From a virus (lineage: Duplodnaviria > Caudoviricetes): a DNA stretch of 62,697 nt. Below are positions 1 through 62,697 of this stretch, in pieces (the stretch's first letter is position 1; the number at the start of each line of letters is the position of its first letter). The notes under the pieces were generated by a model that was not told the DNA's origin, ran no database searches, and saw only the letters and a list, made by a program, of their open reading frames with translations. The DNA is taken from positions 1-62,697 of the IMG/VR virus record IMGVR_UViG_3300034418_005398; one strand, 5' to 3'. A program made the translations under genes and the position numbers.

Positions 1-17
1 CCTCTGCAACAAACGGC

Positions 18-41
18 GTGATAGTAGTTAAGTGATAGTAA
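18..41. repeat. Tandem GTGATAGTA boxes downstream of an early terminator
   Basis: GTGATAGTAG-TTAA-GTGATAGTAA. Same element at 383-406; variants at 61692-61713 and 61808-61829; single box near 800-809. Confidence 0.9.
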
Positions 42-42
42 G

Positions 43-66
43 AAAAAAAAGGGGGGCCGAAGCCCC
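43..66 (-). terminator. Rho-independent terminator
   Basis: Minus strand GGGGC-TTCG-GCCCC-CC-T8, directly after the stop of ORF 72-278. Confidence 0.9.
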
Positions 67-71
67 GTGCG

Positions 72-278
72 TCATAGGTTCTTTTCGGCCGTCGCTTCTA
101 GCATAACTAGTTCGGGTAGCTTGTCTGACCCTAGTAGTCGCCATAGATCCGCGCGACCCCTTGCAATGCACTCCATTTCGTCGCGCATCCACCCTAGGGC
201 TTCTGTTTTGTGCAAGAAAAGGGGGGACTCGTATACGGACTCAAGTCCGGTCTGTACTGTAACGTAGAAAGTAAACAT
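72..278 (-). CDS. Early hypothetical protein (68 aa)
   Basis: GGAGG RBS upstream of the ATG. Has its own promoter and terminator. Confidence 0.8.
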   Translation of the reverse strand: MFTFYVTVQTGLESVYESPLFLHKTEALGWMRDEMECIARGRADLWRLLGSDKLPELVMLEATAEKNL

Positions 279-336
279 GGTACCTCCGGGGGTAAGTTAG
301 TTACCTGGCTAACACCACACGTGTTAGCTGGAGTCA

Positions 337-364
337 ATACTACACAGATCGGCGCGCTCGGCAA
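337..364 (-). promoter_or_regulatory. Putative sigma70-type early promoter
   Basis: TTGCCG-N16-TAGTAT upstream of ORF 72-278, followed by the hairpin GCTAACAC...GTGTTAGC. Confidence 0.55.
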
Positions 365-382
365 GCCTCTACGCGGCGGCGC

Positions 383-406
383 GTGATAGTAGTTAAGTGA
401 TAGTAA
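383..406. repeat. Tandem GTGATAGTA boxes
   Basis: Identical to 18-41. Confidence 0.9.
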
Positions 407-407
407 T

Positions 408-429
408 AAAAAAGGGGGCCGAAGCCCCC
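408..429 (-). terminator. Rho-independent terminator
   Basis: Minus strand GGGGGC-TTCG-GCCCCC-T6, after the stop of ORF 437-685. Confidence 0.9.
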
Positions 430-436
430 GAGCGAG

Positions 437-685
437 TTAATCTTCTAAGCCTTCGATTTCGGCTTCGACGAAATGCTTACCCTTTACTCGACAGATGCCG
501 CGAAGCATTCGCGCCAGTTGGGAATCAGTCATGAATCCGACAGCTTCATCCTGCTTTTCTTCGCTATACCAAATTGCGTCTTGCGCGTAGCGCATTAGCT
601 TATTGCTAGCGGCGTCGTTCAAGCATTCTGCGGACTCGGTGGTTACTACGGTGGTACCAAAATTTAAAGTAATCATAACATTCAC
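437..685 (-). CDS. Early hypothetical protein (about 80 aa)
   Basis: ORF ends just before a terminator. Its leader (ACTAAC...GTGAATGTTATG) resembles that of ORF 61875-62555. Confidence 0.75.
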   Translation of the reverse strand: MNVMITLNFGTTVVTTESAECLNDAASNKLMRYAQDAIWYSEEKQDEAVGFMTDSQLARMLRGICRVKGKHFVEAEIEGLED

Positions 686-841
686 TCGCTTCTGTTAGTT
701 AGTTAGTGTCCCGCCCCGTCGGGGGAGGGGGGTATGTCCGGGTTGCCCTGAACATGTTTGTAGTAGAGCACGGGGGGTGGGTCCATGTCCACCCACGCAG
801 TGATAGTAGACGTACCCCGTATATCGCAAGGCTCATTTTTA

Positions 842-870
842 TTGACTTATAAATTTTGGGTTTATATATT
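842..870 (+). promoter_or_regulatory. Putative sigma70-type promoter for the packaging/structural arm
   Basis: TTGACT-N17-TATATT upstream of the first plus-strand gene. Confidence 0.6.
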
Positions 871-943
871 TCATTTCCCAACGACCGGCGCGTAAAATTT
901 TTCCGGCCAAAATTTTGGGGTTATAGAATTTATAGGAGGCAAT

Positions 944-1228
944 GTGATTGATCTGGTAACGCTGCATAAGAAGCTAGGCTGCAAGAAAAACTTAGGCAAC
1001 TTCTTAAACTCAACAGCATATCGGCAGTGTGTGGATGCGTTGCATAGACGCGGGCTGATGATGACCGAGATTATGGTGTATGTTCGCCCGGCAAAAAACA
1101 CGCCGTCACTGCGTAGAGTACATCCGGTGGTTGCGTTAGAATACCTGCGATGGGCTGATTACGACCGGTATATTGGCCAAGCATTTAGACTGGTGGCAAA
1201 GAATGAAGACTCCGCTGATAACGAGTGA
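944..1228 (+). CDS. KilA-N/APSES-like DNA-binding protein
   Basis: IDLVTLHK...FLNS...VHPVVALEYLRW resembles the KilA-N pattern. AGGAGG RBS before the GTG. Confidence 0.6.
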   Translation: MIDLVTLHKKLGCKKNLGNFLNSTAYRQCVDALHRRGLMMTEIMVYVRPAKNTPSLRRVHPVVALEYLRWADYDRYIGQAFRLVAKNEDSADNE

Positions 1229-1709
1229 GTTAGATATAGAGGCCGTCGCGGTAGAGGTCGCCAGAAATGAGGCGGGAGCACGCTTGCCGATAGGGGAGCT
1301 TTTGGCTCAAATAGGTGTGCCGGAAGATTACTTCGTCAATTTGTCAAAAGACCCTGTGTTTAAGCGCAAGGTCAAGAAGCTAAAGAAACAGATCGAAGAC
1401 GACGGCGTTAGCTTCCAGATGAAGTCGCACATTTCTGCGGAAGCAAGTATCCCCACCGTGCACCGACTAGTAAACCACCCAGACACACCCCCGATGGCTG
1501 TGCTAAAAGGGATGGAACTGCTGGTTCGCTGGGCCAATCTGGAGCCTAAACCAAGCCAAGAGCAACAAGGCTCAGGGTTTTCTCTCAATATCAACTTAGG
1601 TAGCCCCGACCAAAACATACAAATCACAGCGAACGCACCCGCAAAGCAGGAGTTGCCTGCGATAGATGCGGACTATGAGAAGGTGGACAGCGAGGGGTTA
1701 TGGGACTAG
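1203..1709 (+). CDS. Terminase small subunit (putative)
   Basis: Helical protein directly upstream of and overlapping TerL, with a typical GFSLNINLG C-terminal strand. Start moved to the ATG at 1203. Confidence 0.7.
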   Translation: MKTPLITSELDIEAVAVEVARNEAGARLPIGELLAQIGVPEDYFVNLSKDPVFKRKVKKLKKQIEDDGVSFQMKSHISAEASIPTVHRLVNHPDTPPMAVLKGMELLVRWANLEPKPSQEQQGSGFSLNINLGSPDQNIQITANAPAKQELPAIDADYEKVDSEGLWD

Positions 1710-3145
1710 CTATAGAGAAGGTCGATTTTACGCCGCCAAAGAGCCTGATTCCGTTTTTTACCTCCGAGAAGTTCATCTCTTTACAGCTGGGGCCGGTGGG
1801 AAGTACAAAAACTAGCGCGGGGATTATGAAAATCGCGTACCACGCGAAGCAAATGCACCCGTCTAGGGACGGCATACGGCGGTCTAGGGCCGTTTGGGTG
1901 CGGAACACGCGCCAAATGCTCTGGGATACCTCTATACAGGACTTTCTGAAGTGGTTTCCTGACGGGTTGGCGGGCAATCTGGCCAAGACCGAGATGAAAT
2001 ACACCCTAAAATTCGACGATGTGGAGTGCGAAGTGTTGTTTAGGGGGCTTGACGACTCCAACGACGTGCGGCGACTGCTCTCGCTACAGGCCAGCTTCGC
2101 AATTTTTGACGAATTTAGGGAGATAAACCCCGATGTTTTCTCTACGATGCAAGGTCGTCTAGGCCGTTACCCCGACAAGTTGCTGGTTCCGCCGTCGCCG
2201 GGCAAGCATAACGGCGGTTGTGTCAAAGATGATGGGAGTAGTAACGCGTTGTTGTGGGGCATGTCCAACCCGCCGGACGCAGATACGTTTTGGGAGCAGT
2301 ATTTTACCGATCCACCGGACAATGCGGCGGTTTTTACTCAGCCCAGCGGGATGAGTGAGGACGCCGACTGGTTACAGTACCTGCCCGACGGGTATTACGA
2401 GAACTTGGCCGAGTCTAACGACGAGGACTGGGTGGACGTGTATGTGCACTCTAAGTTTGGCAAGAGTTTGGCCGGTAAACCGGTGTTTAGGAGCTTCGAC
2501 TCGGAGTTTCATGTGGCGAAGGAGCCTATTAAGCCACTGGTGGACGAGAACTACCCGCTAATTATAGGGATGGACTTCGGGCTGACGCCCGCTTGTACCA
2601 TAAGTCAGCAAGATTCGCGAGGGCGTTTTTTAACGCTGGCCGAGCTTACCTCAGATGGCATGGGGATACTACGGTTTTGTCGAGAGATGCTTCGTCCACT
2701 TTTGACTAACGATTTTCCCGGTTTTCCTGTTATAGTTATAGGCGATCCCGCTGGCGCACAGCGTGCACAGACGGACGAGCGGTCCGTATTTGATGTGCTG
2801 AAAGCTGAAGGTTTTACAGCGGTGCCTGCAAGAACCAACTCCGTAACGGCGCGCATTGCTGCTGTAGAAAACCTTTTGGGTGGCGCTTTAGATACTGGCC
2901 CTAGACACCTCATAGACCCTAGCTGTAAGCGGCTCATAACGGCGCTGAGAAGCGGGTATAGGTATAAGGTGAAGCAAAACGGGGAAGTTGAGCCTAAACC
3001 CGAGAAAAACTCCCACTCGCACATAGCGGATGCACACCAGTACGCGGCACTCCATGTAGATCAGATATTTGGCGGTGCCTATGACCGCTTGATGCGGCAA
3101 GGACAACGGCGTATTGTACCTGCTAATATGGGGGCGTGGACTTAA
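1700..3145 (+). CDS. terL: Terminase large subunit
   Basis: Walker A GPVGSTKT, Walker B FAIFDEFRE, MSNPP coupling motif, RNase H-like nuclease GMDFGLTPA...GDPAG...HIADAHQY. Confidence 0.95.
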   Translation: MGLAIEKVDFTPPKSLIPFFTSEKFISLQLGPVGSTKTSAGIMKIAYHAKQMHPSRDGIRRSRAVWVRNTRQMLWDTSIQDFLKWFPDGLAGNLAKTEMKYTLKFDDVECEVLFRGLDDSNDVRRLLSLQASFAIFDEFREINPDVFSTMQGRLGRYPDKLLVPPSPGKHNGGCVKDDGSSNALLWGMSNPPDADTFWEQYFTDPPDNAAVFTQPSGMSEDADWLQYLPDGYYENLAESNDEDWVDVYVHSKFGKSLAGKPVFRSFDSEFHVAKEPIKPLVDENYPLIIGMDFGLTPACTISQQDSRGRFLTLAELTSDGMGILRFCREMLRPLLTNDFPGFPVIVIGDPAGAQRAQTDERSVFDVLKAEGFTAVPARTNSVTARIAAVENLLGGALDTGPRHLIDPSCKRLITALRSGYRYKVKQNGEVEPKPEKNSHSHIADAHQYAALHVDQIFGGAYDRLMRQGQRRIVPANMGAWT

Positions 3146-3212
3146 CCCTTGGATAAATGCCCGGTTACGGGTTACAATCGCCCATAAGTTTGAGTGTACA
3201 AAGGGGCACGCG

Positions 3213-3497
3213 ATGGCGGACAAACCCATTCGGCGCACTACGGGGAAAGGCGGCAACTACCGCAAGACCAAAGCGGGCGCAGGCATGACGAAGAAAGGCG
3301 TCGCCGCGTACCGTAAGGCTAACCCCGGCTCTAAGTTGAAGACAGCGGTTACCGGCAAGGTTAAGGCCGGTAGTAAGGACGCTAAACGCCGAAAATCGTT
3401 TTGTGCGCGCTCCGCAGGGCAAATGAAAGATTTTCCCAAAGCCGCTAAAGACCCCAATTCACGGCTACGACAGGCTAGAAGAAGGTGGAAGTGCTAA
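3213..3497 (+). CDS. Small Lys/Arg-rich phage protein (DUF6321-like)
   Basis: RRKSFCARS...KDPNSRLRQARRRWKC motif. Start reassigned to MADKP after the AAGGGG RBS. Confidence 0.75.
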   Translation: MADKPIRRTTGKGGNYRKTKAGAGMTKKGVAAYRKANPGSKLKTAVTGKVKAGSKDAKRRKSFCARSAGQMKDFPKAAKDPNSRLRQARRRWKC

Positions 3498-3652
3498 TGG
3501 CTAAGCGAGGTTTGTACGCAAATATCCATGCTAAACGTAAGCGCATTAAGGCCGGTTCCGGCGAAAAAATGCGCAAGCCGGGAGCGAAAGGCGCGCCTAC
3601 TGCTAAGGCGTTCAAGAAATCCGCGAAAACCGCTAAGCGAGGCAAGCGATGA
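3497..3652 (+). CDS. Small basic protein (51 aa, below the ORF-track cutoff)
   Basis: Read manually: MAKRGLYANIHAKRKRIKAGSGEKMRKPGAKGAPTAKAFKKSAKTAKRGKR. TAATG-coupled to the previous gene. Confidence 0.85.
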   Translation: MAKRGLYANIHAKRKRIKAGSGEKMRKPGAKGAPTAKAFKKSAKTAKRGKR

Positions 3653-3828
3653 TGAAGAAAGGATACAAGGCTGGCGGCAAAGTCGCGGCCTTTAAACCAT
3701 GTAAAGGGTGCCCAACTCCCGCTAAATGTAAGAAAGCGGGCAAATGCTTAGCAAAAGCTAAGCCTAAGACGAAGGCCAAGCCAAAAGGCTACATGTGCGG
3801 CGGTCGCGTGCACAAAGGCAAAAAGTAA
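3649..3828 (+). CDS. Small basic Cys-containing protein (59 aa, below the ORF-track cutoff)
   Basis: Read manually: MMKKGYKAGGKVAAFKPCKGCPTPAKCKKAGKCLAKAKPKTKAKPKGYMCGGRVHKGKK. ATGA overlap with the previous gene. Confidence 0.8.
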   Translation: MMKKGYKAGGKVAAFKPCKGCPTPAKCKKAGKCLAKAKPKTKAKPKGYMCGGRVHKGKK

Positions 3829-3863
3829 GGCGCAGGGGCACCCCCTAACGAGGAGCATAGCCG

Positions 3864-4271
3864 ATGGCTGCTGGTATCACAGTTGCCCCCGCGACGCTTA
3901 ATTTTAGCGTCCGCAAAGGGTCTACACTTAGGCGCACTATAACTTGGTATTCTGACCCTGTGTGGCTTGACGCACAGGAAACCAAGATTGACGAAGATAA
4001 CTCTACGCCGCTAAATTTAACCGGCTACACAGGCCGCATGCAGGTGCGCGACAAGCGCACTGGCACGCTTGTGTACACGTTAACGACTGAAAACGGCGGG
4101 CTATCGTTTGGTGGCGCCGCAGGGACGATCACGTTCTATTTAAGCGACGCGGACACCGACACACCTGCCTACGACAAGTGCAAGTACGACTTAGAAGTAA
4201 TCGACACTATAGGAGACGTCATTCCGCTGATCGCCGGCGCCTTTGTTCTTGTTGACCAAGTGACGGTGTAG
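3864..4271 (+). CDS. Virion/fibre-attachment beta-sandwich protein
   Basis: PLNLTGYTGRMQVR...YDLEV pattern, typical of proteins preceding fibre genes. GAGGAG RBS. Confidence 0.65.
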   Translation: MAAGITVAPATLNFSVRKGSTLRRTITWYSDPVWLDAQETKIDEDNSTPLNLTGYTGRMQVRDKRTGTLVYTLTTENGGLSFGGAAGTITFYLSDADTDTPAYDKCKYDLEVIDTIGDVIPLIAGAFVLVDQVTV

Positions 4272-4272
4272 C

Positions 4273-5208
4273 ATGAGCGGGGTAGTTACTACAACGGATA
4301 ATAGTGTTTTAGTCACTATAGACGAGTCTGCCCAGACTGTTTCTTCGGTAGATTCTGAGTATGTTGTAATTCCGCGCGACACTGTTAGCGTCGTTGCGCC
4401 GGTCAATACAGTAAACATTAGCGCGGGCGAGGTTACTGCTGGCAACGTTATTACGTTTACTAACAAGACGCTTACAGACTACTCTAACGTAGTCCACGCC
4501 AATCAGCTGCATCTGCGGGTCAAGGCGCTGGAGAATATCTCTAAAGGCCAGCCCGTGCGGTACGGCGGCTACAATCCCGGCGAGCAAGCGGAAGAAGTTT
4601 ATCTAGCTAATAACACGTTAGATGTAGCTATCGGCATCGCCGAGGCGGACATAAGCCAAGGCAGTTTTGGTCTCGTCGTGTCCCACGGCACGACTCAAGG
4701 CGTAGATACAAGTGTATATACAGAAGGCACGATTCTTTACCCCGACGCGTCTGGTGGGCTTACCGCGACGCCTCCGGCTACTGGGTACCAGCAGCCTTTG
4801 GCGTTTGTTCTGCGGTCTCAGCAAAACAACGGCGTACTGCTCGTTTCGGCGGGCTATCCCAAGCAAGACACGGCAGATATTCGCGGCATTTCTTCGTTTA
4901 TGCAAACATTGCTGGACGATTTAGACGCCGCTACTGCTAGGTCTACATTAGGCATCCCTGCGGATATATTGTCTCAGACAATAGCTGATACTTTATATGA
5001 ACCGCTTATAGCAGAAATAAATAGACAGACTTTTTACAGGCAAGCAACAGCGCCTAGTGGTGGAACGTACCGAGAAGGTGATATATGGTACGATACAGTG
5101 AACGAAGATATGTACTTTTACAGGGAAATATCTTCAAATGTGTTTAATTGGGTTTTATTTTCAACAGGCACGACTGATTCTGACACCTTAGACGGAGGGG
5201 CTTACTAA
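4273..5208 (+). CDS. Tail fibre segment 1
   Basis: Fibre motifs (LLDDLDAATARSTLG; APSG...EGDIWYD). Ends DTLDGGAY. Confidence 0.75.
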   Translation: MSGVVTTTDNSVLVTIDESAQTVSSVDSEYVVIPRDTVSVVAPVNTVNISAGEVTAGNVITFTNKTLTDYSNVVHANQLHLRVKALENISKGQPVRYGGYNPGEQAEEVYLANNTLDVAIGIAEADISQGSFGLVVSHGTTQGVDTSVYTEGTILYPDASGGLTATPPATGYQQPLAFVLRSQQNNGVLLVSAGYPKQDTADIRGISSFMQTLLDDLDAATARSTLGIPADILSQTIADTLYEPLIAEINRQTFYRQATAPSGGTYREGDIWYDTVNEDMYFYREISSNVFNWVLFSTGTTDSDTLDGGAY

Positions 5209-6419
5209 TGGCTCAGACTATTAAGATTAAACGAAGTACTGGGTCTTCAGCCCCATCTACTTTGGCACAGGGCGAACTGGCTTATTCAGCAGGTTCGGAT
5301 ACTTTTTACGTTGGTAGCCCATCTGCGGCTAACACACCTATCGCTGTCGGCGGTGCTATTAAAAACAACGCAGGTACGCCTGTGCTGGCTACCGGCATCA
5401 CCAAGGCCGAGATACAACAGCTACTTGATCTTGAAGTAGGCGTTGACATAGACGCGGCTGGAACTGATAACTCCACAGACGTTACGCTGATTGGCGCGTA
5501 CGACTACATCTCCCTTTCTGGGCAGCAGATCACGGTAGCGCAGGTTGACCTATCGACAGACGTTACCGGCACGCTGGGCATTAGTAACGGCGGTACCGGC
5601 GCTACAACTGCGTCTGGCGCTAGGACTGCGCTTGGCTTGGCTATCGGCACTAACGTACAGGCGTACGACGCCGGCCTCGCCGACATCGCCGGTCTATCCG
5701 TTACTGACGGAAACATCATCGTCGGCAACGGCACTAACTGGGTCGCTGAGTCTGGTGCTACGGCTCGTGCATCGCTTGGTCTGGCTATTGGCACTGATGT
5801 ACTCGCTTACGACGCCAACCTACAGTCGTTTGTTAGTGCCTTCACCTTGCCCACAACTGACGGCTCTAGCGGCCAAGTTCTTACCACTAACGGGTCGGGC
5901 GCACTCAGTTTTGCTAGCGTGTCTATCACAGACGAAGACGTTAGCGTTGCTAACCTCCGAACTCGTTTGGGGCAGATCAGCGACAGCACTACAATCGGTG
6001 ATGCTACTGATGTAACCATGACCTTCTCTGGTGGCGTAATCGTTACTGGCGACTTGACGGTTAATGGCACAACTACCACGATCAACACCGAGACGTTAAC
6101 TGTTGATGACAACATCATTGTTCTCAATAACAACGTCACAGGCACGCCATCAGAGAACTCTGGTATCGAGGTTGAGCGAGGCACCAGCACCAACGTCCTG
6201 TTCCGCTGGAATGAGACTAACGACCGCTGGGAGTTCACTAACGACGGGTCTACGTACTACAATATCCCGATCAGCAGCGAATACACCAACAACGATGGTG
6301 ACATTACCGCTGTTACTGTATCGTCTACTGACGGCAGTATTTCAGGCGTTGGCACCGGCACGACTGGCGCTATTTCGTTCGATCTGGAAGTTGCAACCAT
6401 CGACGGTGGAACTTACTAA
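5208..6419 (+). CDS. Tail fibre segment 2
   Basis: N-terminal MAQTIKIKRS...LAQGELAY, GGTGATTASGARTALGL repeats, GDLTVNGTTTT. Ends ATIDGGTY. Confidence 0.85.
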   Translation: MAQTIKIKRSTGSSAPSTLAQGELAYSAGSDTFYVGSPSAANTPIAVGGAIKNNAGTPVLATGITKAEIQQLLDLEVGVDIDAAGTDNSTDVTLIGAYDYISLSGQQITVAQVDLSTDVTGTLGISNGGTGATTASGARTALGLAIGTNVQAYDAGLADIAGLSVTDGNIIVGNGTNWVAESGATARASLGLAIGTDVLAYDANLQSFVSAFTLPTTDGSSGQVLTTNGSGALSFASVSITDEDVSVANLRTRLGQISDSTTIGDATDVTMTFSGGVIVTGDLTVNGTTTTINTETLTVDDNIIVLNNNVTGTPSENSGIEVERGTSTNVLFRWNETNDRWEFTNDGSTYYNIPISSEYTNNDGDITAVTVSSTDGSISGVGTGTTGAISFDLEVATIDGGTY

Positions 6420-6422
6420 TCT

Positions 6423-7892
6423 ATGGCGCAAACCATAAAGTTAAAACGCGGAACAACCACCCCCACCACGAGTAACCTCGTGAGTGGGGAAGTGGCTATA
6501 GACACTTCTGCTCAAAAACTTTACATAAATGACGGCGGGACGGTTAAAGAAATTGGCGGCGGTGGCGGTGGAATAACCTATTCGCTAAAAACGTCTGCCT
6601 ATACCGCATCTGCTGGTGACGGCATTATTGCTGACAGTTCTGGCGGGGCGTTTACAATTACCCTGCCTGCAAGCCCCTCTACTGGGGACATTGTATCTAT
6701 AGTAGATGGCGCGGCTTGGGCGACTAACAACGTCACAGTAGCTCGTAACGGCTCTACCATTGAAGGCGCTTCTGAGGATTTGGTTTTAGACGTTAGCAGT
6801 TTGGGTCTTGATCTTGTATATGACGGGTCTACTTGGCAGTTATACCCCAGAAGCAGTGCGCAGTTGGCTACCACGGTGGGCATTGACGATAACGCTACAA
6901 CCACTGCCATTACGATTGATGCGTCAGAAAATGTTGGTATTGGCCATTCATCTCCTGTAGCAAAACTCGCTGTTTTAGGCTCTAGCAACGACACCGTTGC
7001 GGAAGCAAATGCAAACCTTTGCGTAGAAGGTGGTGGCGGCAACGGCATTATTTTTGGGACTCAGGCATCGTCTCCTTACAGGTCGTACATCCAGTCAGGA
7101 TTTGTATCTAACTTAAGTCTTGCAACGTATGACTTAATGCTTAACCCTGAAGGCGGCAAAGTTGGCATTGGTAAAAGCCCTGTAGCACAGCTAGACGTTG
7201 CAAACGGCACAACTTACGTGTCGTCTGGCGATTTTATTGCGCGCATACAGCAAAACACTAACGCCACTGGCAAAAGCGGTCTAAGCGTAATGAACGCATG
7301 GGCCTCTGCAACTTCCTCCATTTTTGAAGCCGCAATGGGATGGAACGGCACTGCCGAAGGGTATTATCCCGTTCACACTATTGATGGCCTAGGCCAGCAA
7401 GAAATTAAAATCTTTGATAGTGGTACGCACTATACGGTAGTAAATATAGTTGCGACATCTTCTGGCGGTGAGGTCAGAATTAGGGGCAACACAGATCGGG
7501 GTGCCTATAACCTGCAAGTAAATGGCTCAGGCGTTTGGGGCCAAGGTTCTTACATTAATGGATCAGATGCTCGCTGGAAAGATAACGTCCAGACATTAGA
7601 GTGCAACTGTTTAGATATTATAAATAACCTGCGATCTGTTTCGTTTACTTACAATGAAGCCTCTGGTGCATCTGATTTAACCACTCCGCACTTAGGCTTT
7701 ATTGCTCAAGAAGTAGAGCAGGCTACGGGAAATCATCCGTGGCTTTCTGGCTTGGTTACTGAAGACCCTGAAGGTTATAAAAGCATGGCTTACCAAGGAC
7801 TAATACCTATTTTGACTAAGGCCATCCAAGAGCAACAGGCTTTGATTGAAGTGTTGCAAGCAGATGTTGAGCAATTAAAAGGTGCTAACTAA
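6423..7892 (+). CDS. Tail fibre with C-terminal intramolecular chaperone (peptidase S74-like)
   Basis: N-terminal MAQTIKLKRG. C-terminal SDARWKDNV...HLGFIAQEVE...LTKAIQE coiled coil. Confidence 0.9.
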   Translation: MAQTIKLKRGTTTPTTSNLVSGEVAIDTSAQKLYINDGGTVKEIGGGGGGITYSLKTSAYTASAGDGIIADSSGGAFTITLPASPSTGDIVSIVDGAAWATNNVTVARNGSTIEGASEDLVLDVSSLGLDLVYDGSTWQLYPRSSAQLATTVGIDDNATTTAITIDASENVGIGHSSPVAKLAVLGSSNDTVAEANANLCVEGGGGNGIIFGTQASSPYRSYIQSGFVSNLSLATYDLMLNPEGGKVGIGKSPVAQLDVANGTTYVSSGDFIARIQQNTNATGKSGLSVMNAWASATSSIFEAAMGWNGTAEGYYPVHTIDGLGQQEIKIFDSGTHYTVVNIVATSSGGEVRIRGNTDRGAYNLQVNGSGVWGQGSYINGSDARWKDNVQTLECNCLDIINNLRSVSFTYNEASGASDLTTPHLGFIAQEVEQATGNHPWLSGLVTEDPEGYKSMAYQGLIPILTKAIQEQQALIEVLQADVEQLKGAN

Positions 7893-8293
7893 TGGCTAAC
7901 CTGTCTGAATTTGTTGTCAACAACAGCGTCTTTCCTTCAATTAATGATGCTGGAACCGGCGGTTTTGCTTTTAGCATTAACGAAGACCTGCAATGTAGAT
8001 TCTTTAAGGCGATAAAAGAACAGCAATATAGTTTTACTGGAACCGACATTACCCCCGACAACGGCACAATTCAATACAAAACTCTAACTGCAAATACCAC
8101 GCTTACTGAGTCAATTTTGAACGGGCAGTTTTTAACGCTTATGATTGATGACGGCGCAGGGTATACGGTTACGTGGCCCACTATATCTTGGGTCGGCGGT
8201 TCTGCTCCAACATTAGAAACAACAGGCTATAACATCATTGAGCTTTGGCAGGTTAACGGAACTTTGTATGGCGCATTTGTGGGTGCCGCTTAA
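7892..8293 (+). CDS. Fibre-associated structural protein
   Basis: Coupled ORF containing VTWPTISWVGGSAPTL, a motif common in fibre-tip modules. Confidence 0.6.
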   Translation: MANLSEFVVNNSVFPSINDAGTGGFAFSINEDLQCRFFKAIKEQQYSFTGTDITPDNGTIQYKTLTANTTLTESILNGQFLTLMIDDGAGYTVTWPTISWVGGSAPTLETTGYNIIELWQVNGTLYGAFVGAA

Positions 8294-8940
8294 TGTTACG
8301 CAGTCGGATGCTTCGCGCCGCAGGCAACATTGGTGCCGAAATTGAATTTGTTGGCGCTACGTCAGCAACAGGCACAGCAGTTCCTAGTTTAAGTGGAATA
8401 ACCGGCCTTCAAGAAGGGGATTTAGTCATTACCTACGCGACCAGAGACCTTAGCTCTTTCACGTTATCGTCATCGGGTTGGTCTGGATGGACGGTTAATT
8501 TTCCGACTAGAGTTAATATTAATTCGATACATAATATCCCTGCTTATAAAATCATGGGCGCAACCGTTGATACTGGGCAGTCGTATACCATTGCTGTTCA
8601 GGCATGGACAGCAATTGCCTTTAGGAACGCCACTGTTGATAGTCCAGTTGTTACTAGCTATCTAGAGGGATTCGGATTGAGTCAAGACCCCCCGTCTATT
8701 TCTATAGCGACAGACGGAAGCGGGTTGGTTCAACTTTGTGCAATAGATGACGATGCTTCAACTCTTACGCCGTCTACTGGGTACACAAAAGCGGCAGAAG
8801 CACAAAACAGTGGCAACGGTAGTAATGCGCTGTGTTACAAACTAGGGCTTTCTGCTGGCACTGAAGACCCTGATTCGTTTTCGTGGTCAACCTCAGACAG
8901 CCTGTTTTACAGGGCATTACGCATTATCCCGTCATCGTGA
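8293..8940 (+). CDS. Putative receptor-binding or fibre-associated beta protein
   Basis: TAATG-coupled, Ser/Thr/Gly-rich, in the fibre cluster. Confidence 0.55.
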   Translation: MLRSRMLRAAGNIGAEIEFVGATSATGTAVPSLSGITGLQEGDLVITYATRDLSSFTLSSSGWSGWTVNFPTRVNINSIHNIPAYKIMGATVDTGQSYTIAVQAWTAIAFRNATVDSPVVTSYLEGFGLSQDPPSISIATDGSGLVQLCAIDDDASTLTPSTGYTKAAEAQNSGNGSNALCYKLGLSAGTEDPDSFSWSTSDSLFYRALRIIPSS

Positions 8941-8954
8941 GTAGAGGACAGTAA

Positions 8955-9446
8955 ATGAGCTACATAAAACTAAATAACGGGGTTGCAGAACAATATTCCT
9001 TTACTCAACTGCGACAAGACAACCCTAAAGTTTCGTTTCCTAAAGCACCCTCTAATGAGGTGCTGGCTGATTATGATGTATACCCTTACGAAACAGACCC
9101 TATTCCTGAAGATGCGCCTGTAGTAGAGGGATCGTTTTTTTATGAGCTTGATGGACAGTGGCGCAAAGGGTTTAACACAAGAGCGATCACTGATGAAGAA
9201 CGGCGTGAAGATATGATTGTATCGCCCCGCCAAGCACGGCTTGCATTAAATGCCGCTGGCCTGTTGACTAGTGTTGATGCGGCTATAGCGGCTATGGATG
9301 AGCCGGAAAAGACAATCGTAAGTCTTGAGTGGGAATACGCTACGGAAATACAACGCCTGTCATCATGGGTGATTTCAATGGGCGTTGCTCTTGGCCTTGG
9401 TGAAGATGAGTTAGACGCGCTATTTGATCTGGCAGCAACACTTTAA
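8955..9446 (+). CDS. Tail fibre assembly-like protein
   Basis: VSPRQARLAL...LEWEYATEIQR...LGLGEDELDALF, typical of proteins downstream of fibres. Confidence 0.65.
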   Translation: MSYIKLNNGVAEQYSFTQLRQDNPKVSFPKAPSNEVLADYDVYPYETDPIPEDAPVVEGSFFYELDGQWRKGFNTRAITDEERREDMIVSPRQARLALNAAGLLTSVDAAIAAMDEPEKTIVSLEWEYATEIQRLSSWVISMGVALGLGEDELDALFDLAATL

Positions 9447-9477
9447 TGTTTGCAGCACTTATAGAGGGGGGTATGGC

Positions 9478-9765
9478 ATGCAACGCGTTGGTAATATCTG
9501 TCGTAGTTGGGGCGCTAGCGTTCTGGATTATTTCGTGCGCTTTGGCGATGCAGTTTCTCAGTTAATTAACGTAGTTGTATTTTTTAGTATTAACCCGAAT
9601 GAATCCTTGTCAGGTAGGGCGTACAGGCAGAACGACATGTGGTTCTGGCGAGGGGTAGAAATAGCCATAAACGGGGCGTTTCGCGTGTTCCAAAAAGACC
9701 ACTGCAAAAAAGCCCATGAAAAAGATATGTCCAGAGCCGCAAAATTTCTAAGAAACGGCAAATAA
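9478..9765 (+). CDS. Conserved phage hypothetical protein
   Basis: SQLINV...PNESLSGRAY...DHC motif. Start moved to the ATG after GAGGGGG. Confidence 0.6.
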   Translation: MQRVGNICRSWGASVLDYFVRFGDAVSQLINVVVFFSINPNESLSGRAYRQNDMWFWRGVEIAINGAFRVFQKDHCKKAHEKDMSRAAKFLRNGK

Positions 9766-9796
9766 GCCGCCTCTAACCACCGCTGGGGAGAAAGCC

Positions 9797-10966
9797 GTGG
9801 ACATTACCGAATTATTGCCATATGCGCAGACAGACGCGCAACGAAAACTATTAACGCATATAGCGAAAAGCAACACTATTAAAGCCGCTATTAACGAGCT
9901 AGGCATAACGGAACGCTGTGGTCGCCGAATGCTGCAACGCGTTCGGAATAACGCCGCTAGACGGGGGTACTCTCCCGAACATGATATGGTTAACACCGTT
10001 CCCGACGGGTTTGTTGTGTCCGGGGTTTCTACTTATTACAACGACGAAGGCAAACCTACTGGGCAGTGGGTTAAGTCTAAACTCGCTGCGGAAGAACGGC
10101 TAACTGCGCTTCGCGAAGCTATTGAGGAGTTTGTAGCCGACTATAAGGGGATAGCTAAGCCGATTAAAGCGCCTAAACAGGGCGCAGAAGACATCGCGGT
10201 GGCCATTCCTTTTGGTGACCCGCACATTGGTATGTACGCTTGGGCCGAGGAGTGTGGCGAGGACTTCGACATAAACATAGCGCGGGCCGATCTGCTTTCC
10301 GCCGTTGATAAGCTAGTGGCGGCGACGCCTCAAGCGAATAAGTGCCTAATCGTTAATTTGGGCGATTTTTTCCACGCGGATAACATGTCTAACACCACTA
10401 GCAGGTCTGGGCATAGCCTTGATGTAGACACAAGGTGGTCTAAAGTACTACAATTAGGGTGTATGATAATGGTAGACGCTATAAAAATAGCGTTAAAAAA
10501 ATACCCTATAGTAGAAGTAATAAACGCTATAGGCAACCACGACGACCACTCTAGTATGATGTTGGCAGCGTTTTTAGACGCCTATTTTAGTGGCGAGCCT
10601 AGAGTCACTATACAGCCCACTACTTCTAAGTTCCATTATTTTGCCTTCGGTAAAACATTGATTGGCGTGACGCATGGTGATACCGTAAAGCCGGCTGACT
10701 TAGGTGAGCTAATGGCTACAGACAAGCCAGAAGAATGGGGGGCAGCGGAGCACAGATATTGGTATATAGGGCACGTCCACCACTCTAGGAAAATAGAGCT
10801 TAGGGGCTGTATGGTGGAATCGTTTAGAACGCTCGCAGCCAAAGACGCATGGCACGCTGCTAAAGGCTACAGATCGGGTCGGGATATGAACGCCATTGTT
10901 TTGCATAAAGACTTTGGAGAAATAGCTCGGTACCGGTGCGACATAAGGATGGCTAGGTATGGGTGA
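9797..10966 (+). CDS. Calcineurin-like metallophosphoesterase with N-terminal HTH-like region
   Basis: All five motifs present: GDPHIG, LGDFFH, GNHD, THGD, GHVHH. N-terminus has TIKAAINELGITER. Confidence 0.88.
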   Translation: MDITELLPYAQTDAQRKLLTHIAKSNTIKAAINELGITERCGRRMLQRVRNNAARRGYSPEHDMVNTVPDGFVVSGVSTYYNDEGKPTGQWVKSKLAAEERLTALREAIEEFVADYKGIAKPIKAPKQGAEDIAVAIPFGDPHIGMYAWAEECGEDFDINIARADLLSAVDKLVAATPQANKCLIVNLGDFFHADNMSNTTSRSGHSLDVDTRWSKVLQLGCMIMVDAIKIALKKYPIVEVINAIGNHDDHSSMMLAAFLDAYFSGEPRVTIQPTTSKFHYFAFGKTLIGVTHGDTVKPADLGELMATDKPEEWGAAEHRYWYIGHVHHSRKIELRGCMVESFRTLAAKDAWHAAKGYRSGRDMNAIVLHKDFGEIARYRCDIRMARYG

Positions 10967-11147
10967 CGTAGTAGATTTGTCGGGGTGGCGCGGTGACGAC
11001 GCGTACGACCGGTATTGCAGCGAATGTGGCGCAGGCAGCTTTTCTTGGCAGACGTTTCATGGGGACGAAGAAAACCACGCTGTAGTATGCGTAGAATGCG
11101 GCGAGTACTACCTAATTTATGGCATCGAAAAAGAAGCTGATATATAA
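10959..11147 (+). CDS. Small Zn-ribbon protein
   Basis: CSEC...CVEC pair. Overlaps the phosphoesterase stop. Confidence 0.65.
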   Translation: MGDVVDLSGWRGDDAYDRYCSECGAGSFSWQTFHGDEENHAVVCVECGEYYLIYGIEKEADI

Positions 11148-11185
11148 TCGCACATAGGCGCAACCGATATATCACAGGGACTGGT

Positions 11186-11437
11186 ATGGATCAGGGTGTA
11201 GTTAATACTATTATAACGCTTACAGCAGGCGTTTTTGGCTGGATTATGAAGTCTCTGTGGGACGCCGTGCGCGATTTGCAGCAGGCGGACGACGATTTAG
11301 CCGACAAAGTGTCTCGTATTGAAGTGCTCGTCGCGGGCGAGTACGTCACTAGAGAGGAGCTTCGTGCGGAGTTTACGCGGCTACACACGAAGCTAGACAC
11401 TATCGACAACAAGTTAGATAAAAAGGCGGACAAGTAA
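11186..11437 (+). CDS. Membrane-anchored coiled-coil protein (holin/antiholin-like)
   Basis: One N-terminal TM segment plus coiled coil, immediately upstream of the holin. Confidence 0.6.
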   Translation: MDQGVVNTIITLTAGVFGWIMKSLWDAVRDLQQADDDLADKVSRIEVLVAGEYVTREELRAEFTRLHTKLDTIDNKLDKKADK

Positions 11438-11841
11438 TGCTGGCAGTTACCGATTTAATTGCGGGCATTTTTAAACCTGCCGCAGAGCTAGTAGACGAAC
11501 TGCACACTTCCGAAGAAGAAAGACTTAAAGCGCAGGGCCACCTGCTCGACGTTCAAGCCGCCGCGATGCAGCGGGTGTTTGAGTACGAAACGTCTATGCT
11601 TGAGGGCAAGGCCAAGATAGTCCATGCCGAAGCGTCGTCGAAGCACTGGTTAACAGCTAACTGGCGCCCCGTTACTATGCTGACGTTCCTCGGGTTAGTA
11701 GTAGCGCGGTGGTTTGGTTTTTCTGCTGAAGGGCTTACCCAAGAAGACTACGACGCGCTGTATAACCTTATCTCCATTGGAATCGGAGGTTATATTTTAG
11801 GGCGCAGCGGCGAAAAAATCGCCCAAACAATTAAGAAATGA
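11437..11841 (+). CDS. Holin (3TM, GTA-holin-like)
   Basis: HTSEEER...EASSKHWLTANWRP...GIGGYILGRSGEK signature. Confidence 0.8.
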   Translation: MLAVTDLIAGIFKPAAELVDELHTSEEERLKAQGHLLDVQAAAMQRVFEYETSMLEGKAKIVHAEASSKHWLTANWRPVTMLTFLGLVVARWFGFSAEGLTQEDYDALYNLISIGIGGYILGRSGEKIAQTIKK

Positions 11842-12209
11842 GTTATTTCTCGCTTTCCGAATTGCAGTGCAAATGCGGCAAATGCGGCGGCGAGGTTTAT
11901 TTTGACGATGAATTTTTGGACATACTTAACAACATCCGTGCTGATTGCGGCTTCCCTTTGCCCGTTTCTAGTGGTTATCGGTGCTTTAAGCACCCTATAG
12001 AAGCCGCTAAGCCGGCGCCGGGGGCGCACGCGCAGGGTAGAGCAGTAGACCTTTTAGTGTATGGGGACAAAGCGTTGCGTCTTTTTGACGCGGCGCGGCG
12101 GTGTGGTATAAAGCGTATAGGCGCACACCAAAAAGGGCCGACTAGCGGACGATACGTCCACTTGGATACAAGCCTTACAGCGCCTTCTCCCGCTTTTTGG
12201 ACTTATTAA
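11838..12209 (+). CDS. Endolysin, peptidase M15A-like
   Basis: YFSLSELQCKCG...SSGYRC...HAQGRAVD...YVHLD Zn-peptidase motifs. Confidence 0.9.
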   Translation: MSYFSLSELQCKCGKCGGEVYFDDEFLDILNNIRADCGFPLPVSSGYRCFKHPIEAAKPAPGAHAQGRAVDLLVYGDKALRLFDAARRCGIKRIGAHQKGPTSGRYVHLDTSLTAPSPAFWTY

Positions 12210-12220
12210 GGACATATAAC

Positions 12221-12442
12221 ATGACCGCGAACGAACCCACACAGACTATTTCTATCGACGGTGTAGAGTACAACCCGGCTGAGCTATCCGCGCACCAAGC
12301 GTATTTGCTGAAGCAGATCGACGATCTACACAAAAAGGCTATGTCCCTACACTTTCAGCTAGACCAAGTAGAAGTAGCCAAGCGCGCGTTTGTAGGCGCA
12401 TTTAAAGAAGCTACGGTCCCCGAGGAGACTTCTGATGGCTAA
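12221..12442 (+). CDS. Small coiled-coil hypothetical protein
   Basis: TISIDGVEY...QLDQVEVAKRAF. AAGGA RBS before the ATG at 12221. Confidence 0.7.
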   Translation: MTANEPTQTISIDGVEYNPAELSAHQAYLLKQIDDLHKKAMSLHFQLDQVEVAKRAFVGAFKEATVPEETSDG

Positions 12443-15400
12443 CCAAATTCTTCACCGCCGAGACACTGCGGCTAACTGGACAGCAACTAACCCTGTCCTT
12501 GGCGCAGGCGAGATCGGCGTAGAATCCGACACTAATACGTTTAAGTTGGGCGACGGCACTACGGCATGGGCTAGCTTAGACTATTTCTCTGGCGGTGGAG
12601 GCTCCGAAATCGACGCTGTGGCTACCTATACGGTAGGCGCGGGCGGGGACTTCGCTACGGTAGCCGCACTATCCGAGTATTTTTTGGCGCAACGCCACGC
12701 GACCGCGTGGGAAGTATCGGGTAATAATCGCCAACGAGCCGGTTTTATTACCGTTGATTTACAGGGTTTGAACCACGATCTAGGCACCGCCTATATAAGT
12801 TTTGAGTGGTTCGGTTCGTGGCTCGTCTTTACAAATGGCGCTATTGGCAACGGCACGCTGGTGTTCACTAACACTAATGTACGCTTTGCAAACGCGTTCG
12901 CCGCTGGGTACGCGGGCAATACACTGGGCTTGCAAGCTAACGGCGCCTTTTTGTTCGATAGCAACGACGATACTAACTCGTTTAGTAATTTAAGCGTCGT
13001 GTATATAAATCGCGGCTCTTACCTACAAATCTGGAATGCGTACACCAACCCAGTAGTCGCCACTGGCGATTTTACAGCGGACACGGGGTCGGTTATTTAC
13101 GTTGCCAGTAACACTTTTAACTGCCGCTCTATCTATTCGTACGACGACAGCCATGTACATATTCTTCCCAGCACCAGCCCCGAGCTTTCTAATTCGGCGA
13201 ATGCGATAAGCGCTGCCCGCCACTCGTCCGTGCAAATAGACAACCACCCTGTATCCGCAGCGGCAGGGCGGCTAAGCGTCAGCCTTGGGTCTAGTGTCAT
13301 TTTTGACGCTCCGCTTGGAATCAACCTTTTTGGCAACGCCTCTGGAACCAGCACCATTTCAATGGGTAGCAGCGTTAAGTCCAGAACGGATTTGACCGTA
13401 TCCCACGCGCTTAGCGTTACTTCAGCGAGCACAGTAGAGGTAGTCGGCACTGCCACCGTCTCTGGCGTCAAAACTGTTCAGGATTCTTCTGCGTTAATCG
13501 ACTCTACCAACTCGGTTGAGCTTCACCCCGGCTTACCTACGTCTGACCCAAGCATTTCTAACGCGCTGTGGTCTAGTAGCGGGGTGCTTATGCTATCTGG
13601 AGGCACGCCTCCTAGCTCGTACACCAACGCTGACGTTGATACGCACCTAAACACCAGCACGGCGACAGCGAATCAGGTGCTTGAATGGGATGGCGCAGAC
13701 TACGCTTGGGTAGACCAATCAGCGTCGTTAGTAACCAGTGCAGACCCGCTAAACCTTACCGCAGCTTTAGGCTCAGCACCGGGCAGAGTCAATACTTTTG
13801 AGTTTAACGGAAACCTCACTGACGCTCAAAGCGCGGAAACTTGGACGTTCACCGGAACCGCAAGTTACGCTAATGATAGAAATTCGGTTGCTAGTAGCGC
13901 GTTGACATTAGGCTCGGGCGAGCGCCTATACAAGAGCACACCGCTGGTCGGGCCTAACGATACCGCATGGTTTGTTGGCTTTTGGTTTAAGTCAGATGGC
14001 ACGAGTTTCCCCTCTAACGGAAACCTGTTCGGTACGGGGTTTACTTCAAACCTGTTACACATCGGCACAACCCTCACTAACAGTACAACGGCAAGCCTAA
14101 GTCTGGCGGACTACACTTCTGGCTGGACAAGAGTTGTAGCTACTATTCAGCCAGTATGGACTGATTGGAACCACTACGCATTGCAGCGTAATGGCAACGT
14201 GTTGCAGTTGTTCTTAAACGGGGCGCTAGTTGCTACTGGTTCTGCGGCAGGTGATACCTACCCGGATGAGTGGTACTTAGGCCATTACACCGGAACGATG
14301 CAAGGGGACTACGATCAGCTTTACATACACGACCAAGCAATCATCACCAACACCAGTTCGCCGTTTAACACAGACAATCCGGGCGGTGGGGATGTAAAGG
14401 TAGGTGAGATCGACGTAACTGGAAACACGACTGACTCTACGATGGTATTTAAGCAGTACGAAAGTGGGGTTCTTACAAGTTATCCAATCTATAAAGACTC
14501 ATCAGTAGATGCTCACCTGAACACCAGCACGGCTACGGCTAACCAAGTCCTTAGCTGGAGCGGCTCGGACTACGTATGGACCGACGACCAGACTGGCGGC
14601 GCACCTTCTGGGCCTAACCCTACGCTTCTGCTGAAGGGCGACGTTTCTGTTACTCAGGACGACAGCCTGAATGGCTACACGTTCACGACTACTGGCGCGC
14701 CTGTGCTGGACACCGGGGACAAGCAGTTTGGGGCAGGCTCTATTGACTTCCCTACGGCTTCTAAAATCACAACCAACGAGACTTTAAACTTCGGTACTGG
14801 TTCTTTCTGTATCGAGGCTTGGCTGAAGCCAGATTCTGTAAGCGGGACGGTATACTGGGCGTCTAAGCCTGCTACGGGTAACTTTTGCTGGCTTTTTGTA
14901 AACCAAGGCGTACCCGGTATACACTACGCCGGGGCCGGTAGGAACCTGACGTCTAGCTTGTCTACGTCTGCATGGAACCACGTTGCGTTTGTATTCGACG
15001 GCACAAACCTCAAGGGCTACTTCAACGGCGTTGAGGAATATACTGCGGTGGATAGCTCCGACCTAGGCGACTTCGTCTGGGCCTTTGGTGGCACCGACGC
15101 AGGTGTGTCCGGTTCAGGTAGCTGGTATGACGGCGGTATTGACGACTTACGCGTCACGTTAGGCGACCCGGTCTACACCGGTGCCTTCACGCCTGCCGAG
15201 CACCCAATACCCGTGGCTAACCCGCTGGGTACGGACGAGACGGACGTTACTATTACGTCTCCCGCTAACGGCGAGGTACTTACCTATAACGGAAGCCAGT
15301 GGGTCAACGCGGCAGGCGGCGGCAGTCTCTGGACAGATAACACAACGTACTACAATGCGGCTGTAGACGGCATCGTTGTAGGTGACGCTGGCGCTCCTAA

Positions 15401-17216
15401 CTATGTAAACGCCAACTACCCCGGAATCACTATATATGGCAACACCGGTGCCTCTGTAAACTTCTTAAACAGCATCGGTACGCTTCAGGGACGTTTGATC
15501 TCTAACCAGAACAACCTACAGGTTCGTCCGGGTTCCGGTAACAAGGTATTCCTTGAGGACCAAAACGGTCAGAACATCCTGACGTCTGACGGAGCCACCG
15601 GAAGGGTTACGTTTGGGGATACCAATTCCTATACGCTCCCAGCAGCACGTGGCACTGACGGGCAAACATTGGTAACCAACGCTACCGGCGATGTCTCTTG
15701 GGCATCTGCTGGCGGTGGCGGCGGCTCCTTTGACCCTACTGAAAACCAGATTGTCCTTGGTACTCATGACCTAGCTCCTGATGTTGCGGCCACGACTAGC
15801 ATTGCAATAGGCTCCTCTCAGTATTGGTACGCTGGTAACACCGGCATAATGATGGGCTTTGATACCCAAAATAATGGCACTAACAACATCGTAATCGGTA
15901 ACCTGACAAAGCTACAGGGTTCCTGTTTCGAGTCTGTGTGTATCGGTAACGAAGCCGGTGATGGCATTACGGCACAATACTCTGTTTTGATTGGGCATAA
16001 AGCCTCGGACGGATCGCTAAAGGATCAACGCAACGCTATCAACATCAATGCCTCTGGGGCTGCCAACGAGGTAGCAGGTCAGGGCGGCGTCGTCCTTCAG
16101 ACCACCAAGGCAAAGATGGAATACTCTGACGCTAGCGGATGGGTGTTCACAGAAGACATCGGCGGAACCAATACGACCTACGACCTGTCCTCTCTGGGCG
16201 GCGGCGGTGGCGGAGACGCTGCTGACCTGTACGACAAGGGCTGGACCTCAAAGCAGGGCAAGACTGACACTGGCGTTGACTTCGATCTCACTACAGAGGA
16301 CTTCTGGTTTGAGATTCGGGTCTTCGTTGACTCGGCAGCTTCGTACCAGAACCTGTTCACTCTTGGCGGCGACGGCGGAGCTAACGGCCTTCTTGGTCAG
16401 TTCCAGTGCTACAAGACGAACTCTCGTGGCATCACGATGATCCACTCGACCAATGGAGACGACACCAACGGCACATTAATGTTTAACAACGATGAGGCCG
16501 GTCAGATTGACGACTCATGGGTAGTTATCACTATACAGCGTGAAAGCAATGTTGTGACTGGTTGGATTAACGGAACCCGTCACTTCACTACAACGCCTAC
16601 GGCCTTCACTGGCGATAACACGGGCGGTAAGATTTGGCTATGGACCTACGCTGACGGGACCGTCGTCCAGACGTTTGACAAGTGCCGTATCAGCGACTTC
16701 CGCTTTGAGGTGTCGCCAACGATTATGCCTTACGTAGCTTCCGACTTGACTATCGAGCCGACGTTAGGAAGTCCTCCAGCTCTGCCTGCCATCGACGAAT
16801 CAGGCCGGATTGAGACTAACGACTGGCTCACCACGAGCAACGCCAGCGGAGAAGATCGCTTCTTATTTAAAGCTAGCGACGGCGCGGGCGCTACACCTAC
16901 GTGGCGTGGTCAGGCTAGTGGTGGCTTCCAGTTCAACATCGGTAGCACCAACGAGTCTATTACGTTTTCCGAGGGGAACAACGCGGTTGAGATCACTGGG
17001 CGTCATAGTGTCTCTGGTGGTGTCGAGGGCTTACGTATCAACGGCATCGGCGGTGGTACTGCAGCGAACCAGACTGTGTTTATAGCCACTAACGGTACGG
17101 ACCGTATGGAAATCCGTGGCACTAACATAATCATGCCTACCCTTCCCACTTCGGACCCGCTCATTGCCGGAGCTTTGTGGAATGACAGCGGTACGCTGAA
17201 GGTGAGCGCGGGATAA
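12435..17216 (+). CDS. Large mosaic tail fibre/adhesin (Mtd N-terminal-like anchor, several LamG/ConA-like domains)
   Basis: RRDTAANWTATNPVLGAGEIGVESDT...GDGTTAW N-terminus. LamG-type motifs WNHYALQRNGNVLQLFLNG and WNHVAFVFDGTNLKGYFNG...IDDLRVT. Confidence 0.88.
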   Translation: MANQILHRRDTAANWTATNPVLGAGEIGVESDTNTFKLGDGTTAWASLDYFSGGGGSEIDAVATYTVGAGGDFATVAALSEYFLAQRHATAWEVSGNNRQRAGFITVDLQGLNHDLGTAYISFEWFGSWLVFTNGAIGNGTLVFTNTNVRFANAFAAGYAGNTLGLQANGAFLFDSNDDTNSFSNLSVVYINRGSYLQIWNAYTNPVVATGDFTADTGSVIYVASNTFNCRSIYSYDDSHVHILPSTSPELSNSANAISAARHSSVQIDNHPVSAAAGRLSVSLGSSVIFDAPLGINLFGNASGTSTISMGSSVKSRTDLTVSHALSVTSASTVEVVGTATVSGVKTVQDSSALIDSTNSVELHPGLPTSDPSISNALWSSSGVLMLSGGTPPSSYTNADVDTHLNTSTATANQVLEWDGADYAWVDQSASLVTSADPLNLTAALGSAPGRVNTFEFNGNLTDAQSAETWTFTGTASYANDRNSVASSALTLGSGERLYKSTPLVGPNDTAWFVGFWFKSDGTSFPSNGNLFGTGFTSNLLHIGTTLTNSTTASLSLADYTSGWTRVVATIQPVWTDWNHYALQRNGNVLQLFLNGALVATGSAAGDTYPDEWYLGHYTGTMQGDYDQLYIHDQAIITNTSSPFNTDNPGGGDVKVGEIDVTGNTTDSTMVFKQYESGVLTSYPIYKDSSVDAHLNTSTATANQVLSWSGSDYVWTDDQTGGAPSGPNPTLLLKGDVSVTQDDSLNGYTFTTTGAPVLDTGDKQFGAGSIDFPTASKITTNETLNFGTGSFCIEAWLKPDSVSGTVYWASKPATGNFCWLFVNQGVPGIHYAGAGRNLTSSLSTSAWNHVAFVFDGTNLKGYFNGVEEYTAVDSSDLGDFVWAFGGTDAGVSGSGSWYDGGIDDLRVTLGDPVYTGAFTPAEHPIPVANPLGTDETDVTITSPANGEVLTYNGSQWVNAAGGGSLWTDNTTYYNAAVDGIVVGDAGAPNYVNANYPGITIYGNTGASVNFLNSIGTLQGRLISNQNNLQVRPGSGNKVFLEDQNGQNILTSDGATGRVTFGDTNSYTLPAARGTDGQTLVTNATGDVSWASAGGGGGSFDPTENQIVLGTHDLAPDVAATTSIAIGSSQYWYAGNTGIMMGFDTQNNGTNNIVIGNLTKLQGSCFESVCIGNEAGDGITAQYSVLIGHKASDGSLKDQRNAININASGAANEVAGQGGVVLQTTKAKMEYSDASGWVFTEDIGGTNTTYDLSSLGGGGGGDAADLYDKGWTSKQGKTDTGVDFDLTTEDFWFEIRVFVDSAASYQNLFTLGGDGGANGLLGQFQCYKTNSRGITMIHSTNGDDTNGTLMFNNDEAGQIDDSWVVITIQRESNVVTGWINGTRHFTTTPTAFTGDNTGGKIWLWTYADGTVVQTFDKCRISDFRFEVSPTIMPYVASDLTIEPTLGSPPALPAIDESGRIETNDWLTTSNASGEDRFLFKASDGAGATPTWRGQASGGFQFNIGSTNESITFSEGNNAVEITGRHSVSGGVEGLRINGIGGGTAANQTVFIATNGTDRMEIRGTNIIMPTLPTSDPLIAGALWNDSGTLKVSAG

Positions 17217-18106
17217 TGGCTGACGCACCGGCTATAGGGCCGTGGTTGCGAGGTATAGTCAACACCGTTGACCCTCACTCGCTCACCCCCGATGCGCTGT
17301 ACGACGCGGTGGACTGCAACATTGACCGTGACGGCTCCGTAGAGTCGCGTCACGCGTTTTCTCTGCTGGACGACACCTCGGAGTACCACTCTATCTTTGC
17401 GTTCGGTAGCGACGTTTATGCGGGCCGAGGCGCGCAGGTTGGTAAGCTATCTCCTAACGGGTTTACAGTAACGGCGAACACCAATGGTGACAAACTGGCG
17501 TGGACCGTAGTTACAGATAGGCCGGTGTGTACAGACGGCGAAACCATTATCGCTGCGGACGGCGGGGATAACTCGTTTGTAGTAAACCAGCGCCCCGGTA
17601 GGGAGTTCCACGACCAGCAATACGCCTACACACAGCTTGAAGGGGGGCGCGATCTAGCCTACTGGCGAGGCAGGCTACTTGTTTTGCGGTCTCACACCCT
17701 TCGTTGGTCAGAGCCGCTGGAGTACGGCGCGCACAGCGCTACCCACAACTATTTACGTTTGCCAGAGCCAGCGACGTGGCTCGCCGCATTAGATGGCGGC
17801 GTTTTTGTTGGCGGCGCTAAAAATACGTATTTTTTCGCAGGAACAGCCCCAGAAAACTGGACGATGCGTGTTGTAGGCAAACAGTCGGCCCCCTATGGTA
17901 GAGTAGTGACTGGCACGCAGAATATGCCACCAGAATTGGTGGGTACAGCTGAAGAAGTAGCGGTATGGTTTACTGATGTAGGTTTTGCTGTTGGTAAACC
18001 AGATGGTAGTGTATCATACCCACAGGCTAGTAATATCGAAGGTCTACCGTTACTACCCAGAAACTTGGTCGTACAGGGCGACCGCATCTATGCTTTTGCG
18101 CGATAG
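17216..18106 (+). CDS. Tail structural protein (nozzle/propeller-like)
   Basis: Beta-rich; GIVN...DAVDCNIDRDG N-terminus; YWRGRLLV...LRWSEP. Lies in the tail cluster. Confidence 0.6.
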   Translation: MADAPAIGPWLRGIVNTVDPHSLTPDALYDAVDCNIDRDGSVESRHAFSLLDDTSEYHSIFAFGSDVYAGRGAQVGKLSPNGFTVTANTNGDKLAWTVVTDRPVCTDGETIIAADGGDNSFVVNQRPGREFHDQQYAYTQLEGGRDLAYWRGRLLVLRSHTLRWSEPLEYGAHSATHNYLRLPEPATWLAALDGGVFVGGAKNTYFFAGTAPENWTMRVVGKQSAPYGRVVTGTQNMPPELVGTAEEVAVWFTDVGFAVGKPDGSVSYPQASNIEGLPLLPRNLVVQGDRIYAFAR

Positions 18107-18116
18107 GAGCACAATT

Positions 18117-18692
18117 ATGAAGCACCGTAGTGAGATCGCCACTTTCCTCGACCGTGGCGACTTTAAGCAAACAGACGAGGGGCTTTTGATCCACGGATCA
18201 ATTATGGCCAAAGGTAAATACTACCACCGCGTTAACGGGAAAGACCTTTGTGTTGACCCAAACTTGGTAGTAGCAGAAGGCATTTTGTACGTGCTGGACG
18301 CAGCTTTGGGCGGCACGACGCCTATTACGGCGTGGTACTTAGCCCCTTACAGCGGCAACGCTACTCCGGCCTCTAACTGGACGGCGGCTAACTTTACCAG
18401 CAACGCTACTGAGATCACCAGCAACACTGAGGGATACAGCGAAACTACTCGCCGCGCGTGGACTGCTGGCTCTGCCGCGACTGGTAAGATTGGTAACTTG
18501 GCCTCTTATGCTCAGTTCACCATCGCCGCTTCTGCCGCTATCGACATTTACGGCGCAGGCTTACTGTCTAGCAACGTAAAAGGCGGAACGACCGGTACGC
18601 TGGTTTCTGCGACTCGTTTCGCAGCGGCACGCCAAGTTAACGACGGCGACACTTTTGAGCTAGGGTACGAAGTAGAACTTACCGACAGCTAA
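18117..18692 (+). CDS. Virion structural protein
   Basis: NLVVAEG...WYLAPYSGN...GTLVSATRF...GDTFELGY pattern. AGGAG RBS before the ATG at 18117. Confidence 0.7.
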   Translation: MKHRSEIATFLDRGDFKQTDEGLLIHGSIMAKGKYYHRVNGKDLCVDPNLVVAEGILYVLDAALGGTTPITAWYLAPYSGNATPASNWTAANFTSNATEITSNTEGYSETTRRAWTAGSAATGKIGNLASYAQFTIAASAAIDIYGAGLLSSNVKGGTTGTLVSATRFAAARQVNDGDTFELGYEVELTDS

Positions 18693-18694
18693 AA

Positions 18695-21600
18695 GTGTTC
18701 AGCGGCAACGTCTTTTTTAGTGGGGACGAAGCCGCTGCGCAGGCTTTACTCCCCGAAGCGCTGCAATGTGCGAACATTGCGGCGTCTTTGCGTTCCTCTT
18801 TAGGACTCGCCGAATACGAAAAGATATTCGATTTGCCGTTTGGCAACGTGCGAGTCGTAGTGGCCGAAAACAATTCAGCCATATACATAACGGCCCAACC
18901 TCGTCCTACAGAGCCTTCTGAGCTAGCTCAGCTGCTACAAGATGAAGTCATTTTTTACGAGCTACACCTGCCGTGGCGCCCCGAAGGTATGGTGCTTACG
19001 CCGGTATCTGCCGCCGAGCCGGACGGTATTGGACTACCCATGCGGGCGGGAACCCCTGACGCGACGGTTATAACAGACCAAGACGACTATGTGCAGTACA
19101 CGTCTGGTGGGGTTCTTCCGCAAGTACTCATAAATAACTATAGAAATAACAAGTACATGGACGACTTGCAGTACGTGGGCGGTATTCCCGAGGGGCTAGA
19201 AACCCTAACGCCTACAGCTACTTGGCGCACCAACGACTCCTATAACCTAGACACAAACACCGGTGACCCGCTTCCTTGGCCTCTGGACCGAGAAATCCGC
19301 TACTCGACGGCGCCTATTTTTGGCCAACCACACAGCTTTAACGACGGCCAAAGCAATACCCCTGCGGATTGGTTTGACTTTAACGAAGGCACGATACCGG
19401 AGCTTGGGGGCGGGCTTTTTGCCGCCATACGCGTAGGCGCCGACTCGCAGTCAGCGTCTAGTGAGCCAGAGGTAATAACCACAAAAGTGTTAGACGCAAG
19501 TGCGTTTAGCGAACCCGAAGCTACCGAGTACTACGCGCACAGGCCGGAAGAACTGCTGTACACCAGCCTCGTTAAAGAGGGCATCTTCCAGAAAACTAAT
19601 TTTTACCGGACAGAAAATAGCTCTGGCCTAATCCCGTTTTACCGGCCTTTGCGTGGAGATGGCGAGACTGGTGACGCCGGTACGTACTATATGGGATTGG
19701 TCAACCCTCCCCGCTACTTCGGCCACTCGCACTACGACTGGATGCCGGGATTCCGTACAGCGGCTGGTAGGCACATTGCGCACTCTGGCCAAGAGTGGGG
19801 GCTTCCATACGCCGACAACCCCGTAGAAAATGCGCTTTTAGTGCAGTATTACAACGATTTAGGCAACGGGCAGTTAGGCATAGGGGAGTGGCTTACGGAT
19901 TTTTGGCGTAACTCTCCGGGGCACTACGCTGCGATTGTCTCTACTAACTGGGACACCCGAGGGTTTTTGAGCTTACTAGACGTTTTTGAAAAACACACGG
20001 CGCACCCTTCGGCATCGTACTTTTTGGTAAAAGGCGCTAGTTTAAACGTCGGCGGTAGCGAGCACAGCGGCACAGTAAATACGATATTCGACGTTAACGC
20101 GGTGCCCGGTCAGTACTGGAACGAATTGCCCCCTAGCTCGCCAATACAAGACGAGCCGGGGCTTTCTGTGTGGTCTGAAAATTTCTGCCAGCGGCTTACA
20201 TGGGTACCTACTCCTGATGTTACGGTCAATACGTACGCCGGCGGGGTTGGTATGTATAACTCGCCTAACCCGCACTATTGCTACCCTGCGTACCAGATAC
20301 GTCGGTTTAGCTTGGGCACTAGGTTTTATGAGCTACCGCCGCATAACGCGCCTTTTTATACTGGCCAACTTAACCAAACCTTTCCTGACGCCGACCTCGC
20401 TACTGATGAGTTTATGTGCGTGGCGGGCGCGCACCCATTTGAGAAAGACGGCCAGACTTGGATTCGCGTGGTGTACTGGGAAACCGACGCTGTACCGCAG
20501 TATATTAACTACCAGACTAACAACAGCTACACTGGCCCGCTGGTATTGGGCACGCATGCAAAGGTGATAGTAGCGGTGTTTCCCGCCGCGCTGTCTGAGT
20601 CATACGACCTGCCTTGGCGGACACCAGAAACGCAGGGGGTGTCGTGGGGCATAGAGGACGAGTACGACTTCACTATCGCTAACGGCTTTGTGCCGCAGTG
20701 GGCGGGCACCGTGGAGTTCTCTAGCGACGGTAACAAGTTTTGTTTTACCGCCTACGAACTAAGCAGCAACAGCGTTACCACGCAATACGACCGTGTCGCT
20801 GCTAACTTCACCGATCCTGCGTCCCAAACAACCTTGCCGTACACACAGCGCGCCGCTATTCCGCGAACCGTGGAGTACAACGCCACTAGTGGGTTTACTT
20901 TTCAGCCGCAACAGACACCCGTAACTAACGTGGTTAGCGCGGCTACTACCGACGTAGGAGCTACGTTTTCTGCGGGCGGAGATACATACCATCTTGTTAA
21001 AAATCAATACACGCAGGCCGCGCAAGGAAGCTACAACATATTCCCCCACTACGATGACGCCGACCAGTTACAGCATGTGCAATCGGTTATAGACTTTTAT
21101 GGGTACCAGTATGGATACGCAGATTTTCGGTACGGGCATCTGTTACACAACCAGTCCACTACGGGTATGGACCACTACATGTGGGCACAGCAGAAACTTG
21201 TTTTCCCTAGCGGCAAAGAATTTGTTTACTTTCAAGCGAATAAGACAGTTCCGCCTTTGCCCACGGTCACCAGCAGTGGTCCCGTTAGCGTGCAGTACTA
21301 CGACACGTCAACGCCGCACGCGAACAGTCCTTACACGACCGGCGGTAATTTTGTTTGTTATATATCTAGTCTAAATCCTAAAACAGAAGAAATATCGTAC
21401 GTGCGAAATACATCGCATAGATATAAGTGGACATATAGTTCGGTAGATTACGATATAATACTTTTTGATAGCTCTGTAGAACAAGACTTAGGAGACGGGG
21501 TAACAGACGTATTGTGGACAAAAACACACACAGCCCCAGTTAGCGGCGGCGCTGTTTGGGCGCACGGAGACTACGCTGGCCATGAGTTTTGGGAAGAATC

Positions 21601-22303
21601 GCTGCTAGATGGCCGCACAGGGACTGATTTAAGAAACGAGTTCGTGTACGAGTGGGGGCCGTTCTATAATGACAGGCTATACAATTTATCTGAGATACAC
21701 TTTACTACGCCAATAACACTTACAAACGCAAGCTCAGATTACGTACGCGTAACTATATCTAAACTTATGGGAGAGCCTACTCGGGAGTATGTGAATTATC
21801 ACGAAATCCGCAGTGTCGTCGGAGGGACTGCACCCCAGTTTCCCTTCGTAGAGCTAACGGCGCGGTCTGCGCCAAGCGACACTGTTATGTATACCCTTGA
21901 ACGGCGCTATCCGGTAAACCACGAGTTAAGCTGCGTTCCTAGCCGGTGGGTAACGGCGCAGTCTGAAGATTTTTCTTTGCATCGCGTGCAAGTCGGGGGG
22001 CAGTGCGCGTCCCCTGCGTCGCTGTTACCACCCCTGTTGCCGCCTACCCAGACTACAAGCCGCGTTTTGACCTACAAGGAACGCCAACTTACTCGGTTTA
22101 ATAGCTACGACATGCCGTATGTTGGCCCTATACCCGAGAATGTAGTTTATTTAGCCGGAGCGCCTAGTAGTTATACCTATGGTGAGTATAGGCCAGACCC
22201 AAGCGGCGACCCGTTGTTAGTAATAGAAGCGAATTTTGACTTAGATAGCGCCGCAGGGTTTACAGGAGTTACCGATGTTTTTCCTTGTGGTGTTATCTAT
22301 TGA
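18695..22303 (+). CDS. Large virion protein (1202 aa) with internal CAP/SCP-like segment
   Basis: Long ORF in the tail cluster. TNFYR...FGHSH...ENA...FWRNSPGHYAAI resembles the CAP signature. Confidence 0.65.
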   Translation: MFSGNVFFSGDEAAAQALLPEALQCANIAASLRSSLGLAEYEKIFDLPFGNVRVVVAENNSAIYITAQPRPTEPSELAQLLQDEVIFYELHLPWRPEGMVLTPVSAAEPDGIGLPMRAGTPDATVITDQDDYVQYTSGGVLPQVLINNYRNNKYMDDLQYVGGIPEGLETLTPTATWRTNDSYNLDTNTGDPLPWPLDREIRYSTAPIFGQPHSFNDGQSNTPADWFDFNEGTIPELGGGLFAAIRVGADSQSASSEPEVITTKVLDASAFSEPEATEYYAHRPEELLYTSLVKEGIFQKTNFYRTENSSGLIPFYRPLRGDGETGDAGTYYMGLVNPPRYFGHSHYDWMPGFRTAAGRHIAHSGQEWGLPYADNPVENALLVQYYNDLGNGQLGIGEWLTDFWRNSPGHYAAIVSTNWDTRGFLSLLDVFEKHTAHPSASYFLVKGASLNVGGSEHSGTVNTIFDVNAVPGQYWNELPPSSPIQDEPGLSVWSENFCQRLTWVPTPDVTVNTYAGGVGMYNSPNPHYCYPAYQIRRFSLGTRFYELPPHNAPFYTGQLNQTFPDADLATDEFMCVAGAHPFEKDGQTWIRVVYWETDAVPQYINYQTNNSYTGPLVLGTHAKVIVAVFPAALSESYDLPWRTPETQGVSWGIEDEYDFTIANGFVPQWAGTVEFSSDGNKFCFTAYELSSNSVTTQYDRVAANFTDPASQTTLPYTQRAAIPRTVEYNATSGFTFQPQQTPVTNVVSAATTDVGATFSAGGDTYHLVKNQYTQAAQGSYNIFPHYDDADQLQHVQSVIDFYGYQYGYADFRYGHLLHNQSTTGMDHYMWAQQKLVFPSGKEFVYFQANKTVPPLPTVTSSGPVSVQYYDTSTPHANSPYTTGGNFVCYISSLNPKTEEISYVRNTSHRYKWTYSSVDYDIILFDSSVEQDLGDGVTDVLWTKTHTAPVSGGAVWAHGDYAGHEFWEESLLDGRTGTDLRNEFVYEWGPFYNDRLYNLSEIHFTTPITLTNASSDYVRVTISKLMGEPTREYVNYHEIRSVVGGTAPQFPFVELTARSAPSDTVMYTLERRYPVNHELSCVPSRWVTAQSEDFSLHRVQVGGQCASPASLLPPLLPPTQTTSRVLTYKERQLTRFNSYDMPYVGPIPENVVYLAGAPSSYTYGEYRPDPSGDPLLVIEANFDLDSAAGFTGVTDVFPCGVIY

Positions 22304-22353
22304 TGTGTAATCTATGGTAAACTAGTTCCCGCTAACATCTGTAGGAGGCAAAC

Positions 22354-22761
22354 ATGCCCGCTCCCGCACAATATACATACGCTTCTTCCGCTGTTTTTGC
22401 AGCGAACTCCGCGTTTCTCGGACTTATTGACGCTGGCTCCGTCGGCGGCAAAATTGAGTTGTATGACGACAGCGACGTTTTGTTAGCTGAAGTTTTGCTC
22501 GGCACTGGAAACGCCCAGCCTAGCGGCACCGTCAATGTCAGCACTGGTGTGCTTACTTTGACTATTGCTGGACCGGACACGGCGGCAAACGCTACAGGTA
22601 CCTGCACTTACGGCGTAATCAAAGACGACGCGGGGGCTGTTCTGCTTAGTATCCCTACGGTTGCAGGCTCTACGCCTGTGTCTGGGTACTTGGTACTTAA
22701 CTCGCTGTCTATCGTAGCAGGTTCGCAAGTAACGGTAGTCTCCGCTGTTATCGGCGGCTAA
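22354..22761 (+). CDS. Virion structural protein
   Basis: AGGAGG RBS. IELYD...LLAEV...ANATGT...LNSLSIVAG pattern of small tail proteins. Confidence 0.7.
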   Translation: MPAPAQYTYASSAVFAANSAFLGLIDAGSVGGKIELYDDSDVLLAEVLLGTGNAQPSGTVNVSTGVLTLTIAGPDTAANATGTCTYGVIKDDAGAVLLSIPTVAGSTPVSGYLVLNSLSIVAGSQVTVVSAVIGG

Positions 22762-22799
22762 GGCCGCACCAGCCATGCTGGTTAGGGGAGGGGTAGCTA

Positions 22800-23546
22800 G
22801 TGCCAGCCATCACTAATGAGCCGGCTGATGTAACAGTAAATGAATATGACGCAGTTACATTATCGGTAACCATTGACACGCCACAAGCGGGGACCGTGTA
22901 CCGTTGGTACATGGTGGATGATGGCGGCACCGAGTTAGTCAACACTGCTGCTACAAACACGCTAACATTTGCGCGAATACGCCCTCTAGCGGGCGGGCAC
23001 CGCTATCAATGCGTTGTAGATGTAGCCGGCGACGGTGGCACTTTGTTGACTAGCCGTACCGCTAAAATCACGGTTGTGCGGAAAACGCGGCAAAACACAG
23101 ACGGAACGGCGCTCGCCACGGACTTCACTGGCCCTGTGAGTCGGCGTTTTGCCGACATACGCGCAGCATCTCCGTCTGCATATTCTTCGACTGTGTTTGC
23201 ACCGGACCCCGATACGTTTGACCCGTTGCCTTCGCCTGACTCGGTTATAGGCGGCGGCGGAGCCACAACCACATACAATTTTTGGGACGTATTTTCTTGT
23301 GGCAACGCGAGTAACACCCCTCTAGTTAGCGCAGACTACGTTACTGGCGGTAAGGGCGCGGACTACACATTCGATTTCACGCCTGCACCGGGAGCACGAC
23401 GCAAGCCGGGCGGTGGCCCCATAAAGGTCAACCTAGATACGTCTAGTGGCACACCGCCGGAAGTCCAGTACACCGGGTTTTCTTTCTCAGCAGCCGTTAC
23501 TGGCCCAGCTAATACAATGCTGTGGCGAGTGGAGTACGACGACTAA
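22800..23546 (+). CDS. Ig-like domain virion protein
   Basis: PAITNEPADVTV...VTLSV...YRWY...YQCVV Ig-fold pattern. Confidence 0.7.
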   Translation: MPAITNEPADVTVNEYDAVTLSVTIDTPQAGTVYRWYMVDDGGTELVNTAATNTLTFARIRPLAGGHRYQCVVDVAGDGGTLLTSRTAKITVVRKTRQNTDGTALATDFTGPVSRRFADIRAASPSAYSSTVFAPDPDTFDPLPSPDSVIGGGGATTTYNFWDVFSCGNASNTPLVSADYVTGGKGADYTFDFTPAPGARRKPGGGPIKVNLDTSSGTPPEVQYTGFSFSAAVTGPANTMLWRVEYDD

Positions 23547-26500
23547 TGGGCTTTACGCAAGCAAGCACCAACTCTAACGGGACTACCACTGTTTCTAGTA
23601 GTGGTGCCGGCCAAATTGCCTCTATTAGCGGCCCCACGTTTAAGGGGTACGACGAAAACGGCAACGCGCTATATACCGTTACTACTGTCCTTACAAACGG
23701 CACTAGTAATACGTTTACTATAGACGAAGACGAGGTTCTGTATTGGGCAACAGCGAGAGACACCCTGCGTGCGCAGTCTTATCAAACGGAGCGAGACGTA
23801 CGCGATGCAGAGGTGCACGACAGTGACATAAGAGAGTATGAGCCGGTGGATAGGTCGGCAGACGAACCACTAGTTGTAGACCCCCCTGTCCCGGTGCTGC
23901 TTTTAAATTTACCAGCATCGTCGGTAGTCCCTCTAGGCCAGCAAATTCAGCTTACGTTTACACCTACCGCCTGTAACATTCAGTGGTATGAAGTCGGCGT
24001 AGGCGCTCTACCCGGAGAAACCGACAATACGCTAACGCTGGACTTTATGCTTCCCGAGGATGCTGGGCGGCAGTTTTACGCGATTTGCTGGACAGATACG
24101 CGGCCCGACGATGGCGTGCTTACCACGACGACTAGTCTTGTCGTTGGCCCCGAGGTATATGACCCCTACCGCGCGTACGCCTCAAATTTTCAGATGGAGA
24201 GCTTGGGTGTTACGACCAACACTAACTACGTAGACGGGCTTCCTTTCAAAGCTCCTATTAATTCGCAGTTTTTGTTTGTTCGCGGCGGAACTTCCCCATC
24301 TGGCGATTACGCTGACTTGCCCGATACCACACAGGACTGGACGAGCACACAGTTTCGTAACACTGATAACTCCCGTTTTGGGGCGGCGTCCCTGCGAATT
24401 AACGGGTTACGTGACTACACGCACTGGTACGGGCTAGACAACGGCGACCGCCAGCAGTACTACGATTTCTTTGCCAACGCGTACTACACTAATCCTGATA
24501 GCTGGAACACTGCGCCCGAAGACCACCAAGGCGGTATACCGCCTTTGTTCGACCAAGACTTCACGATGGAAGGCTGGTTTTTCTCTGACTATGCCCTGAC
24601 TACTCTCGCAGAAATCGCTGCGGCAGAAGGGTCTACAGGAGAGTGGCAAAACTGGGCAAGATCGTCGAACCGTGGATGTTTGTTTAGTATCGGAGAGCCG
24701 TTTGACGCTAATAGGACAGATTCCTTAAACCCCGGCGCTGAAACGGCGCGTAAGGTTAATCTCCGTGAAGGGGCGATAGACCCGTCTTCGCTATTTGGGC
24801 ACTTTAGCGGGCTGTTTTCTATGCCCGACGGCCAGCTTGTCTGGTCTAGTTTTTATCCAGACACTGAAGTAGTAACGGGGCGTTCAAATTACAGCTTCGA
24901 CTATTTCTTAGAACACAAGGTAATCGTTGCCGATCTTGAGCCGCATAACGTGCGCGACGGAGCATGGCACTTCGTATCAGTAGCGCGGCGCTCGGGGAAT
25001 ATATACATCCACGTAGACGGCGTGTTGGTGGGGTCGGGCCGCGACGACACTAGCTACCCTGCTATAGTGCACTACTCCTCAATAAACGGTGACCGCGACC
25101 ACGGAAAGCAAGCGCACACGCCCTTTTACATAGGACAACTGCTAGGCGCTGGCTTTTACGGCCAACCTAAAGTTTTCACTTACGAGTGGAACAACAAAAA
25201 AGGGTGGTTTAACGACCAGCCCGGTGTGTCGGCGCCCAACGTCTATAGCCAATCTACTTGGGGCGGGGATATTGACTCGTTCCGATATACGCCCGCTAAG
25301 GCGCGCTACACGAGCGAAAACTATGAAGTTCCGGGCACACAGTTTCACACGCTGGAGTTTCCGGTTTACGGCGGCGAGATGCGTGTCCCCTCACCGCTTG
25401 GCAAACCCGCAGTTCAAACCCAAGTAGAAACAGGGTTTGTTAGCGCCTTTGTCCCTATAGCCGGCGCGCCGCAGATTTATTCTACTTCGGACACTACGGT
25501 TCACGGCCTGTTAGTGCCTTCTCCTTTGCCTGCACCTGCGGCATTTGCGCAAATTCCCGCAAACGTGTCCTCGCGCCTTTCCGTGCCGGCGCCGTTGTTT
25601 GCGCCAGAAGGGGAAGTATCTATACCTTTGGCTGGGCGCTTGCGGGTTCGGTCTCCACTCGGTCGGCCTAGTGTATTTGCTGTCGGCCAGTTCGACGTAA
25701 AGTTAGACGTTCGGTCGGCGTTAGGCGCCCCGTCAGCCACTGTTATCGGGCCAATCGACTCGTGGGTGTCGTCGCCTTCACCGTTGCGTGCTCCGGCCAT
25801 ACAAGCTAACGTTAGCGCAGGCGTCACGGTGCAAGAGACCGTCTACGAGACGGCTGTTATTACCAGCGCTATGTACACCGATCTGGTTAGGGACACGGTT
25901 ACCGATAGCGCCGTTATCACCAGCGCGGCAACGATAGAAGCCTCGTCAAAGCTGCTTGAGTCAGCGACTATCGCAAGTGCGGCGTACCCCCGTCAGACCA
26001 TCGTGGTTAGTTACACTGACGGCGCTGTTATTAACGACACAGCAGTAACTGACGTCCGCACTGTCCAACTTGTTACGGAGTCGGCGGTTATCAGTGACAT
26101 CGCCACGCTCGAAGCGCCGCGCACTACGGTTACTGAATCGGCAGTAATTAGCTCCGCTCTTTATGCGGGCCGTACGCACACAGTCGCTGTATCGGACGCG
26201 GCTAAGATTGTTGCGAGAGCGTACACCCCTGTCCGGCTAACCGCTGTAGACGGCGCGGTAATTACTGACGCTACGTATTTCCAGATTACCTCGCGAGTAA
26301 CTACTACTGACGCGGCGGTTATCACCAGCGCGGCGTACGTCGAAGCTGACGCCGTAGCTACAGCCACTGAATCAGCGGTTATTACAGCTAACGCTCTACT
26401 CAGGGTGCAGGCTAAGGCCACCGTTACTGACGAAGCGTTTATCTATGACACCGCATACCCAGTAGCTGATGTAAGTGGGCAACCGTTTGGTGAGCAGAGC

Positions 26501-26929
26501 GCATGGACTGCTCACACGAGCATCTGGGCTATGTCGCGCTATGCCACTAACGACATCACAGGTCTAGCGGGGCGGTACGCGGTAGCAGCTAGCGGTTTGT
26601 ATGAGCAAGCGAGCACTTATGCTAGTCTGTCCATTCAGTCTGGCTTCCTAAACTTTGGGTCGCCTTCACTGAAGACGACTCCGGCTATGTATTCTTACTC
26701 TACGCATGCCAGCCCAATGACCATAAAAGTAACCGCCGACCTTAACGGCGCGCAGAATACATACACCTATACAGAGATGGCTCGCCCCGCCGGAGACCAC
26801 CGTGCAGTTCGTACGCTGTTCGGCAAAGGGCTAAAGAGCACATACTTCAAGCTGGGTATATCGTCTAGCGGGTATACACACGTACAGTACTGCGTGCCAG
26901 TAGTACAAGAACTTAGCAGGAGAATCTAA
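23546..26929 (+). CDS. Tail fibre/spike-like protein: Ig + LamG domains, two repeat shafts, C-terminal beta domain
   Basis: DFTMEGWF...WHFVSVARRSGNIYIHVDG (LamG), xVPSPLxxP repeats, T(E/D)xAVI repeats. Start at the TAATG overlap. Confidence 0.75.
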   Translation: MGFTQASTNSNGTTTVSSSGAGQIASISGPTFKGYDENGNALYTVTTVLTNGTSNTFTIDEDEVLYWATARDTLRAQSYQTERDVRDAEVHDSDIREYEPVDRSADEPLVVDPPVPVLLLNLPASSVVPLGQQIQLTFTPTACNIQWYEVGVGALPGETDNTLTLDFMLPEDAGRQFYAICWTDTRPDDGVLTTTTSLVVGPEVYDPYRAYASNFQMESLGVTTNTNYVDGLPFKAPINSQFLFVRGGTSPSGDYADLPDTTQDWTSTQFRNTDNSRFGAASLRINGLRDYTHWYGLDNGDRQQYYDFFANAYYTNPDSWNTAPEDHQGGIPPLFDQDFTMEGWFFSDYALTTLAEIAAAEGSTGEWQNWARSSNRGCLFSIGEPFDANRTDSLNPGAETARKVNLREGAIDPSSLFGHFSGLFSMPDGQLVWSSFYPDTEVVTGRSNYSFDYFLEHKVIVADLEPHNVRDGAWHFVSVARRSGNIYIHVDGVLVGSGRDDTSYPAIVHYSSINGDRDHGKQAHTPFYIGQLLGAGFYGQPKVFTYEWNNKKGWFNDQPGVSAPNVYSQSTWGGDIDSFRYTPAKARYTSENYEVPGTQFHTLEFPVYGGEMRVPSPLGKPAVQTQVETGFVSAFVPIAGAPQIYSTSDTTVHGLLVPSPLPAPAAFAQIPANVSSRLSVPAPLFAPEGEVSIPLAGRLRVRSPLGRPSVFAVGQFDVKLDVRSALGAPSATVIGPIDSWVSSPSPLRAPAIQANVSAGVTVQETVYETAVITSAMYTDLVRDTVTDSAVITSAATIEASSKLLESATIASAAYPRQTIVVSYTDGAVINDTAVTDVRTVQLVTESAVISDIATLEAPRTTVTESAVISSALYAGRTHTVAVSDAAKIVARAYTPVRLTAVDGAVITDATYFQITSRVTTTDAAVITSAAYVEADAVATATESAVITANALLRVQAKATVTDEAFIYDTAYPVADVSGQPFGEQSAWTAHTSIWAMSRYATNDITGLAGRYAVAASGLYEQASTYASLSIQSGFLNFGSPSLKTTPAMYSYSTHASPMTIKVTADLNGAQNTYTYTEMARPAGDHRAVRTLFGKGLKSTYFKLGISSSGYTHVQYCVPVVQELSRRI

Positions 26930-28926
26930 TGGCTGTTTCAGTAGACTATGATGGCAGCGGTAGCCCTAATGTTATCTACTCGGTAGTAGGTTCTCCGGCG
27001 TGGACGGCTAACACCACCACAGAGGTGCTTCGTCGGGGTAATGAGGTTTACCAGTACCTTACCGAGTTGGAGACTAGCGCAGATGCAGTGGCTAGCGCGG
27101 CGTACGATACCGTAGCGGAACTCAGGGCGTTTTCTGCGTCCGTTGGGTCTGTTAGCTTCACGCCGCCAGAGGCTACGTTCTCTGAGACGGGTCCAGTCAG
27201 CACGTCCACCCTGCCGTATCAAAGTCTTTCGCCTGCGTCGTTTGATCCAAATGCGGCGTACCAATACAACTTAGCTGACCCGGTTGAGCGCGGCAACATC
27301 CCCGCGCCGGCGCTACCTGTATTTAACGCACCCCCAGTCCCTTCGTTGTCGCCGAACAATTCAGCGCCTTCCGCACCTACACCTTATGAGTTTGACGGTG
27401 GGGAAGCCCCTGCGTTTGCTTTGCCTGACAGCCCGATTGAGACGGTACTTGCGCCAACACTGCAAGATATTACACCGCCAACCATAGACGACGTAGATTT
27501 GGCCGACCTAAATTTGTTGGTAGATGTGTCAGGGCTTGATGCGGCTATCGCGCGGCTACAGACTCCCGCAGGGCCAGTCTTGCCTACATACACAAAAGTT
27601 TTCTCGGGGTTAGAGGACGCCGCCGTCGCTTTAATTGACGCGGGGGTAGATGTACCCGATGGAGACGACTTAACGGGGCTTACCGTCCACAACTTGCTAG
27701 CTGACCGAGGACTCGACAACCAGAGCTACAACACGCATGGGGTAGACGACTACCGCAGTGCGTACGTAACCAATCTTGACAGTGCGGCAACTCGCTCGGC
27801 CCAGTATAAGTCGGGCGTAGCGCTCAAGCGGGTTATGCTTCCAGCGTACGCCGCTGCCGTAAAAGTCTCTGCGGACATAGCTACGGCCCTGTTTGACTTA
27901 GATTTTGCCGCAGCTAAAACAGCCGCAGAAGCAAAGCTAAACACGGCGGTAGCGCTTATAAGTAGCTACAACGCTGAAGTGCTGCGGCTACAAGCCGAGG
28001 CGCAACAGTACACCGCCGAAACTAGCCAAGCCGTTGCCGAGGCGGACGCGTTTGAGCTTGAAGCTAGACAGGTGGAGCTAGTTGGACAAGTTAACGCACT
28101 GGACGCGGACAGCTTCGCTATACAAGAACGGGCCAAAAAATCACAAGCGTCAGTTTATGCGGCCCAAGTGTCGGGAGAAGAAACTAAGCTAGACGCGTAC
28201 GCCGCAATCGTACAGAGTTACGAAGGCAAGGTGCTAGAAGCTAGGACAGCAGTACTGGCGTACGCGGCAGAGGCGCAAGCCTTTGACACAGCGGTGCGCC
28301 GTGCAGTTTCTGAGTATGAGTTGTACGCCGCTAAGGTCAGGGGCACGCAAGAACAAAACTCGGCCAAAACCGTCGAAATGGCGGCACAAGAGTCAGAGTT
28401 TAGAGGGTTGTCTGCTGACGCTTCTGCGATTACCAGTGCCGCCGCCGCTTCTGCTACGCGACTGTCTGTAATAGCCGCCGAACGGTCTGCGGCCTACCAG
28501 CAACGCGCTGTTAACAACGCCACAGAAGCGCTGCGCATAAACGTTATCGGCAGCAATTACAACAAAGAAGTCACGGATTATGTTAACAACATCGCTGTTG
28601 AAGGCGCGGGGTTAGCGGCCCTTGGTGCGAAAGGCACCGCTATTTCTGAGTACGTAGACCGCGCGCAGCGCGCAGCGGGACGCGCAGCTACCTTATCCCA
28701 AACAGCAAATGAGCAGTTAGCCAGAGCATACGCCTCGGTGTACGATGCAGCAGGGCGCGCCGGTTCAGCCATTGCCTCGGGCCAACTAAGCAGTTTCCGC
28801 GCTTCCGCTAGCTTAACAGCGTCTGAAGCGTTGCAGGCGGCTGACTCTTATGGCGTTTCGATTAGCTCGCAAGGCACTAATGGTTACTCTGAACGCGATT
28901 CGGCTTTGCGGAGTATTGGCGCATGA
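26929..28926 (+). CDS. Virion protein with Pro-rich region and long Ala-rich helical region
   Basis: 665 aa. Similar architecture to the next gene. Confidence 0.7.
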   Translation: MAVSVDYDGSGSPNVIYSVVGSPAWTANTTTEVLRRGNEVYQYLTELETSADAVASAAYDTVAELRAFSASVGSVSFTPPEATFSETGPVSTSTLPYQSLSPASFDPNAAYQYNLADPVERGNIPAPALPVFNAPPVPSLSPNNSAPSAPTPYEFDGGEAPAFALPDSPIETVLAPTLQDITPPTIDDVDLADLNLLVDVSGLDAAIARLQTPAGPVLPTYTKVFSGLEDAAVALIDAGVDVPDGDDLTGLTVHNLLADRGLDNQSYNTHGVDDYRSAYVTNLDSAATRSAQYKSGVALKRVMLPAYAAAVKVSADIATALFDLDFAAAKTAAEAKLNTAVALISSYNAEVLRLQAEAQQYTAETSQAVAEADAFELEARQVELVGQVNALDADSFAIQERAKKSQASVYAAQVSGEETKLDAYAAIVQSYEGKVLEARTAVLAYAAEAQAFDTAVRRAVSEYELYAAKVRGTQEQNSAKTVEMAAQESEFRGLSADASAITSAAAASATRLSVIAAERSAAYQQRAVNNATEALRINVIGSNYNKEVTDYVNNIAVEGAGLAALGAKGTAISEYVDRAQRAAGRAATLSQTANEQLARAYASVYDAAGRAGSAIASGQLSSFRASASLTASEALQAADSYGVSISSQGTNGYSERDSALRSIGA

Positions 28927-30854
28927 CGACTATATATCAGAACGTATCGACGGTTATTGACCGCGCGCTATCGCTGGTCAGTAGCGGCATAAATACCAAC
29001 ATAGGCGACCTAAATCCGTCGGACGTAACTATTCCAGCGGTAGACTTTGCCGCCAACGTAACAGCGGACATTCCAGAAAACCCCTCGTTTTCGCCAGCCG
29101 CCCCACCAACGGCGCAGGCTACGGGGGCTGTAGACGATGCCGCATACTCTGCCGCGTCGTCTGTTATTGGCGTGTTTAGTACGCTGACACCGCCTTCCCT
29201 AGATTTTGCTACGCCCGAAACGCCGGACTCGCTCCCCACCGTAGCGGCACCGGTGCCAAATTTAGCGTACCCCGAAGCAAGTTTTATATCTGTAGACGAC
29301 AGCGCCGGACTAAGCCTGCCTACTGCACCAAATGTGCTAGTAGGAGAAGCCCCCGAGCTTACCGACATACCTGAGCTAAACTTCGATTACACGCCAGTCT
29401 CGCTGTTTACTGGGGTTTTGCCTGACGGCCCACAAGATGCAAACGTAGATGAACTGGTGGCACCGGGGCCGCTAGTGCTAACGCCAGCTACAGCGGCAGT
29501 ATCCGCCGCGCTGCAAGTTGAGCCAGACGATACAGGCGTGTCGGCACTGGCTACCCGCCAACTAACGCAGATAGAGCGCCAGCGACACGACGCGACACGG
29601 CAGGCGTTTATAGAGAGCGCTGCTAAAGGTATGTCCAGCACGTCCGGCACCCTAGCGGGCGTACTCCACAAAGTACTAACGGACGCAGAAGATAAGGCAT
29701 CTGACGTGTCAGCCGCCGCCCAAGAACAAGTCGCTAACGACGCTGTATCCGTAACTTCTGCGGCGTTTGGCGCCGCTACGACCATAGAGCAGGCGGCTTT
29801 TAGCGCGCACACTTCCAGTGCCGTAGCGGTGATTCAGGCGTTTAAGCACAACGCAAACATGCACATACAGTTGTTTAACGCTACAGCCAAGGCGTACAAC
29901 GAGCATTTACGCGCCGCTAAAATCATTGTGGATATGTACGGCGAGTATGTAAAAACTACACTAGCACAACAAAAAGCCAAAAACGCAGAAATATCTGAAG
30001 ATAGGGCCATTCTAACCACCAACAAAGCTAAGTTAGGCATATACGACGCGCAGATAGATACTACAAACGTACAAGCAAACATTTATAGCACTGAGGTTAA
30101 AGCAAATACCTTACCTATAAAAGAATTTGCTATTTATCTTCGCGGGCTAAATACGAACTTAGACATAGCTAGGGTAAACGTAGAAGCCTACGCAAGCGCC
30201 GTTAAGGGCTACGTATCTGCGGTAGATGTAGATAAAGCTAAAATTAGCGCTTACGCTGCCCAAGTGCGCGCGGAAGGCTCGGCCACTAATGTTTATAAGG
30301 CTAACTGGGACGCATACGGCGTAGCGCTAGGCGCAAACCAAAGCATAAACGAGGCGGCGCGCGGGTTTAACGCGGCGAGTGCGCAAGCGGTCAATGCCGA
30401 AATCGGCGTATTTAGGGCGGCGGCTGACCAGCAACGGTCATATATACAGGCGCTTACGCAGTGGATTAGTACAAACAACGCCATTGTTGCGGACCACTCC
30501 CGAGCGTTGCAGGCGGCAGTCCAGTTTGCGAGCCAAAAAGCCGGGGTGTCTGTTAGCTTAGAAAATGCTAGACTCGACGTAGAACTAGCTTTGGCTGATA
30601 CAAATGCACTACAGCAATCTTTAGAAAGCCAGCGACAAGCGGCCCAAGCCACTATTGACGCAGGTTTAGCTTCTTCAGAAGCTACCACTTACGCAGGGCT
30701 GGCGCAGGCCGCGTATGCAATTAGAAGTGTATCTGCAAGTCTTGGCTCGTCAGCAGGGGATAACACGGGGTATAATTTCAATAGTAGTGCATCAGAAACA
30801 GATTCGTATACAAGATCGTACTCATACAGTAAAAGTCGATCCATAACGGTGTAA
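28923..30854 (+). CDS. Virion protein, probable paralogue of 26929-28926
   Basis: 643 aa with Pro-rich then Ala-rich helical regions and a Ser-rich SASL tail. ATGA overlap. Confidence 0.7.
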   Translation: MTTIYQNVSTVIDRALSLVSSGINTNIGDLNPSDVTIPAVDFAANVTADIPENPSFSPAAPPTAQATGAVDDAAYSAASSVIGVFSTLTPPSLDFATPETPDSLPTVAAPVPNLAYPEASFISVDDSAGLSLPTAPNVLVGEAPELTDIPELNFDYTPVSLFTGVLPDGPQDANVDELVAPGPLVLTPATAAVSAALQVEPDDTGVSALATRQLTQIERQRHDATRQAFIESAAKGMSSTSGTLAGVLHKVLTDAEDKASDVSAAAQEQVANDAVSVTSAAFGAATTIEQAAFSAHTSSAVAVIQAFKHNANMHIQLFNATAKAYNEHLRAAKIIVDMYGEYVKTTLAQQKAKNAEISEDRAILTTNKAKLGIYDAQIDTTNVQANIYSTEVKANTLPIKEFAIYLRGLNTNLDIARVNVEAYASAVKGYVSAVDVDKAKISAYAAQVRAEGSATNVYKANWDAYGVALGANQSINEAARGFNAASAQAVNAEIGVFRAAADQQRSYIQALTQWISTNNAIVADHSRALQAAVQFASQKAGVSVSLENARLDVELALADTNALQQSLESQRQAAQATIDAGLASSEATTYAGLAQAAYAIRSVSASLGSSAGDNTGYNFNSSASETDSYTRSYSYSKSRSITV

Positions 30855-30863
30855 GGTAAACTT

Positions 30864-31622
30864 ATGGCAACTTTTGAAGAAGACTTTAGCCGCGCATTAG
30901 AAAGCAAGCTAGCTACCGCAGAAGCCGACCGTGCTCTAACTGGCGCGCGGACTACTGAAACGGAGCAGGCGGCACAGGCACAGGCACTAACCACAGGCTT
31001 GACGGGCGGTCAATTTGCCGCGTATTCCGACCCTGCGCAAGTTAGTGCTCTGCGCCAGAATCTTGCCGGACAAGGCTTTGGTTCTGCCATTTCTCGGCAA
31101 CCTAGCGCGCCTAGAGACTTTACTAGTACTAGCACTCCGCGCGCTATTTCTTTTGGTCCTAACGAGGGCACCCAAGGGTTTAGTCCGCTTGGGTTTAAAG
31201 ATGGCGGAGTAGTTGCCCCCGGCGATATGCGTATGAGTCCGCTGTATAAGCAGTACGTAAAGGCTATGAAAAACGCGGGTTTGGGCAAGTCTGTACTGCC
31301 TCCCGAGCAAGCTATTCCTAGAATTGCACAACAGCAGGCGCAGTTGGCTAGACAGCTGGCAAAGCAAACAAATATGGGCGGTACTGGAGCTATGGGCTTC
31401 GCCGATGGGGGAGAAGTGGATGTAGGCGGTGCATTGCTTGACGGCCCCGGCACTGCAAAATCTGATTCTATTCCCGCTATGATCGACGGAGAGCAACCCG
31501 CAGCATTGTCTAAGGGTGAGTTCGTTATTCCTAAGAAAGTAGTAGATTACTACGGCACTAAGTTTTTAGATGCTATGGTAGACAAAGCTAGGATGGCGAT
31601 GAAGAAACAGGCGATAGCGTAA
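30864..31622 (+). CDS. Putative internal virion/ejection protein
   Basis: FKDGGVV and FADGGEV...GPGTAKSDSIPA...LSKGEFVIP...YYG motifs. Confidence 0.65.
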   Translation: MATFEEDFSRALESKLATAEADRALTGARTTETEQAAQAQALTTGLTGGQFAAYSDPAQVSALRQNLAGQGFGSAISRQPSAPRDFTSTSTPRAISFGPNEGTQGFSPLGFKDGGVVAPGDMRMSPLYKQYVKAMKNAGLGKSVLPPEQAIPRIAQQQAQLARQLAKQTNMGGTGAMGFADGGEVDVGGALLDGPGTAKSDSIPAMIDGEQPAALSKGEFVIPKKVVDYYGTKFLDAMVDKARMAMKKQAIA

Positions 31623-31623
31623 T

Positions 31624-33630
31624 ATGAATGTGCGGATTTTATCGAACGCCGAGCTTGACGCCCAAGAAGCACGGGCGCTAGTTGATGATGAGGAAATGGA
31701 GTCGCCCGTTATGGACGACTTGGCCCAGCATATACACCACTGCTGGGAAGCGGCACGGACGCAGAAACAGATGGTTCGCGACCGTATCCTTAAATCGCAA
31801 AGAGCGCGGCGCGGCGAATATGATCCGCAGAAGCTACGTGCAATTCGCGAGACCGGCGGCTCTGAAGAATATGGCCGCGTAACCTCCAACAAATGCCGTG
31901 TAGCCGAGTCTTGGCTACGAGACGTCTATCTAGGACAAGCCGAGCGCGCGTGGACTGTTAAGCCTACGCCGTCGCCGGAGTTGCCCCCGGAAGACAAAGC
32001 GCAACTTGAGGAAGCTATCCAAAACGAGTTACTAGAAGCCGTCGCTGCATACGGGAAGGCGCCTTCGCAAACCATGATCCAGTCGCGCCGAAACGAGCTT
32101 ACTGATGCTGTCCGCATGCGAGTAAGCGAAGAAGCGCGCATCGCCGTTGAGCGCATGGAGCAAGTAATTGCTGACCAGCTAGCCGAGTGTGGATGGGACA
32201 AAGAGTGGGCCGATTTTCTTAACGATTTTGCAACGTACCCTGCGGCGCATTTTAAAGGGCCAATCGTACGCCGGCGCACCGAGCTTGAGTGGACTAGCAA
32301 AAACGGCAAATGGAACGCTAAGCCAAAAGAGATTTTTGCCCCCACCGTAGAGCGCGTTGACCCAATTCGTTGCTACCCGTCCCCCGATGCAATCACGCCG
32401 CAAGATGGCTATTTTATTGAGCACATTACGCTTAGTCGTGGCGAGTTGTACGATCTAATCGGACTAGAAGGGTTTAGCGAGGAGCACATTCGCGCAGCGC
32501 TTACCGACGGAGAAGGCGGCAGTCTCACTAACTGGTTAGGACTAACAGACGCTGATGAGATGGACTCTGAAATGGACAGGCTTACGCACTTATCGCCTGA
32601 CCACCGCTATGACGCGTTGGAGTTCCACGGCCCTGTTAGCGGGCAAGACCTTATTGACTGGGGGCTTGATGACATCGACGACCCCGAGCGCGACTACGAA
32701 GTGTGCGCGTGGGTGTTGGGCCGGCACGTTATTAAGGCTACATTGAACGACGATCCACTGGGCCGACGCCCGTACTACAAAGCCTGCTGGGAAGAAGTGC
32801 CCGGTGAGTATTGGGGCCAAAGCCTGCCAGATGCGCTCGACGATGTGCAGGGCGTAGTAAATGCGGCTATTCGCTCACTCGTTAACAACATGAGTATGGC
32901 ATCTGGCCCACAGGCGGTAGTCAACGTAGACCGACTGCCTCCGGGCGAAGAAATTGAGGGCATGCAGCCTTGGAAGATTTGGCAGGTGCACGACAGCCAG
33001 TACGGTGGTAGCGGCGCCCCCATCAACTTCTTTCAGCCAAACACCAACTCCGCAGAGCTTCTAAATGTTCTTGAGCGGTTTTACACCTTTGCTGATGACT
33101 GGAGCCTTATCCCGCGATACATGCAGGGTAGTGGCGGCGGTCTAAGCGGCGGCATCGGGCGTACAGCGTCCGGCCTTTCTATGCTGTTCAACGCGGCAAA
33201 CAAAGGGCTTAAAGGCGTAGTATCTACTGTAGATACAAACGTGCTGTCCCCGCTTATCGAAGCTATGTACGCATTTAATATGATGTACAACGACGACGAG
33301 TCGATCAAAGGAGACGCCCAAGTAGAGGCGCGCGGAGCCATTTCGCTCATGCAGCTTGAAACCTTGCAGTTGCGCAGAAATGAGTTCTTGCAGGCGACAG
33401 CTAACCCTATGGATTCTCAGATTGTTGGCCCAGAAGGGCGGGCAGAGATTCTACGCGAAGTGGCCAAAGGGCTTGAGATGGACGTAAATAGGCTTGTCCC
33501 CCGTCGCGGCCAAGTGCCGCAGTTGCCTCCGCAAGAAGGGCAGCAACAGCCACAAGTGGGCGGGGGACAAAACCTAGAGAATGGAGCCGCAGTTACCGAT
33601 AATTTTAGCCCTAACGGTATGACTCCTTAG
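31624..33630 (+). CDS. Portal protein
   Basis: 668 aa. RVDPIRCYPSP, RRPYY...VPGEYWGQSL...QGVVNAAIRSLVNNM...GPQ, GRTASGLSML. Precedes scaffold and capsid. Confidence 0.88.
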   Translation: MNVRILSNAELDAQEARALVDDEEMESPVMDDLAQHIHHCWEAARTQKQMVRDRILKSQRARRGEYDPQKLRAIRETGGSEEYGRVTSNKCRVAESWLRDVYLGQAERAWTVKPTPSPELPPEDKAQLEEAIQNELLEAVAAYGKAPSQTMIQSRRNELTDAVRMRVSEEARIAVERMEQVIADQLAECGWDKEWADFLNDFATYPAAHFKGPIVRRRTELEWTSKNGKWNAKPKEIFAPTVERVDPIRCYPSPDAITPQDGYFIEHITLSRGELYDLIGLEGFSEEHIRAALTDGEGGSLTNWLGLTDADEMDSEMDRLTHLSPDHRYDALEFHGPVSGQDLIDWGLDDIDDPERDYEVCAWVLGRHVIKATLNDDPLGRRPYYKACWEEVPGEYWGQSLPDALDDVQGVVNAAIRSLVNNMSMASGPQAVVNVDRLPPGEEIEGMQPWKIWQVHDSQYGGSGAPINFFQPNTNSAELLNVLERFYTFADDWSLIPRYMQGSGGGLSGGIGRTASGLSMLFNAANKGLKGVVSTVDTNVLSPLIEAMYAFNMMYNDDESIKGDAQVEARGAISLMQLETLQLRRNEFLQATANPMDSQIVGPEGRAEILREVAKGLEMDVNRLVPRRGQVPQLPPQEGQQQPQVGGGQNLENGAAVTDNFSPNGMTP

Positions 33631-33661
33631 TTGACAATAAATACATTGTTAGGAGTATAAT
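33631..33661 (+). promoter_or_regulatory. Promoter-like TTGACA-N19-TATAAT with internal dyad
   Basis: Perfect hexamers with a 19-bp spacer and an ACAAT-N6-ATTGT dyad running from the -35 into the spacer. Overlaps the RBS and start of the next ORF. Confidence 0.4.
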
Positions 33662-33896
33662 GAAAATAGATCGACCCACATTAGAAATTTTGGCCCGTGT
33701 AAATATGCACGAGCCGAAATTTGTTGAATGGCTAGAAAGCCGTTTAGCAAAACATCGTGACGATGCCCTTATGGGACGTGACGAAATAGACGTGCGAATA
33801 GCACAAGGGCGCGGACGAGAAATAGCTGAGATTATTCGACTATTATCCGACGCAAATGAACACCTTAGAAAAGCGGAAAACCGAGCATCCAGTTAG
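33660..33896 (+). CDS. Small hypothetical protein between portal and scaffold
   Basis: AGGAG RBS. RIAQGR motif typical of this position in podophage head operons. Confidence 0.8.
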   Translation: MKIDRPTLEILARVNMHEPKFVEWLESRLAKHRDDALMGRDEIDVRIAQGRGREIAEIIRLLSDANEHLRKAENRASS

Positions 33897-33932
33897 GAAT
33901 AGCACACGGACCCGGCATCGAGGAAGAAAGCT

Positions 33933-34991
33933 ATGGTATTTGACCCCAAAAAGTTAGGCGAAGAAGCGGATCAGCTTATTCAAACCCTGAATCAACAGCA
34001 GGCGCAGGCAGCAGAGGCAGAAGAACCAGCTGAAGCGGCAGTTGAAGATCAGGCGATAGAGATGGAAGCCGACGCTATCGCGGATGATGAGGTCGTAGCA
34101 ATAGACGATCAAGGAACTAGCGACCACACCGATGAGTCGCCAGAGGCCGAACCGCAAGCGGCTACAGACAGCGAGGCTATCGCCGAACTGCGCAAGCAGA
34201 TAGAGGCATCCGAGCAGAAGTGGCGCGTTTTGCAGGGGATGATTAACAAGAAAGATCAAGAACTAGAGGCTATGCGGGAACTGTTCGCTCAAGTTGAGTC
34301 AACACCCCCCGCCGCAGAGGAGCAGAAGTTGTCGGTGCCGCAGGCGACACCACAGCTGACGCAAAAAGACGTCGAGGAGTATGGTAGTGAGCTAGTAGAT
34401 ATGGTTAAGCGCGCTGCGCAAGACGTATCTAATAGCACTACAGCCGATATTCTACATTTAGTAGAAGAAAGGCTAAAGAAACTCGAAGGTTCTGTACAGA
34501 CTGTAGAACAGTCTACCGCTCGTACAGCACAAGAAGTCTTCTTTGATAGTCTGACTAAATCAGTACCAAGTTGGCAACAGCTAAATACTGATGAAACGTT
34601 CTTGAACTGGCTTAACCAGCCAGAGCCGATGGTAGGAGCGCCAAGACTGCAACTATTGCAAGATGCAGTGGCTAAGCAAGACGTTCGACGGGCAGCGTCG
34701 TTTTTCAATACATTTGAACAACTTATGGGTGTATCTGAAGAACCTGCGTCAACGGAAGAACTTGCTGAAACCGAAGCCTCCGCACCTAGCGAAAAGCTGG
34801 CTAAGAAAGTTGTTCCCGGCAGAGGGCGAGCCGCAACGCCTAAAGGCCAAGGTGGTAAAATGGAGTGGGATCGTAAGTCCATCGCCAAGTTATATGATGA
34901 CAAACGTTTGGGTAGAATTTCACCTAAAGAGTTTGATAAACTTGAACGCGATTTATTCCGAGCGCAATCCGAAGGTAGGATTGCAGTTTAA
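33933..34991 (+). CDS. Capsid scaffolding protein (putative)
   Basis: Acidic coiled coil, KWRVLQG, VPSWQQLNTDETFLNWL, C-terminal AQSEGRI. Directly upstream of the capsid gene. Confidence 0.8.
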   Translation: MVFDPKKLGEEADQLIQTLNQQQAQAAEAEEPAEAAVEDQAIEMEADAIADDEVVAIDDQGTSDHTDESPEAEPQAATDSEAIAELRKQIEASEQKWRVLQGMINKKDQELEAMRELFAQVESTPPAAEEQKLSVPQATPQLTQKDVEEYGSELVDMVKRAAQDVSNSTTADILHLVEERLKKLEGSVQTVEQSTARTAQEVFFDSLTKSVPSWQQLNTDETFLNWLNQPEPMVGAPRLQLLQDAVAKQDVRRAASFFNTFEQLMGVSEEPASTEELAETEASAPSEKLAKKVVPGRGRAATPKGQGGKMEWDRKSIAKLYDDKRLGRISPKEFDKLERDLFRAQSEGRIAV

Positions 34992-35017
34992 TATGGGCCT
35001 AACTCTAGGAGAGTAAC

Positions 35018-35938
35018 ATGGCATATCCTCACGCAAGCGGGACAGTATCGTATAGCGGTACTTTTATCCCAGAAATCTGGTCAAAAAAGCTCATCGAAAA
35101 GTTCTACGATGCGACTGTATTGACTGCTATTTCTAACACCGACTACGAAGGTGAAATTCGTAGCCAAGGTGATATGGTAAAGATTCGCACCATTCCCACC
35201 TTGACCATCAACGACTATTCTTCTGGTCAAACTCTGGTAAACCAGCGTCCAGAAAGCGAAATCGTTGAACTCCTTATCGACAAGGGTAAGTATTGGTCTG
35301 CGATTGTTGACGATGTACAAGACATACAGGCTGACCTTGAACTCATGAACATGTGGGCAGGGGACGCGTCAGAGCAGATGAAGATTCGGGTTGACACCGA
35401 AGTTTTGGGTTCTATTGTTCCCGACTTCGCTGCTGAGAACAAAGGCGCTGCCGCCGGTCGTATCTCTGGCAACATCAACCTTGGCGCTACTGGCACTCCG
35501 CTGGCAGTAACTAAGTCTAACATCCTTGACACTATCCTTGATATGGGTCAAGTGCTGGACGAGCAAAACCGCCCCGAGACTGGTCGTTTCTTGGTTATGC
35601 CTTACTGGGCGACTACTCTGCTCAAGAAGTCAGACATCAAAGACGCGTCTTTGACTGGTGACGGCTCATCGCCTCTCCGTAACGGACGAGTTGGTATGAT
35701 TGACCGCTTTGAGATTTATCAGAGCAACAACCTGCCTAAAGTCGTTGACGGCGGCAACAACGCCTTTAACTTCATCGCGGGCGTAAAGAACGGTCTGACG
35801 TTTGCTTCTCAGCTGACCAAGACTGAATCTCTGCGCGCAGAGTCTACTTTCGGTAACATCATGCGTGGCCTGCAAGTTTATGGCTACAAAGTTATCGACG
35901 GCAAGTCTCTCACCGCTGCTTACGCTTACAAGGGATAA
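35018..35938 (+). CDS. Major capsid protein (HK97 fold, P22-coat-like group)
   Basis: FIPEIWSKKL...NTDYEGEI...GDMVKI...RGLQVYGYKVI. Strong AGGAG RBS. Confidence 0.92.
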   Translation: MAYPHASGTVSYSGTFIPEIWSKKLIEKFYDATVLTAISNTDYEGEIRSQGDMVKIRTIPTLTINDYSSGQTLVNQRPESEIVELLIDKGKYWSAIVDDVQDIQADLELMNMWAGDASEQMKIRVDTEVLGSIVPDFAAENKGAAAGRISGNINLGATGTPLAVTKSNILDTILDMGQVLDEQNRPETGRFLVMPYWATTLLKKSDIKDASLTGDGSSPLRNGRVGMIDRFEIYQSNNLPKVVDGGNNAFNFIAGVKNGLTFASQLTKTESLRAESTFGNIMRGLQVYGYKVIDGKSLTAAYAYKG

Positions 35939-35950
35939 GGAGACTGACCT

Positions 35951-36397
35951 ATGGCGACTTATAACGCTTACCCCGGCGCTGACGGGGCACTGATCGTAGA
36001 CGGCAACGGTAGCAATGCTGCTGGCGCCCCTGCGGTAACTGTACTGGATGGTACTTTTGACGCCTCCTTGCTGAACCTTGCTGCTAACGATGTAGTACAA
36101 GTAATCAAAGTGCCCAAGGGTACCTTGGTTCTGAACGTTATGTACGAGGTAATCAACGGTGACGCTACTCAAACTGTCAACATCGGCGACGGTGCTGACG
36201 TAGACGGTTGGGTTGCGGCGGCTAGCGTCGCTACTGCTGGGGCTATCGGTCTCGGCGCTGGTGCGCTCGCCAGTGCTGGCGGCAAGTTCTATTCCGCTGA
36301 CGACACCATCGACATTGAGTGCCCCACTGCTGGTGCGCACGACACAATGAAGATTCGTGTCTTTGCCCACGCCGTTATGTGCGGCGTTGCTGGCTAA
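35951..36397 (+). CDS. Capsid decoration/minor capsid protein
   Basis: Small Gly/Ala-rich beta protein after the MCP, followed by a terminator. Confidence 0.7.
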   Translation: MATYNAYPGADGALIVDGNGSNAAGAPAVTVLDGTFDASLLNLAANDVVQVIKVPKGTLVLNVMYEVINGDATQTVNIGDGADVDGWVAAASVATAGAIGLGAGALASAGGKFYSADDTIDIECPTAGAHDTMKIRVFAHAVMCGVAG

Positions 36398-36421
36398 TCG
36401 GTCCGTTTTGTGGGACTCTTT

Positions 36422-36449
36422 AGGGGAGCTATGCTCCCCTCTTTTTATT
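36422..36449 (+). terminator. Rho-independent terminator
   Basis: AGGGGAGC-TAT-GCTCCCCT followed by CTTTTTATT. Confidence 0.85.
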
Positions 36450-36463
36450 AAGGAATGTGAATT

Positions 36464-36694
36464 ATGCCTAAGATGCTTCGACACGAAAAAACGGGTGATT
36501 TGTATATCTATACCGCTGCATTAGCGACCCGAGAAGATATGGTAGAGGTAGAAGACGAGCCTACGCCGGAGCCTACCCCTGCACCTAAGCCAAAAGCTAA
36601 AGCTAAGCCAAAAGCTGAGCCTAAGCCTATCGTTGAGGAAGAATCTGAAGTAAAATCAGAGGATGACCTAGACTCTCTCTTTGGCGAGGAGTAA
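36464..36694 (+). CDS. Hypothetical protein (Pro/Lys-rich linker, acidic tail)
   Basis: AAGGA RBS. Lies in the head-tail region. Confidence 0.75.
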   Translation: MPKMLRHEKTGDLYIYTAALATREDMVEVEDEPTPEPTPAPKPKAKAKPKAEPKPIVEEESEVKSEDDLDSLFGEE

Positions 36695-36697
36695 TAC

Positions 36698-37330
36698 ATG
36701 ACCGGCTCAGAGTTAATCGCGTATACACGCACGTTGTTGGCTGATTCTACTGAGCCGTATCTTTGGTCAGACGACTTCCTACTAACCGCTCTGCAAGAGG
36801 CGGAGCGGCTATTTTGTATGCGCACGCACCTGAACGTAGTAGAGGAGTCGGTGACCACAGCTGCGGACTCCAGCACCTACGCGTTACCAGAAAACACACT
36901 AAAGGTTGTCTTCGCACACATAGACGACACGCCTGTAGACCGGCTAACTGCGCCAAGCAGTACTGTCTATCTGCGTAGTGCTAGGGGTAAGCCTACGGGG
37001 TATGTTACTGGTTTTCCCACACGCAATGTTACGTTTTACCCCACACCAGATGCCGCGTACATTGTAGATTTAATTATAGCCGCCTTGCCCGAAGAAGGGT
37101 TTGGCGCTAGCGACGATCCGGTTGTCCCTGCTGAGTGGCAGTTGCTGCTCGCGGACTTCGCGGCACACAAAGCACTTATCACTAACGATGTAGATGGTAA
37201 CAACGTAGGCACTGCGACGACGTTTATGCAGCGCTGGGAGCTTGGCGTTCTGGAAGCTAAGCGTATGGACTATCTGCTACGCACATCGCCCCGTGCGCCC
37301 CTGCGCTCGTGGACAGGAGGTAAACGGTAA
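36698..37330 (+). CDS. Head-tail adaptor/connector protein
   Basis: LADSTEPYLWSDDFL...GKPT...FYPTPD...PAEWQLLL pattern of podovirus adaptors. Confidence 0.75.
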   Translation: MTGSELIAYTRTLLADSTEPYLWSDDFLLTALQEAERLFCMRTHLNVVEESVTTAADSSTYALPENTLKVVFAHIDDTPVDRLTAPSSTVYLRSARGKPTGYVTGFPTRNVTFYPTPDAAYIVDLIIAALPEEGFGASDDPVVPAEWQLLLADFAAHKALITNDVDGNNVGTATTFMQRWELGVLEAKRMDYLLRTSPRAPLRSWTGGKR

Positions 37331-38445
37331 TGGCTAGAAACCCGGCACTAGAGAGGGAACAAGCAGCTTCGCTTACACAGGCGCTAGGCATCCCCACTAA
37401 CTCTAGCAATAACAGCGGTATAGCGCGCGCTCGTGCTAACCAAAGGGGGAACCCTGCGCCCCCTGCGCCCCCTGCGCCCCCTGCGCCCCCTGCGCCCCCT
37501 GCGGATACAGCCCCTGCGGGTAAGGCTGACACTGCCCCGTTGCAAAATACAAACCTTAACGATTCGCCCGATATGGGCCAGCGTATAGATAGGGACCAGC
37601 GTATAAAAGACAGTGTGGCCCGAACTTTTGCCTTTACGCCCCCTCAGTACTCGGCTGATGATTTGACCCGCAGGGCTATTGACCTCGCGTCTTCTGCCGA
37701 GTTTATGCCCCGCTACGAGAGCCGTACGGCTATCAATATCCCTAACAGACAGCAGGCTATGCGCGAGAATCTGGCTATGGAGCGGGCCGCTAAGCAGGGT
37801 GATTTCTACGACCGCATGAACCAAGTCGGCTTTGTTACGCCAGACTTGCTCAGAATGGCTATTCAAGACCGCCAAGCGTCTAGGGCGCTGGCCGCAGATA
37901 GCGTCCGCGAAGGTGGGCGCCAAGGGTTGTTGTCCCAGAAGCAGGCGCTCGACGAAGCACGGCTAGCCGAGGAGATTGGGCAGGCTGAGTATAAGTCTGG
38001 CGTTGACCGTAACGCGATGCAACGGGATTTGGCGCAGATTCTAGCGAATGCCGGCTTGCAGCAGAGGGCTACGGATGTGGCCGAGCTGGGTAACATCCTT
38101 GCTAACAACCTAGGGGTAACGCAAGCCAATATAGGCGGTCTCGAAACGTACTTAAATTTGACTAGAGACTCTGTGACGGGTCAAGACAAAGACCCCTTCG
38201 GGCGGTCGCAGGGAGTTAGAGACCTGCTGGAGATGCTAGGACTAGACCCGGAAAAATACGCCGAGCCGGGTAGAGTACGGCTTGCCGATGGCGGCGAAGT
38301 TAGTATGGAAAACCCCACAGCCGAAGGCAAAACGGCTGGGCTAGACACGGGCGACTATGTGTTCCCTGCGGAAGCCGTGCGGTTTTACGGCATGAAGACT
38401 ATTAAAGCGATGGTCGAAAAAGCGATGATGGCGGATGATGCTTAA
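37330..38445 (+). CDS. Putative ejection (internal virion) protein
   Basis: Gln/Ala-rich helical protein before the giant ORF. C-terminal LADGGEV...GDYVFPAEAVRFYG. Confidence 0.65.
   Translation: MARNPALEREQAASLTQALGIPTNSSNNSGIARARANQRGNPAPPAPPAPPAPPAPPADTAPAGKADTAPLQNTNLNDSPDMGQRIDRDQRIKDSVARTFAFTPPQYSADDLTRRAIDLASSAEFMPRYESRTAINIPNRQQAMRENLAMERAAKQGDFYDRMNQVGFVTPDLLRMAIQDRQASRALAADSVREGGRQGLLSQKQALDEARLAEEIGQAEYKSGVDRNAMQRDLAQILANAGLQQRATDVAELGNILANNLGVTQANIGGLETYLNLTRDSVTGQDKDPFGRSQGVRDLLEMLGLDPEKYAEPGRVRLADGGEVSMENPTAEGKTAGLDTGDYVFPAEAVRFYGMKTIKAMVEKAMMADDA
37453..37503 (+). repeat. 9-bp in-frame tandem repeat (CCTGCGCCC) x5.7
   Basis: Encodes (PAP)n. Confidence 0.95.
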
Positions 38446-41400
38446 TGTCCTTACTAAACCCGACTCCCGAGGAGATTGCACGCGGGTCTAGCCTGCTGGC
38501 GCCCCTCCGACCCGACTACAACCAAGCAATCGACCTTGCCGATCAAGGGGCAGGGCTTAGGCGCGTCTCTGATTTAGGAGTAGACTTCCTTAGTGGGATT
38601 GCCGCCATCCCGCAGGGCGTTGCTGGGCTGGTTCCCGGTTTGGGCGGGGTTAGTCAAGGGATAGGCGAGCTTAGGCAGGGTATGGGCGAAGCCCTGTACT
38701 CTCCGCAAAGGCAAGCAGAACAGGCGAGGCTTGCGCAAGAGCTAGCCCAAACAGAAGGGTTTTTCGATGACGCGGGGACGTACCTCCGCGCTATTGCACG
38801 CGACCCAGCATTGGGCGTGGGCGCTCTTGTGGAAACCTTGCCGGCTCTAGTCGCCACTAGACAAGTAGGTCTAGGACTTGGCGCTGCCGCTCCTAAGTTG
38901 TCTGCTCCAGCGCGAGCGGCTATCGCCGAGGGCACCGTAGCAGGTGCTCTGGCCGCTGGCGCTATTGGCGAGGAAGGGGGCGATTACTTTCAGCGTTTAG
39001 CGGGTATCCCCGCTGGTATCGCTACCGGTTTAATCTCTGGGGGAAGCAACCGACTCATCGGCAAAATGGCCCAACAGCAAGGGCTAACGGGTGCCGTGGG
39101 TCGAGGGCTAGAGCAAGCTGGCGATATTGACATCGCCCTTGTAGGCGGAGCCGGTGCAGGTAAAGGCCGGCTTTTGAACCGTATGGCGCTGGGCGGCATC
39201 CGCGAGGGTGTGTTTGAAGAACTGCCCCAGTCGCTCTCAGAACAGGCTATAACGAACTTAGCCCTTGGCGAAGACATAACCGAAGGGTTAGGCTCTGCGG
39301 CGGCTGGCGGGCTTCTCCTTGGCTCTGCTATGGGCGCAGGGTTTACTGGGATTCGCGGCGCCACCCCCGAGCCTGTCCCCGAACGCTACGTTCCCACGCG
39401 CCGAGAAACCACCGAACTCCCAGAGGCGGGGCAGGAAGTAGAGCGCCTTAGCCGTGCCAAGCGCGAGGGCGTAAGAACCAAGAGCGGAGAGCTATTTAAA
39501 ACAGAAGGCGCCGCCAAAGCAGCCCTGACCCGTCGAGGCGACAACGCGGCGGACTTCGACATTATCCGAACAGGTGGCGGCACTAGAGAAAACCCGACGA
39601 TAGGGTTTACCGCTATACGGCGTGAAGACGCAGAAGGGGTTGATTTTGAGACTCGGCAACAGGCGGCGGCAGGAGCGGAAGCAAGTGCCGAAGATAGGCA
39701 AGCCGCGCGTGCTACGCTGGAAACAGAACTCAAGGGCATAAAAGGCATAGGCAAGAAGTCTATCGACGCCGTGCTCAACGTGAAGTCAGCGGCGGAACTA
39801 GAAGCCTTACCCACATCTGTACTCAGCAACAGCCGCAAGCAGACAATTTTAAACAGCGATGCGTTTAAAACGTACGTAGAGCAGGGAGCTATACCCGACT
39901 TTCGTGGCACAGACCCTAAAGGCGCCGCGCCGGTGACTCCCGCTGAATTTATAGACCAAGACACGGCGCAACAAGAAGCCGCGCCGGTGACTCCCGCTGA
40001 ATTTATAGACCAAGACACGGCGCAACAAGAAGCCGCGCCAGACCAACCTACGCAAAAGGTTGCGGTTGAGGACGGCTTTGACGGCATATTTGACTCGCTT
40101 GACTTAGAAGAAAGCGACACTATTCCGCCGGTAAAAGCCAAGGCTAAGGCAGAAGATGTTAAGCCTAAGTTGATTAATTTAGGCCGTAGGCTGACTAGCA
40201 CGAACTTTGAAGAAGCGTTCGGTACGCCGATGGCTAATTCGCTAGACGAGGTGTATGGCGACCCCGGCACTACTACTAACGGCGTAATAGAGAAGAAGTT
40301 GATGACGCCAGACATGTTTAAAGCTGTGGCGCACTTAGCGAGAGGCATCACCCCCGCCGAAGCCAGTCGAGCCGCAAGCGACAAAAACGAGAGAGGAGTC
40401 CGCAATACTATAAATCTGGTGAACGCCATAAATAAATGGCTGGACACCGACAACAACGCGCAAAGCCGACAGCTTGTAGCGGCGTTTGAAGAACTGCACA
40501 GGGCTACGACGTCGTATGAGATGTTCACTAAAGTCTACCCTAGTACCCGCATGCTTCAAGTCGGAGCAACCAATGAGCTAGAGCCGAACAGGTCGATACC
40601 GGGGCCAGACTTTGCCGCTGAACAAGACATAGCGTTTACGCCCGAGGAATTAGACGCGCAGGCCGATTTAGTCCGAGGTGTAGTGTCCACTCCACCAGAG
40701 AAATCTGGGCTTGGCGTGATTTCGTTGGAAGCCCGTGCGCAGAGAATCGCCGACGCGATCGATGAAATAGAACAGCTGGTTGGTAGAAACAACCTGCGAG
40801 TAGTTCAGTGGCTGATGAAACGCGATACGCAAAGGGCGCAGGGTGAGGTCACTTCGGTTACCAAAGGGTCGAATTATGAGTCGTCCCCCGCGATTAGATT
40901 CCACATCTATAACCGGCGGTATCGTGAAGGCCAGCTTTTTAACTTTAGCCCAGAAAGAACCCAAACTAGAGACGCGGTTGACCAAGCGATAGAAGTGCCG
41001 GGCATTGCCCCTGACGAGAAGGTAACCTACGGGTATAACAGCGTAGTAGGGCAAACGACTTCGGGGCGACCCGTTGCCAAAACTAACACGCCTAGACTGG
41101 CTAAGCTGATAGACCAGCGTTTAGCGGAAAAAAGAGCCTCTACACCTGTAGGCGCTATGCTTGCGCACTATAGAGACGTCTCGCCTTCGCCTACCACCAA
41201 ATTGCTGGCGGGCCACTTACTAAAAATAGGTGAGCGCAACGGGTTCTTTAACAACATAGAACTTATTATTAGCCCCGTAGACGCAAAAAGCGCCGAAGCG
41301 TATGGGTTGGTTCAGCCCCGTGCTGTAGGTAGCGCGCAGTACACAATGTTTTTAGCGTCAGACGGCCAAAACGAAGCTATCGTTTTGCACGAGGTTATGC

Positions 41401-44400
41401 ACGCTGTAACGCTAGGCGCGCTTAGGCAACGTCGCGACCCAGAGATTATCGCCGCGTTAGACGCTTTGCGGAGTGAGTTTAGGAGTGAGTTTAAAAGCCG
41501 CTTCAAAATAGTTGAGGACAAGCTGAAGTTTGACCGAACAGGTCTAAACCCAACACTTGAGCTTTCACCGGAAGAACTATCCCAGCTATATACCATAATA
41601 AGCGAGACCGACCCGGCTGAGTACCAAGGGAGAGGGTATGCTAGTTACGGCGCGACTGACCCCGGCCTTGACGAGTTTGTAGCGTACGGCATGACCGATG
41701 CTACGCTCCAAAAAGTTATGGCCGCTACCCCTATACGAGACAAAGCAACTCTAAAGGCGGCTAAAGCAGGCGGGGCAAAAAACTTGTGGCAGTTTTTTGT
41801 TACGAGAATAAAGGCACTGCTAGGCATCAAAGCCGTGAAAAACTCCATGCTGTCCAGCTACATGGACGCCACGTCTTCATTGTTGGGTAACATTTATGCT
41901 CGGTCCGATGACTCGTTGACCGCGTTCGCGTTCTCTGCCGATAAAAAAGGCAAACCCGCCGCAGTAAAGGCCGCTATAGACTTCAATAACCTACCCCCTG
42001 ACATGGTGGCGAAGTCGCAGAGCGCCAAGCAAAAGGCCGCAGAAAGCAACAAAGGCCGTGAAAAGGTCACCGAGGACACTAATAAGTTTAGAGAAGATGA
42101 AAAGAAAAAGCGGCAAGATGCGGCGGCAGAAGCTGAGCAAGCGCGATTTGACGAGGTAGCGGCGGGTAAAGCAGAAACAGCCGTGCCGCAAGCTAAACGC
42201 AAAACCAGACAAGACCTTACTGTGTTTGACCAACTAGGTCGCACCACTATGAACGCCGTGGCACAACTGTTTGGGAAAGAGACGTGGGCGCAGTTAGTGG
42301 ACGGCTTGGGTAAATGGTCGGCGGACAAATTTGCCAACTTCGTATCCCAAGAGAACCCGCTGTCTGCCGCTGTCCGCGCCGTAGTGGTTGGTGTCGTAGA
42401 TAAATACGGCACGACCGAGCAATTCCGCAACTTGCTCCACGAGTACGCGCGCAATAGGCAAAACGTGTCGGCTACAGCGTATGCCGCCTATGAGACTTTG
42501 CGGAGCATGGACTCAAACGCGCAACAGGCGCTGGTTGACTACCTTGGTGAGCGCGACGACGATAAGCTAGCCAAAGCGCTAAACAACCCTGCGCACGTAG
42601 ATATGGTAAAGAAGACAGTGGCCGGTATGGAAGAACTGCTGTCAGAAGCCAAGCGCCTGCGCGTTATGCGCGAAGGGCAGGAAGACTTCACGCTAGACGA
42701 CATACTTGCGCTGTCCGACAACCCGCGCTACCGCCGTATGATTGATCGCGCTGCGGGCAACGTAGGTATTTCAGAGGCCGCTAGAGCTAAGAACTTTAAA
42801 ACAGCCACGCAGTCTATGGACTGGGTTATTACGAAGAACGGCAAGCAACTCAGCAGTCTGAAGCCGGGCCGCGATTTTTACAAAATGTACAACGCCGCTA
42901 CCGGGGACACGTACTTTGTAGAACAAGGGATTGACGAAAATCTTGTTAGGAGCAAAAACCTCGTACCTGACATGGACGACCTTTTGCCCTACAGAACCGA
43001 AAAGTTGCTATCCCAAACCGACGTACGTATGTCTCGCCGCCGAACCGTGGAGGAGATGGGCACAGAGCGCAACCCTGTACAGGTTGTAGCCTCGCTCACA
43101 GCAACCATGCAGGATATGTCGCGCCGTATTGAAGGTGCTCGTATGAACACGGCGGCACTCGTAGCGCAAGAAGGCTTAAAGGACGCTAAGTGGATACTAG
43201 ATGAGGAGGAACTAAAGAAAATCCAACAAGAATCGAGCGAGGAAATTCCAAAAGGCTCGTTACTAGACGCTGGCTCTAAAGCGATGGACCCCAAAGAGCT
43301 TCTTAGAAAGGCGAGACGACCGGGAACGTGGGTTCGCATCCCCGAGGACGCTTCTGAGTGGGGTGACCTGCAAGGTAAGTGGATGGCTGGCCCTGCGTAT
43401 GCGTCGATGGAGGATTACTTCAGCGAAGAAGCCTTGGTAGACGCAGGCGTAGCGCGTACCGCTATGCGTACGTGGAAGAAGTTTAAGACAGTCTACAGCC
43501 CCGTCGCTCACATGAACAATGTGATGGGCAACGTCATACTCTCGTACTATCACGATTTACCGGCGGGCAATATCGCACAAGCCGCTCAACTTATTATAAA
43601 CGGCGCTCGCGGCAAGCTGACTGGGCAAGACCTCAAGCTGTACGAGGAGTTTATGACGTCCGGCGCTACTCTCGGTGCGTTTAACGTGGCGGAAGTGAGC
43701 AGAGACGCGCAGACGTCTTTAGACGCGCTCGGCAAAAACTACAAAGGCAAAGACGGCGGCATCCGCAACCTAGTGGCGGTGCTTACGGAGATGGAGGGCA
43801 CCTTCGCTAAGCTGGCCGTTGGCCGCGACGCCCTAGCCGCCGGCATCAGAAAGGGCGACGCGGCGCTTGCCGATATTTACAGCAACCAAGATAACGTGTT
43901 CCGACTCGCGGCGTACATGACGCGCATCCAGCAAATCAGGGAGCGCAAGGGCGGCATTGGCGCCGCTGATAAAGACGAAGCCGCACGGTTTGCCAAAGAA
44001 GCGTTTGTAGACTACGCGATTACCGCCCCGTGGATCGTCGCCGCGCGGAACTCAGTACTGCCGTTTGTGGCGTGGCCGTACCGCATGATCCCTCTGCTGT
44101 CTAAGTTGATGCTTACAAAGCCGTGGAAAGCCGCCGCAACGCTCGGCGCCGTACACGTACTGAACAGCGTGTTCACATCTATGGCTGGAGACGACGACGA
44201 AGAAGAAGGCCGACTACTCCTAGATAATTACATGCAACACAACATCTGGGGCGTACCGGGCGTGCCTTCTTACATTCGTATGCCGTTTGGAGACGAGGAC
44301 AACCCAGTGTACTTCGGCGTCGGTCGTATGATCCCACTGGCTGATGTGCTCAACCTTGCGAACACGGGCGTCCCGCAGACGCTAGCGCCAGCTGGCCCAC

Positions 44401-44861
44401 TGTACACGCTTTTTAATGCGCTCAATAACTACGACCCGTTCCGAGGACAAGAGATCGCAGGCGTCACAGACACCGCCGCAGAAAACTTTTGGAAGAAGTT
44501 TGTGTATGTGGGCAACGACATGCTGCCGCAATTTATCGCGAGTGGCAGGCGAACTGGAGACAAGTTAGGAGTACTGAGTAGCGAAAAGCTAGGGCCGTTA
44601 GGCTCTGAGCCTAACGCGTGGGTAGAGATAAGTCGCTTGCTCGGCGTCAACGTGCGCCAAGTAAATATGCCCGAACAGCAGTACAAGCAAACGCAGGAGA
44701 TTAGAAACCTGCGCAGAGAGTACGGACGTGCTCGGTCTGCGGCACTTCGCTCCGAACTACGTAGGGGTAACCCGAACGTAGACGCCATTTACCGCGAGAT
44801 GCTAGAGTTGAATCAGCGGCAGATAGAGGCGCTAAACGCAGAGCTAGGTATTATTGATTAA
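38445..44861 (+). CDS. Giant ejection/polyvalent-like protein (2138 aa) with HhH-like motif and zincin metallopeptidase
   Basis: Gly/Ala-rich hydrophobic N-terminus, LKGIKGIGKKS, VLHEVMHA...DEFVAYGMTD, and a C-terminal region with HMNNVMGN...DNVFRLAAY...PFVAWPY. Confidence 0.8.
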   Translation: MSLLNPTPEEIARGSSLLAPLRPDYNQAIDLADQGAGLRRVSDLGVDFLSGIAAIPQGVAGLVPGLGGVSQGIGELRQGMGEALYSPQRQAEQARLAQELAQTEGFFDDAGTYLRAIARDPALGVGALVETLPALVATRQVGLGLGAAAPKLSAPARAAIAEGTVAGALAAGAIGEEGGDYFQRLAGIPAGIATGLISGGSNRLIGKMAQQQGLTGAVGRGLEQAGDIDIALVGGAGAGKGRLLNRMALGGIREGVFEELPQSLSEQAITNLALGEDITEGLGSAAAGGLLLGSAMGAGFTGIRGATPEPVPERYVPTRRETTELPEAGQEVERLSRAKREGVRTKSGELFKTEGAAKAALTRRGDNAADFDIIRTGGGTRENPTIGFTAIRREDAEGVDFETRQQAAAGAEASAEDRQAARATLETELKGIKGIGKKSIDAVLNVKSAAELEALPTSVLSNSRKQTILNSDAFKTYVEQGAIPDFRGTDPKGAAPVTPAEFIDQDTAQQEAAPVTPAEFIDQDTAQQEAAPDQPTQKVAVEDGFDGIFDSLDLEESDTIPPVKAKAKAEDVKPKLINLGRRLTSTNFEEAFGTPMANSLDEVYGDPGTTTNGVIEKKLMTPDMFKAVAHLARGITPAEASRAASDKNERGVRNTINLVNAINKWLDTDNNAQSRQLVAAFEELHRATTSYEMFTKVYPSTRMLQVGATNELEPNRSIPGPDFAAEQDIAFTPEELDAQADLVRGVVSTPPEKSGLGVISLEARAQRIADAIDEIEQLVGRNNLRVVQWLMKRDTQRAQGEVTSVTKGSNYESSPAIRFHIYNRRYREGQLFNFSPERTQTRDAVDQAIEVPGIAPDEKVTYGYNSVVGQTTSGRPVAKTNTPRLAKLIDQRLAEKRASTPVGAMLAHYRDVSPSPTTKLLAGHLLKIGERNGFFNNIELIISPVDAKSAEAYGLVQPRAVGSAQYTMFLASDGQNEAIVLHEVMHAVTLGALRQRRDPEIIAALDALRSEFRSEFKSRFKIVEDKLKFDRTGLNPTLELSPEELSQLYTIISETDPAEYQGRGYASYGATDPGLDEFVAYGMTDATLQKVMAATPIRDKATLKAAKAGGAKNLWQFFVTRIKALLGIKAVKNSMLSSYMDATSSLLGNIYARSDDSLTAFAFSADKKGKPAAVKAAIDFNNLPPDMVAKSQSAKQKAAESNKGREKVTEDTNKFREDEKKKRQDAAAEAEQARFDEVAAGKAETAVPQAKRKTRQDLTVFDQLGRTTMNAVAQLFGKETWAQLVDGLGKWSADKFANFVSQENPLSAAVRAVVVGVVDKYGTTEQFRNLLHEYARNRQNVSATAYAAYETLRSMDSNAQQALVDYLGERDDDKLAKALNNPAHVDMVKKTVAGMEELLSEAKRLRVMREGQEDFTLDDILALSDNPRYRRMIDRAAGNVGISEAARAKNFKTATQSMDWVITKNGKQLSSLKPGRDFYKMYNAATGDTYFVEQGIDENLVRSKNLVPDMDDLLPYRTEKLLSQTDVRMSRRRTVEEMGTERNPVQVVASLTATMQDMSRRIEGARMNTAALVAQEGLKDAKWILDEEELKKIQQESSEEIPKGSLLDAGSKAMDPKELLRKARRPGTWVRIPEDASEWGDLQGKWMAGPAYASMEDYFSEEALVDAGVARTAMRTWKKFKTVYSPVAHMNNVMGNVILSYYHDLPAGNIAQAAQLIINGARGKLTGQDLKLYEEFMTSGATLGAFNVAEVSRDAQTSLDALGKNYKGKDGGIRNLVAVLTEMEGTFAKLAVGRDALAAGIRKGDAALADIYSNQDNVFRLAAYMTRIQQIRERKGGIGAADKDEAARFAKEAFVDYAITAPWIVAARNSVLPFVAWPYRMIPLLSKLMLTKPWKAAATLGAVHVLNSVFTSMAGDDDEEEGRLLLDNYMQHNIWGVPGVPSYIRMPFGDEDNPVYFGVGRMIPLADVLNLANTGVPQTLAPAGPLYTLFNALNNYDPFRGQEIAGVTDTAAENFWKKFVYVGNDMLPQFIASGRRTGDKLGVLSSEKLGPLGSEPNAWVEISRLLGVNVRQVNMPEQQYKQTQEIRNLRREYGRARSAALRSELRRGNPNVDAIYREMLELNQRQIEALNAELGIID
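39924..40039 (+). repeat. Perfect 54-bp tandem duplication
   Basis: 39924-39977 equals 39978-40031 (AAPVTPAEFIDQDTAQQE x2), plus 8 further bp. Confidence 0.95.
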
Positions 44862-44870
44862 GGAATCAAC

Positions 44871-45122
44871 ATGCCCCGTAACTACAAGAGCGAATACGCA
44901 AATTATCATGGCAAAAGCGAACAAAAGAAAAAGCGTGCCAAGCGCAACAGCGCGCGCCGCCAAATGGAAAAAGCCGGCAAGGTTCGCAAAGGCGACGGCA
45001 AAGATGTTGACCATAAAAAGCCTCTAGCCAAAGGCGGAAGTAATAACCGCAGTAACCTTCAAGTTACGAGTCGCAAGAAAAACCGTAGCTTCAAACGTAC
45101 CCGCAACGCTCGTATGGCGTAA
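44871..45122 (+). CDS. Small HNH endonuclease
   Basis: DVDHKKPLAKGGSN...NLQV...N. Confidence 0.85.
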   Translation: MPRNYKSEYANYHGKSEQKKKRAKRNSARRQMEKAGKVRKGDGKDVDHKKPLAKGGSNNRSNLQVTSRKKNRSFKRTRNARMA

Positions 45123-45242
45123 AGCCCCGCTTCGTCCACTGATGGGGCTAGGTCAGCTTTAGGAGTGTATTCTGGACTAATCCGATTTTTGAAAAGGGAA
45201 AAACACCTTTGTACATCGGTGCATCGGACTCAGCACCCATAC

Positions 45243-48107
45243 TCACACCACCGCGAGCCTTGGTTTACAACTAATCGCCCCCGGTTGCGTGCTTTCAGCC
45301 GCTTCGATTAGACGTGGGTGCGACTGCACCTCTATCGCTACGCAGTAAGTTTGACCAGAAGATGCGGCTCCGCTTACGCCCTTGAACAGAGTCTTTCGCG
45401 GCTCGCTTACGCCAATGCCCATATCTTCTAGCCCCTCTCTTGCGGAACGATACTCTGCTCCATTAAGTGCACACCAATTTCGGAAGGTGGTTCTGTTTAT
45501 ATATAGCCCCCCGCCGATCAGCTTGCCGTCTTTGTCGTACGCGTACTCGGTTCTGGCGACCGCTACTTTAGGCGCAGGCAAAGCATAAGCTCTGGTTGCT
45601 CCACCACCATCGTGATCCTCTCGCCAGTGCACGATCTTATCTGCGTTCTCAGTTAAGAACTGGAACACAACGTCGAGGCTGTCTAGCTTGGTTTCACGCA
45701 TCGTCTCGCGCTGGCGTCTAACTGCCTGTAGCACGTTATCGACAGCTTTCTTGTAGTCGAACTCAATGAGTCCTAAGTCTGTGGCAATCTCGCCTATAGC
45801 GTCCGCGCACACGATCACGGAGTTTATAAACCGCTCTTGCCCAAGGAACTTGAATTGGTATTTGTCAGCGAAGCGAATGTACGCCCGCTCATATATTTCT
45901 TTTGCACCGCCGCGTTTGATGATTTCATCGACGAGCATTGGGCCGATTAGCCCGTAGTTATCCTCTAGCAGTCCTGTGAGGCGGTAGCCAAAATCCGCGT
46001 TGTCCTCAAAGATTTTTGTGCGCGGAAACGGCAACTGCAACACGCGCAACTGCTCTGCTTCTGACGAGATACGCATATTAAGCATCTCATGGATGTCCCG
46101 GTTAGATGATGCGAAGATAGGCATGTTCCAGTACGCCTGTTCTCTAAAACCATCTGCGGAACGCGACAGACGTGTGCGCTCTCTACCTTCTTGCCACGTA
46201 AAGATTTGCCTGCGCCCACGCTCTACGTCTACGGTTGTGTACTCGTCAATGTAGGCGCCGAAACTGCTGGTGATACCGAACGATTTGTATAACGAGTTAT
46301 CCGTATCGTTGACTGTGCGGATAAGTTTTGACGGCTTGCCCCACGCACTCAGCCCGAACCGAGCCGTGAGCGTTTTGCCCGAACCCGAGTCGCGCGAGTA
46401 CGCGTTCACAAACATACCTGCAATGTTAGACCCCGCCTGCAACGGAGCGCCTAGCATCATCAGGAAATAGCCGCCGTGGTACTTTAACTCTTTGTGCGCA
46501 AACAGCTTAGTCGCTTTCACCCACTTCGATACATCGCCCGTAGGGGCAAGGAACTCTTGGAACTCAGACGCCGCGCCTTCCAAATGGATATGGTCAACAT
46601 CGTCCCTGCCGTGTACACCGCGTCCAGACAAGAACGAACCATCTTTCTGCCACCCAAAGTGCCGGTAGAAATGGTCGATACTGCTGGCTTTCTGCAATTC
46701 TCTTAGGTATGTCATTAGATAACTTTTTAGCCTCGTAGTGTCCCCGCTAACATAAATTTGTTTTAGCGACAGCGCCTTGCTAAGAGTCTGGCCCCCGTCT
46801 GCTATAGCCGTCACGTCTACATCTACCACCTTTGTGCCTTCGATGGGAAGGTTTACTGCAACCTTAGCTTTCTGCTGACTCTCCTCTACATCGGCAACGC
46901 GCCCAACTACCCACAGCGCGTAAGGCGCAACGAACGTGTCTTCATTGGAGTCCTTGGGGCGAAAGTACAAGTGGTTGTCTTTTATGTGATACCCGAAAGG
47001 TAGCTCGGTTGCGACAGTCGCGCCGGTCTTGGGGTCTTCGGATACTAGCTCAGTGTGTCCTTGCGTAAGCACTGCCGGGGACTTGATCTTTCCAAAGTGG
47101 GGGCATACTGCACACACGTTAGGGCAAAGCTCGTCAAACTTCTGACACGTCGTCGGCCCCGTTCCTTGCCACCCTTCTAGCTTGCGCTTGCTGTCTGCGA
47201 AGTCAAAATCCTCGTGCCCTCCAGCCAAGGCGATGATCGCCGCGTCTACGTCCTCCGCATACTTTGCGATTCCGAGACTAGCTCTCCACATAGGCTCTTG
47301 TGGAGTGTTACCAAGCGCGTCCTTAGCACCCTGCGACTCCAGCAACGCGCTGATTTGCACGCAACCCTTTAGCGATTCCAACACCACAGGTGTACGATTG
47401 CCTTCATTAAACGCGTCTAATACGGACGACCGGCGCTCTTTGCGCTGTAACGGCGTAGTATTAGCTAAGTCCTTGTAAGGCTTTAGCGCGGTGGCTAGGG
47501 TGCGCGGGTCTATCAAGTCGATAGGCTTTGCGGCTGTTACCTCTAGCCAGTTTGTCGGGTCTTTCTTGTGTCGCGTTCCCACAGGACGCAACACCATCGC
47601 AGGGTCGTGAATCTTTGACGTATCAAAGTCCACAGCGCAAGCCGCTAATGCGGCACGCAACATTCGCGCCATAAGCTCCCAATGCCTTGCCGATATAGCG
47701 CTAGTCATTGGCCAATAGGCGTGTACACCCTTGCCCGACTTAACGAACAAAGGCTTAGGTAAATCTACTTCTGCGCACGCGCGCAACAAATCTTTTGCCG
47801 CCTCGCGTGCGTCTTCGTACTTACCCCCTACGTCAATATCGACGGCGAGAGTTTTGAATTTGTCTGCAAACACGGCTTTGCGCCTCGCGCGTAGCCGTCC
47901 AGTCCCATCTTCTTCTACGTTGTCAACAAACGTGCCTAGCGCGAAATAAACAGTGGCATCTGTTTTGTCGTAGCCTAGCGCGGCGTCAGTTAGAGATTCA
48001 ATAGAATTATGGTTTTCGTTCCATCCTTTACCGTCTGGCTTTTGCACGAAAAGTACGTAAGTACCTTCTTCGGGCAAGACGGTGCTGAAAAAATCACACG
48101 TTAACAT
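45243..48107 (-). CDS. Primase/helicase: AEP-type N-terminus plus DUF927-like P-loop domain
   Basis: VDID...SGKGVHAYW...LRPVGTRH (AEP); C-terminal FGWQ...SGSGKT...IDE...EGRERTRL. Confidence 0.85.
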   Translation of the reverse strand: MLTCDFFSTVLPEEGTYVLFVQKPDGKGWNENHNSIESLTDAALGYDKTDATVYFALGTFVDNVEEDGTGRLRARRKAVFADKFKTLAVDIDVGGKYEDAREAAKDLLRACAEVDLPKPLFVKSGKGVHAYWPMTSAISARHWELMARMLRAALAACAVDFDTSKIHDPAMVLRPVGTRHKKDPTNWLEVTAAKPIDLIDPRTLATALKPYKDLANTTPLQRKERRSSVLDAFNEGNRTPVVLESLKGCVQISALLESQGAKDALGNTPQEPMWRASLGIAKYAEDVDAAIIALAGGHEDFDFADSKRKLEGWQGTGPTTCQKFDELCPNVCAVCPHFGKIKSPAVLTQGHTELVSEDPKTGATVATELPFGYHIKDNHLYFRPKDSNEDTFVAPYALWVVGRVADVEESQQKAKVAVNLPIEGTKVVDVDVTAIADGGQTLSKALSLKQIYVSGDTTRLKSYLMTYLRELQKASSIDHFYRHFGWQKDGSFLSGRGVHGRDDVDHIHLEGAASEFQEFLAPTGDVSKWVKATKLFAHKELKYHGGYFLMMLGAPLQAGSNIAGMFVNAYSRDSGSGKTLTARFGLSAWGKPSKLIRTVNDTDNSLYKSFGITSSFGAYIDEYTTVDVERGRRQIFTWQEGRERTRLSRSADGFREQAYWNMPIFASSNRDIHEMLNMRISSEAEQLRVLQLPFPRTKIFEDNADFGYRLTGLLEDNYGLIGPMLVDEIIKRGGAKEIYERAYIRFADKYQFKFLGQERFINSVIVCADAIGEIATDLGLIEFDYKKAVDNVLQAVRRQRETMRETKLDSLDVVFQFLTENADKIVHWREDHDGGGATRAYALPAPKVAVARTEYAYDKDGKLIGGGLYINRTTFRNWCALNGAEYRSAREGLEDMGIGVSEPRKTLFKGVSGAASSGQTYCVAIEVQSHPRLIEAAESTQPGAISCKPRLAVV

Positions 48108-48167
48108 ACGCCCCCACAATACTTGTGCTCCCCCGCACGGTACGCGTACGGGGGGTCAGTATAGAGC

Positions 48168-49100
48168 CTAATCAAATAAGCTGTCCAATGCGTCCTCTAA
48201 TTCAGACAAGCTCTCCGGTGCCGCTTCCTGTTTCTTCGCCTCTGGCTCTGGCGCAGGTTCGGGCTTGGGTTCTGGCGTAATCGGCACCACGACCTCCGCA
48301 GGTTCTGCGGAGTTCGGCACCACAATCTCCGCAGGTTCTGCGGGAGGAGCGCCAATCTTGGGAGCACCCGTATCCGGCGAGGGTATGGCCGGTGCAGGCG
48401 TGTTGGGTGGGGGAATCAGCCGTACTGCGGCCTTCACATCGTCGCTCTGAGTGATCGAATCAATGGTAGGCAACGCCTTTTCCGGCAGAAAGTTCTTCAT
48501 TTTGAAGGTAACGAGCGGGAAGCTGGCGTTATCGTCAAACCCTAGCTCGGTCACGACTTCTTCTGGCACCGCCCCGTAGTTCTGCAAGTGCTTGAAGTAC
48601 TCCCGCAAAGGCTTCATCGCCGACACAGATAGCGTCAACTGGTAGACCTTCTTGGGGTCAGCCGCAGGGACAACAGCCAAATGCCGCTGGTCAGAACACA
48701 GCTTGCTCTTGGCGCCAGACGGATTGACCTTACTGCCTAACACGTTATTAGGACACAGCGCGCACGAGTCAGACACTGGGTCAGGGACTCCCGCGTTGGG
48801 TCTAACGCCGTCATCGCTAGAACACGATGGGCGTTGCTCGGTGCCGTCATAGGCTTGAGAGTAAAAAACCTTACTAGTGTTGGGGTTAATTCCCACAATC
48901 ACTACGTCTAAGGTGTTGCCTACAGGAGTCTCTACACCGGCCTCGACCAGCCGATACTTCGCGGCTTTAATAGAGATGCGGGGGAGAGACGCGCCCGATT
49001 CCGTTACTACTGCATCCAGAATGGACGAACGAGTGCCACTATCTCGACGCGCGGCCATGCGCGCGGCAATGTGGTCTGGTACTTGCATGGGACTAGTCAT
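48168..49100 (-). CDS. Putative single-stranded DNA-binding/annealing protein
   Basis: PRISIK, CSSDDG...CALCPNN...C, Pro-rich linker, acidic C-terminal LDSLFD. Lies in the replication operon. Confidence 0.65.
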   Translation of the reverse strand: MTSPMQVPDHIAARMAARRDSGTRSSILDAVVTESGASLPRISIKAAKYRLVEAGVETPVGNTLDVVIVGINPNTSKVFYSQAYDGTEQRPSCSSDDGVRPNAGVPDPVSDSCALCPNNVLGSKVNPSGAKSKLCSDQRHLAVVPAADPKKVYQLTLSVSAMKPLREYFKHLQNYGAVPEEVVTELGFDDNASFPLVTFKMKNFLPEKALPTIDSITQSDDVKAAVRLIPPPNTPAPAIPSPDTGAPKIGAPPAEPAEIVVPNSAEPAEVVVPITPEPKPEPAPEPEAKKQEAAPESLSELEDALDSLFD

Positions 49101-49101
49101 A

Positions 49102-49491
49102 TCACTTACTCCGTTGTTCACGTACGTTAAAAACCATGTAACTACTAAAATTGACGCCGGGAGGTGGTGCACCTTCCTCCTCTATAAACGCCTTCACCGC
49201 CGTTTTACTGGCGCGCTTCTCCAGCAAATCCCAAGCGTCTTCGCTTTTGATATACTGAAAGAAACTCTCGGGTTCAGCTAGGGTGCACGTATGGTGGGTA
49301 GACCAGTACCCCGTCCCCAGCTGGGTCGGGATCGTCTTGAGTCCCGCCTCGTCAGCCTTCAGCGAAATCCACGCCTCCAGCTTTTTCATAACTTCTTTGC
49401 GTTTACCCACTTCGACCTTCGCGTTGCGATTTATCTCGTCGCACTCTTTGCGTAAGGTCAGGTATTTGTCGATGGCTTTTTCAAAGTCCAT
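49102..49491 (-). CDS. Conserved replication-module protein
   Basis: Coiled coil plus DLLEKR...PPPGVN motif. Lies between the helicase and SSB-like genes. Confidence 0.75.
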   Translation of the reverse strand: MDFEKAIDKYLTLRKECDEINRNAKVEVGKRKEVMKKLEAWISLKADEAGLKTIPTQLGTGYWSTHHTCTLAEPESFFQYIKSEDAWDLLEKRASKTAVKAFIEEEGAPPPGVNFSSYMVFNVREQRSK

Positions 49492-49502
49492 ATCACTATC
49501 TC

Positions 49503-51053
49503 CTAATCATTAACACCACGCACCATACTAAGAAAGTCAGTCAAGACTTTCTGTTTATTTTTGAGCCGGTTATATAACTCAAACTCAAAATTAGTAGCAC
49601 CCAGATGGTAAACAACAGTTTTACCTTCTGTATCTAATCGCCGTATTCTGGCGTTAGCCTGTTCGTACATCTCCAACGAGTATATAGGAGCGTACCATAT
49701 AATACTGCTCGCTTTCGTAAGGGTCAGGCCATGAGCCGCCACCTTGGGGTGAGCCAAGAGTATTTGTATGTTGTCTGTGTGCTGAAACTTATAAAAAATA
49801 TCATCACGTTCAGACTTCTTTACATCACCATTAACCATAGCTACATCTAACTTCTTTTGTTGTAGTAGCTTGTACAACCGTTGTTGTACGCCGCGCAACG
49901 GAACAAAGACAATGCACTTGTCTCCGACCTCCGCGATAATGTCCTCTAACATAGCGATACGGCTGGAGTCATCGAACTCCACGTTCTCACCATCAGAGTT
50001 GTAAGCCACACCACAACACACTTGGAGTAGCTTCTGAAAAAGCACCGCCGCGTTAGCCGCCGATATGTCGGCTCCTGCAATGCAGGCTTCTTCCTGTAGC
50101 TCTTTATACGCCTCTGCCTGCACCTTAGTCAAGGCACATTCGCGGGGTACGTAAACTGTATCAGGCAAATCTTTGCACTCGGCTAGGTCGAATCGTATCG
50201 ACGGCTGTAGCACGGCTTTGCATACGGTTAGCGCTTCGGGCCTTGGTATCCACTTAAACTGAGACACCTTTTGCATGGTCAAGTCTTTGAACGCAGTAAA
50301 ACTGCGAGGCAGGGACTTGCTGTTGACAAGTTTAGCCAAAGCCCACGCGTCCACAGGAGATTGCGCGATTGGCGTGCCGGTCAGCAACCATAGCCAAGGC
50401 GACACCTCGTTCACGTAGTTTGCAAACAGCTTGAAACGGCGAGAACTAGGCGTCTTGAGCGCGGTAGCCTCGTCGTACACCACAAGGTCAAAGTCCCTGA
50501 AGTTATCCGGCATCGTCGTAAAGCCATCGTGGTTGATGATAAAGAACTCGACGCCCTTCTTCTCCAACAACTGCTCGCGCTTCTTCCTTGTGCCCGTTAG
50601 TATTTCAAAGCTGCGGTGCGGCAAATGTTGCATGATCTCCTTACCCCACACAGGTTTGAGCGTAGACAATGGAGATATAATAAGCACTTTTTTAATAACA
50701 TTAGTGGTTAGTAAATAGTCTGCCGCCCACAGCGTACTAATAGTCTTGCCCGTGCCCGGCGCGTTGAGACATAAACCACGCCTGTTTGCTACTAAGAAAG
50801 CAGCAGTTTGGCGCTGATGTTCCATCGCAGAGAATCGAGCAGGCCAGTCGTAGTAATTTAGGATAGGCGCAGGCACGTTTTTGATGCCCATGTTCCTGAG
50901 TACATGAGTTTCCTCGACGCCATGATTCAAAGCAATGTACTCGACGTTCTTCAGCTGAAAGACTTTGGCGTGCGGCACTACCTCTAGCAACCCTTCGTTG
51001 CCGGACTTGGGGAGCACGATCTTTTCTCTGTTGGGCACAACTATAGCGGTCAT
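49503..51053 (-). CDS. SNF2-family (SF2) DNA helicase
   Basis: PGTGKT, VVYDEAT, LTGTP, HGLTLT, QANARIRR. Confidence 0.93.
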   Translation of the reverse strand: MTAIVVPNREKIVLPKSGNEGLLEVVPHAKVFQLKNVEYIALNHGVEETHVLRNMGIKNVPAPILNYYDWPARFSAMEHQRQTAAFLVANRRGLCLNAPGTGKTISTLWAADYLLTTNVIKKVLIISPLSTLKPVWGKEIMQHLPHRSFEILTGTRKKREQLLEKKGVEFFIINHDGFTTMPDNFRDFDLVVYDEATALKTPSSRRFKLFANYVNEVSPWLWLLTGTPIAQSPVDAWALAKLVNSKSLPRSFTAFKDLTMQKVSQFKWIPRPEALTVCKAVLQPSIRFDLAECKDLPDTVYVPRECALTKVQAEAYKELQEEACIAGADISAANAAVLFQKLLQVCCGVAYNSDGENVEFDDSSRIAMLEDIIAEVGDKCIVFVPLRGVQQRLYKLLQQKKLDVAMVNGDVKKSERDDIFYKFQHTDNIQILLAHPKVAAHGLTLTKASSIIWYAPIYSLEMYEQANARIRRLDTEGKTVVYHLGATNFEFELYNRLKNKQKVLTDFLSMVRGVND

Positions 51054-51352
51054 ACGTCCGCGAGTCCTTTTATTACAGCCAGCGAAAGGCGTAAAGCGTC
51101 AAGGTTCTTTTCGTTGATAACAAAGTACAGCCCCTGCGCTTCGCGGATGCTGTTGCCTTGTTTTTTCTGCCAAGCCGACTCTTTGTTAGCTCCAAACTTG
51201 GTCTCAACACCGACGAACTTGCCGTTTATACACGCAACAAAGTCAGGTATTCCTTTTACTCCATAACCTGTTTGTACCGGCATATACCACCACGCACCGA
51301 ACTCGGTTAGTATTTTTTTGACCTCGGCTTTCACATCTTTTTCGTTCTTCAC
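51050..51352 (-). CDS. VRR-NUC domain nuclease/resolvase
   Basis: EKDVK...GIPD...GVETK...Q. GTG start at 51352. Confidence 0.85.
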   Translation of the reverse strand: MKNEKDVKAEVKKILTEFGAWWYMPVQTGYGVKGIPDFVACINGKFVGVETKFGANKESAWQKKQGNSIREAQGLYFVINEKNLDALRLSLAVIKGLADV

Positions 51353-51353
51353 G

Positions 51354-52013
51354 CTATCTCCCGTAAGGGCAAATGTCCCGCGCCGCGCACCACCGGCACA
51401 AACCGCTCGGCTTTGCCTCAAACACCCCTAAGTCTATGGTCTCCTGCGCGTAGTCGAACCTTTGCATCAGGTTGCGCCACATCGGATCAAACATAGACCG
51501 CTTGTACACCATATCTGTAACTTGGTCGAACTTGAGCCACACGAAGGCCGTCTTGACCGTCTTGACCTCGGGAAAGTGCAAGAACACCATACAGGCAAAC
51601 AACTGCAACTGCGTAGGATTGTCTCGCACCTTGCCTGTTTTCCAGTCCAAACAATATGCTGTATCTCCATCAACCACTAACACGTCAGCTATACCACGTA
51701 GCCATACGTCTTTTGCCATCCAATCACACGGCTCTAACTCTGGTGTTACAGCCATTTGGTACTCATACAGGTGTGTACCTTTCTTTTCTAGTAGCCTGTC
51801 TATCAGGCTTTTCCACTTTCTTGTCTCGCGAGTTAAATACTTTTCGTCTCGCGACTTTGCATACATTTCTAGCGCCTCGTGCACTCTAGTGCCGTAGGCC
51901 ATCGCCTCTGATTCTACTACTTGTACATTCTTTGTTACGTATAAGTAGTCGAACTGTTGCGGACAATTTTCAAACGTGCTCAACCTGCTGTAAGACATTG
52001 GAAACTTGGACAT
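51354..52013 (-). CDS. PD-(D/E)XK exonuclease (Cas4/RecB-like)
   Basis: SYSRLSTFENCP, GTRVH, GIAD, LDWKTGK, QLQLFA, CRWC...C. Confidence 0.9.
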   Translation of the reverse strand: MSKFPMSYSRLSTFENCPQQFDYLYVTKNVQVVESEAMAYGTRVHEALEMYAKSRDEKYLTRETRKWKSLIDRLLEKKGTHLYEYQMAVTPELEPCDWMAKDVWLRGIADVLVVDGDTAYCLDWKTGKVRDNPTQLQLFACMVFLHFPEVKTVKTAFVWLKFDQVTDMVYKRSMFDPMWRNLMQRFDYAQETIDLGVFEAKPSGLCRWCAARDICPYGR

Positions 52014-52025
52014 ACTCGACCCCAA

Positions 52026-53861
52026 TCATTTAGCGTCTCCGTACGTTCTGCCGACTTCTACCTCACAATCTAGGGGTATTGACCCCCTACACCACGGCGG
52101 AGCTTCGCGGAGACAAACTTGCATCCATTCTTTGCACTCGTCCACGCGTGCATCAGTGACCACACAAACAGCTTCGTCGTGTACACTGAGGGCCACAGGA
52201 AATCTCCTGTTTATGCGCGCAGTCTGCCACATGACAATATGCCGCGCGGCGTGTTGCGATATGTTTTCTACCACTTTTCCACCGTAAATCTTCTGCTTCT
52301 TACCCGCAGACCAATACTGCCAATCACCCGTGGCATCACGATGCAGGTCGTGGTACACAACCCCCACCGAGTTTGGCATTGAGAACCCGTTATGAGTCGT
52401 CAAAAACCAACCGTTTACATCAACTGACTGTAACACATCTCTGCGCTGAATTGCAGGCAAAATCACATCATTGCAGTGCTTCCACAGCGCAACTACCTTG
52501 TCGTGCCGCGAGCGATACAACCAAACAATGCGCTCTGCTTCGGCCTCTGAGATAACTTGCCCCGCCATCACCCGCACCATTTCTTTAAAACGGGCCGCTC
52601 CAGCGCCATATTGGAGAGAAAGCATGGCTACTTTGCCCACCATGCGCTCTTTTTTATCGTCTTTAACGATATTGCGGTTATACATTTCAGATGCGAAGTC
52701 GCAGTACAAGTCTACGCCCGAGCGTATTTTGTCTACCACGTCTGTTTGTCCAGCCAATGACATCACTACTCGTAACTCGATATTACTAGAGTCGCCAACT
52801 ACAACGGAATTACCCGGCGGCGCACCTACGCACTTGCGTATCTCTGCGCCTGTCCCGCGAGCAGGAATGTTCTGCCAATTCATTTTGTTGCCGCCGGACA
52901 GCCGGCCCGTAGTTTTAGCGCCCCAATGGTTTAAGTGTACGGGCAACGGGCCACGCCTTGCCGCTTCCATCAAACGTAGCGCGCGGGTTTCGTTGATCGT
53001 CGATTTGACACCAAGCCGCGCCGCTACAAGAGACTGTACGTCTGGGTTGGAGTGGTCTAAAAGGTCAGTCAGGTCGCGGTCGTTTTTTGCGAAGGCGTAG
53101 GTCTCTTTGCCCGTCCGCGCGGACATTTTCATGGGTGGGATTACGCCTAAGTTGCGTAGTGCTTCTGCAAACTTGGGGTTGGACATTAGCTCGTCGCGAC
53201 CAATTTGCGCACGCTCTAACAGCGCGTCTTTGTCATCAAGCACGCTGTTATGATAGTTGAGCAGGCGGTTGGCATCGCCTATAAGAGTCGGTTCGGTAAA
53301 CATCCGCGTAGTCATGTCGATAAGATATAGCTCAAGAGCAGGTGTTGTCTCTAACAACTTAGAAGCAATGAGGCTACAAAGCGCGACGTCGTTGCAGCAG
53401 TATTCGGCGTAACGAGCGAGTCCTGCTTCAGTAAAGTCTGCCCTACGCAAGCCCATAGCGGTCTGCACCTCGGTGCCTTTCTGACCTAGCCCCATGTGTT
53501 CGGCTACTTTTGCAAGGGAGTGACGCGCTAGCCAAGGGAAGGCCATGCGAGATAAAGGTACGGTGTCCATCCACAGCTTAGGCTTGAGATCAAAAAGCTG
53601 AGTAGTGATGAAGCCGTCGAAGTGCGCGTTGTGTGCGCAGACAGCGGTGGACGGCCAGTCGATGACGCCCTGCAAAAAGTGCTGGGTATCTGTAAAGGAG
53701 CCGCTAAACCAGATAGGTTCTTTGGATAAACTGGGTTTGACGGAGACGCCTACAACCTCAAACTGGCTAGACATACAGTACTCATCTGTTGTCAGTTTGC
53801 TAAGAGAAAAGTCGCGGTCGTAGTACGTCTCGTAATCAATCGTGGCGAAGTCAGCGATCAA
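52026..53861 (-). CDS. polA: DNA polymerase family A with 3'-5' exonuclease
   Basis: ExoI DYET, ExoII HNAHFD, ExoIII YCCND; TTGRLSG; motif A DSSNIELRV; motif B RMVGKVAMLSLQYG; motif C VHDE. Confidence 0.95.
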   Translation of the reverse strand: MIADFATIDYETYYDRDFSLSKLTTDEYCMSSQFEVVGVSVKPSLSKEPIWFSGSFTDTQHFLQGVIDWPSTAVCAHNAHFDGFITTQLFDLKPKLWMDTVPLSRMAFPWLARHSLAKVAEHMGLGQKGTEVQTAMGLRRADFTEAGLARYAEYCCNDVALCSLIASKLLETTPALELYLIDMTTRMFTEPTLIGDANRLLNYHNSVLDDKDALLERAQIGRDELMSNPKFAEALRNLGVIPPMKMSARTGKETYAFAKNDRDLTDLLDHSNPDVQSLVAARLGVKSTINETRALRLMEAARRGPLPVHLNHWGAKTTGRLSGGNKMNWQNIPARGTGAEIRKCVGAPPGNSVVVGDSSNIELRVVMSLAGQTDVVDKIRSGVDLYCDFASEMYNRNIVKDDKKERMVGKVAMLSLQYGAGAARFKEMVRVMAGQVISEAEAERIVWLYRSRHDKVVALWKHCNDVILPAIQRRDVLQSVDVNGWFLTTHNGFSMPNSVGVVYHDLHRDATGDWQYWSAGKKQKIYGGKVVENISQHAARHIVMWQTARINRRFPVALSVHDEAVCVVTDARVDECKEWMQVCLREAPPWCRGSIPLDCEVEVGRTYGDAK

Positions 53862-53864
53862 GCG

Positions 53865-53978
53865 CTAGCCCTCCACGATAGAGTAGATAGAGATAAGCGC
53901 GCATAACAGGAACAAGGCCGCTACGCCTTCGTGCCCCAATATATCGCGGAGTTTTTCGTAAATTTTGTCCCAATTCAT
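53865..53978 (-). CDS. Small membrane protein (37 aa, below the ORF-track cutoff)
   Basis: Read manually: MNWDKIYEKLRDILGHEGVAALFLLCALISIYSIVEG. Fills the gap with an ATGA overlap. Confidence 0.6.
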   Translation of the reverse strand: MNWDKIYEKLRDILGHEGVAALFLLCALISIYSIVEG

Positions 53979-54217
53979 TTGCCTGCCCCTATGAGTTGCG
54001 CCATTTTCATTTCGGCAAACTTCTGCACTGTAAGATCAGACTTAGCCGCCTCTGCCCAGATAGCGTCGATGTCAGCTATGGGCCAGTCGCTGAGATCAGC
54101 CACCTCGCTCATGCAGTCAATAATGTAGGCGCAGTACGCCTCCCCCGCGTTGCCTGCGGTAGCCGACCTAACCAGCCGGTCTAGCCGCAAGGGTATTTCT
54201 TTTTCTTTCTTAATCAC
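53975..54217 (-). CDS. Hypothetical protein
   Basis: AGGAG RBS. Part of the tightly packed minus-strand operon. Confidence 0.7.
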   Translation of the reverse strand: MIKKEKEIPLRLDRLVRSATAGNAGEAYCAYIIDCMSEVADLSDWPIADIDAIWAEAAKSDLTVQKFAEMKMAQLIGAGK

Positions 54218-54228
54218 TGTTATTCTCC

Positions 54229-54429
54229 TTAATACAAGTAAGGGTCAATGCGCTCAACCACTAGCGGTCTGTCGTGCTCCCGCAAGCGGCTTTCGCGCAC
54301 ATAAGTTAAGTTACTCAACACAAAAACTGGCTCTCGGTAATCCTTGGCTATCGCCTCGGCGCAATGGAGCACTGCGACAATATGCTGTTGCTCGTCCCGC
54401 GTTACCTGCCAGTCACCCATAAGGCCCAA
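54229..54429 (-). CDS. Hypothetical protein
   Basis: Overlap-coupled within the operon. Confidence 0.6.
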   Translation of the reverse strand: MGLMGDWQVTRDEQQHIVAVLHCAEAIAKDYREPVFVLSNLTYVRESRLREHDRPLVVERIDPYLY

Positions 54430-54640
54430 CCCCTCGGGGAATACGCTTCGCCCAGTCAGAGTAGTAGCCGTCTAACAGCATTTTGTCCATAAACTCAAGA
54501 TGCTTTTGCAACAAGTACCGCGCGCGCAGTAGCTCAAACGCCATTGCTTTTTGGTCGTCCGATGACAGCGACTTCCAGTCATACTTGTTAGCAATAAAGG
54601 CTTCTAGCCGTTCTTGAGGAACTGGCGCAAAGTCTTTCAT
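54413..54640 (-). CDS. Hypothetical protein
   Basis: GAGGA RBS and ATGA overlap. Confidence 0.7.
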   Translation of the reverse strand: MKDFAPVPQERLEAFIANKYDWKSLSSDDQKAMAFELLRARYLLQKHLEFMDKMLLDGYYSDWAKRIPRGVGPYG

Positions 54641-54837
54641 GCGGCGTCCTCGCCGTATCCACTGTCGCCTTCCTCAAGCGTGATTAACTCCTCAAGCTCT
54701 GCTCGACAACAATCGCTGAACTGGTATTCAAACTTATGAACACCCTTCTCTCCCCAAAACTCGTATGGCTCTGCGTCTATTTCGTAGACAACGCCACACT
54801 CCTCTTTGCACTTACTGCATATCTGGGTCGTGTACAT
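54637..54837 (-). CDS. Small Cys-rich (Zn-finger-like) protein
   Basis: CSKCKEEC...SDCC. GAGGA RBS. Confidence 0.65.
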   Translation of the reverse strand: MYTTQICSKCKEECGVVYEIDAEPYEFWGEKGVHKFEYQFSDCCRAELEELITLEEGDSGYGEDAA

Positions 54838-55261
54838 GATAATCGTCCTCTAAAAATAAGTTTATTTCTGGGATCGGCACTACCAAAAGTTGTGCGATTT
54901 CTGCACCGTGATACACGGTAAACGGTTTTCGTCCGTGGTTATGTAGGACTACGCGCACCTCACCCGTAAAGGTGGGGCTTATCAGCGTGGGCGCATCCAA
55001 AACTGATACCGAATGTTTCTGAGATAGCCCCTTGCGGGACAGGATCATGCCGGAATAGCCCGTAGGGATGACTACCGACAAACCTGTTGTGACTAACTCG
55101 GTCTGCGTAGGAGATAAACGCAAGGGGTGCCCTAAGTCTGCACAAAGGGTCAGCCCTCGCGAAAAGTCTACTACCTCATCAGGTAAAGTTGCGGACGGCG
55201 AAAGCCTGCGCATCCTAAGCTGAACGGGACGTTTCCCTAAAACTGTCCTCGTTTCGGTCAT
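54812..55261 (-). CDS. Trimeric dUTPase homologue, apparently catalytically inactive
   Basis: Fold residues conserved (LVTTGL, IPTGY, GEVRVVLHNHG, IAQL). Motifs 1-4 degenerate and motif 5 absent. Confidence 0.8.
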   Translation of the reverse strand: MTETRTVLGKRPVQLRMRRLSPSATLPDEVVDFSRGLTLCADLGHPLRLSPTQTELVTTGLSVVIPTGYSGMILSRKGLSQKHSVSVLDAPTLISPTFTGEVRVVLHNHGRKPFTVYHGAEIAQLLVVPIPEINLFLEDDYHVHDPDMQ

Positions 55262-55264
55262 AGG

Positions 55265-55537
55265 TTACTCCACGCGCCAGATACGAACGCCCTCGGCGTG
55301 GTTGTCATACTCGCCTTGAGTGCCAGCGCGGACGATGAACCGGCGGTCGCCGTCCAGCTTACGCTTGGCCCACATGCACGCTCCCAACATGCGGTTACGA
55401 ACCCTATCCATAGGCTCGTCGATGTTTTTAGCGACAAAGAAGGAGTCCCCGATCTGCATGTCCGCAAACGGGTACTTGGGGGTGCGCCCTCTGCTTGTCG
55501 CAGGGACGGGTACATTTGACTCTATTTTATACGTCAT
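55265..55537 (-). CDS. Small putative DNA-binding protein
   Basis: KIESNVPVP...KYPFADMQIGDSFFV...GVRIWR, a recurrent phage family pattern. Confidence 0.7.
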   Translation of the reverse strand: MTYKIESNVPVPATSRGRTPKYPFADMQIGDSFFVAKNIDEPMDRVRNRMLGACMWAKRKLDGDRRFIVRAGTQGEYDNHAEGVRIWRVE

Positions 55538-55832
55538 CAGTAAATGCCTCACTAGTTACAAGAACACAGACGGTCTCGCCGCCGTACATCACATCAAGCT
55601 CTACGCACTCGTCCGCTGAATAGCCAGAGGAACGCACTGCGGAGAACAATTCACTCAAAGTCACGCTGAGTGAATTGACTATTATTACACCCCGTTGCGG
55701 GTCTACGTCAATAGCAACGCGATCTTTATTTATAGGCACCGTCACGTCAATGCCCATTTTTGCGAACCCGTGGCACAGCCTAGACTCAATGCGTTTGAGC
55801 CTAGCTGTTACCTGTTTATCAGTGTTTGTCAT
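55527..55832 (-). CDS. Hypothetical protein
   Basis: RLKRIESRL motif. Overlap-coupled. Confidence 0.7.
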   Translation of the reverse strand: MTNTDKQVTARLKRIESRLCHGFAKMGIDVTVPINKDRVAIDVDPQRGVIIVNSLSVTLSELFSAVRSSGYSADECVELDVMYGGETVCVLVTSEAFTDDV

Positions 55833-56073
55833 CGTCCATTACTCCAAAGTACATATAGGACACAGTAAATAGACGGATGGCCTCGCCGTCAGCACTCTGT
55901 AGGGGCGCGGATTCATCGGGCACTTTGTACCCGATTTCACCGATAAACGTGTCGCTGTTGAACCGTAAATAATTCATTGGCAACACTACCCCAAACAAGT
56001 TGTAAGACTCGACCATCCATATATCGCGGAACGCCTCCGACCACGTTTCTCCTGTCAGCGTAGTCGGTAGCAT
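55819..56073 (-). CDS. Hypothetical protein
   Basis: Abuts the previous stop and fills the operon. Confidence 0.6.
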   Translation of the reverse strand: MLPTTLTGETWSEAFRDIWMVESYNLFGVVLPMNYLRFNSDTFIGEIGYKVPDESAPLQSADGEAIRLFTVSYMYFGVMDDDKH

Positions 56074-56937
56074 TTAGTTGAGTCCCGACAAGGTAGCGGC
56101 GGTCTGCAACGCCGCGATTTCGTCAGAGTTGATCGCCTCGTAATTATCTTGCTCGGCGGGTTTGCGAGGGCCACGCGTCACTTTCTCGCGCACCTTACGC
56201 AAGATATGATCGGGGATAACAGGCTCAAACTGCGGGTACTCTTTCAGTAGCCTGTTGACGCTTGGCACGTTGTTAAGCACTTTCATCAGGCCGGACTCAG
56301 CGGTATGGGCTTTGGCGCGTAAGTCGCCTACCTCATACAACGTGGCTAAATACGCGAGTAGGCTGTTCTGATCGGGACACAGATCGCACGCGCGGATGTG
56401 GTAGCAATAATAGCTATTAGGGGTGTCAGGCGGCAAAACGCAATCGTTCTCGGTTATGCCTAGCGTGTGCACCATATCAGCCAGCGTCGCAAGTCTTACA
56501 GGATTTAAAGCCGTGTCGTGCTCCATTTCAGCTACGTTAATAGGCGCGGCAGGCTCGGCTAACGCGTTAGCCTCTTGGTCGCTGTTTGGCGTCCACGAGA
56601 ACCCGGCCATGTTGATAGTAGATGGCTCGTCAACGTCTGACAAGTTAGCTATAGCTTTGCGCACCGCTTCCTCGTCGGGGTCGGGCACTAACACGTTGAT
56701 GCCTACTTGACTGGATGGTTTCTTGCACCAGCTGGTAGGAACAAGATCACGCAAGTGTGCGTGCTCGCCCCAAGGCGCGACTAACATCGCGCTCAGTGCG
56801 GCTTTGTTTTGCTTGAGCAAGCCGAGAGTCGCTTCTTCAGCCTCATTGACGGCTTTCTGGCAAGCGGGTCGGAATTGGTTGCGCAAGCGAACAGTAAGGT
56901 CGTGGCGCAGAGAGTCAGTGATTCGTACAGTAGTCAT
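56074..56937 (-). CDS. Nmad5-like protein
   Basis: N-terminal TVRITDSL and C-terminal VLNNVPSVNRLLKEYPQFEPVIP resemble Nmad5. AGGAG RBS. Confidence 0.55.
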   Translation of the reverse strand: MTTVRITDSLRHDLTVRLRNQFRPACQKAVNEAEEATLGLLKQNKAALSAMLVAPWGEHAHLRDLVPTSWCKKPSSQVGINVLVPDPDEEAVRKAIANLSDVDEPSTINMAGFSWTPNSDQEANALAEPAAPINVAEMEHDTALNPVRLATLADMVHTLGITENDCVLPPDTPNSYYCYHIRACDLCPDQNSLLAYLATLYEVGDLRAKAHTAESGLMKVLNNVPSVNRLLKEYPQFEPVIPDHILRKVREKVTRGPRKPAEQDNYEAINSDEIAALQTAATLSGLN

Positions 56938-56952
56938 AGTCGTTACTCCTAG

Positions 56953-58182
56953 TTAGTTAAATACAACGTCAGTAATGTCACCGAAGGGCACAGTAGCGTG
57001 GCTGTTGCTATGCACCGCCCAGATGACGGGGTACTCGGGAGCGTGTAGCTCGTCGAGGTCGGGTGTGTACAGGTCAGTAAAGTACACAAGTGCGGCGATG
57101 CGCTCGTCAGCAAGCTCATCGTCAATGTGGTCGAACACGGGCTTGACGCGGGTGCCACCGCCGCCACGCGGGTGCAACTCAACGGTCTCGCCGCGCTCAA
57201 ACCGTTCAACATGCTGTACATGCGTGTCGCAGTACACAACGATAACGCCGTCAGGATTGCAGTCCTCGACAATGGCGTTGATCTCTGCGGCAGTCTGTCT
57301 ACACAACTCGTCCGACATAGAGCCGGAAGTGTCGAAGCCGACAACAAGCCAGCCTAAGCCCTCGCTATGCAGGGACGGAAGCATGAGATTGTATGACGCG
57401 TACTTGCGCTCGGGTCGCGCGTAGCTGTAGTCATCGTGCGCTATCGAAGTCATAACGGGTCGGAGCACATCATCCCACTGAACAACGGGGTCAAGCTCGC
57501 CCTCAAGCAGACGGTCGATAAGCGCAGACTGGTCGCCAGCGGCTTTGGCCATACGTGCGGCAGTCAGAATGGTAGCCTTAACGTCTAACTCGTCAGCCGC
57601 ATTGGGTGCGGGAGCCATATCGCCGTGGCCGTCCCAACCGCCGCCGCCGGTCTCGGCGCTAGGCATAGAGCCGCCGGACGGGTCAGTAGAGCCGGAGTCA
57701 CCGTCACCGTCACCGTCACCGTCACCGTCACCGTCACCGTCACCGTCATCTTCATCGCATAGCTTGCGATACACGGACTCGGCATCGTGGGAGTCGTCAA
57801 CCCAGTCGAGCAACACGCCGCCAGCTGGCATAGTGTAGCCCTTTACTCGTAACATGTAATTGATAACAGCGTCACAAGCGATGTTCCACAGCCGAGGGTT
57901 ACGTTCGTCAAGCCGGAACATGTGCATAAACACGGCGTGCAAAGCCTCGTGCAAGCACACGAACATAAGCTCGTCATCGGTAAGCGGCTCACAGAAGCTG
58001 GCACCGAAGTACAGATTCTTGCCGTCAGTTGACGCAGTACCGTCTACACCGTACTTGCGGGTCATTGCTGTATACACGCTAGCGATAAACGGCTCGCGCA
58101 GGGTCATACGTGCGGACAGCATGTCAACGCGCGATTCTAGCGCGTCAAGGTCATAGCTGGTCTGCGGGGGTAGGATCGTCAT
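56953..58182 (-). CDS. Zincin metallopeptidase-vWA fusion (DUF2201-like)
   Basis: TASTDG, LHEALH, WNIACDAVIN; MIDAS DTSGSM, GGGT, FTDL. Confidence 0.9.
   Translation of the reverse strand: MTILPPQTSYDLDALESRVDMLSARMTLREPFIASVYTAMTRKYGVDGTASTDGKNLYFGASFCEPLTDDELMFVCLHEALHAVFMHMFRLDERNPRLWNIACDAVINYMLRVKGYTMPAGGVLLDWVDDSHDAESVYRKLCDEDDGDGDGDGDGDGDGDGDSGSTDPSGGSMPSAETGGGGWDGHGDMAPAPNAADELDVKATILTAARMAKAAGDQSALIDRLLEGELDPVVQWDDVLRPVMTSIAHDDYSYARPERKYASYNLMLPSLHSEGLGWLVVGFDTSGSMSDELCRQTAAEINAIVEDCNPDGVIVVYCDTHVQHVERFERGETVELHPRGGGGTRVKPVFDHIDDELADERIAALVYFTDLYTPDLDELHAPEYPVIWAVHSNSHATVPFGDITDVVFN
57697..57744. repeat. Hexanucleotide microsatellite (GTCACC) x8
   Basis: Encodes the (DG)8 linker between the peptidase and vWA domains. 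Confidence 0.95.
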
Positions 58183-58366
58183 AGACACCTCCAGTTAGTA
58201 AGTTAAGTTGGTCAACAACATCGTCAGCGCCGGCAAGGTCGAGGGAGTCAACAAACGGCACGCCGTCAGTCTCAAACTCCCACAGAGTTTTGGCTAACTC
58301 GTTAGCCCGTTCCTTGCTGGTCGCCCAGATGGATCGCCCACCGCATGTTACGCGGTAGACAATCAT
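58151..58366 (-). CDS. Hypothetical protein
   Basis: ATGA-coupled to the AAA gene and overlaps the vWA gene start. Confidence 0.7.
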   Translation of the reverse strand: MIVYRVTCGGRSIWATSKERANELAKTLWEFETDGVPFVDSLDLAGADDVVDQLNLLTGGVYDDPTPADQL

Positions 58367-59385
58367 CGCTTGAACACCTCTTGGTTGGCAGTGAACCAGT
58401 CGGCGAACACGGGTGCTTGAATCAGCGTGGGGTCACGCTGGTACGCCAGCTTGACGCACAAGGTCTCCAATTCCTTGGGCAGTTTGTCAAGGTAAGCAAT
58501 GGCGTGGTGTATATTTTTCTTGGTGACGCGCGCCGCCAAGCCCATGACAAGGCAGTACCGTATGTCTAACTCGCTAGGCACAGGTACAGACTTGCCTGAT
58601 AGTATGCCGTCAATGTCGGGCATACGCTCAAACACGCGCAGGAACTGCTCAAAGTCAGTGGCGGCTTTGTCACCGATGGTGCCCTTGATAAGCTCGGCAC
58701 GGGTCACAGGTGGAAAGTCGCTGTCTAACAAGTCACTGGTATAGAACCAGCCGCGAGGGGTCGGGAACTGCTTGCCGTAATAGTCCCTGTTGAACTGGTG
58801 CAAGTAGTCGGCGCGTTGCTTGAGAAAGGCCATAACCTCTGGCCGGCGGTTACAGACAGCGAAGTAGTCGAGCGTGTCGTCAATGTGCTCGTTGATCTCG
58901 ATTTCTGTAAACCTGTTGAGCAGTGGCGAGGGGACGGCATTGACTACGCCGCGATCAGACGTGCGGTTACCTGCGGCTATGACCATCCAGCCCTCGGGCA
59001 GTTGGTGCTGGCCAAGCGCACGGTCGAGCGCAATCTGATACGCACTAGCCATCACGCTGTTGGGCGCGGACGTAAGCTCGTCAAGGAACAGGATGCCGCT
59101 TGAGTCCTTAGCAGTTGGCCACCACTCGTTGCGGAGCCAGCGCACGATCTGCTGTTCAAGGTCTGGCGCGGGCAGGCCAGACATATCAGTTGCGTTGAAC
59201 ATGTTAAGCCGAAGGTCGATCACACCCTGCCAGTTGTCAACCGACTTGGCTAACGCGTTAGCCGCTTGGTGCACGCCAGCGGATTTGCCTACGCCGGACT
59301 TGCCGACAAAGAACAGGGATCGCTTGCGCGTGATCGGGTTAGTGTAGAGGGTTTGGATTGTTGAAGACATATCACCAATACGCAT
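58363..59385 (-). CDS. MoxR/dynein-related AAA+ ATPase
   Basis: GKSGVGKS, ILFLDELT, AAGNR, LLNRF, FPTPRGW. AGGAG RBS before the ATG at 59385. Confidence 0.92.
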   Translation of the reverse strand: MRIGDMSSTIQTLYTNPITRKRSLFFVGKSGVGKSAGVHQAANALAKSVDNWQGVIDLRLNMFNATDMSGLPAPDLEQQIVRWLRNEWWPTAKDSSGILFLDELTSAPNSVMASAYQIALDRALGQHQLPEGWMVIAAGNRTSDRGVVNAVPSPLLNRFTEIEINEHIDDTLDYFAVCNRRPEVMAFLKQRADYLHQFNRDYYGKQFPTPRGWFYTSDLLDSDFPPVTRAELIKGTIGDKAATDFEQFLRVFERMPDIDGILSGKSVPVPSELDIRYCLVMGLAARVTKKNIHHAIAYLDKLPKELETLCVKLAYQRDPTLIQAPVFADWFTANQEVFKR

Positions 59386-59463
59386 AGGTATTACTCCTAA
59401 TAAGTTAATTACAAACACAATGAGATGTGTGTAGCAAGGCTACACACGGTTACACAAAGACGG

Positions 59464-60429
59464 CTAAAACATGCCGTCCATTTGAGCTAGTATATCACTA
59501 GCCGCCGTTGCCGCAAGCTCCCGCATTTCCTGCGTAGTTGCACCTTGGGCACGGGTTGGGTCAACGCCACACGCGGCCAGCACTTCCTTGGCGTTGTTGG
59601 CTGTCTGCTCACGGATGGCAGAGTCCTTACGCTTGAGTGCTTCCACAGGCACGTCGAATGTGCGCGAGCAGTGCGCAGCCAGATCGTTCAACTGCGTTAG
59701 CCCTAACACGTTAAGCGCAGGCATACGGTCGGCCACGTCCTTGAGAGACCGCACTAGCGAGTCGTGCACGCGTGAATTGTCGCGACTGGTCTTGTCATAC
59801 ATATTGATGACAGACTCAATCAGCCGTTCCAACGGCTCGGACACAGCGCCGGCCATGATGTGCTTGGTGGTCTGCTCGACCTGCTCAGTCACCTGCTCGC
59901 GTAGCTCTGACTCAATGTCATCGAACAGGCCACCGCCAAGATCACCGATAGGCAGGGTGCGTATCGACATCTTGAACTGGCTAACCACCTCTGACACATC
60001 GGGGTACTGCGTGGCGTCATACAGACCACCTTGGCTCGCTTGTGCATTGGCTAACACGTTAGACCAGTTTTGCGCAAACACGGTCACTGCCTGCTGTCGC
60101 TTTACCTCAAACTCATTAAGAGCAGGAAGCACCTCCATGAGCAGGCCAGTGTTGACAACAAACACGCCGTCAACCAGCGCCATCGAACTGCGTGCGCGTA
60201 GGTAGTTGCGTGCCTCGGCTTCCACCGCGAGGATGGGCGCGATCAGCGGCTTGGGGTAGAGCTTGCGGTTTGTGTCGAGCACAGATGCGTCCGCATTGTT
60301 GGCCAGTGCCGCATCGGTTGACGCTTTGGCGTCTTTCGCGGATAGCTTGGGTTTGTTGAATACCAGACTCACAATTACCGCTCGGTTGCGAATCGACGAA
60401 AGTACAGGTGCTACAGTTGAATCAGTCAT
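59464..60429 (-). CDS. DUF3150-like protein
   Basis: AVIVSL...KD...NRKL...GGLYDATQYP...SQF...P pattern. Adjacent to the AAA/vWA pair. Confidence 0.65.
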   Translation of the reverse strand: MTDSTVAPVLSSIRNRAVIVSLVFNKPKLSAKDAKASTDAALANNADASVLDTNRKLYPKPLIAPILAVEAEARNYLRARSSMALVDGVFVVNTGLLMEVLPALNEFEVKRQQAVTVFAQNWSNVLANAQASQGGLYDATQYPDVSEVVSQFKMSIRTLPIGDLGGGLFDDIESELREQVTEQVEQTTKHIMAGAVSEPLERLIESVINMYDKTSRDNSRVHDSLVRSLKDVADRMPALNVLGLTQLNDLAAHCSRTFDVPVEALKRKDSAIREQTANNAKEVLAACGVDPTRAQGATTQEMRELAATAASDILAQMDGMF

Positions 60430-60811
60430 GGGTAGAGCCTCCCTCAAAGTAGTGGCCGAACACAGCGTTCAGCGTCTCGTGTGCGCTCACGCGCAAAATG
60501 TCGTCATCGGAAATCGGCGAGCCTTTGGCTAACTCAATAGCCAGTTTGCAAGGAATACCGACAGTCTCGTACAGCGGGTGGCACGCAGAGTGATGCCGGC
60601 TAGTGGTTACGCCGTACTTATCCTCGTTCTCGTACCAGACGCCGTTGCGGTAGATAAACAGCGGCCAGTGCTCGCCGTAGCTATACACTACATAGTCGCC
60701 ATGCTCGGTAAACTGCGCATAGCAGGTGTGGTTCGTGTTCACGAACGGTTTGCGGTCGCGCACGTAATATCGCATATCGCGAAGGGTCGCGCGCTGGATT
60801 GGATCAGTCAT
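60422..60811 (-). CDS. Conserved early hypothetical protein
   Basis: YVVYSYGEHWPLF...WYEN...YGVTTSRH. GGAGG RBS. Confidence 0.75.
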   Translation of the reverse strand: MTDPIQRATLRDMRYYVRDRKPFVNTNHTCYAQFTEHGDYVVYSYGEHWPLFIYRNGVWYENEDKYGVTTSRHHSACHPLYETVGIPCKLAIELAKGSPISDDDILRVSAHETLNAVFGHYFEGGSTHD

Positions 60812-61091
60812 TGTCAAGCCCTCCACCTAACCCGCTAGGTACTTGGTTATAAGCGAACGTGCGCGACTCGCCATCGCCACGGGTAATTCGGTATTTCTGC
60901 ACCTTGTGGCCGTGTAGCCCCACAGCGTGTATTGTTCCGCCGCCCCAACCCGCTTTCACGGGGCCGCAGTCAAACGCTTGCGGCCACAGGTTGCGGATCA
61001 ACAGGGCAGTCGTTAGCTTTTCCATTTCGCGGTCGCGCTCTGCGGTAAGCTCGGCGAGCCGGTTGGCTTTGCTTAGTATCGGATCAGTCAT
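60804..61091 (-). CDS. Early hypothetical protein (first gene of the operon)
   Basis: AGGAG RBS, downstream of a strong promoter. Confidence 0.7.
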   Translation of the reverse strand: MTDPILSKANRLAELTAERDREMEKLTTALLIRNLWPQAFDCGPVKAGWGGGTIHAVGLHGHKVQKYRITRGDGESRTFAYNQVPSGLGGGLDND

Positions 61092-61192
61092 CTTGGACAC
61101 TCCTAACAGTTATCAGTTTGGCTAACGCGTTAGCCGGTTAATGAAACGCGGCAGATGCCGCCGTGGTGAGTATATACCTCCCCACAGTTTCC

Positions 61193-61220
61193 AGTATACA
61201 GAGGCTGTATGCTATGTCAA
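61193..61220 (-). promoter_or_regulatory. Strong sigma70-type early promoter
   Basis: TTGACA-N16-TATACT heading the long minus-strand operon. Confidence 0.8.
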
Positions 61221-61264
61221 CCCTGAACCTGTTAGGAGTAAGGATTGGGGGCGCGGATGCGGTT

Positions 61265-61640
61265 ACAACTAGTACAACTAGTGGGGTCGGCGGTAAGTGC
61301 TTGATTTGCTTGGTATTCCCAACTAGTTAGTTAAGTTAACTAAAAGTCGAGGAAAAAATGTGGGGGGTCGAAAAATGAAAAGGCTGTGCGCATAAAAAAA
61401 TTGGGGCGAGAAATAATTTGCTTTAGTTTTAGTTAACTTAACTAACTAGTACAACTACTCTTTTTTATTTGGCTTTCTGCCAACCATCTCCGCGATAGTG
61501 CCTACTAACTTTTTTCCGAAATTCTAGTTGTACTAGTTGTTGGCCTATTTATAACTCGTTCGTTGCAAGAAAATCGCCAGTAGTCGCTACAACTAGTTAC
61601 AGCAACTAGTAGCTACAACTAGTTACAGCAACTACTGGCT
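61265..61640. other. Putative replication origin or structured non-coding block
   Basis: Nested perfect inverted repeats (17 bp and 24 bp), 23-bp direct repeat x2, many CAACTAG(T) units, A/T tracts, IHF consensus site. Confidence 0.55.
61294..61306 (-). promoter_or_regulatory. IHF consensus site
   Basis: AATCAAGCACTTA matches WATCAANNNNTTR. Confidence 0.5.
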
Positions 61641-61834
61641 AACGTGTTAGCCGACTGTCTAACGCATTAGCTCGGCGCGCCTCTCGACCGGCTGATAGTA
61701 GTAGTGATAGTAAAACCGGCAAGCCTCTAGCCACATCGCGCGCGCAGTCGCAAACTGCAAAAAGCTAATGCATTATGCGAAACTCTACCGGCGCGCCTCT
61801 CCACCGTGTGATAGTAGTAGTGATAGTAATTTTG

Positions 61835-61860
61835 AAAAAAAAGGCGCCTTTCGGCGCCTT
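61835..61860 (-). terminator. Rho-independent terminator
   Basis: Minus strand GGCGCC-GAAA-GGCGCC-T8 after ORF 61875-62555. Confidence 0.9.
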
Positions 61861-61874
61861 GGGTTGGGGTTGGT

Positions 61875-62555
61875 TTAGTGAGCGCGGACAGTCTTGACAC
61901 TACCCTTTTTGGTTTGGGTTGCGCCATCGCCTACCGCAATGGTAGCGCCGGCCTCATTCGGCGCTAGGTGGAACCCCAGTTCAGTTAGCACGGCCTCGAA
62001 CAATCGGCGCTCGGTCGCGTGCGCTAGCCAGTATTTGACTGCGGCCTTGATGTCGCCATCCGCCTTTGTCTTGGGCGCGGGAGTCGCGGCACGTGGCGCG
62101 CGGGTTTGCACATCCGGCGCCTTTTTGCCGGCCCACTGCGCCTTGATTTCCTGCGCGGCCTTGCTCAGCATGTTGACCGGAATCGTGTCGAGCGCGACAT
62201 TCGCGGGAGTGACGACCGAATCGGCCTTGCTGGTAGCACGTTTGACAGTGACGGGTAGATCGCCAGCCATAGCCAGAATGAGGAACCGGCCTAGCTTTTC
62301 CCAAGTGTTCTTTTTGAACACCACACCATCCGCGACACAAATCGCCTTCGCGCGTTTCATCAACTGCGGATGCGCGTCAGCCGGCGCAATGGATTGATCG
62401 CGCTCCTCTGCGATAATCCGCGCGGCCTCTACATACTCCACGCGCGCCTTATCATCTGCCGACTCCGCACGGCGCAACGCTTGCGTGACGGGGTTCATAT
62501 CCTTCACTGAGGTTTTCTTGTTTACTGCTTTAGCAATAGCTTTCATATCATTCAC
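61875..62555 (-). CDS. Early hypothetical protein (basic, Ala/Lys-rich)
   Basis: 226-aa ORF with its own promoter and terminator. AAGGTG RBS suggests the ATG at 62546. Confidence 0.8.
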   Translation of the reverse strand: MNDMKAIAKAVNKKTSVKDMNPVTQALRRAESADDKARVEYVEAARIIAEERDQSIAPADAHPQLMKRAKAICVADGVVFKKNTWEKLGRFLILAMAGDLPVTVKRATSKADSVVTPANVALDTIPVNMLSKAAQEIKAQWAGKKAPDVQTRAPRAATPAPKTKADGDIKAAVKYWLAHATERRLFEAVLTELGFHLAPNEAGATIAVGDGATQTKKGSVKTVRAH

Positions 62556-62604
62556 CTTTTAGGTTATGGGTTAGTTATGTGCCTAACTTGTTAGACACAG
62601 TCCG

Positions 62605-62632
62605 ACTCTAGCACACCGGCGAGCCTCTGCAA
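62605..62632 (-). promoter_or_regulatory. Putative sigma70-type early promoter
   Basis: TTGCAG-N16-TAGAGT with extended TG. A palindrome copy lies 8 bp downstream. Confidence 0.55.
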
Positions 62633-62697
62633 CAAACGGCGTGATAGTAGTTAAGTGATAGTAAGAAAAAAAAGGGGGGCCGAAGCCCCGTGCGTCA
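62624..62697 (+). repeat. Terminal direct repeat, right copy (74 bp)
   Basis: Identical to 1-74. Confidence 0.95.

What the first reader, a model, noticed from the sequence alone, without database searches (positions are those of the whole stretch)
56557..62596. A 16-bp palindrome placed about every kb through the early region, including inside genes
Seen: GGCTAACGCGTTAGCC at 56557, 59248 and 61120; GGCTAACTCGTTAGCC at 58292; GGCTAACGTGTTAGCC at 61637; GGCTAACACGTTAGAC at 60049; GCCTAACTTGTTAGAC at 62581. Near-copies occur at 61657 and 59701, and a long-loop version at 307-329. With equiprobable bases the 10-bp core is expected about 0.06 times in this genome, yet seven exact cores lie within 6 kb and I saw none by eye in the 45-kb structural arm. 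Four copies sit inside genes (Nmad5-like, small ORF, AAA+, DUF3150-like). The motif has stops in two of three frames, so it forces the peptide (A/S)-N-x-L-A with a TTA codon, which implies DNA-level selection. Other copies lie just downstream of the three early promoters. Inference: this is a binding-site array for a dimeric protein. It could act as stoperator-like roadblocks for early-gene shut-off, as parS-like loading sites around the putative origin, or as sites that protect or pull the first-injected DNA. No classical repressor or ParB is encoded. Candidate binders are 55265-55537, the KilA-N-like protein, 61875-62555, the HhH-bearing ejection protein, or a host protein.
Basis: partly seen in the sequence, partly recalled or inferred. 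Interest (0 to 1): 0.85.

Follow-up and report, generated by a model that had tools for sequence, protein, structure and literature searches.

The report
Lineage-specific palindrome array in phage early arm
A 16-base palindrome recurs about ten times through the early genes of this uncultured 63-kb phage, and related phages carry their own versions at matching places, so a still unidentified phage factor probably reads these sites to control early gene expression.

Summary
GGCTAACNNGTTAGCC occurs 5 times, where shuffles give none. Looser forms bring this to 10-11 sites, all in the minus-strand early arm. Synonymous-codon shuffles give a mean of 0.12 in-gene cores against 4 observed, and 3 of the 4 ANxLA peptides in the proteome are spelled by the motif.

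The main new result is that this is a family trait. 68 of 80 related IMG/VR loci carry at least 3 copies of their own 7+2+7 palindrome: mostly TAATCCC-RY-GGGATTA, also TTCTAAC-, ATTCCC-, ATTTTCG- and GCTCCC- types. The maximum in 240 shuffles was 2. In six whole records the sites lie only in the early/middle arm. They sit mostly between genes, just before the ribosome-binding site, or next to early promoters.

My best reading (about 0.45) is an operator or roadblock array on double-stranded DNA for a co-evolving phage-encoded symmetric dimer. The main rival (about 0.3) is an RNA hairpin read by a phage factor. No ParB, T7-type RNA polymerase or known DNA-binding domain was found, and the binder is unidentified. 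A conserved basic early protein of unknown fold is only a positional candidate. I rate it a new variant of a known kind.

The parts
56557..56572 (-). Exact palindrome GGCTAACGCGTTAGCC inside the 287-aa ORF 56074-56937, read as ANALA. It lies about 40 nt downstream of a CTACTATCA / TTGTCA-17-TACTAT promoter-like site.
57583..57598 (-). Degenerate copy with 3 mismatches, inside the DUF2201 metallopeptidase/VWA gene.
   Evidence: kept in the close relative
58292..58307 (-). Palindrome (sense strand GGCTAACGAGTTAGCC) inside the 71-aa ORF 58151-58366, read as ANELA. It is 104 nt upstream of the VWA gene start.
59248..59263 (-). Exact palindrome inside the MoxR-like AAA+ gene, just after Walker A, read as ANALA.
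60049..60064 (-). Copy with 2 mismatches (sense strand GTCTAACGTGTTAGCC) inside the 327-aa DUF3150-like gene, read as SNVLA.
60527..60542 (-). Degenerate copy with 3 mismatches in the 3' part of the 134-aa ORF, about 80 nt upstream of the DUF3150-like gene start. In relatives a copy sits upstream of this gene.
61120..61135 (-). Exact palindrome in the 5' leader of gene 60804-61100. It lies about 50 nt after the sigma-70-like promoter and 28 nt (to the ATG at 61091) before the likely start codon.
61193..61220 (-). Sigma-70-like promoter TTGACA-16-TATACT (11 of 12 consensus positions).
61637..61672 (-). Tandem pair: an exact-type copy at 61637-61652 and a degenerate copy at 61657-61672. Both lie directly after a TACTATCAC-pair promoter-like module.
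62581..62596 (-). Copy (sense strand GTCTAACAAGTTAGGC) between the promoter-like TTGCAG-17-TAGAGT and the ribosome-binding site of the 226-aa early gene.
   Evidence: the relative has TATAGT at the -10 position
307..329 (-). Long-loop version: 8-bp arms GCTAACAC/GTGTTAGC with 5 nt between them, in the leader of gene 72-278.
61875..62546 (-). Basic early protein (pI 9.8 for the 226-aa ORF from 62555), a member of a conserved early family (alignment A2) of unknown fold.
55527..55832 (-). 101-aa protein of a family found as a single copy in 75 of 81 sources. Function unknown, no fold match.
62642..62650 (-). One of seven distinct CTACTATCA boxes. The others are at 61809, 61693, 384, 801, 56613 and 20565. 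The box is the same across lineages and contains a -10-like TACTAT.

Best explanation
The palindromes are cis-acting recognition sites for a sequence-specific factor that the phage itself encodes. They mark the early/middle transcription unit.

The most likely mechanism is this. A symmetric dimer binds the 16-18 bp duplex at sites just downstream of, or beside, early promoters and at gene junctions. There it represses initiation or blocks elongating host RNA polymerase. This would shut off, or autoregulate, the early genes.

Shown: the sites exist, are under nucleic-acid-level selection, are confined to the early arm, and form a family-wide trait with lineage-specific sequence and conserved placement.

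For: 1. Excess and selection:
   - 5 exact sites, where none of 100 shuffles gave any.
   - 4 in-gene cores against 0.12 in codon-preserving shuffles, and 3 of 4 ANxLA peptides spelled by the motif.

2. Family trait:
   - 68 of 80 related loci have at least 3 copies of a 6+2+6 palindrome: 61 of AATCCC type, 3 ATTCCC, and 1 each of GCTAAC, TCTAAC, ATTTTC and GCTCCC.
   - The maximum in 240 shuffles was 2.

3. Confinement: in 6 whole records, the 6-12 sites per record all lie in one early/middle arm (up to about 17 kb) that holds the AAA+ gene.

4. Two-fold symmetry:
   - The spacing is fixed at 2 bp. Three loci (L088, L092, L126) each showed one copy with another spacing in the 6-mer counts, against 416 exact copies.
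   - The centre is purine-pyrimidine in 320 of 323 unique copies.
   - Lineage changes hit both arms symmetrically.

5. The arm sequence is strict, not merely complementary: 315 exact copies against 54 one-mismatch and 15 two-mismatch copies.

6. Placement at promoters:
   - In the window, copies lie about +17 to +67 after -10-like boxes.
   - In TAATCCC phages a copy lies between the CTACTATCAC box and the -35 of a TGGACA-17-TATAAT promoter. As read from that promoter, this copy is on DNA, not in the RNA.

7. The commonest one-base variant, GGAATTA, puts a C-A mismatch in a sense-strand hairpin. It recurs at several independent intergenic sites.

8. The exact 16-mer is not a general phage motif. 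Of 64 IMG/VR stretches holding it, only the 98%-identical relative has more than one copy.
Against: - No known DNA-binding domain, ParB or repressor was found in any early ORF.
- The two conserved unknown proteins that I modelled match no solved fold.
- Placement also fits an RNA element. In relatives, 149 of 318 copies begin with the stop codon of the upstream gene. For those 149 copies the next start codon is mostly 10-30 nt downstream, so the ribosome-binding site follows directly.
- The window's long-loop copy (307-329) keeps the arms but not the spacing.
- Rhizobium phage RHph_TM3_14A has 34 copies of GTTACC-N5/6-GGTAAC with variable loops, often overlapping the Shine-Dalgarno sequence.
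- There is some strand asymmetry: centre AC 127 against GT 62.
- In the window's degenerate copies, 4 deviations are G-U-compatible on the sense strand against 1 on the other. This is my reading.
- L146 and L147 have an A2-family gene but no palindrome array.
Confidence: 0.45

Rival explanations
1. RNA-level element. The transcribed palindrome folds into a short hairpin (6-bp stem, C-R-Y-G loop) in leaders and between cistrons. A phage-encoded RNA-binding protein or endoribonuclease then reads it. The outcome would be mRNA processing or stabilisation, translational control of the next gene, or N/nut-like antitermination through the early-cassette terminators.
For: - All copies lie in the transcribed early arm, mostly in leaders or intercistronic gaps directly before the ribosome-binding site.
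- The window's long-loop copy sits at the canonical leader position.
- Phage RHph_TM3_14A has variable-loop hairpins whose 3' arm overlaps the Shine-Dalgarno sequence.
- Sense-strand G-U-compatible deviations occur in 4 of the window's degenerate copies (my reading).
- The early cassettes end in strong intrinsic terminators, which an antiterminator would need to read through.
- RNA-library contigs span sites 56557, 58292 and 59248.
Against: - A 2-nt centre cannot be a loop, so the invariant inner C-G pair would have to open.
- The centre obeys a two-fold purine-pyrimidine rule in 320 of 323 copies. A loop has no reason to do this.
- The commonest variant breaks a stem pair on the sense strand.
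- Flanks C(-1) and A(+16) do not pair in 140 of 318 copies.
- Some copies lie upstream of the -35 of the adjacent promoter.
- In the window, 4-6 copies lie deep inside genes, far from any start codon.
Confidence: 0.3
2. parS- or KorB-operator-like loading sites. A clamp-like or spreading DNA-binding protein loads at dispersed palindromes to silence, organise, partition or protect the first-entering DNA.
For: - The sites are contiguous 16-bp palindromes, some inside genes and some at promoters. As recalled, parS/NBS sites and the three classes of RK2 KorB operators look like this.
- The half-sites (TATTCCC-, ATTTTCG-) resemble recalled NBS/parS half-sites.
- The sites are confined to one genome region.
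Against: - ParB_N and HTH_ParB profiles find nothing in six-frame searches of this genome, while the controls did match.
- No partition ATPase was seen in the Pfam scans of the early ORFs.
- The phage shows no sign of a plasmid-prophage lifestyle.
- The sites track gene junctions and ribosome-binding sites, which clamp loading does not require.
Confidence: 0.08
3. Recombination or cassette-boundary sequences. The shared palindromes are mainly homology patches that let early-gene cassettes shuffle, as recalled for T4 PeSL elements. On this view any regulatory role is secondary.
For: - The early ORFs between palindromes are poorly conserved, while the palindromes are kept.
- Ends of blastn homology blocks between 53 related loci fall within 30 bp of a palindrome 374 times out of 4297, against 133 expected.
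- An RNA-library contig skips 280 bases (60800 to 61081). By my reading, the two joined gene starts share sequence.
Against: - Homology blocks end at gene boundaries anyway, and that is where the palindromes sit, so the enrichment is confounded.
- This reading does not explain the strict two-fold symmetry.
- It does not explain the in-gene copies held by codon choice.
- It does not explain conserved in-gene sites across many relatives.
Confidence: 0.07
4. Binding sites for a host protein, such as a global regulator or a nucleoid protein, that the phage exploits.
For: No phage-encoded reader could be identified.
Against: - Related phages carry six different half-sites within one architecture.
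- The window and L081's record share the core but differ in the outer two bases.
- A conserved host factor would not demand this.
Confidence: 0.05
5. N4-type hairpin promoters on the template strand, read by a virion or phage RNA polymerase.
For: - The AAA+ gene's nearest cultured relatives include N4-like phages at about 30% identity.
- A purine follows the motif directly: A 65% and G 23%.
- The commonest variant is a G-T wobble on the template strand.
Against: - No RNA polymerase was found. The 2138-aa virion-type protein has no hit in solved structures and no polymerase motifs, but does carry an HEVMH zincin motif.
- PF00940 found nothing in 5 records. Its control genomes could not match this family, so that result is weak.
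- The purine after the motif is explained by the ribosome-binding site starting there.
Confidence: 0.03

Closest known systems
Stoperators of cluster A mycobacteriophages (L5 gp71-type immunity repressor)
   Same: Many copies of one short motif lie along a transcription unit, mostly in short gaps between genes. They are thought to stop elongating polymerase as well as repress promoters. I saw the abstract and title of PMC9283540 in the listing, and a passage in PMC4319613. The lineage-specific evolution of stoperator sequences is recalled, from PMC6550527, which I saw only as a listing.
   Different: Stoperators are 13-bp, asymmetric and oriented. A monomeric repressor of temperate phages binds them, and they are spread over the whole genome. 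Here the sites are two-fold symmetric and confined to the early arm. The phage shows no integrase or immunity repressor in the ORFs I scanned.
KorB operators (OB) of plasmid RK2, and parS/NBS sites of ParB/Noc proteins (recalled, no paper read)
   Same: These are contiguous palindromes of 13-16 bp dispersed over a replicon: at promoters, near promoters and far from them, some inside genes. Specificity can switch through a few symmetric base changes.
   Different: Their reader is a ParB-family CTPase. No ParB_N or HTH_ParB is present in this genome.
22-bp repeats of phage T1 and Citrobacter phage Stevie
   Same: A lytic phage carries 16-20 copies of one motif, mainly intergenic, and its role is unknown (passage read in PMC4319613).
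   Different: Those repeats are asymmetric and oriented with transcription. Ours are palindromes, and their sequence changes between lineages.
Lambda-type nut sites (boxB hairpin read by N), recalled
   Same: A small inverted repeat lies shortly after early promoters. Its sequence is lineage-specific and co-evolves with a small phage protein. Terminators lie downstream.
   Different: Lambda-type phages have two sites per genome, with 5-nt loops, an accompanying boxA, and no two-fold rule at the centre. Here there are 10-15 sites, including junction and in-gene copies.
T4-type PeSL cassettes (early promoter plus stem-loop), recalled
   Same: Repeated regulatory modules flank small, fast-changing early ORFs.
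   Different: PeSL stem-loops are not sequence-identical palindromes with a fixed centre, and they are not held inside genes by codon choice.

Membership tests
Stoperator / cluster A immunity system | Asymmetric, oriented 13-bp site | tested here: not met
   The sites are two-fold symmetric 16-18 bp palindromes.
Stoperator / cluster A immunity system | Sites spread over the whole genome of a temperate phage | tested here: not met
   The sites lie only in the early/middle arm in the window and in 6 whole relatives. No integrase or repressor domain was found in the ORFs I scanned.
Stoperator / cluster A immunity system | Bound by the phage repressor, and blocks elongation | not testable with these tools
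   This needs binding and transcription assays.
parS/ParB or KorB-OB system | Contiguous 13-16 bp palindrome, dispersed, some copies inside genes | tested here: met
parS/ParB or KorB-OB system | A ParB-family protein (ParB_N CTPase domain plus HTH) encoded by the element | tested here: not met
   PF02195 and PF17762 give 0 matches at E <= 1 in six frames of the whole record. The control genomes matched in 11 and 14 of 14.
N4-type hairpin promoters | A virion or phage single-subunit RNA polymerase is present | tested here: not met
   The 2138-aa protein has no hit in solved structures, no polymerase motifs by regular expression, and a zincin HEVMH motif instead. PF00940 gave no match in 5 records, but that control could not match the family, so absence is not proven.
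N4-type hairpin promoters | 5-7 bp stem with a 3-nt loop, few copies at the genome end (recalled) | tested here: not met
   The centre is 2 nt, and there are 10-15 copies including in-gene copies.
Lambda nut/boxB antitermination | Hairpin with a 5-nt loop after early promoters, plus boxA and an N-like arginine-rich protein (recalled) | tested here: inconclusive
   Position after promoters is met for about 6 copies. Loop size is not met. I did not search for boxA or an N-like protein.
Intrinsic terminators | G+C-rich hairpin followed by a U-tract | tested here: not met
   No T-run follows the motif. Downstream sequence is A-rich. The true terminators in the cassettes are separate hairpins.
   The family is found in 35 loci by HMM, and in the window and L081 by hhalign at 82-90% probability. 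Many loci are cut upstream. L146 and L147 have the gene but no array.

The most novel reading that the evidence does not exclude
A widespread clade of uncultured ~60-kb phages gates its whole early/middle transcription unit with a fast-evolving palindromic address. The clade appears in at least 68 IMG/VR contigs fetched here, and its conserved early protein family has at least 483 members in metagenomes. The address has the frame T-N-N-C-RY-G-N-N-A, and its reader would be a protein of a fold not yet seen in solved structures. This would be a lytic-phage counterpart of stoperators or KorB operators. Natural lineages would then record how a DNA-reading specificity switches by symmetric two-base steps.
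Probability: 0.3. Interest if true: 0.75.

Novelty: new variant of a known kind. Interest (0 to 1): 0.62.

Why it matters
If a phage-encoded reader exists, this clade offers a natural series of matched site and reader pairs: at least six half-site types in one architecture. Such a series is useful for studying how nucleic-acid recognition specificity evolves.

It would also show how lytic phages that lack their own RNA polymerase time their early genes.

The sites are a practical marker as well. They delimit the early arm and the gene boundaries in hundreds of uncultured phage contigs whose early genes have no annotation.

I found no description in print in six full-text searches. Subscription journals and supplements were not searchable.

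Tried and rejected
- blastn of the early arm against 50,697 phage records found no match.
- tblastn of the 327-aa protein against the same records found no match.
- The scan's earlier notes hold no look-alike stretch in other genomes.
The 84%-identical relative P0002 and the long contigs of P0028 and P0029 could therefore not be fetched by that route.
- Virion RNA polymerase idea: rejected for lack of a polymerase.
- ParB idea: rejected.
- Fold searches of the two conserved unknown early proteins gave no match with E <= 0.001. The best E-values were about 1.
- A profile of family A2 against solved structures gave only a weak StbA stretch at E = 1.3, which I do not use.
- Pfam at E <= 10 on eight early ORFs gave one chance-level hit (E 1.3) and nothing else.
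- Wobble test: the window's degenerate copies lean towards sense-strand G-U pairs, and the TAATCCC group leans the other way. At least 14 of that group's 23 GGAATTA contexts are one orthologous in-gene site. I treat the test as inconclusive.
- Homology-block ends near palindromes are enriched 2.8-fold, but this is confounded by gene boundaries.
- My first null mixed in reversed sequences, which keep palindromes. That control was wrong, and (shuffles only) replaces it.
- RNA-library contigs give no strand and no ends. Contigs from two studies both stop at 58262-58265, about 27-30 nt past site 58292, while DNA contigs run on. This is only a weak hint and I did not use it. Parts without cover carry no information.
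- Arms CTAA(C/T) and (G/A)TTAG with 0-12 nt between them occur 5 times outside the early arm. By my arithmetic about 3 are expected, so I treat these as chance.
- Complex prediction was not used, because a homodimer result for an unproven candidate would not have moved my odds much.
- Supplementary files of papers were not consulted.

Full report
**What the window is.** The window is a complete virus record of 62,697 bp with a 74-bp terminal repeat. Genes 1173-45122 run on the plus strand and form the packaging and structural arm. Genes 45243-62555 and 72-1101 run on the minus strand and form the early and replication arm.

Pfam names the following genes:
- a MoxR-like AAA+ ATPase (58363-59418);
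- a DUF2201 metallopeptidase/VWA protein (56953-58188);
- a dUTPase-like protein;
- a family A DNA polymerase;
- a PD-(D/E)XK nuclease;
- an SNF2 helicase;
- a DUF927 primase.

The small early ORFs have no family. No phage record matches the early arm at the DNA level. By large terminase, the nearest cultured phages are Pseudomonas phage Rollin (41%) and Rhizobium phage RHph_TM3_14A (37%).

**The observation.** GGCTAACNNGTTAGCC occurs at 56557, 58292, 59248, 61120 and 61637, and none of 100 shuffles had any copy. The core CTAACNNGTTAG adds 60051 and 62583, plus one outlier at 32528: 8 matches against a mean of 0.14. Three degenerate copies lie at 57583, 60527 and 61657. A long-loop copy lies at 307-329. 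Read on the sense (minus) strand, an A follows the motif in 9 of the 10 early-arm copies.

**Selection on the in-gene copies.** The in-gene copies are read as (A/S)NxLA. With this phage's codon usage, an ANxLA peptide would be spelled by the motif with probability 0.006. In fact 3 of the 4 ANxLA peptides in the proteome are spelled that way, and all four lie in the early arm. In 2000 synonymous-codon shuffles the mean was 0.12 cores and the maximum 2, against 4 observed. Selection therefore acts on the nucleic acid.

A relative with 96.7% nucleotide identity (IMGVR_UViG_3300028829_003355) keeps all ten sites. It has 2 changes in 160 motif bases against roughly 40 in 1200 flanking bases. That difference is in the expected direction but is not significant on its own.

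**Where the window's copies sit.** Several copies follow promoter-like elements. The positions below are my arithmetic from coordinates:
- 61120 lies about 50 nt after a TTGACA-16-TATACT promoter and 28 nt (to the ATG at 61091) before the likely start codon.
- 62581, the pair 61657/61637, 307-329 and 56557 lie about +17 to +70 after CTACTATCA boxes, which contain a -10-like TACTAT.
- The other copies (57583, 58292, 59248, 60049, 60527) lie inside genes with no recognisable promoter upstream.

**The array is a family trait.** The exact 16-mer is rare in IMG/VR. Of 64 stretches that hold it, only the near-identical relative has more than one copy.

A profile of the AAA+ protein fetched 80 related loci with 35-98% identity. 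In 68 of these 80, one 6+2+6 palindrome occurs at least 3 times. The types are AATCCC in 61 loci, ATTCCC in 3, and GCTAAC, TCTAAC, ATTTTC and GCTCCC in 1 each. Seven short loci have 2 copies, one has 1 copy, and four distant loci have none. In 240 shuffles the maximum was 2, reached once.

The full forms are TAATCCC-RY-GGGATTA, TTCTAAC-NN-GTTAGAA, (T)ATTCCC-RY-GGGAAT(A), ATTTTCG/CGAAAAT and GCTCCC-RY-GGGAGC. In five whole TAATCCC-type records and in L081's record, all 6-12 sites lie in one early/middle arm (up to about 17 kb) that holds the AAA+ gene.

More distant cultured relatives differ. RHph_TM3_14A has 34 copies of GTTACC-N5/6-GGTAAC spread over the whole genome, often overlapping the Shine-Dalgarno sequence. 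Rollin has AAGGTAG-N7-CTACCTT four or five times at one place.

**Anatomy in the relatives.**
- Among 323 unique TAATCCC copies the consensus is C-TAATCCC-RY-GGGATTA-A.
- The centre is AC in 127, AT in 112, GT in 62, GC in 19, and other in 3.
- Of 318 copies with enough flank, 149 start with the TAA stop codon of an upstream ORF of at least 60 codons. A further 135 are otherwise intergenic or follow short ORFs, 8 end at the TAR stop, and 26 lie inside long ORFs.
- For those 149 copies the next start codon lies mostly 10-30 nt after the motif. The ribosome-binding site often begins at the first base after the motif, which explains the conserved A there.
- The flanks C(-1) and A(+16) do not pair in 140 of 318 copies.
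- One class of copies lies between a CTACTATCAC box and the -35 of a TGGACA-17-TATAAT promoter, ahead of a basic early gene of about 210 aa.
- Some in-gene sites are conserved across many relatives. One is read as LNPMGF near the start of a 156-aa basic protein, and another as DFNPMEL.

**DNA or RNA?** Evidence for a symmetric reader on duplex DNA:
- the spacing is fixed at 2 bp, with only about 3 exceptions;
- the centre follows a purine-pyrimidine rule in 320 of 323 copies;
- the arm sequence is strictly identical rather than merely complementary;
- lineage changes are symmetric;
- some copies lie upstream of a promoter's -35;
- a recurrent variant breaks a sense-strand stem pair.

Evidence for an RNA hairpin:
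- copies are placed in leaders and directly before ribosome-binding sites;
- the window has a long-loop copy;
- RHph_TM3_14A has variable loops;
- there is a 2:1 AC:GT strand bias at the centre;
- deviations in the window's weak copies are G-U-compatible on the sense strand (my reading).

I put the duplex reading at about 0.45 and the RNA reading at about 0.3. What I hold with high confidence (about 0.8) is the general claim that these are recognition sites of a co-evolving phage factor that acts on the early unit.

**Who reads them?**
- No ParB_N, HTH_ParB or T7-type polymerase profile matches the genome.
- The 2138-aa protein has a zincin motif and no polymerase motifs.
- Across the relatives, the conserved proteins of the arm are the DUF3150-like protein, the AAA+ ATPase, the VWA protein, the polymerase, the nucleases and the helicase.
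- A roughly 95-aa family is present once in 75 of 81 sources.
- A basic family of about 210 aa (alignment A2) is found in 35 loci.
- The window's 226-aa first early protein aligns with A2 at 82-90% hhalign probability, and so does an ORF of L081.
- A2 has at least 483 metagenomic members. None of the 120 listed has a Pfam domain or a name.
- AlphaFold models of A2 (pLDDT 78) and of the 95-aa family (pLDDT 81) match no solved fold.
- A2 is flanked by palindromes in every lineage I looked at. However, L146 and L147 have the gene without an array. A2 is a positional candidate and no more.

**Comparison with known systems.** In function the array most resembles three things: stoperators, the dispersed palindromic operators of KorB or parS sites, and the unexplained intergenic repeats of T1-like lytic phages (passage in PMC4319613; abstract of PMC9283540 seen in the listing; the KorB and parS comparison is recalled). 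It fails the defining features of each family. It is symmetric and confined to one arm, unlike stoperators. It has no ParB, unlike parS and KorB operators. It has no U-tract, unlike terminators. It has no polymerase, unlike N4 promoters.

Six full-text searches found no description of such arrays in this phage group. Subscription journals and supplements were not covered.

**Verdict.** I rate it a new variant of a known kind.

Noticed in passing
window 62642-62650, 61809-61817, 61693-61701, 384-392, 801-809, 56613-56621, 20565-20573 (all minus strand); related loci: The box CTACTATCA, often as a tandem pair followed by G+C-rich sequence, is the same across lineages that differ in their palindrome. 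It is almost always on the sense strand, with 3-6 copies clustered around the A2-family early gene. The window has 8 matches against 0.33 expected. It looks like the -10 part of the early promoters, or a site for a second, conserved factor.
   Followed up: partly
L072+L073 (Rhizobium phage RHph_TM3_14A, MN988472.1), whole genome: This phage has 34 copies of GTTACC-N5/6-GGTAAC in both arms. About half lie at gene ends, and many have the start codon 1-4 nt after the 3' arm, so the Shine-Dalgarno sequence lies in the loop and 3' arm. This looks like a hairpin that sequesters the Shine-Dalgarno sequence, or a translational-coupling hairpin.
   Followed up: partly
L070+L071 (Pseudomonas phage Rollin, OR577172.1) 3-500 and 61266: AAGGTAG-N7-CTACCTT occurs four or five times in one 500-bp stretch across the record start. 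No dispersed array was seen.
   Followed up: no
window 38445-44861 (+): This 2138-aa protein has an HEVMH zincin-like motif near residue 981 and a glycine/alanine-rich N-terminus. It has no polymerase motifs. Rollin and RHph_TM3_14A have counterparts of 2184 and 2307 aa. It is probably an ejected internal virion protein.
   Followed up: partly
window 48168-49172 (-): This 334-aa protein has a proline-rich tail and an acidic C-terminal end (LSELEDALDSLFD). It sits between the helicase and the primase. The tail is like those of single-stranded-DNA-binding proteins, as I recall them.
   Followed up: no
window 60800-61081: One contig from an RNA library (run X19) skips 280 bases and joins the starts of two neighbouring genes. 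Both genes begin MTDP, and the junction has 11 shared letters. A related strain seems to lack most of gene 60804-61100.
   Followed up: no
window 57687-57760: A tandem GTCACC repeat lies in the VWA gene and is read on the sense strand as a run of Gly-Asp. Contigs of several runs break here.
   Followed up: no
window 59427-59450 and 740-790: Other, unrelated hairpins occupy gene gaps where relatives would have the family palindrome. TGTGTAGC-AAGG-CTACACA lies between the DUF3150-like and AAA+ genes. GGGTGG...CCACCC lies after the 801-809 box.
   Followed up: no
window 60422-60826 (-) and the L137:963-1727 family: A family with the motif SY.T.VA...ELW...S.TT.RH is present in 29 related loci. The window's 134-aa ORF carries a similar motif by eye. 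Atlas features point weakly (score 0.88) to DUF8033.
   Followed up: partly
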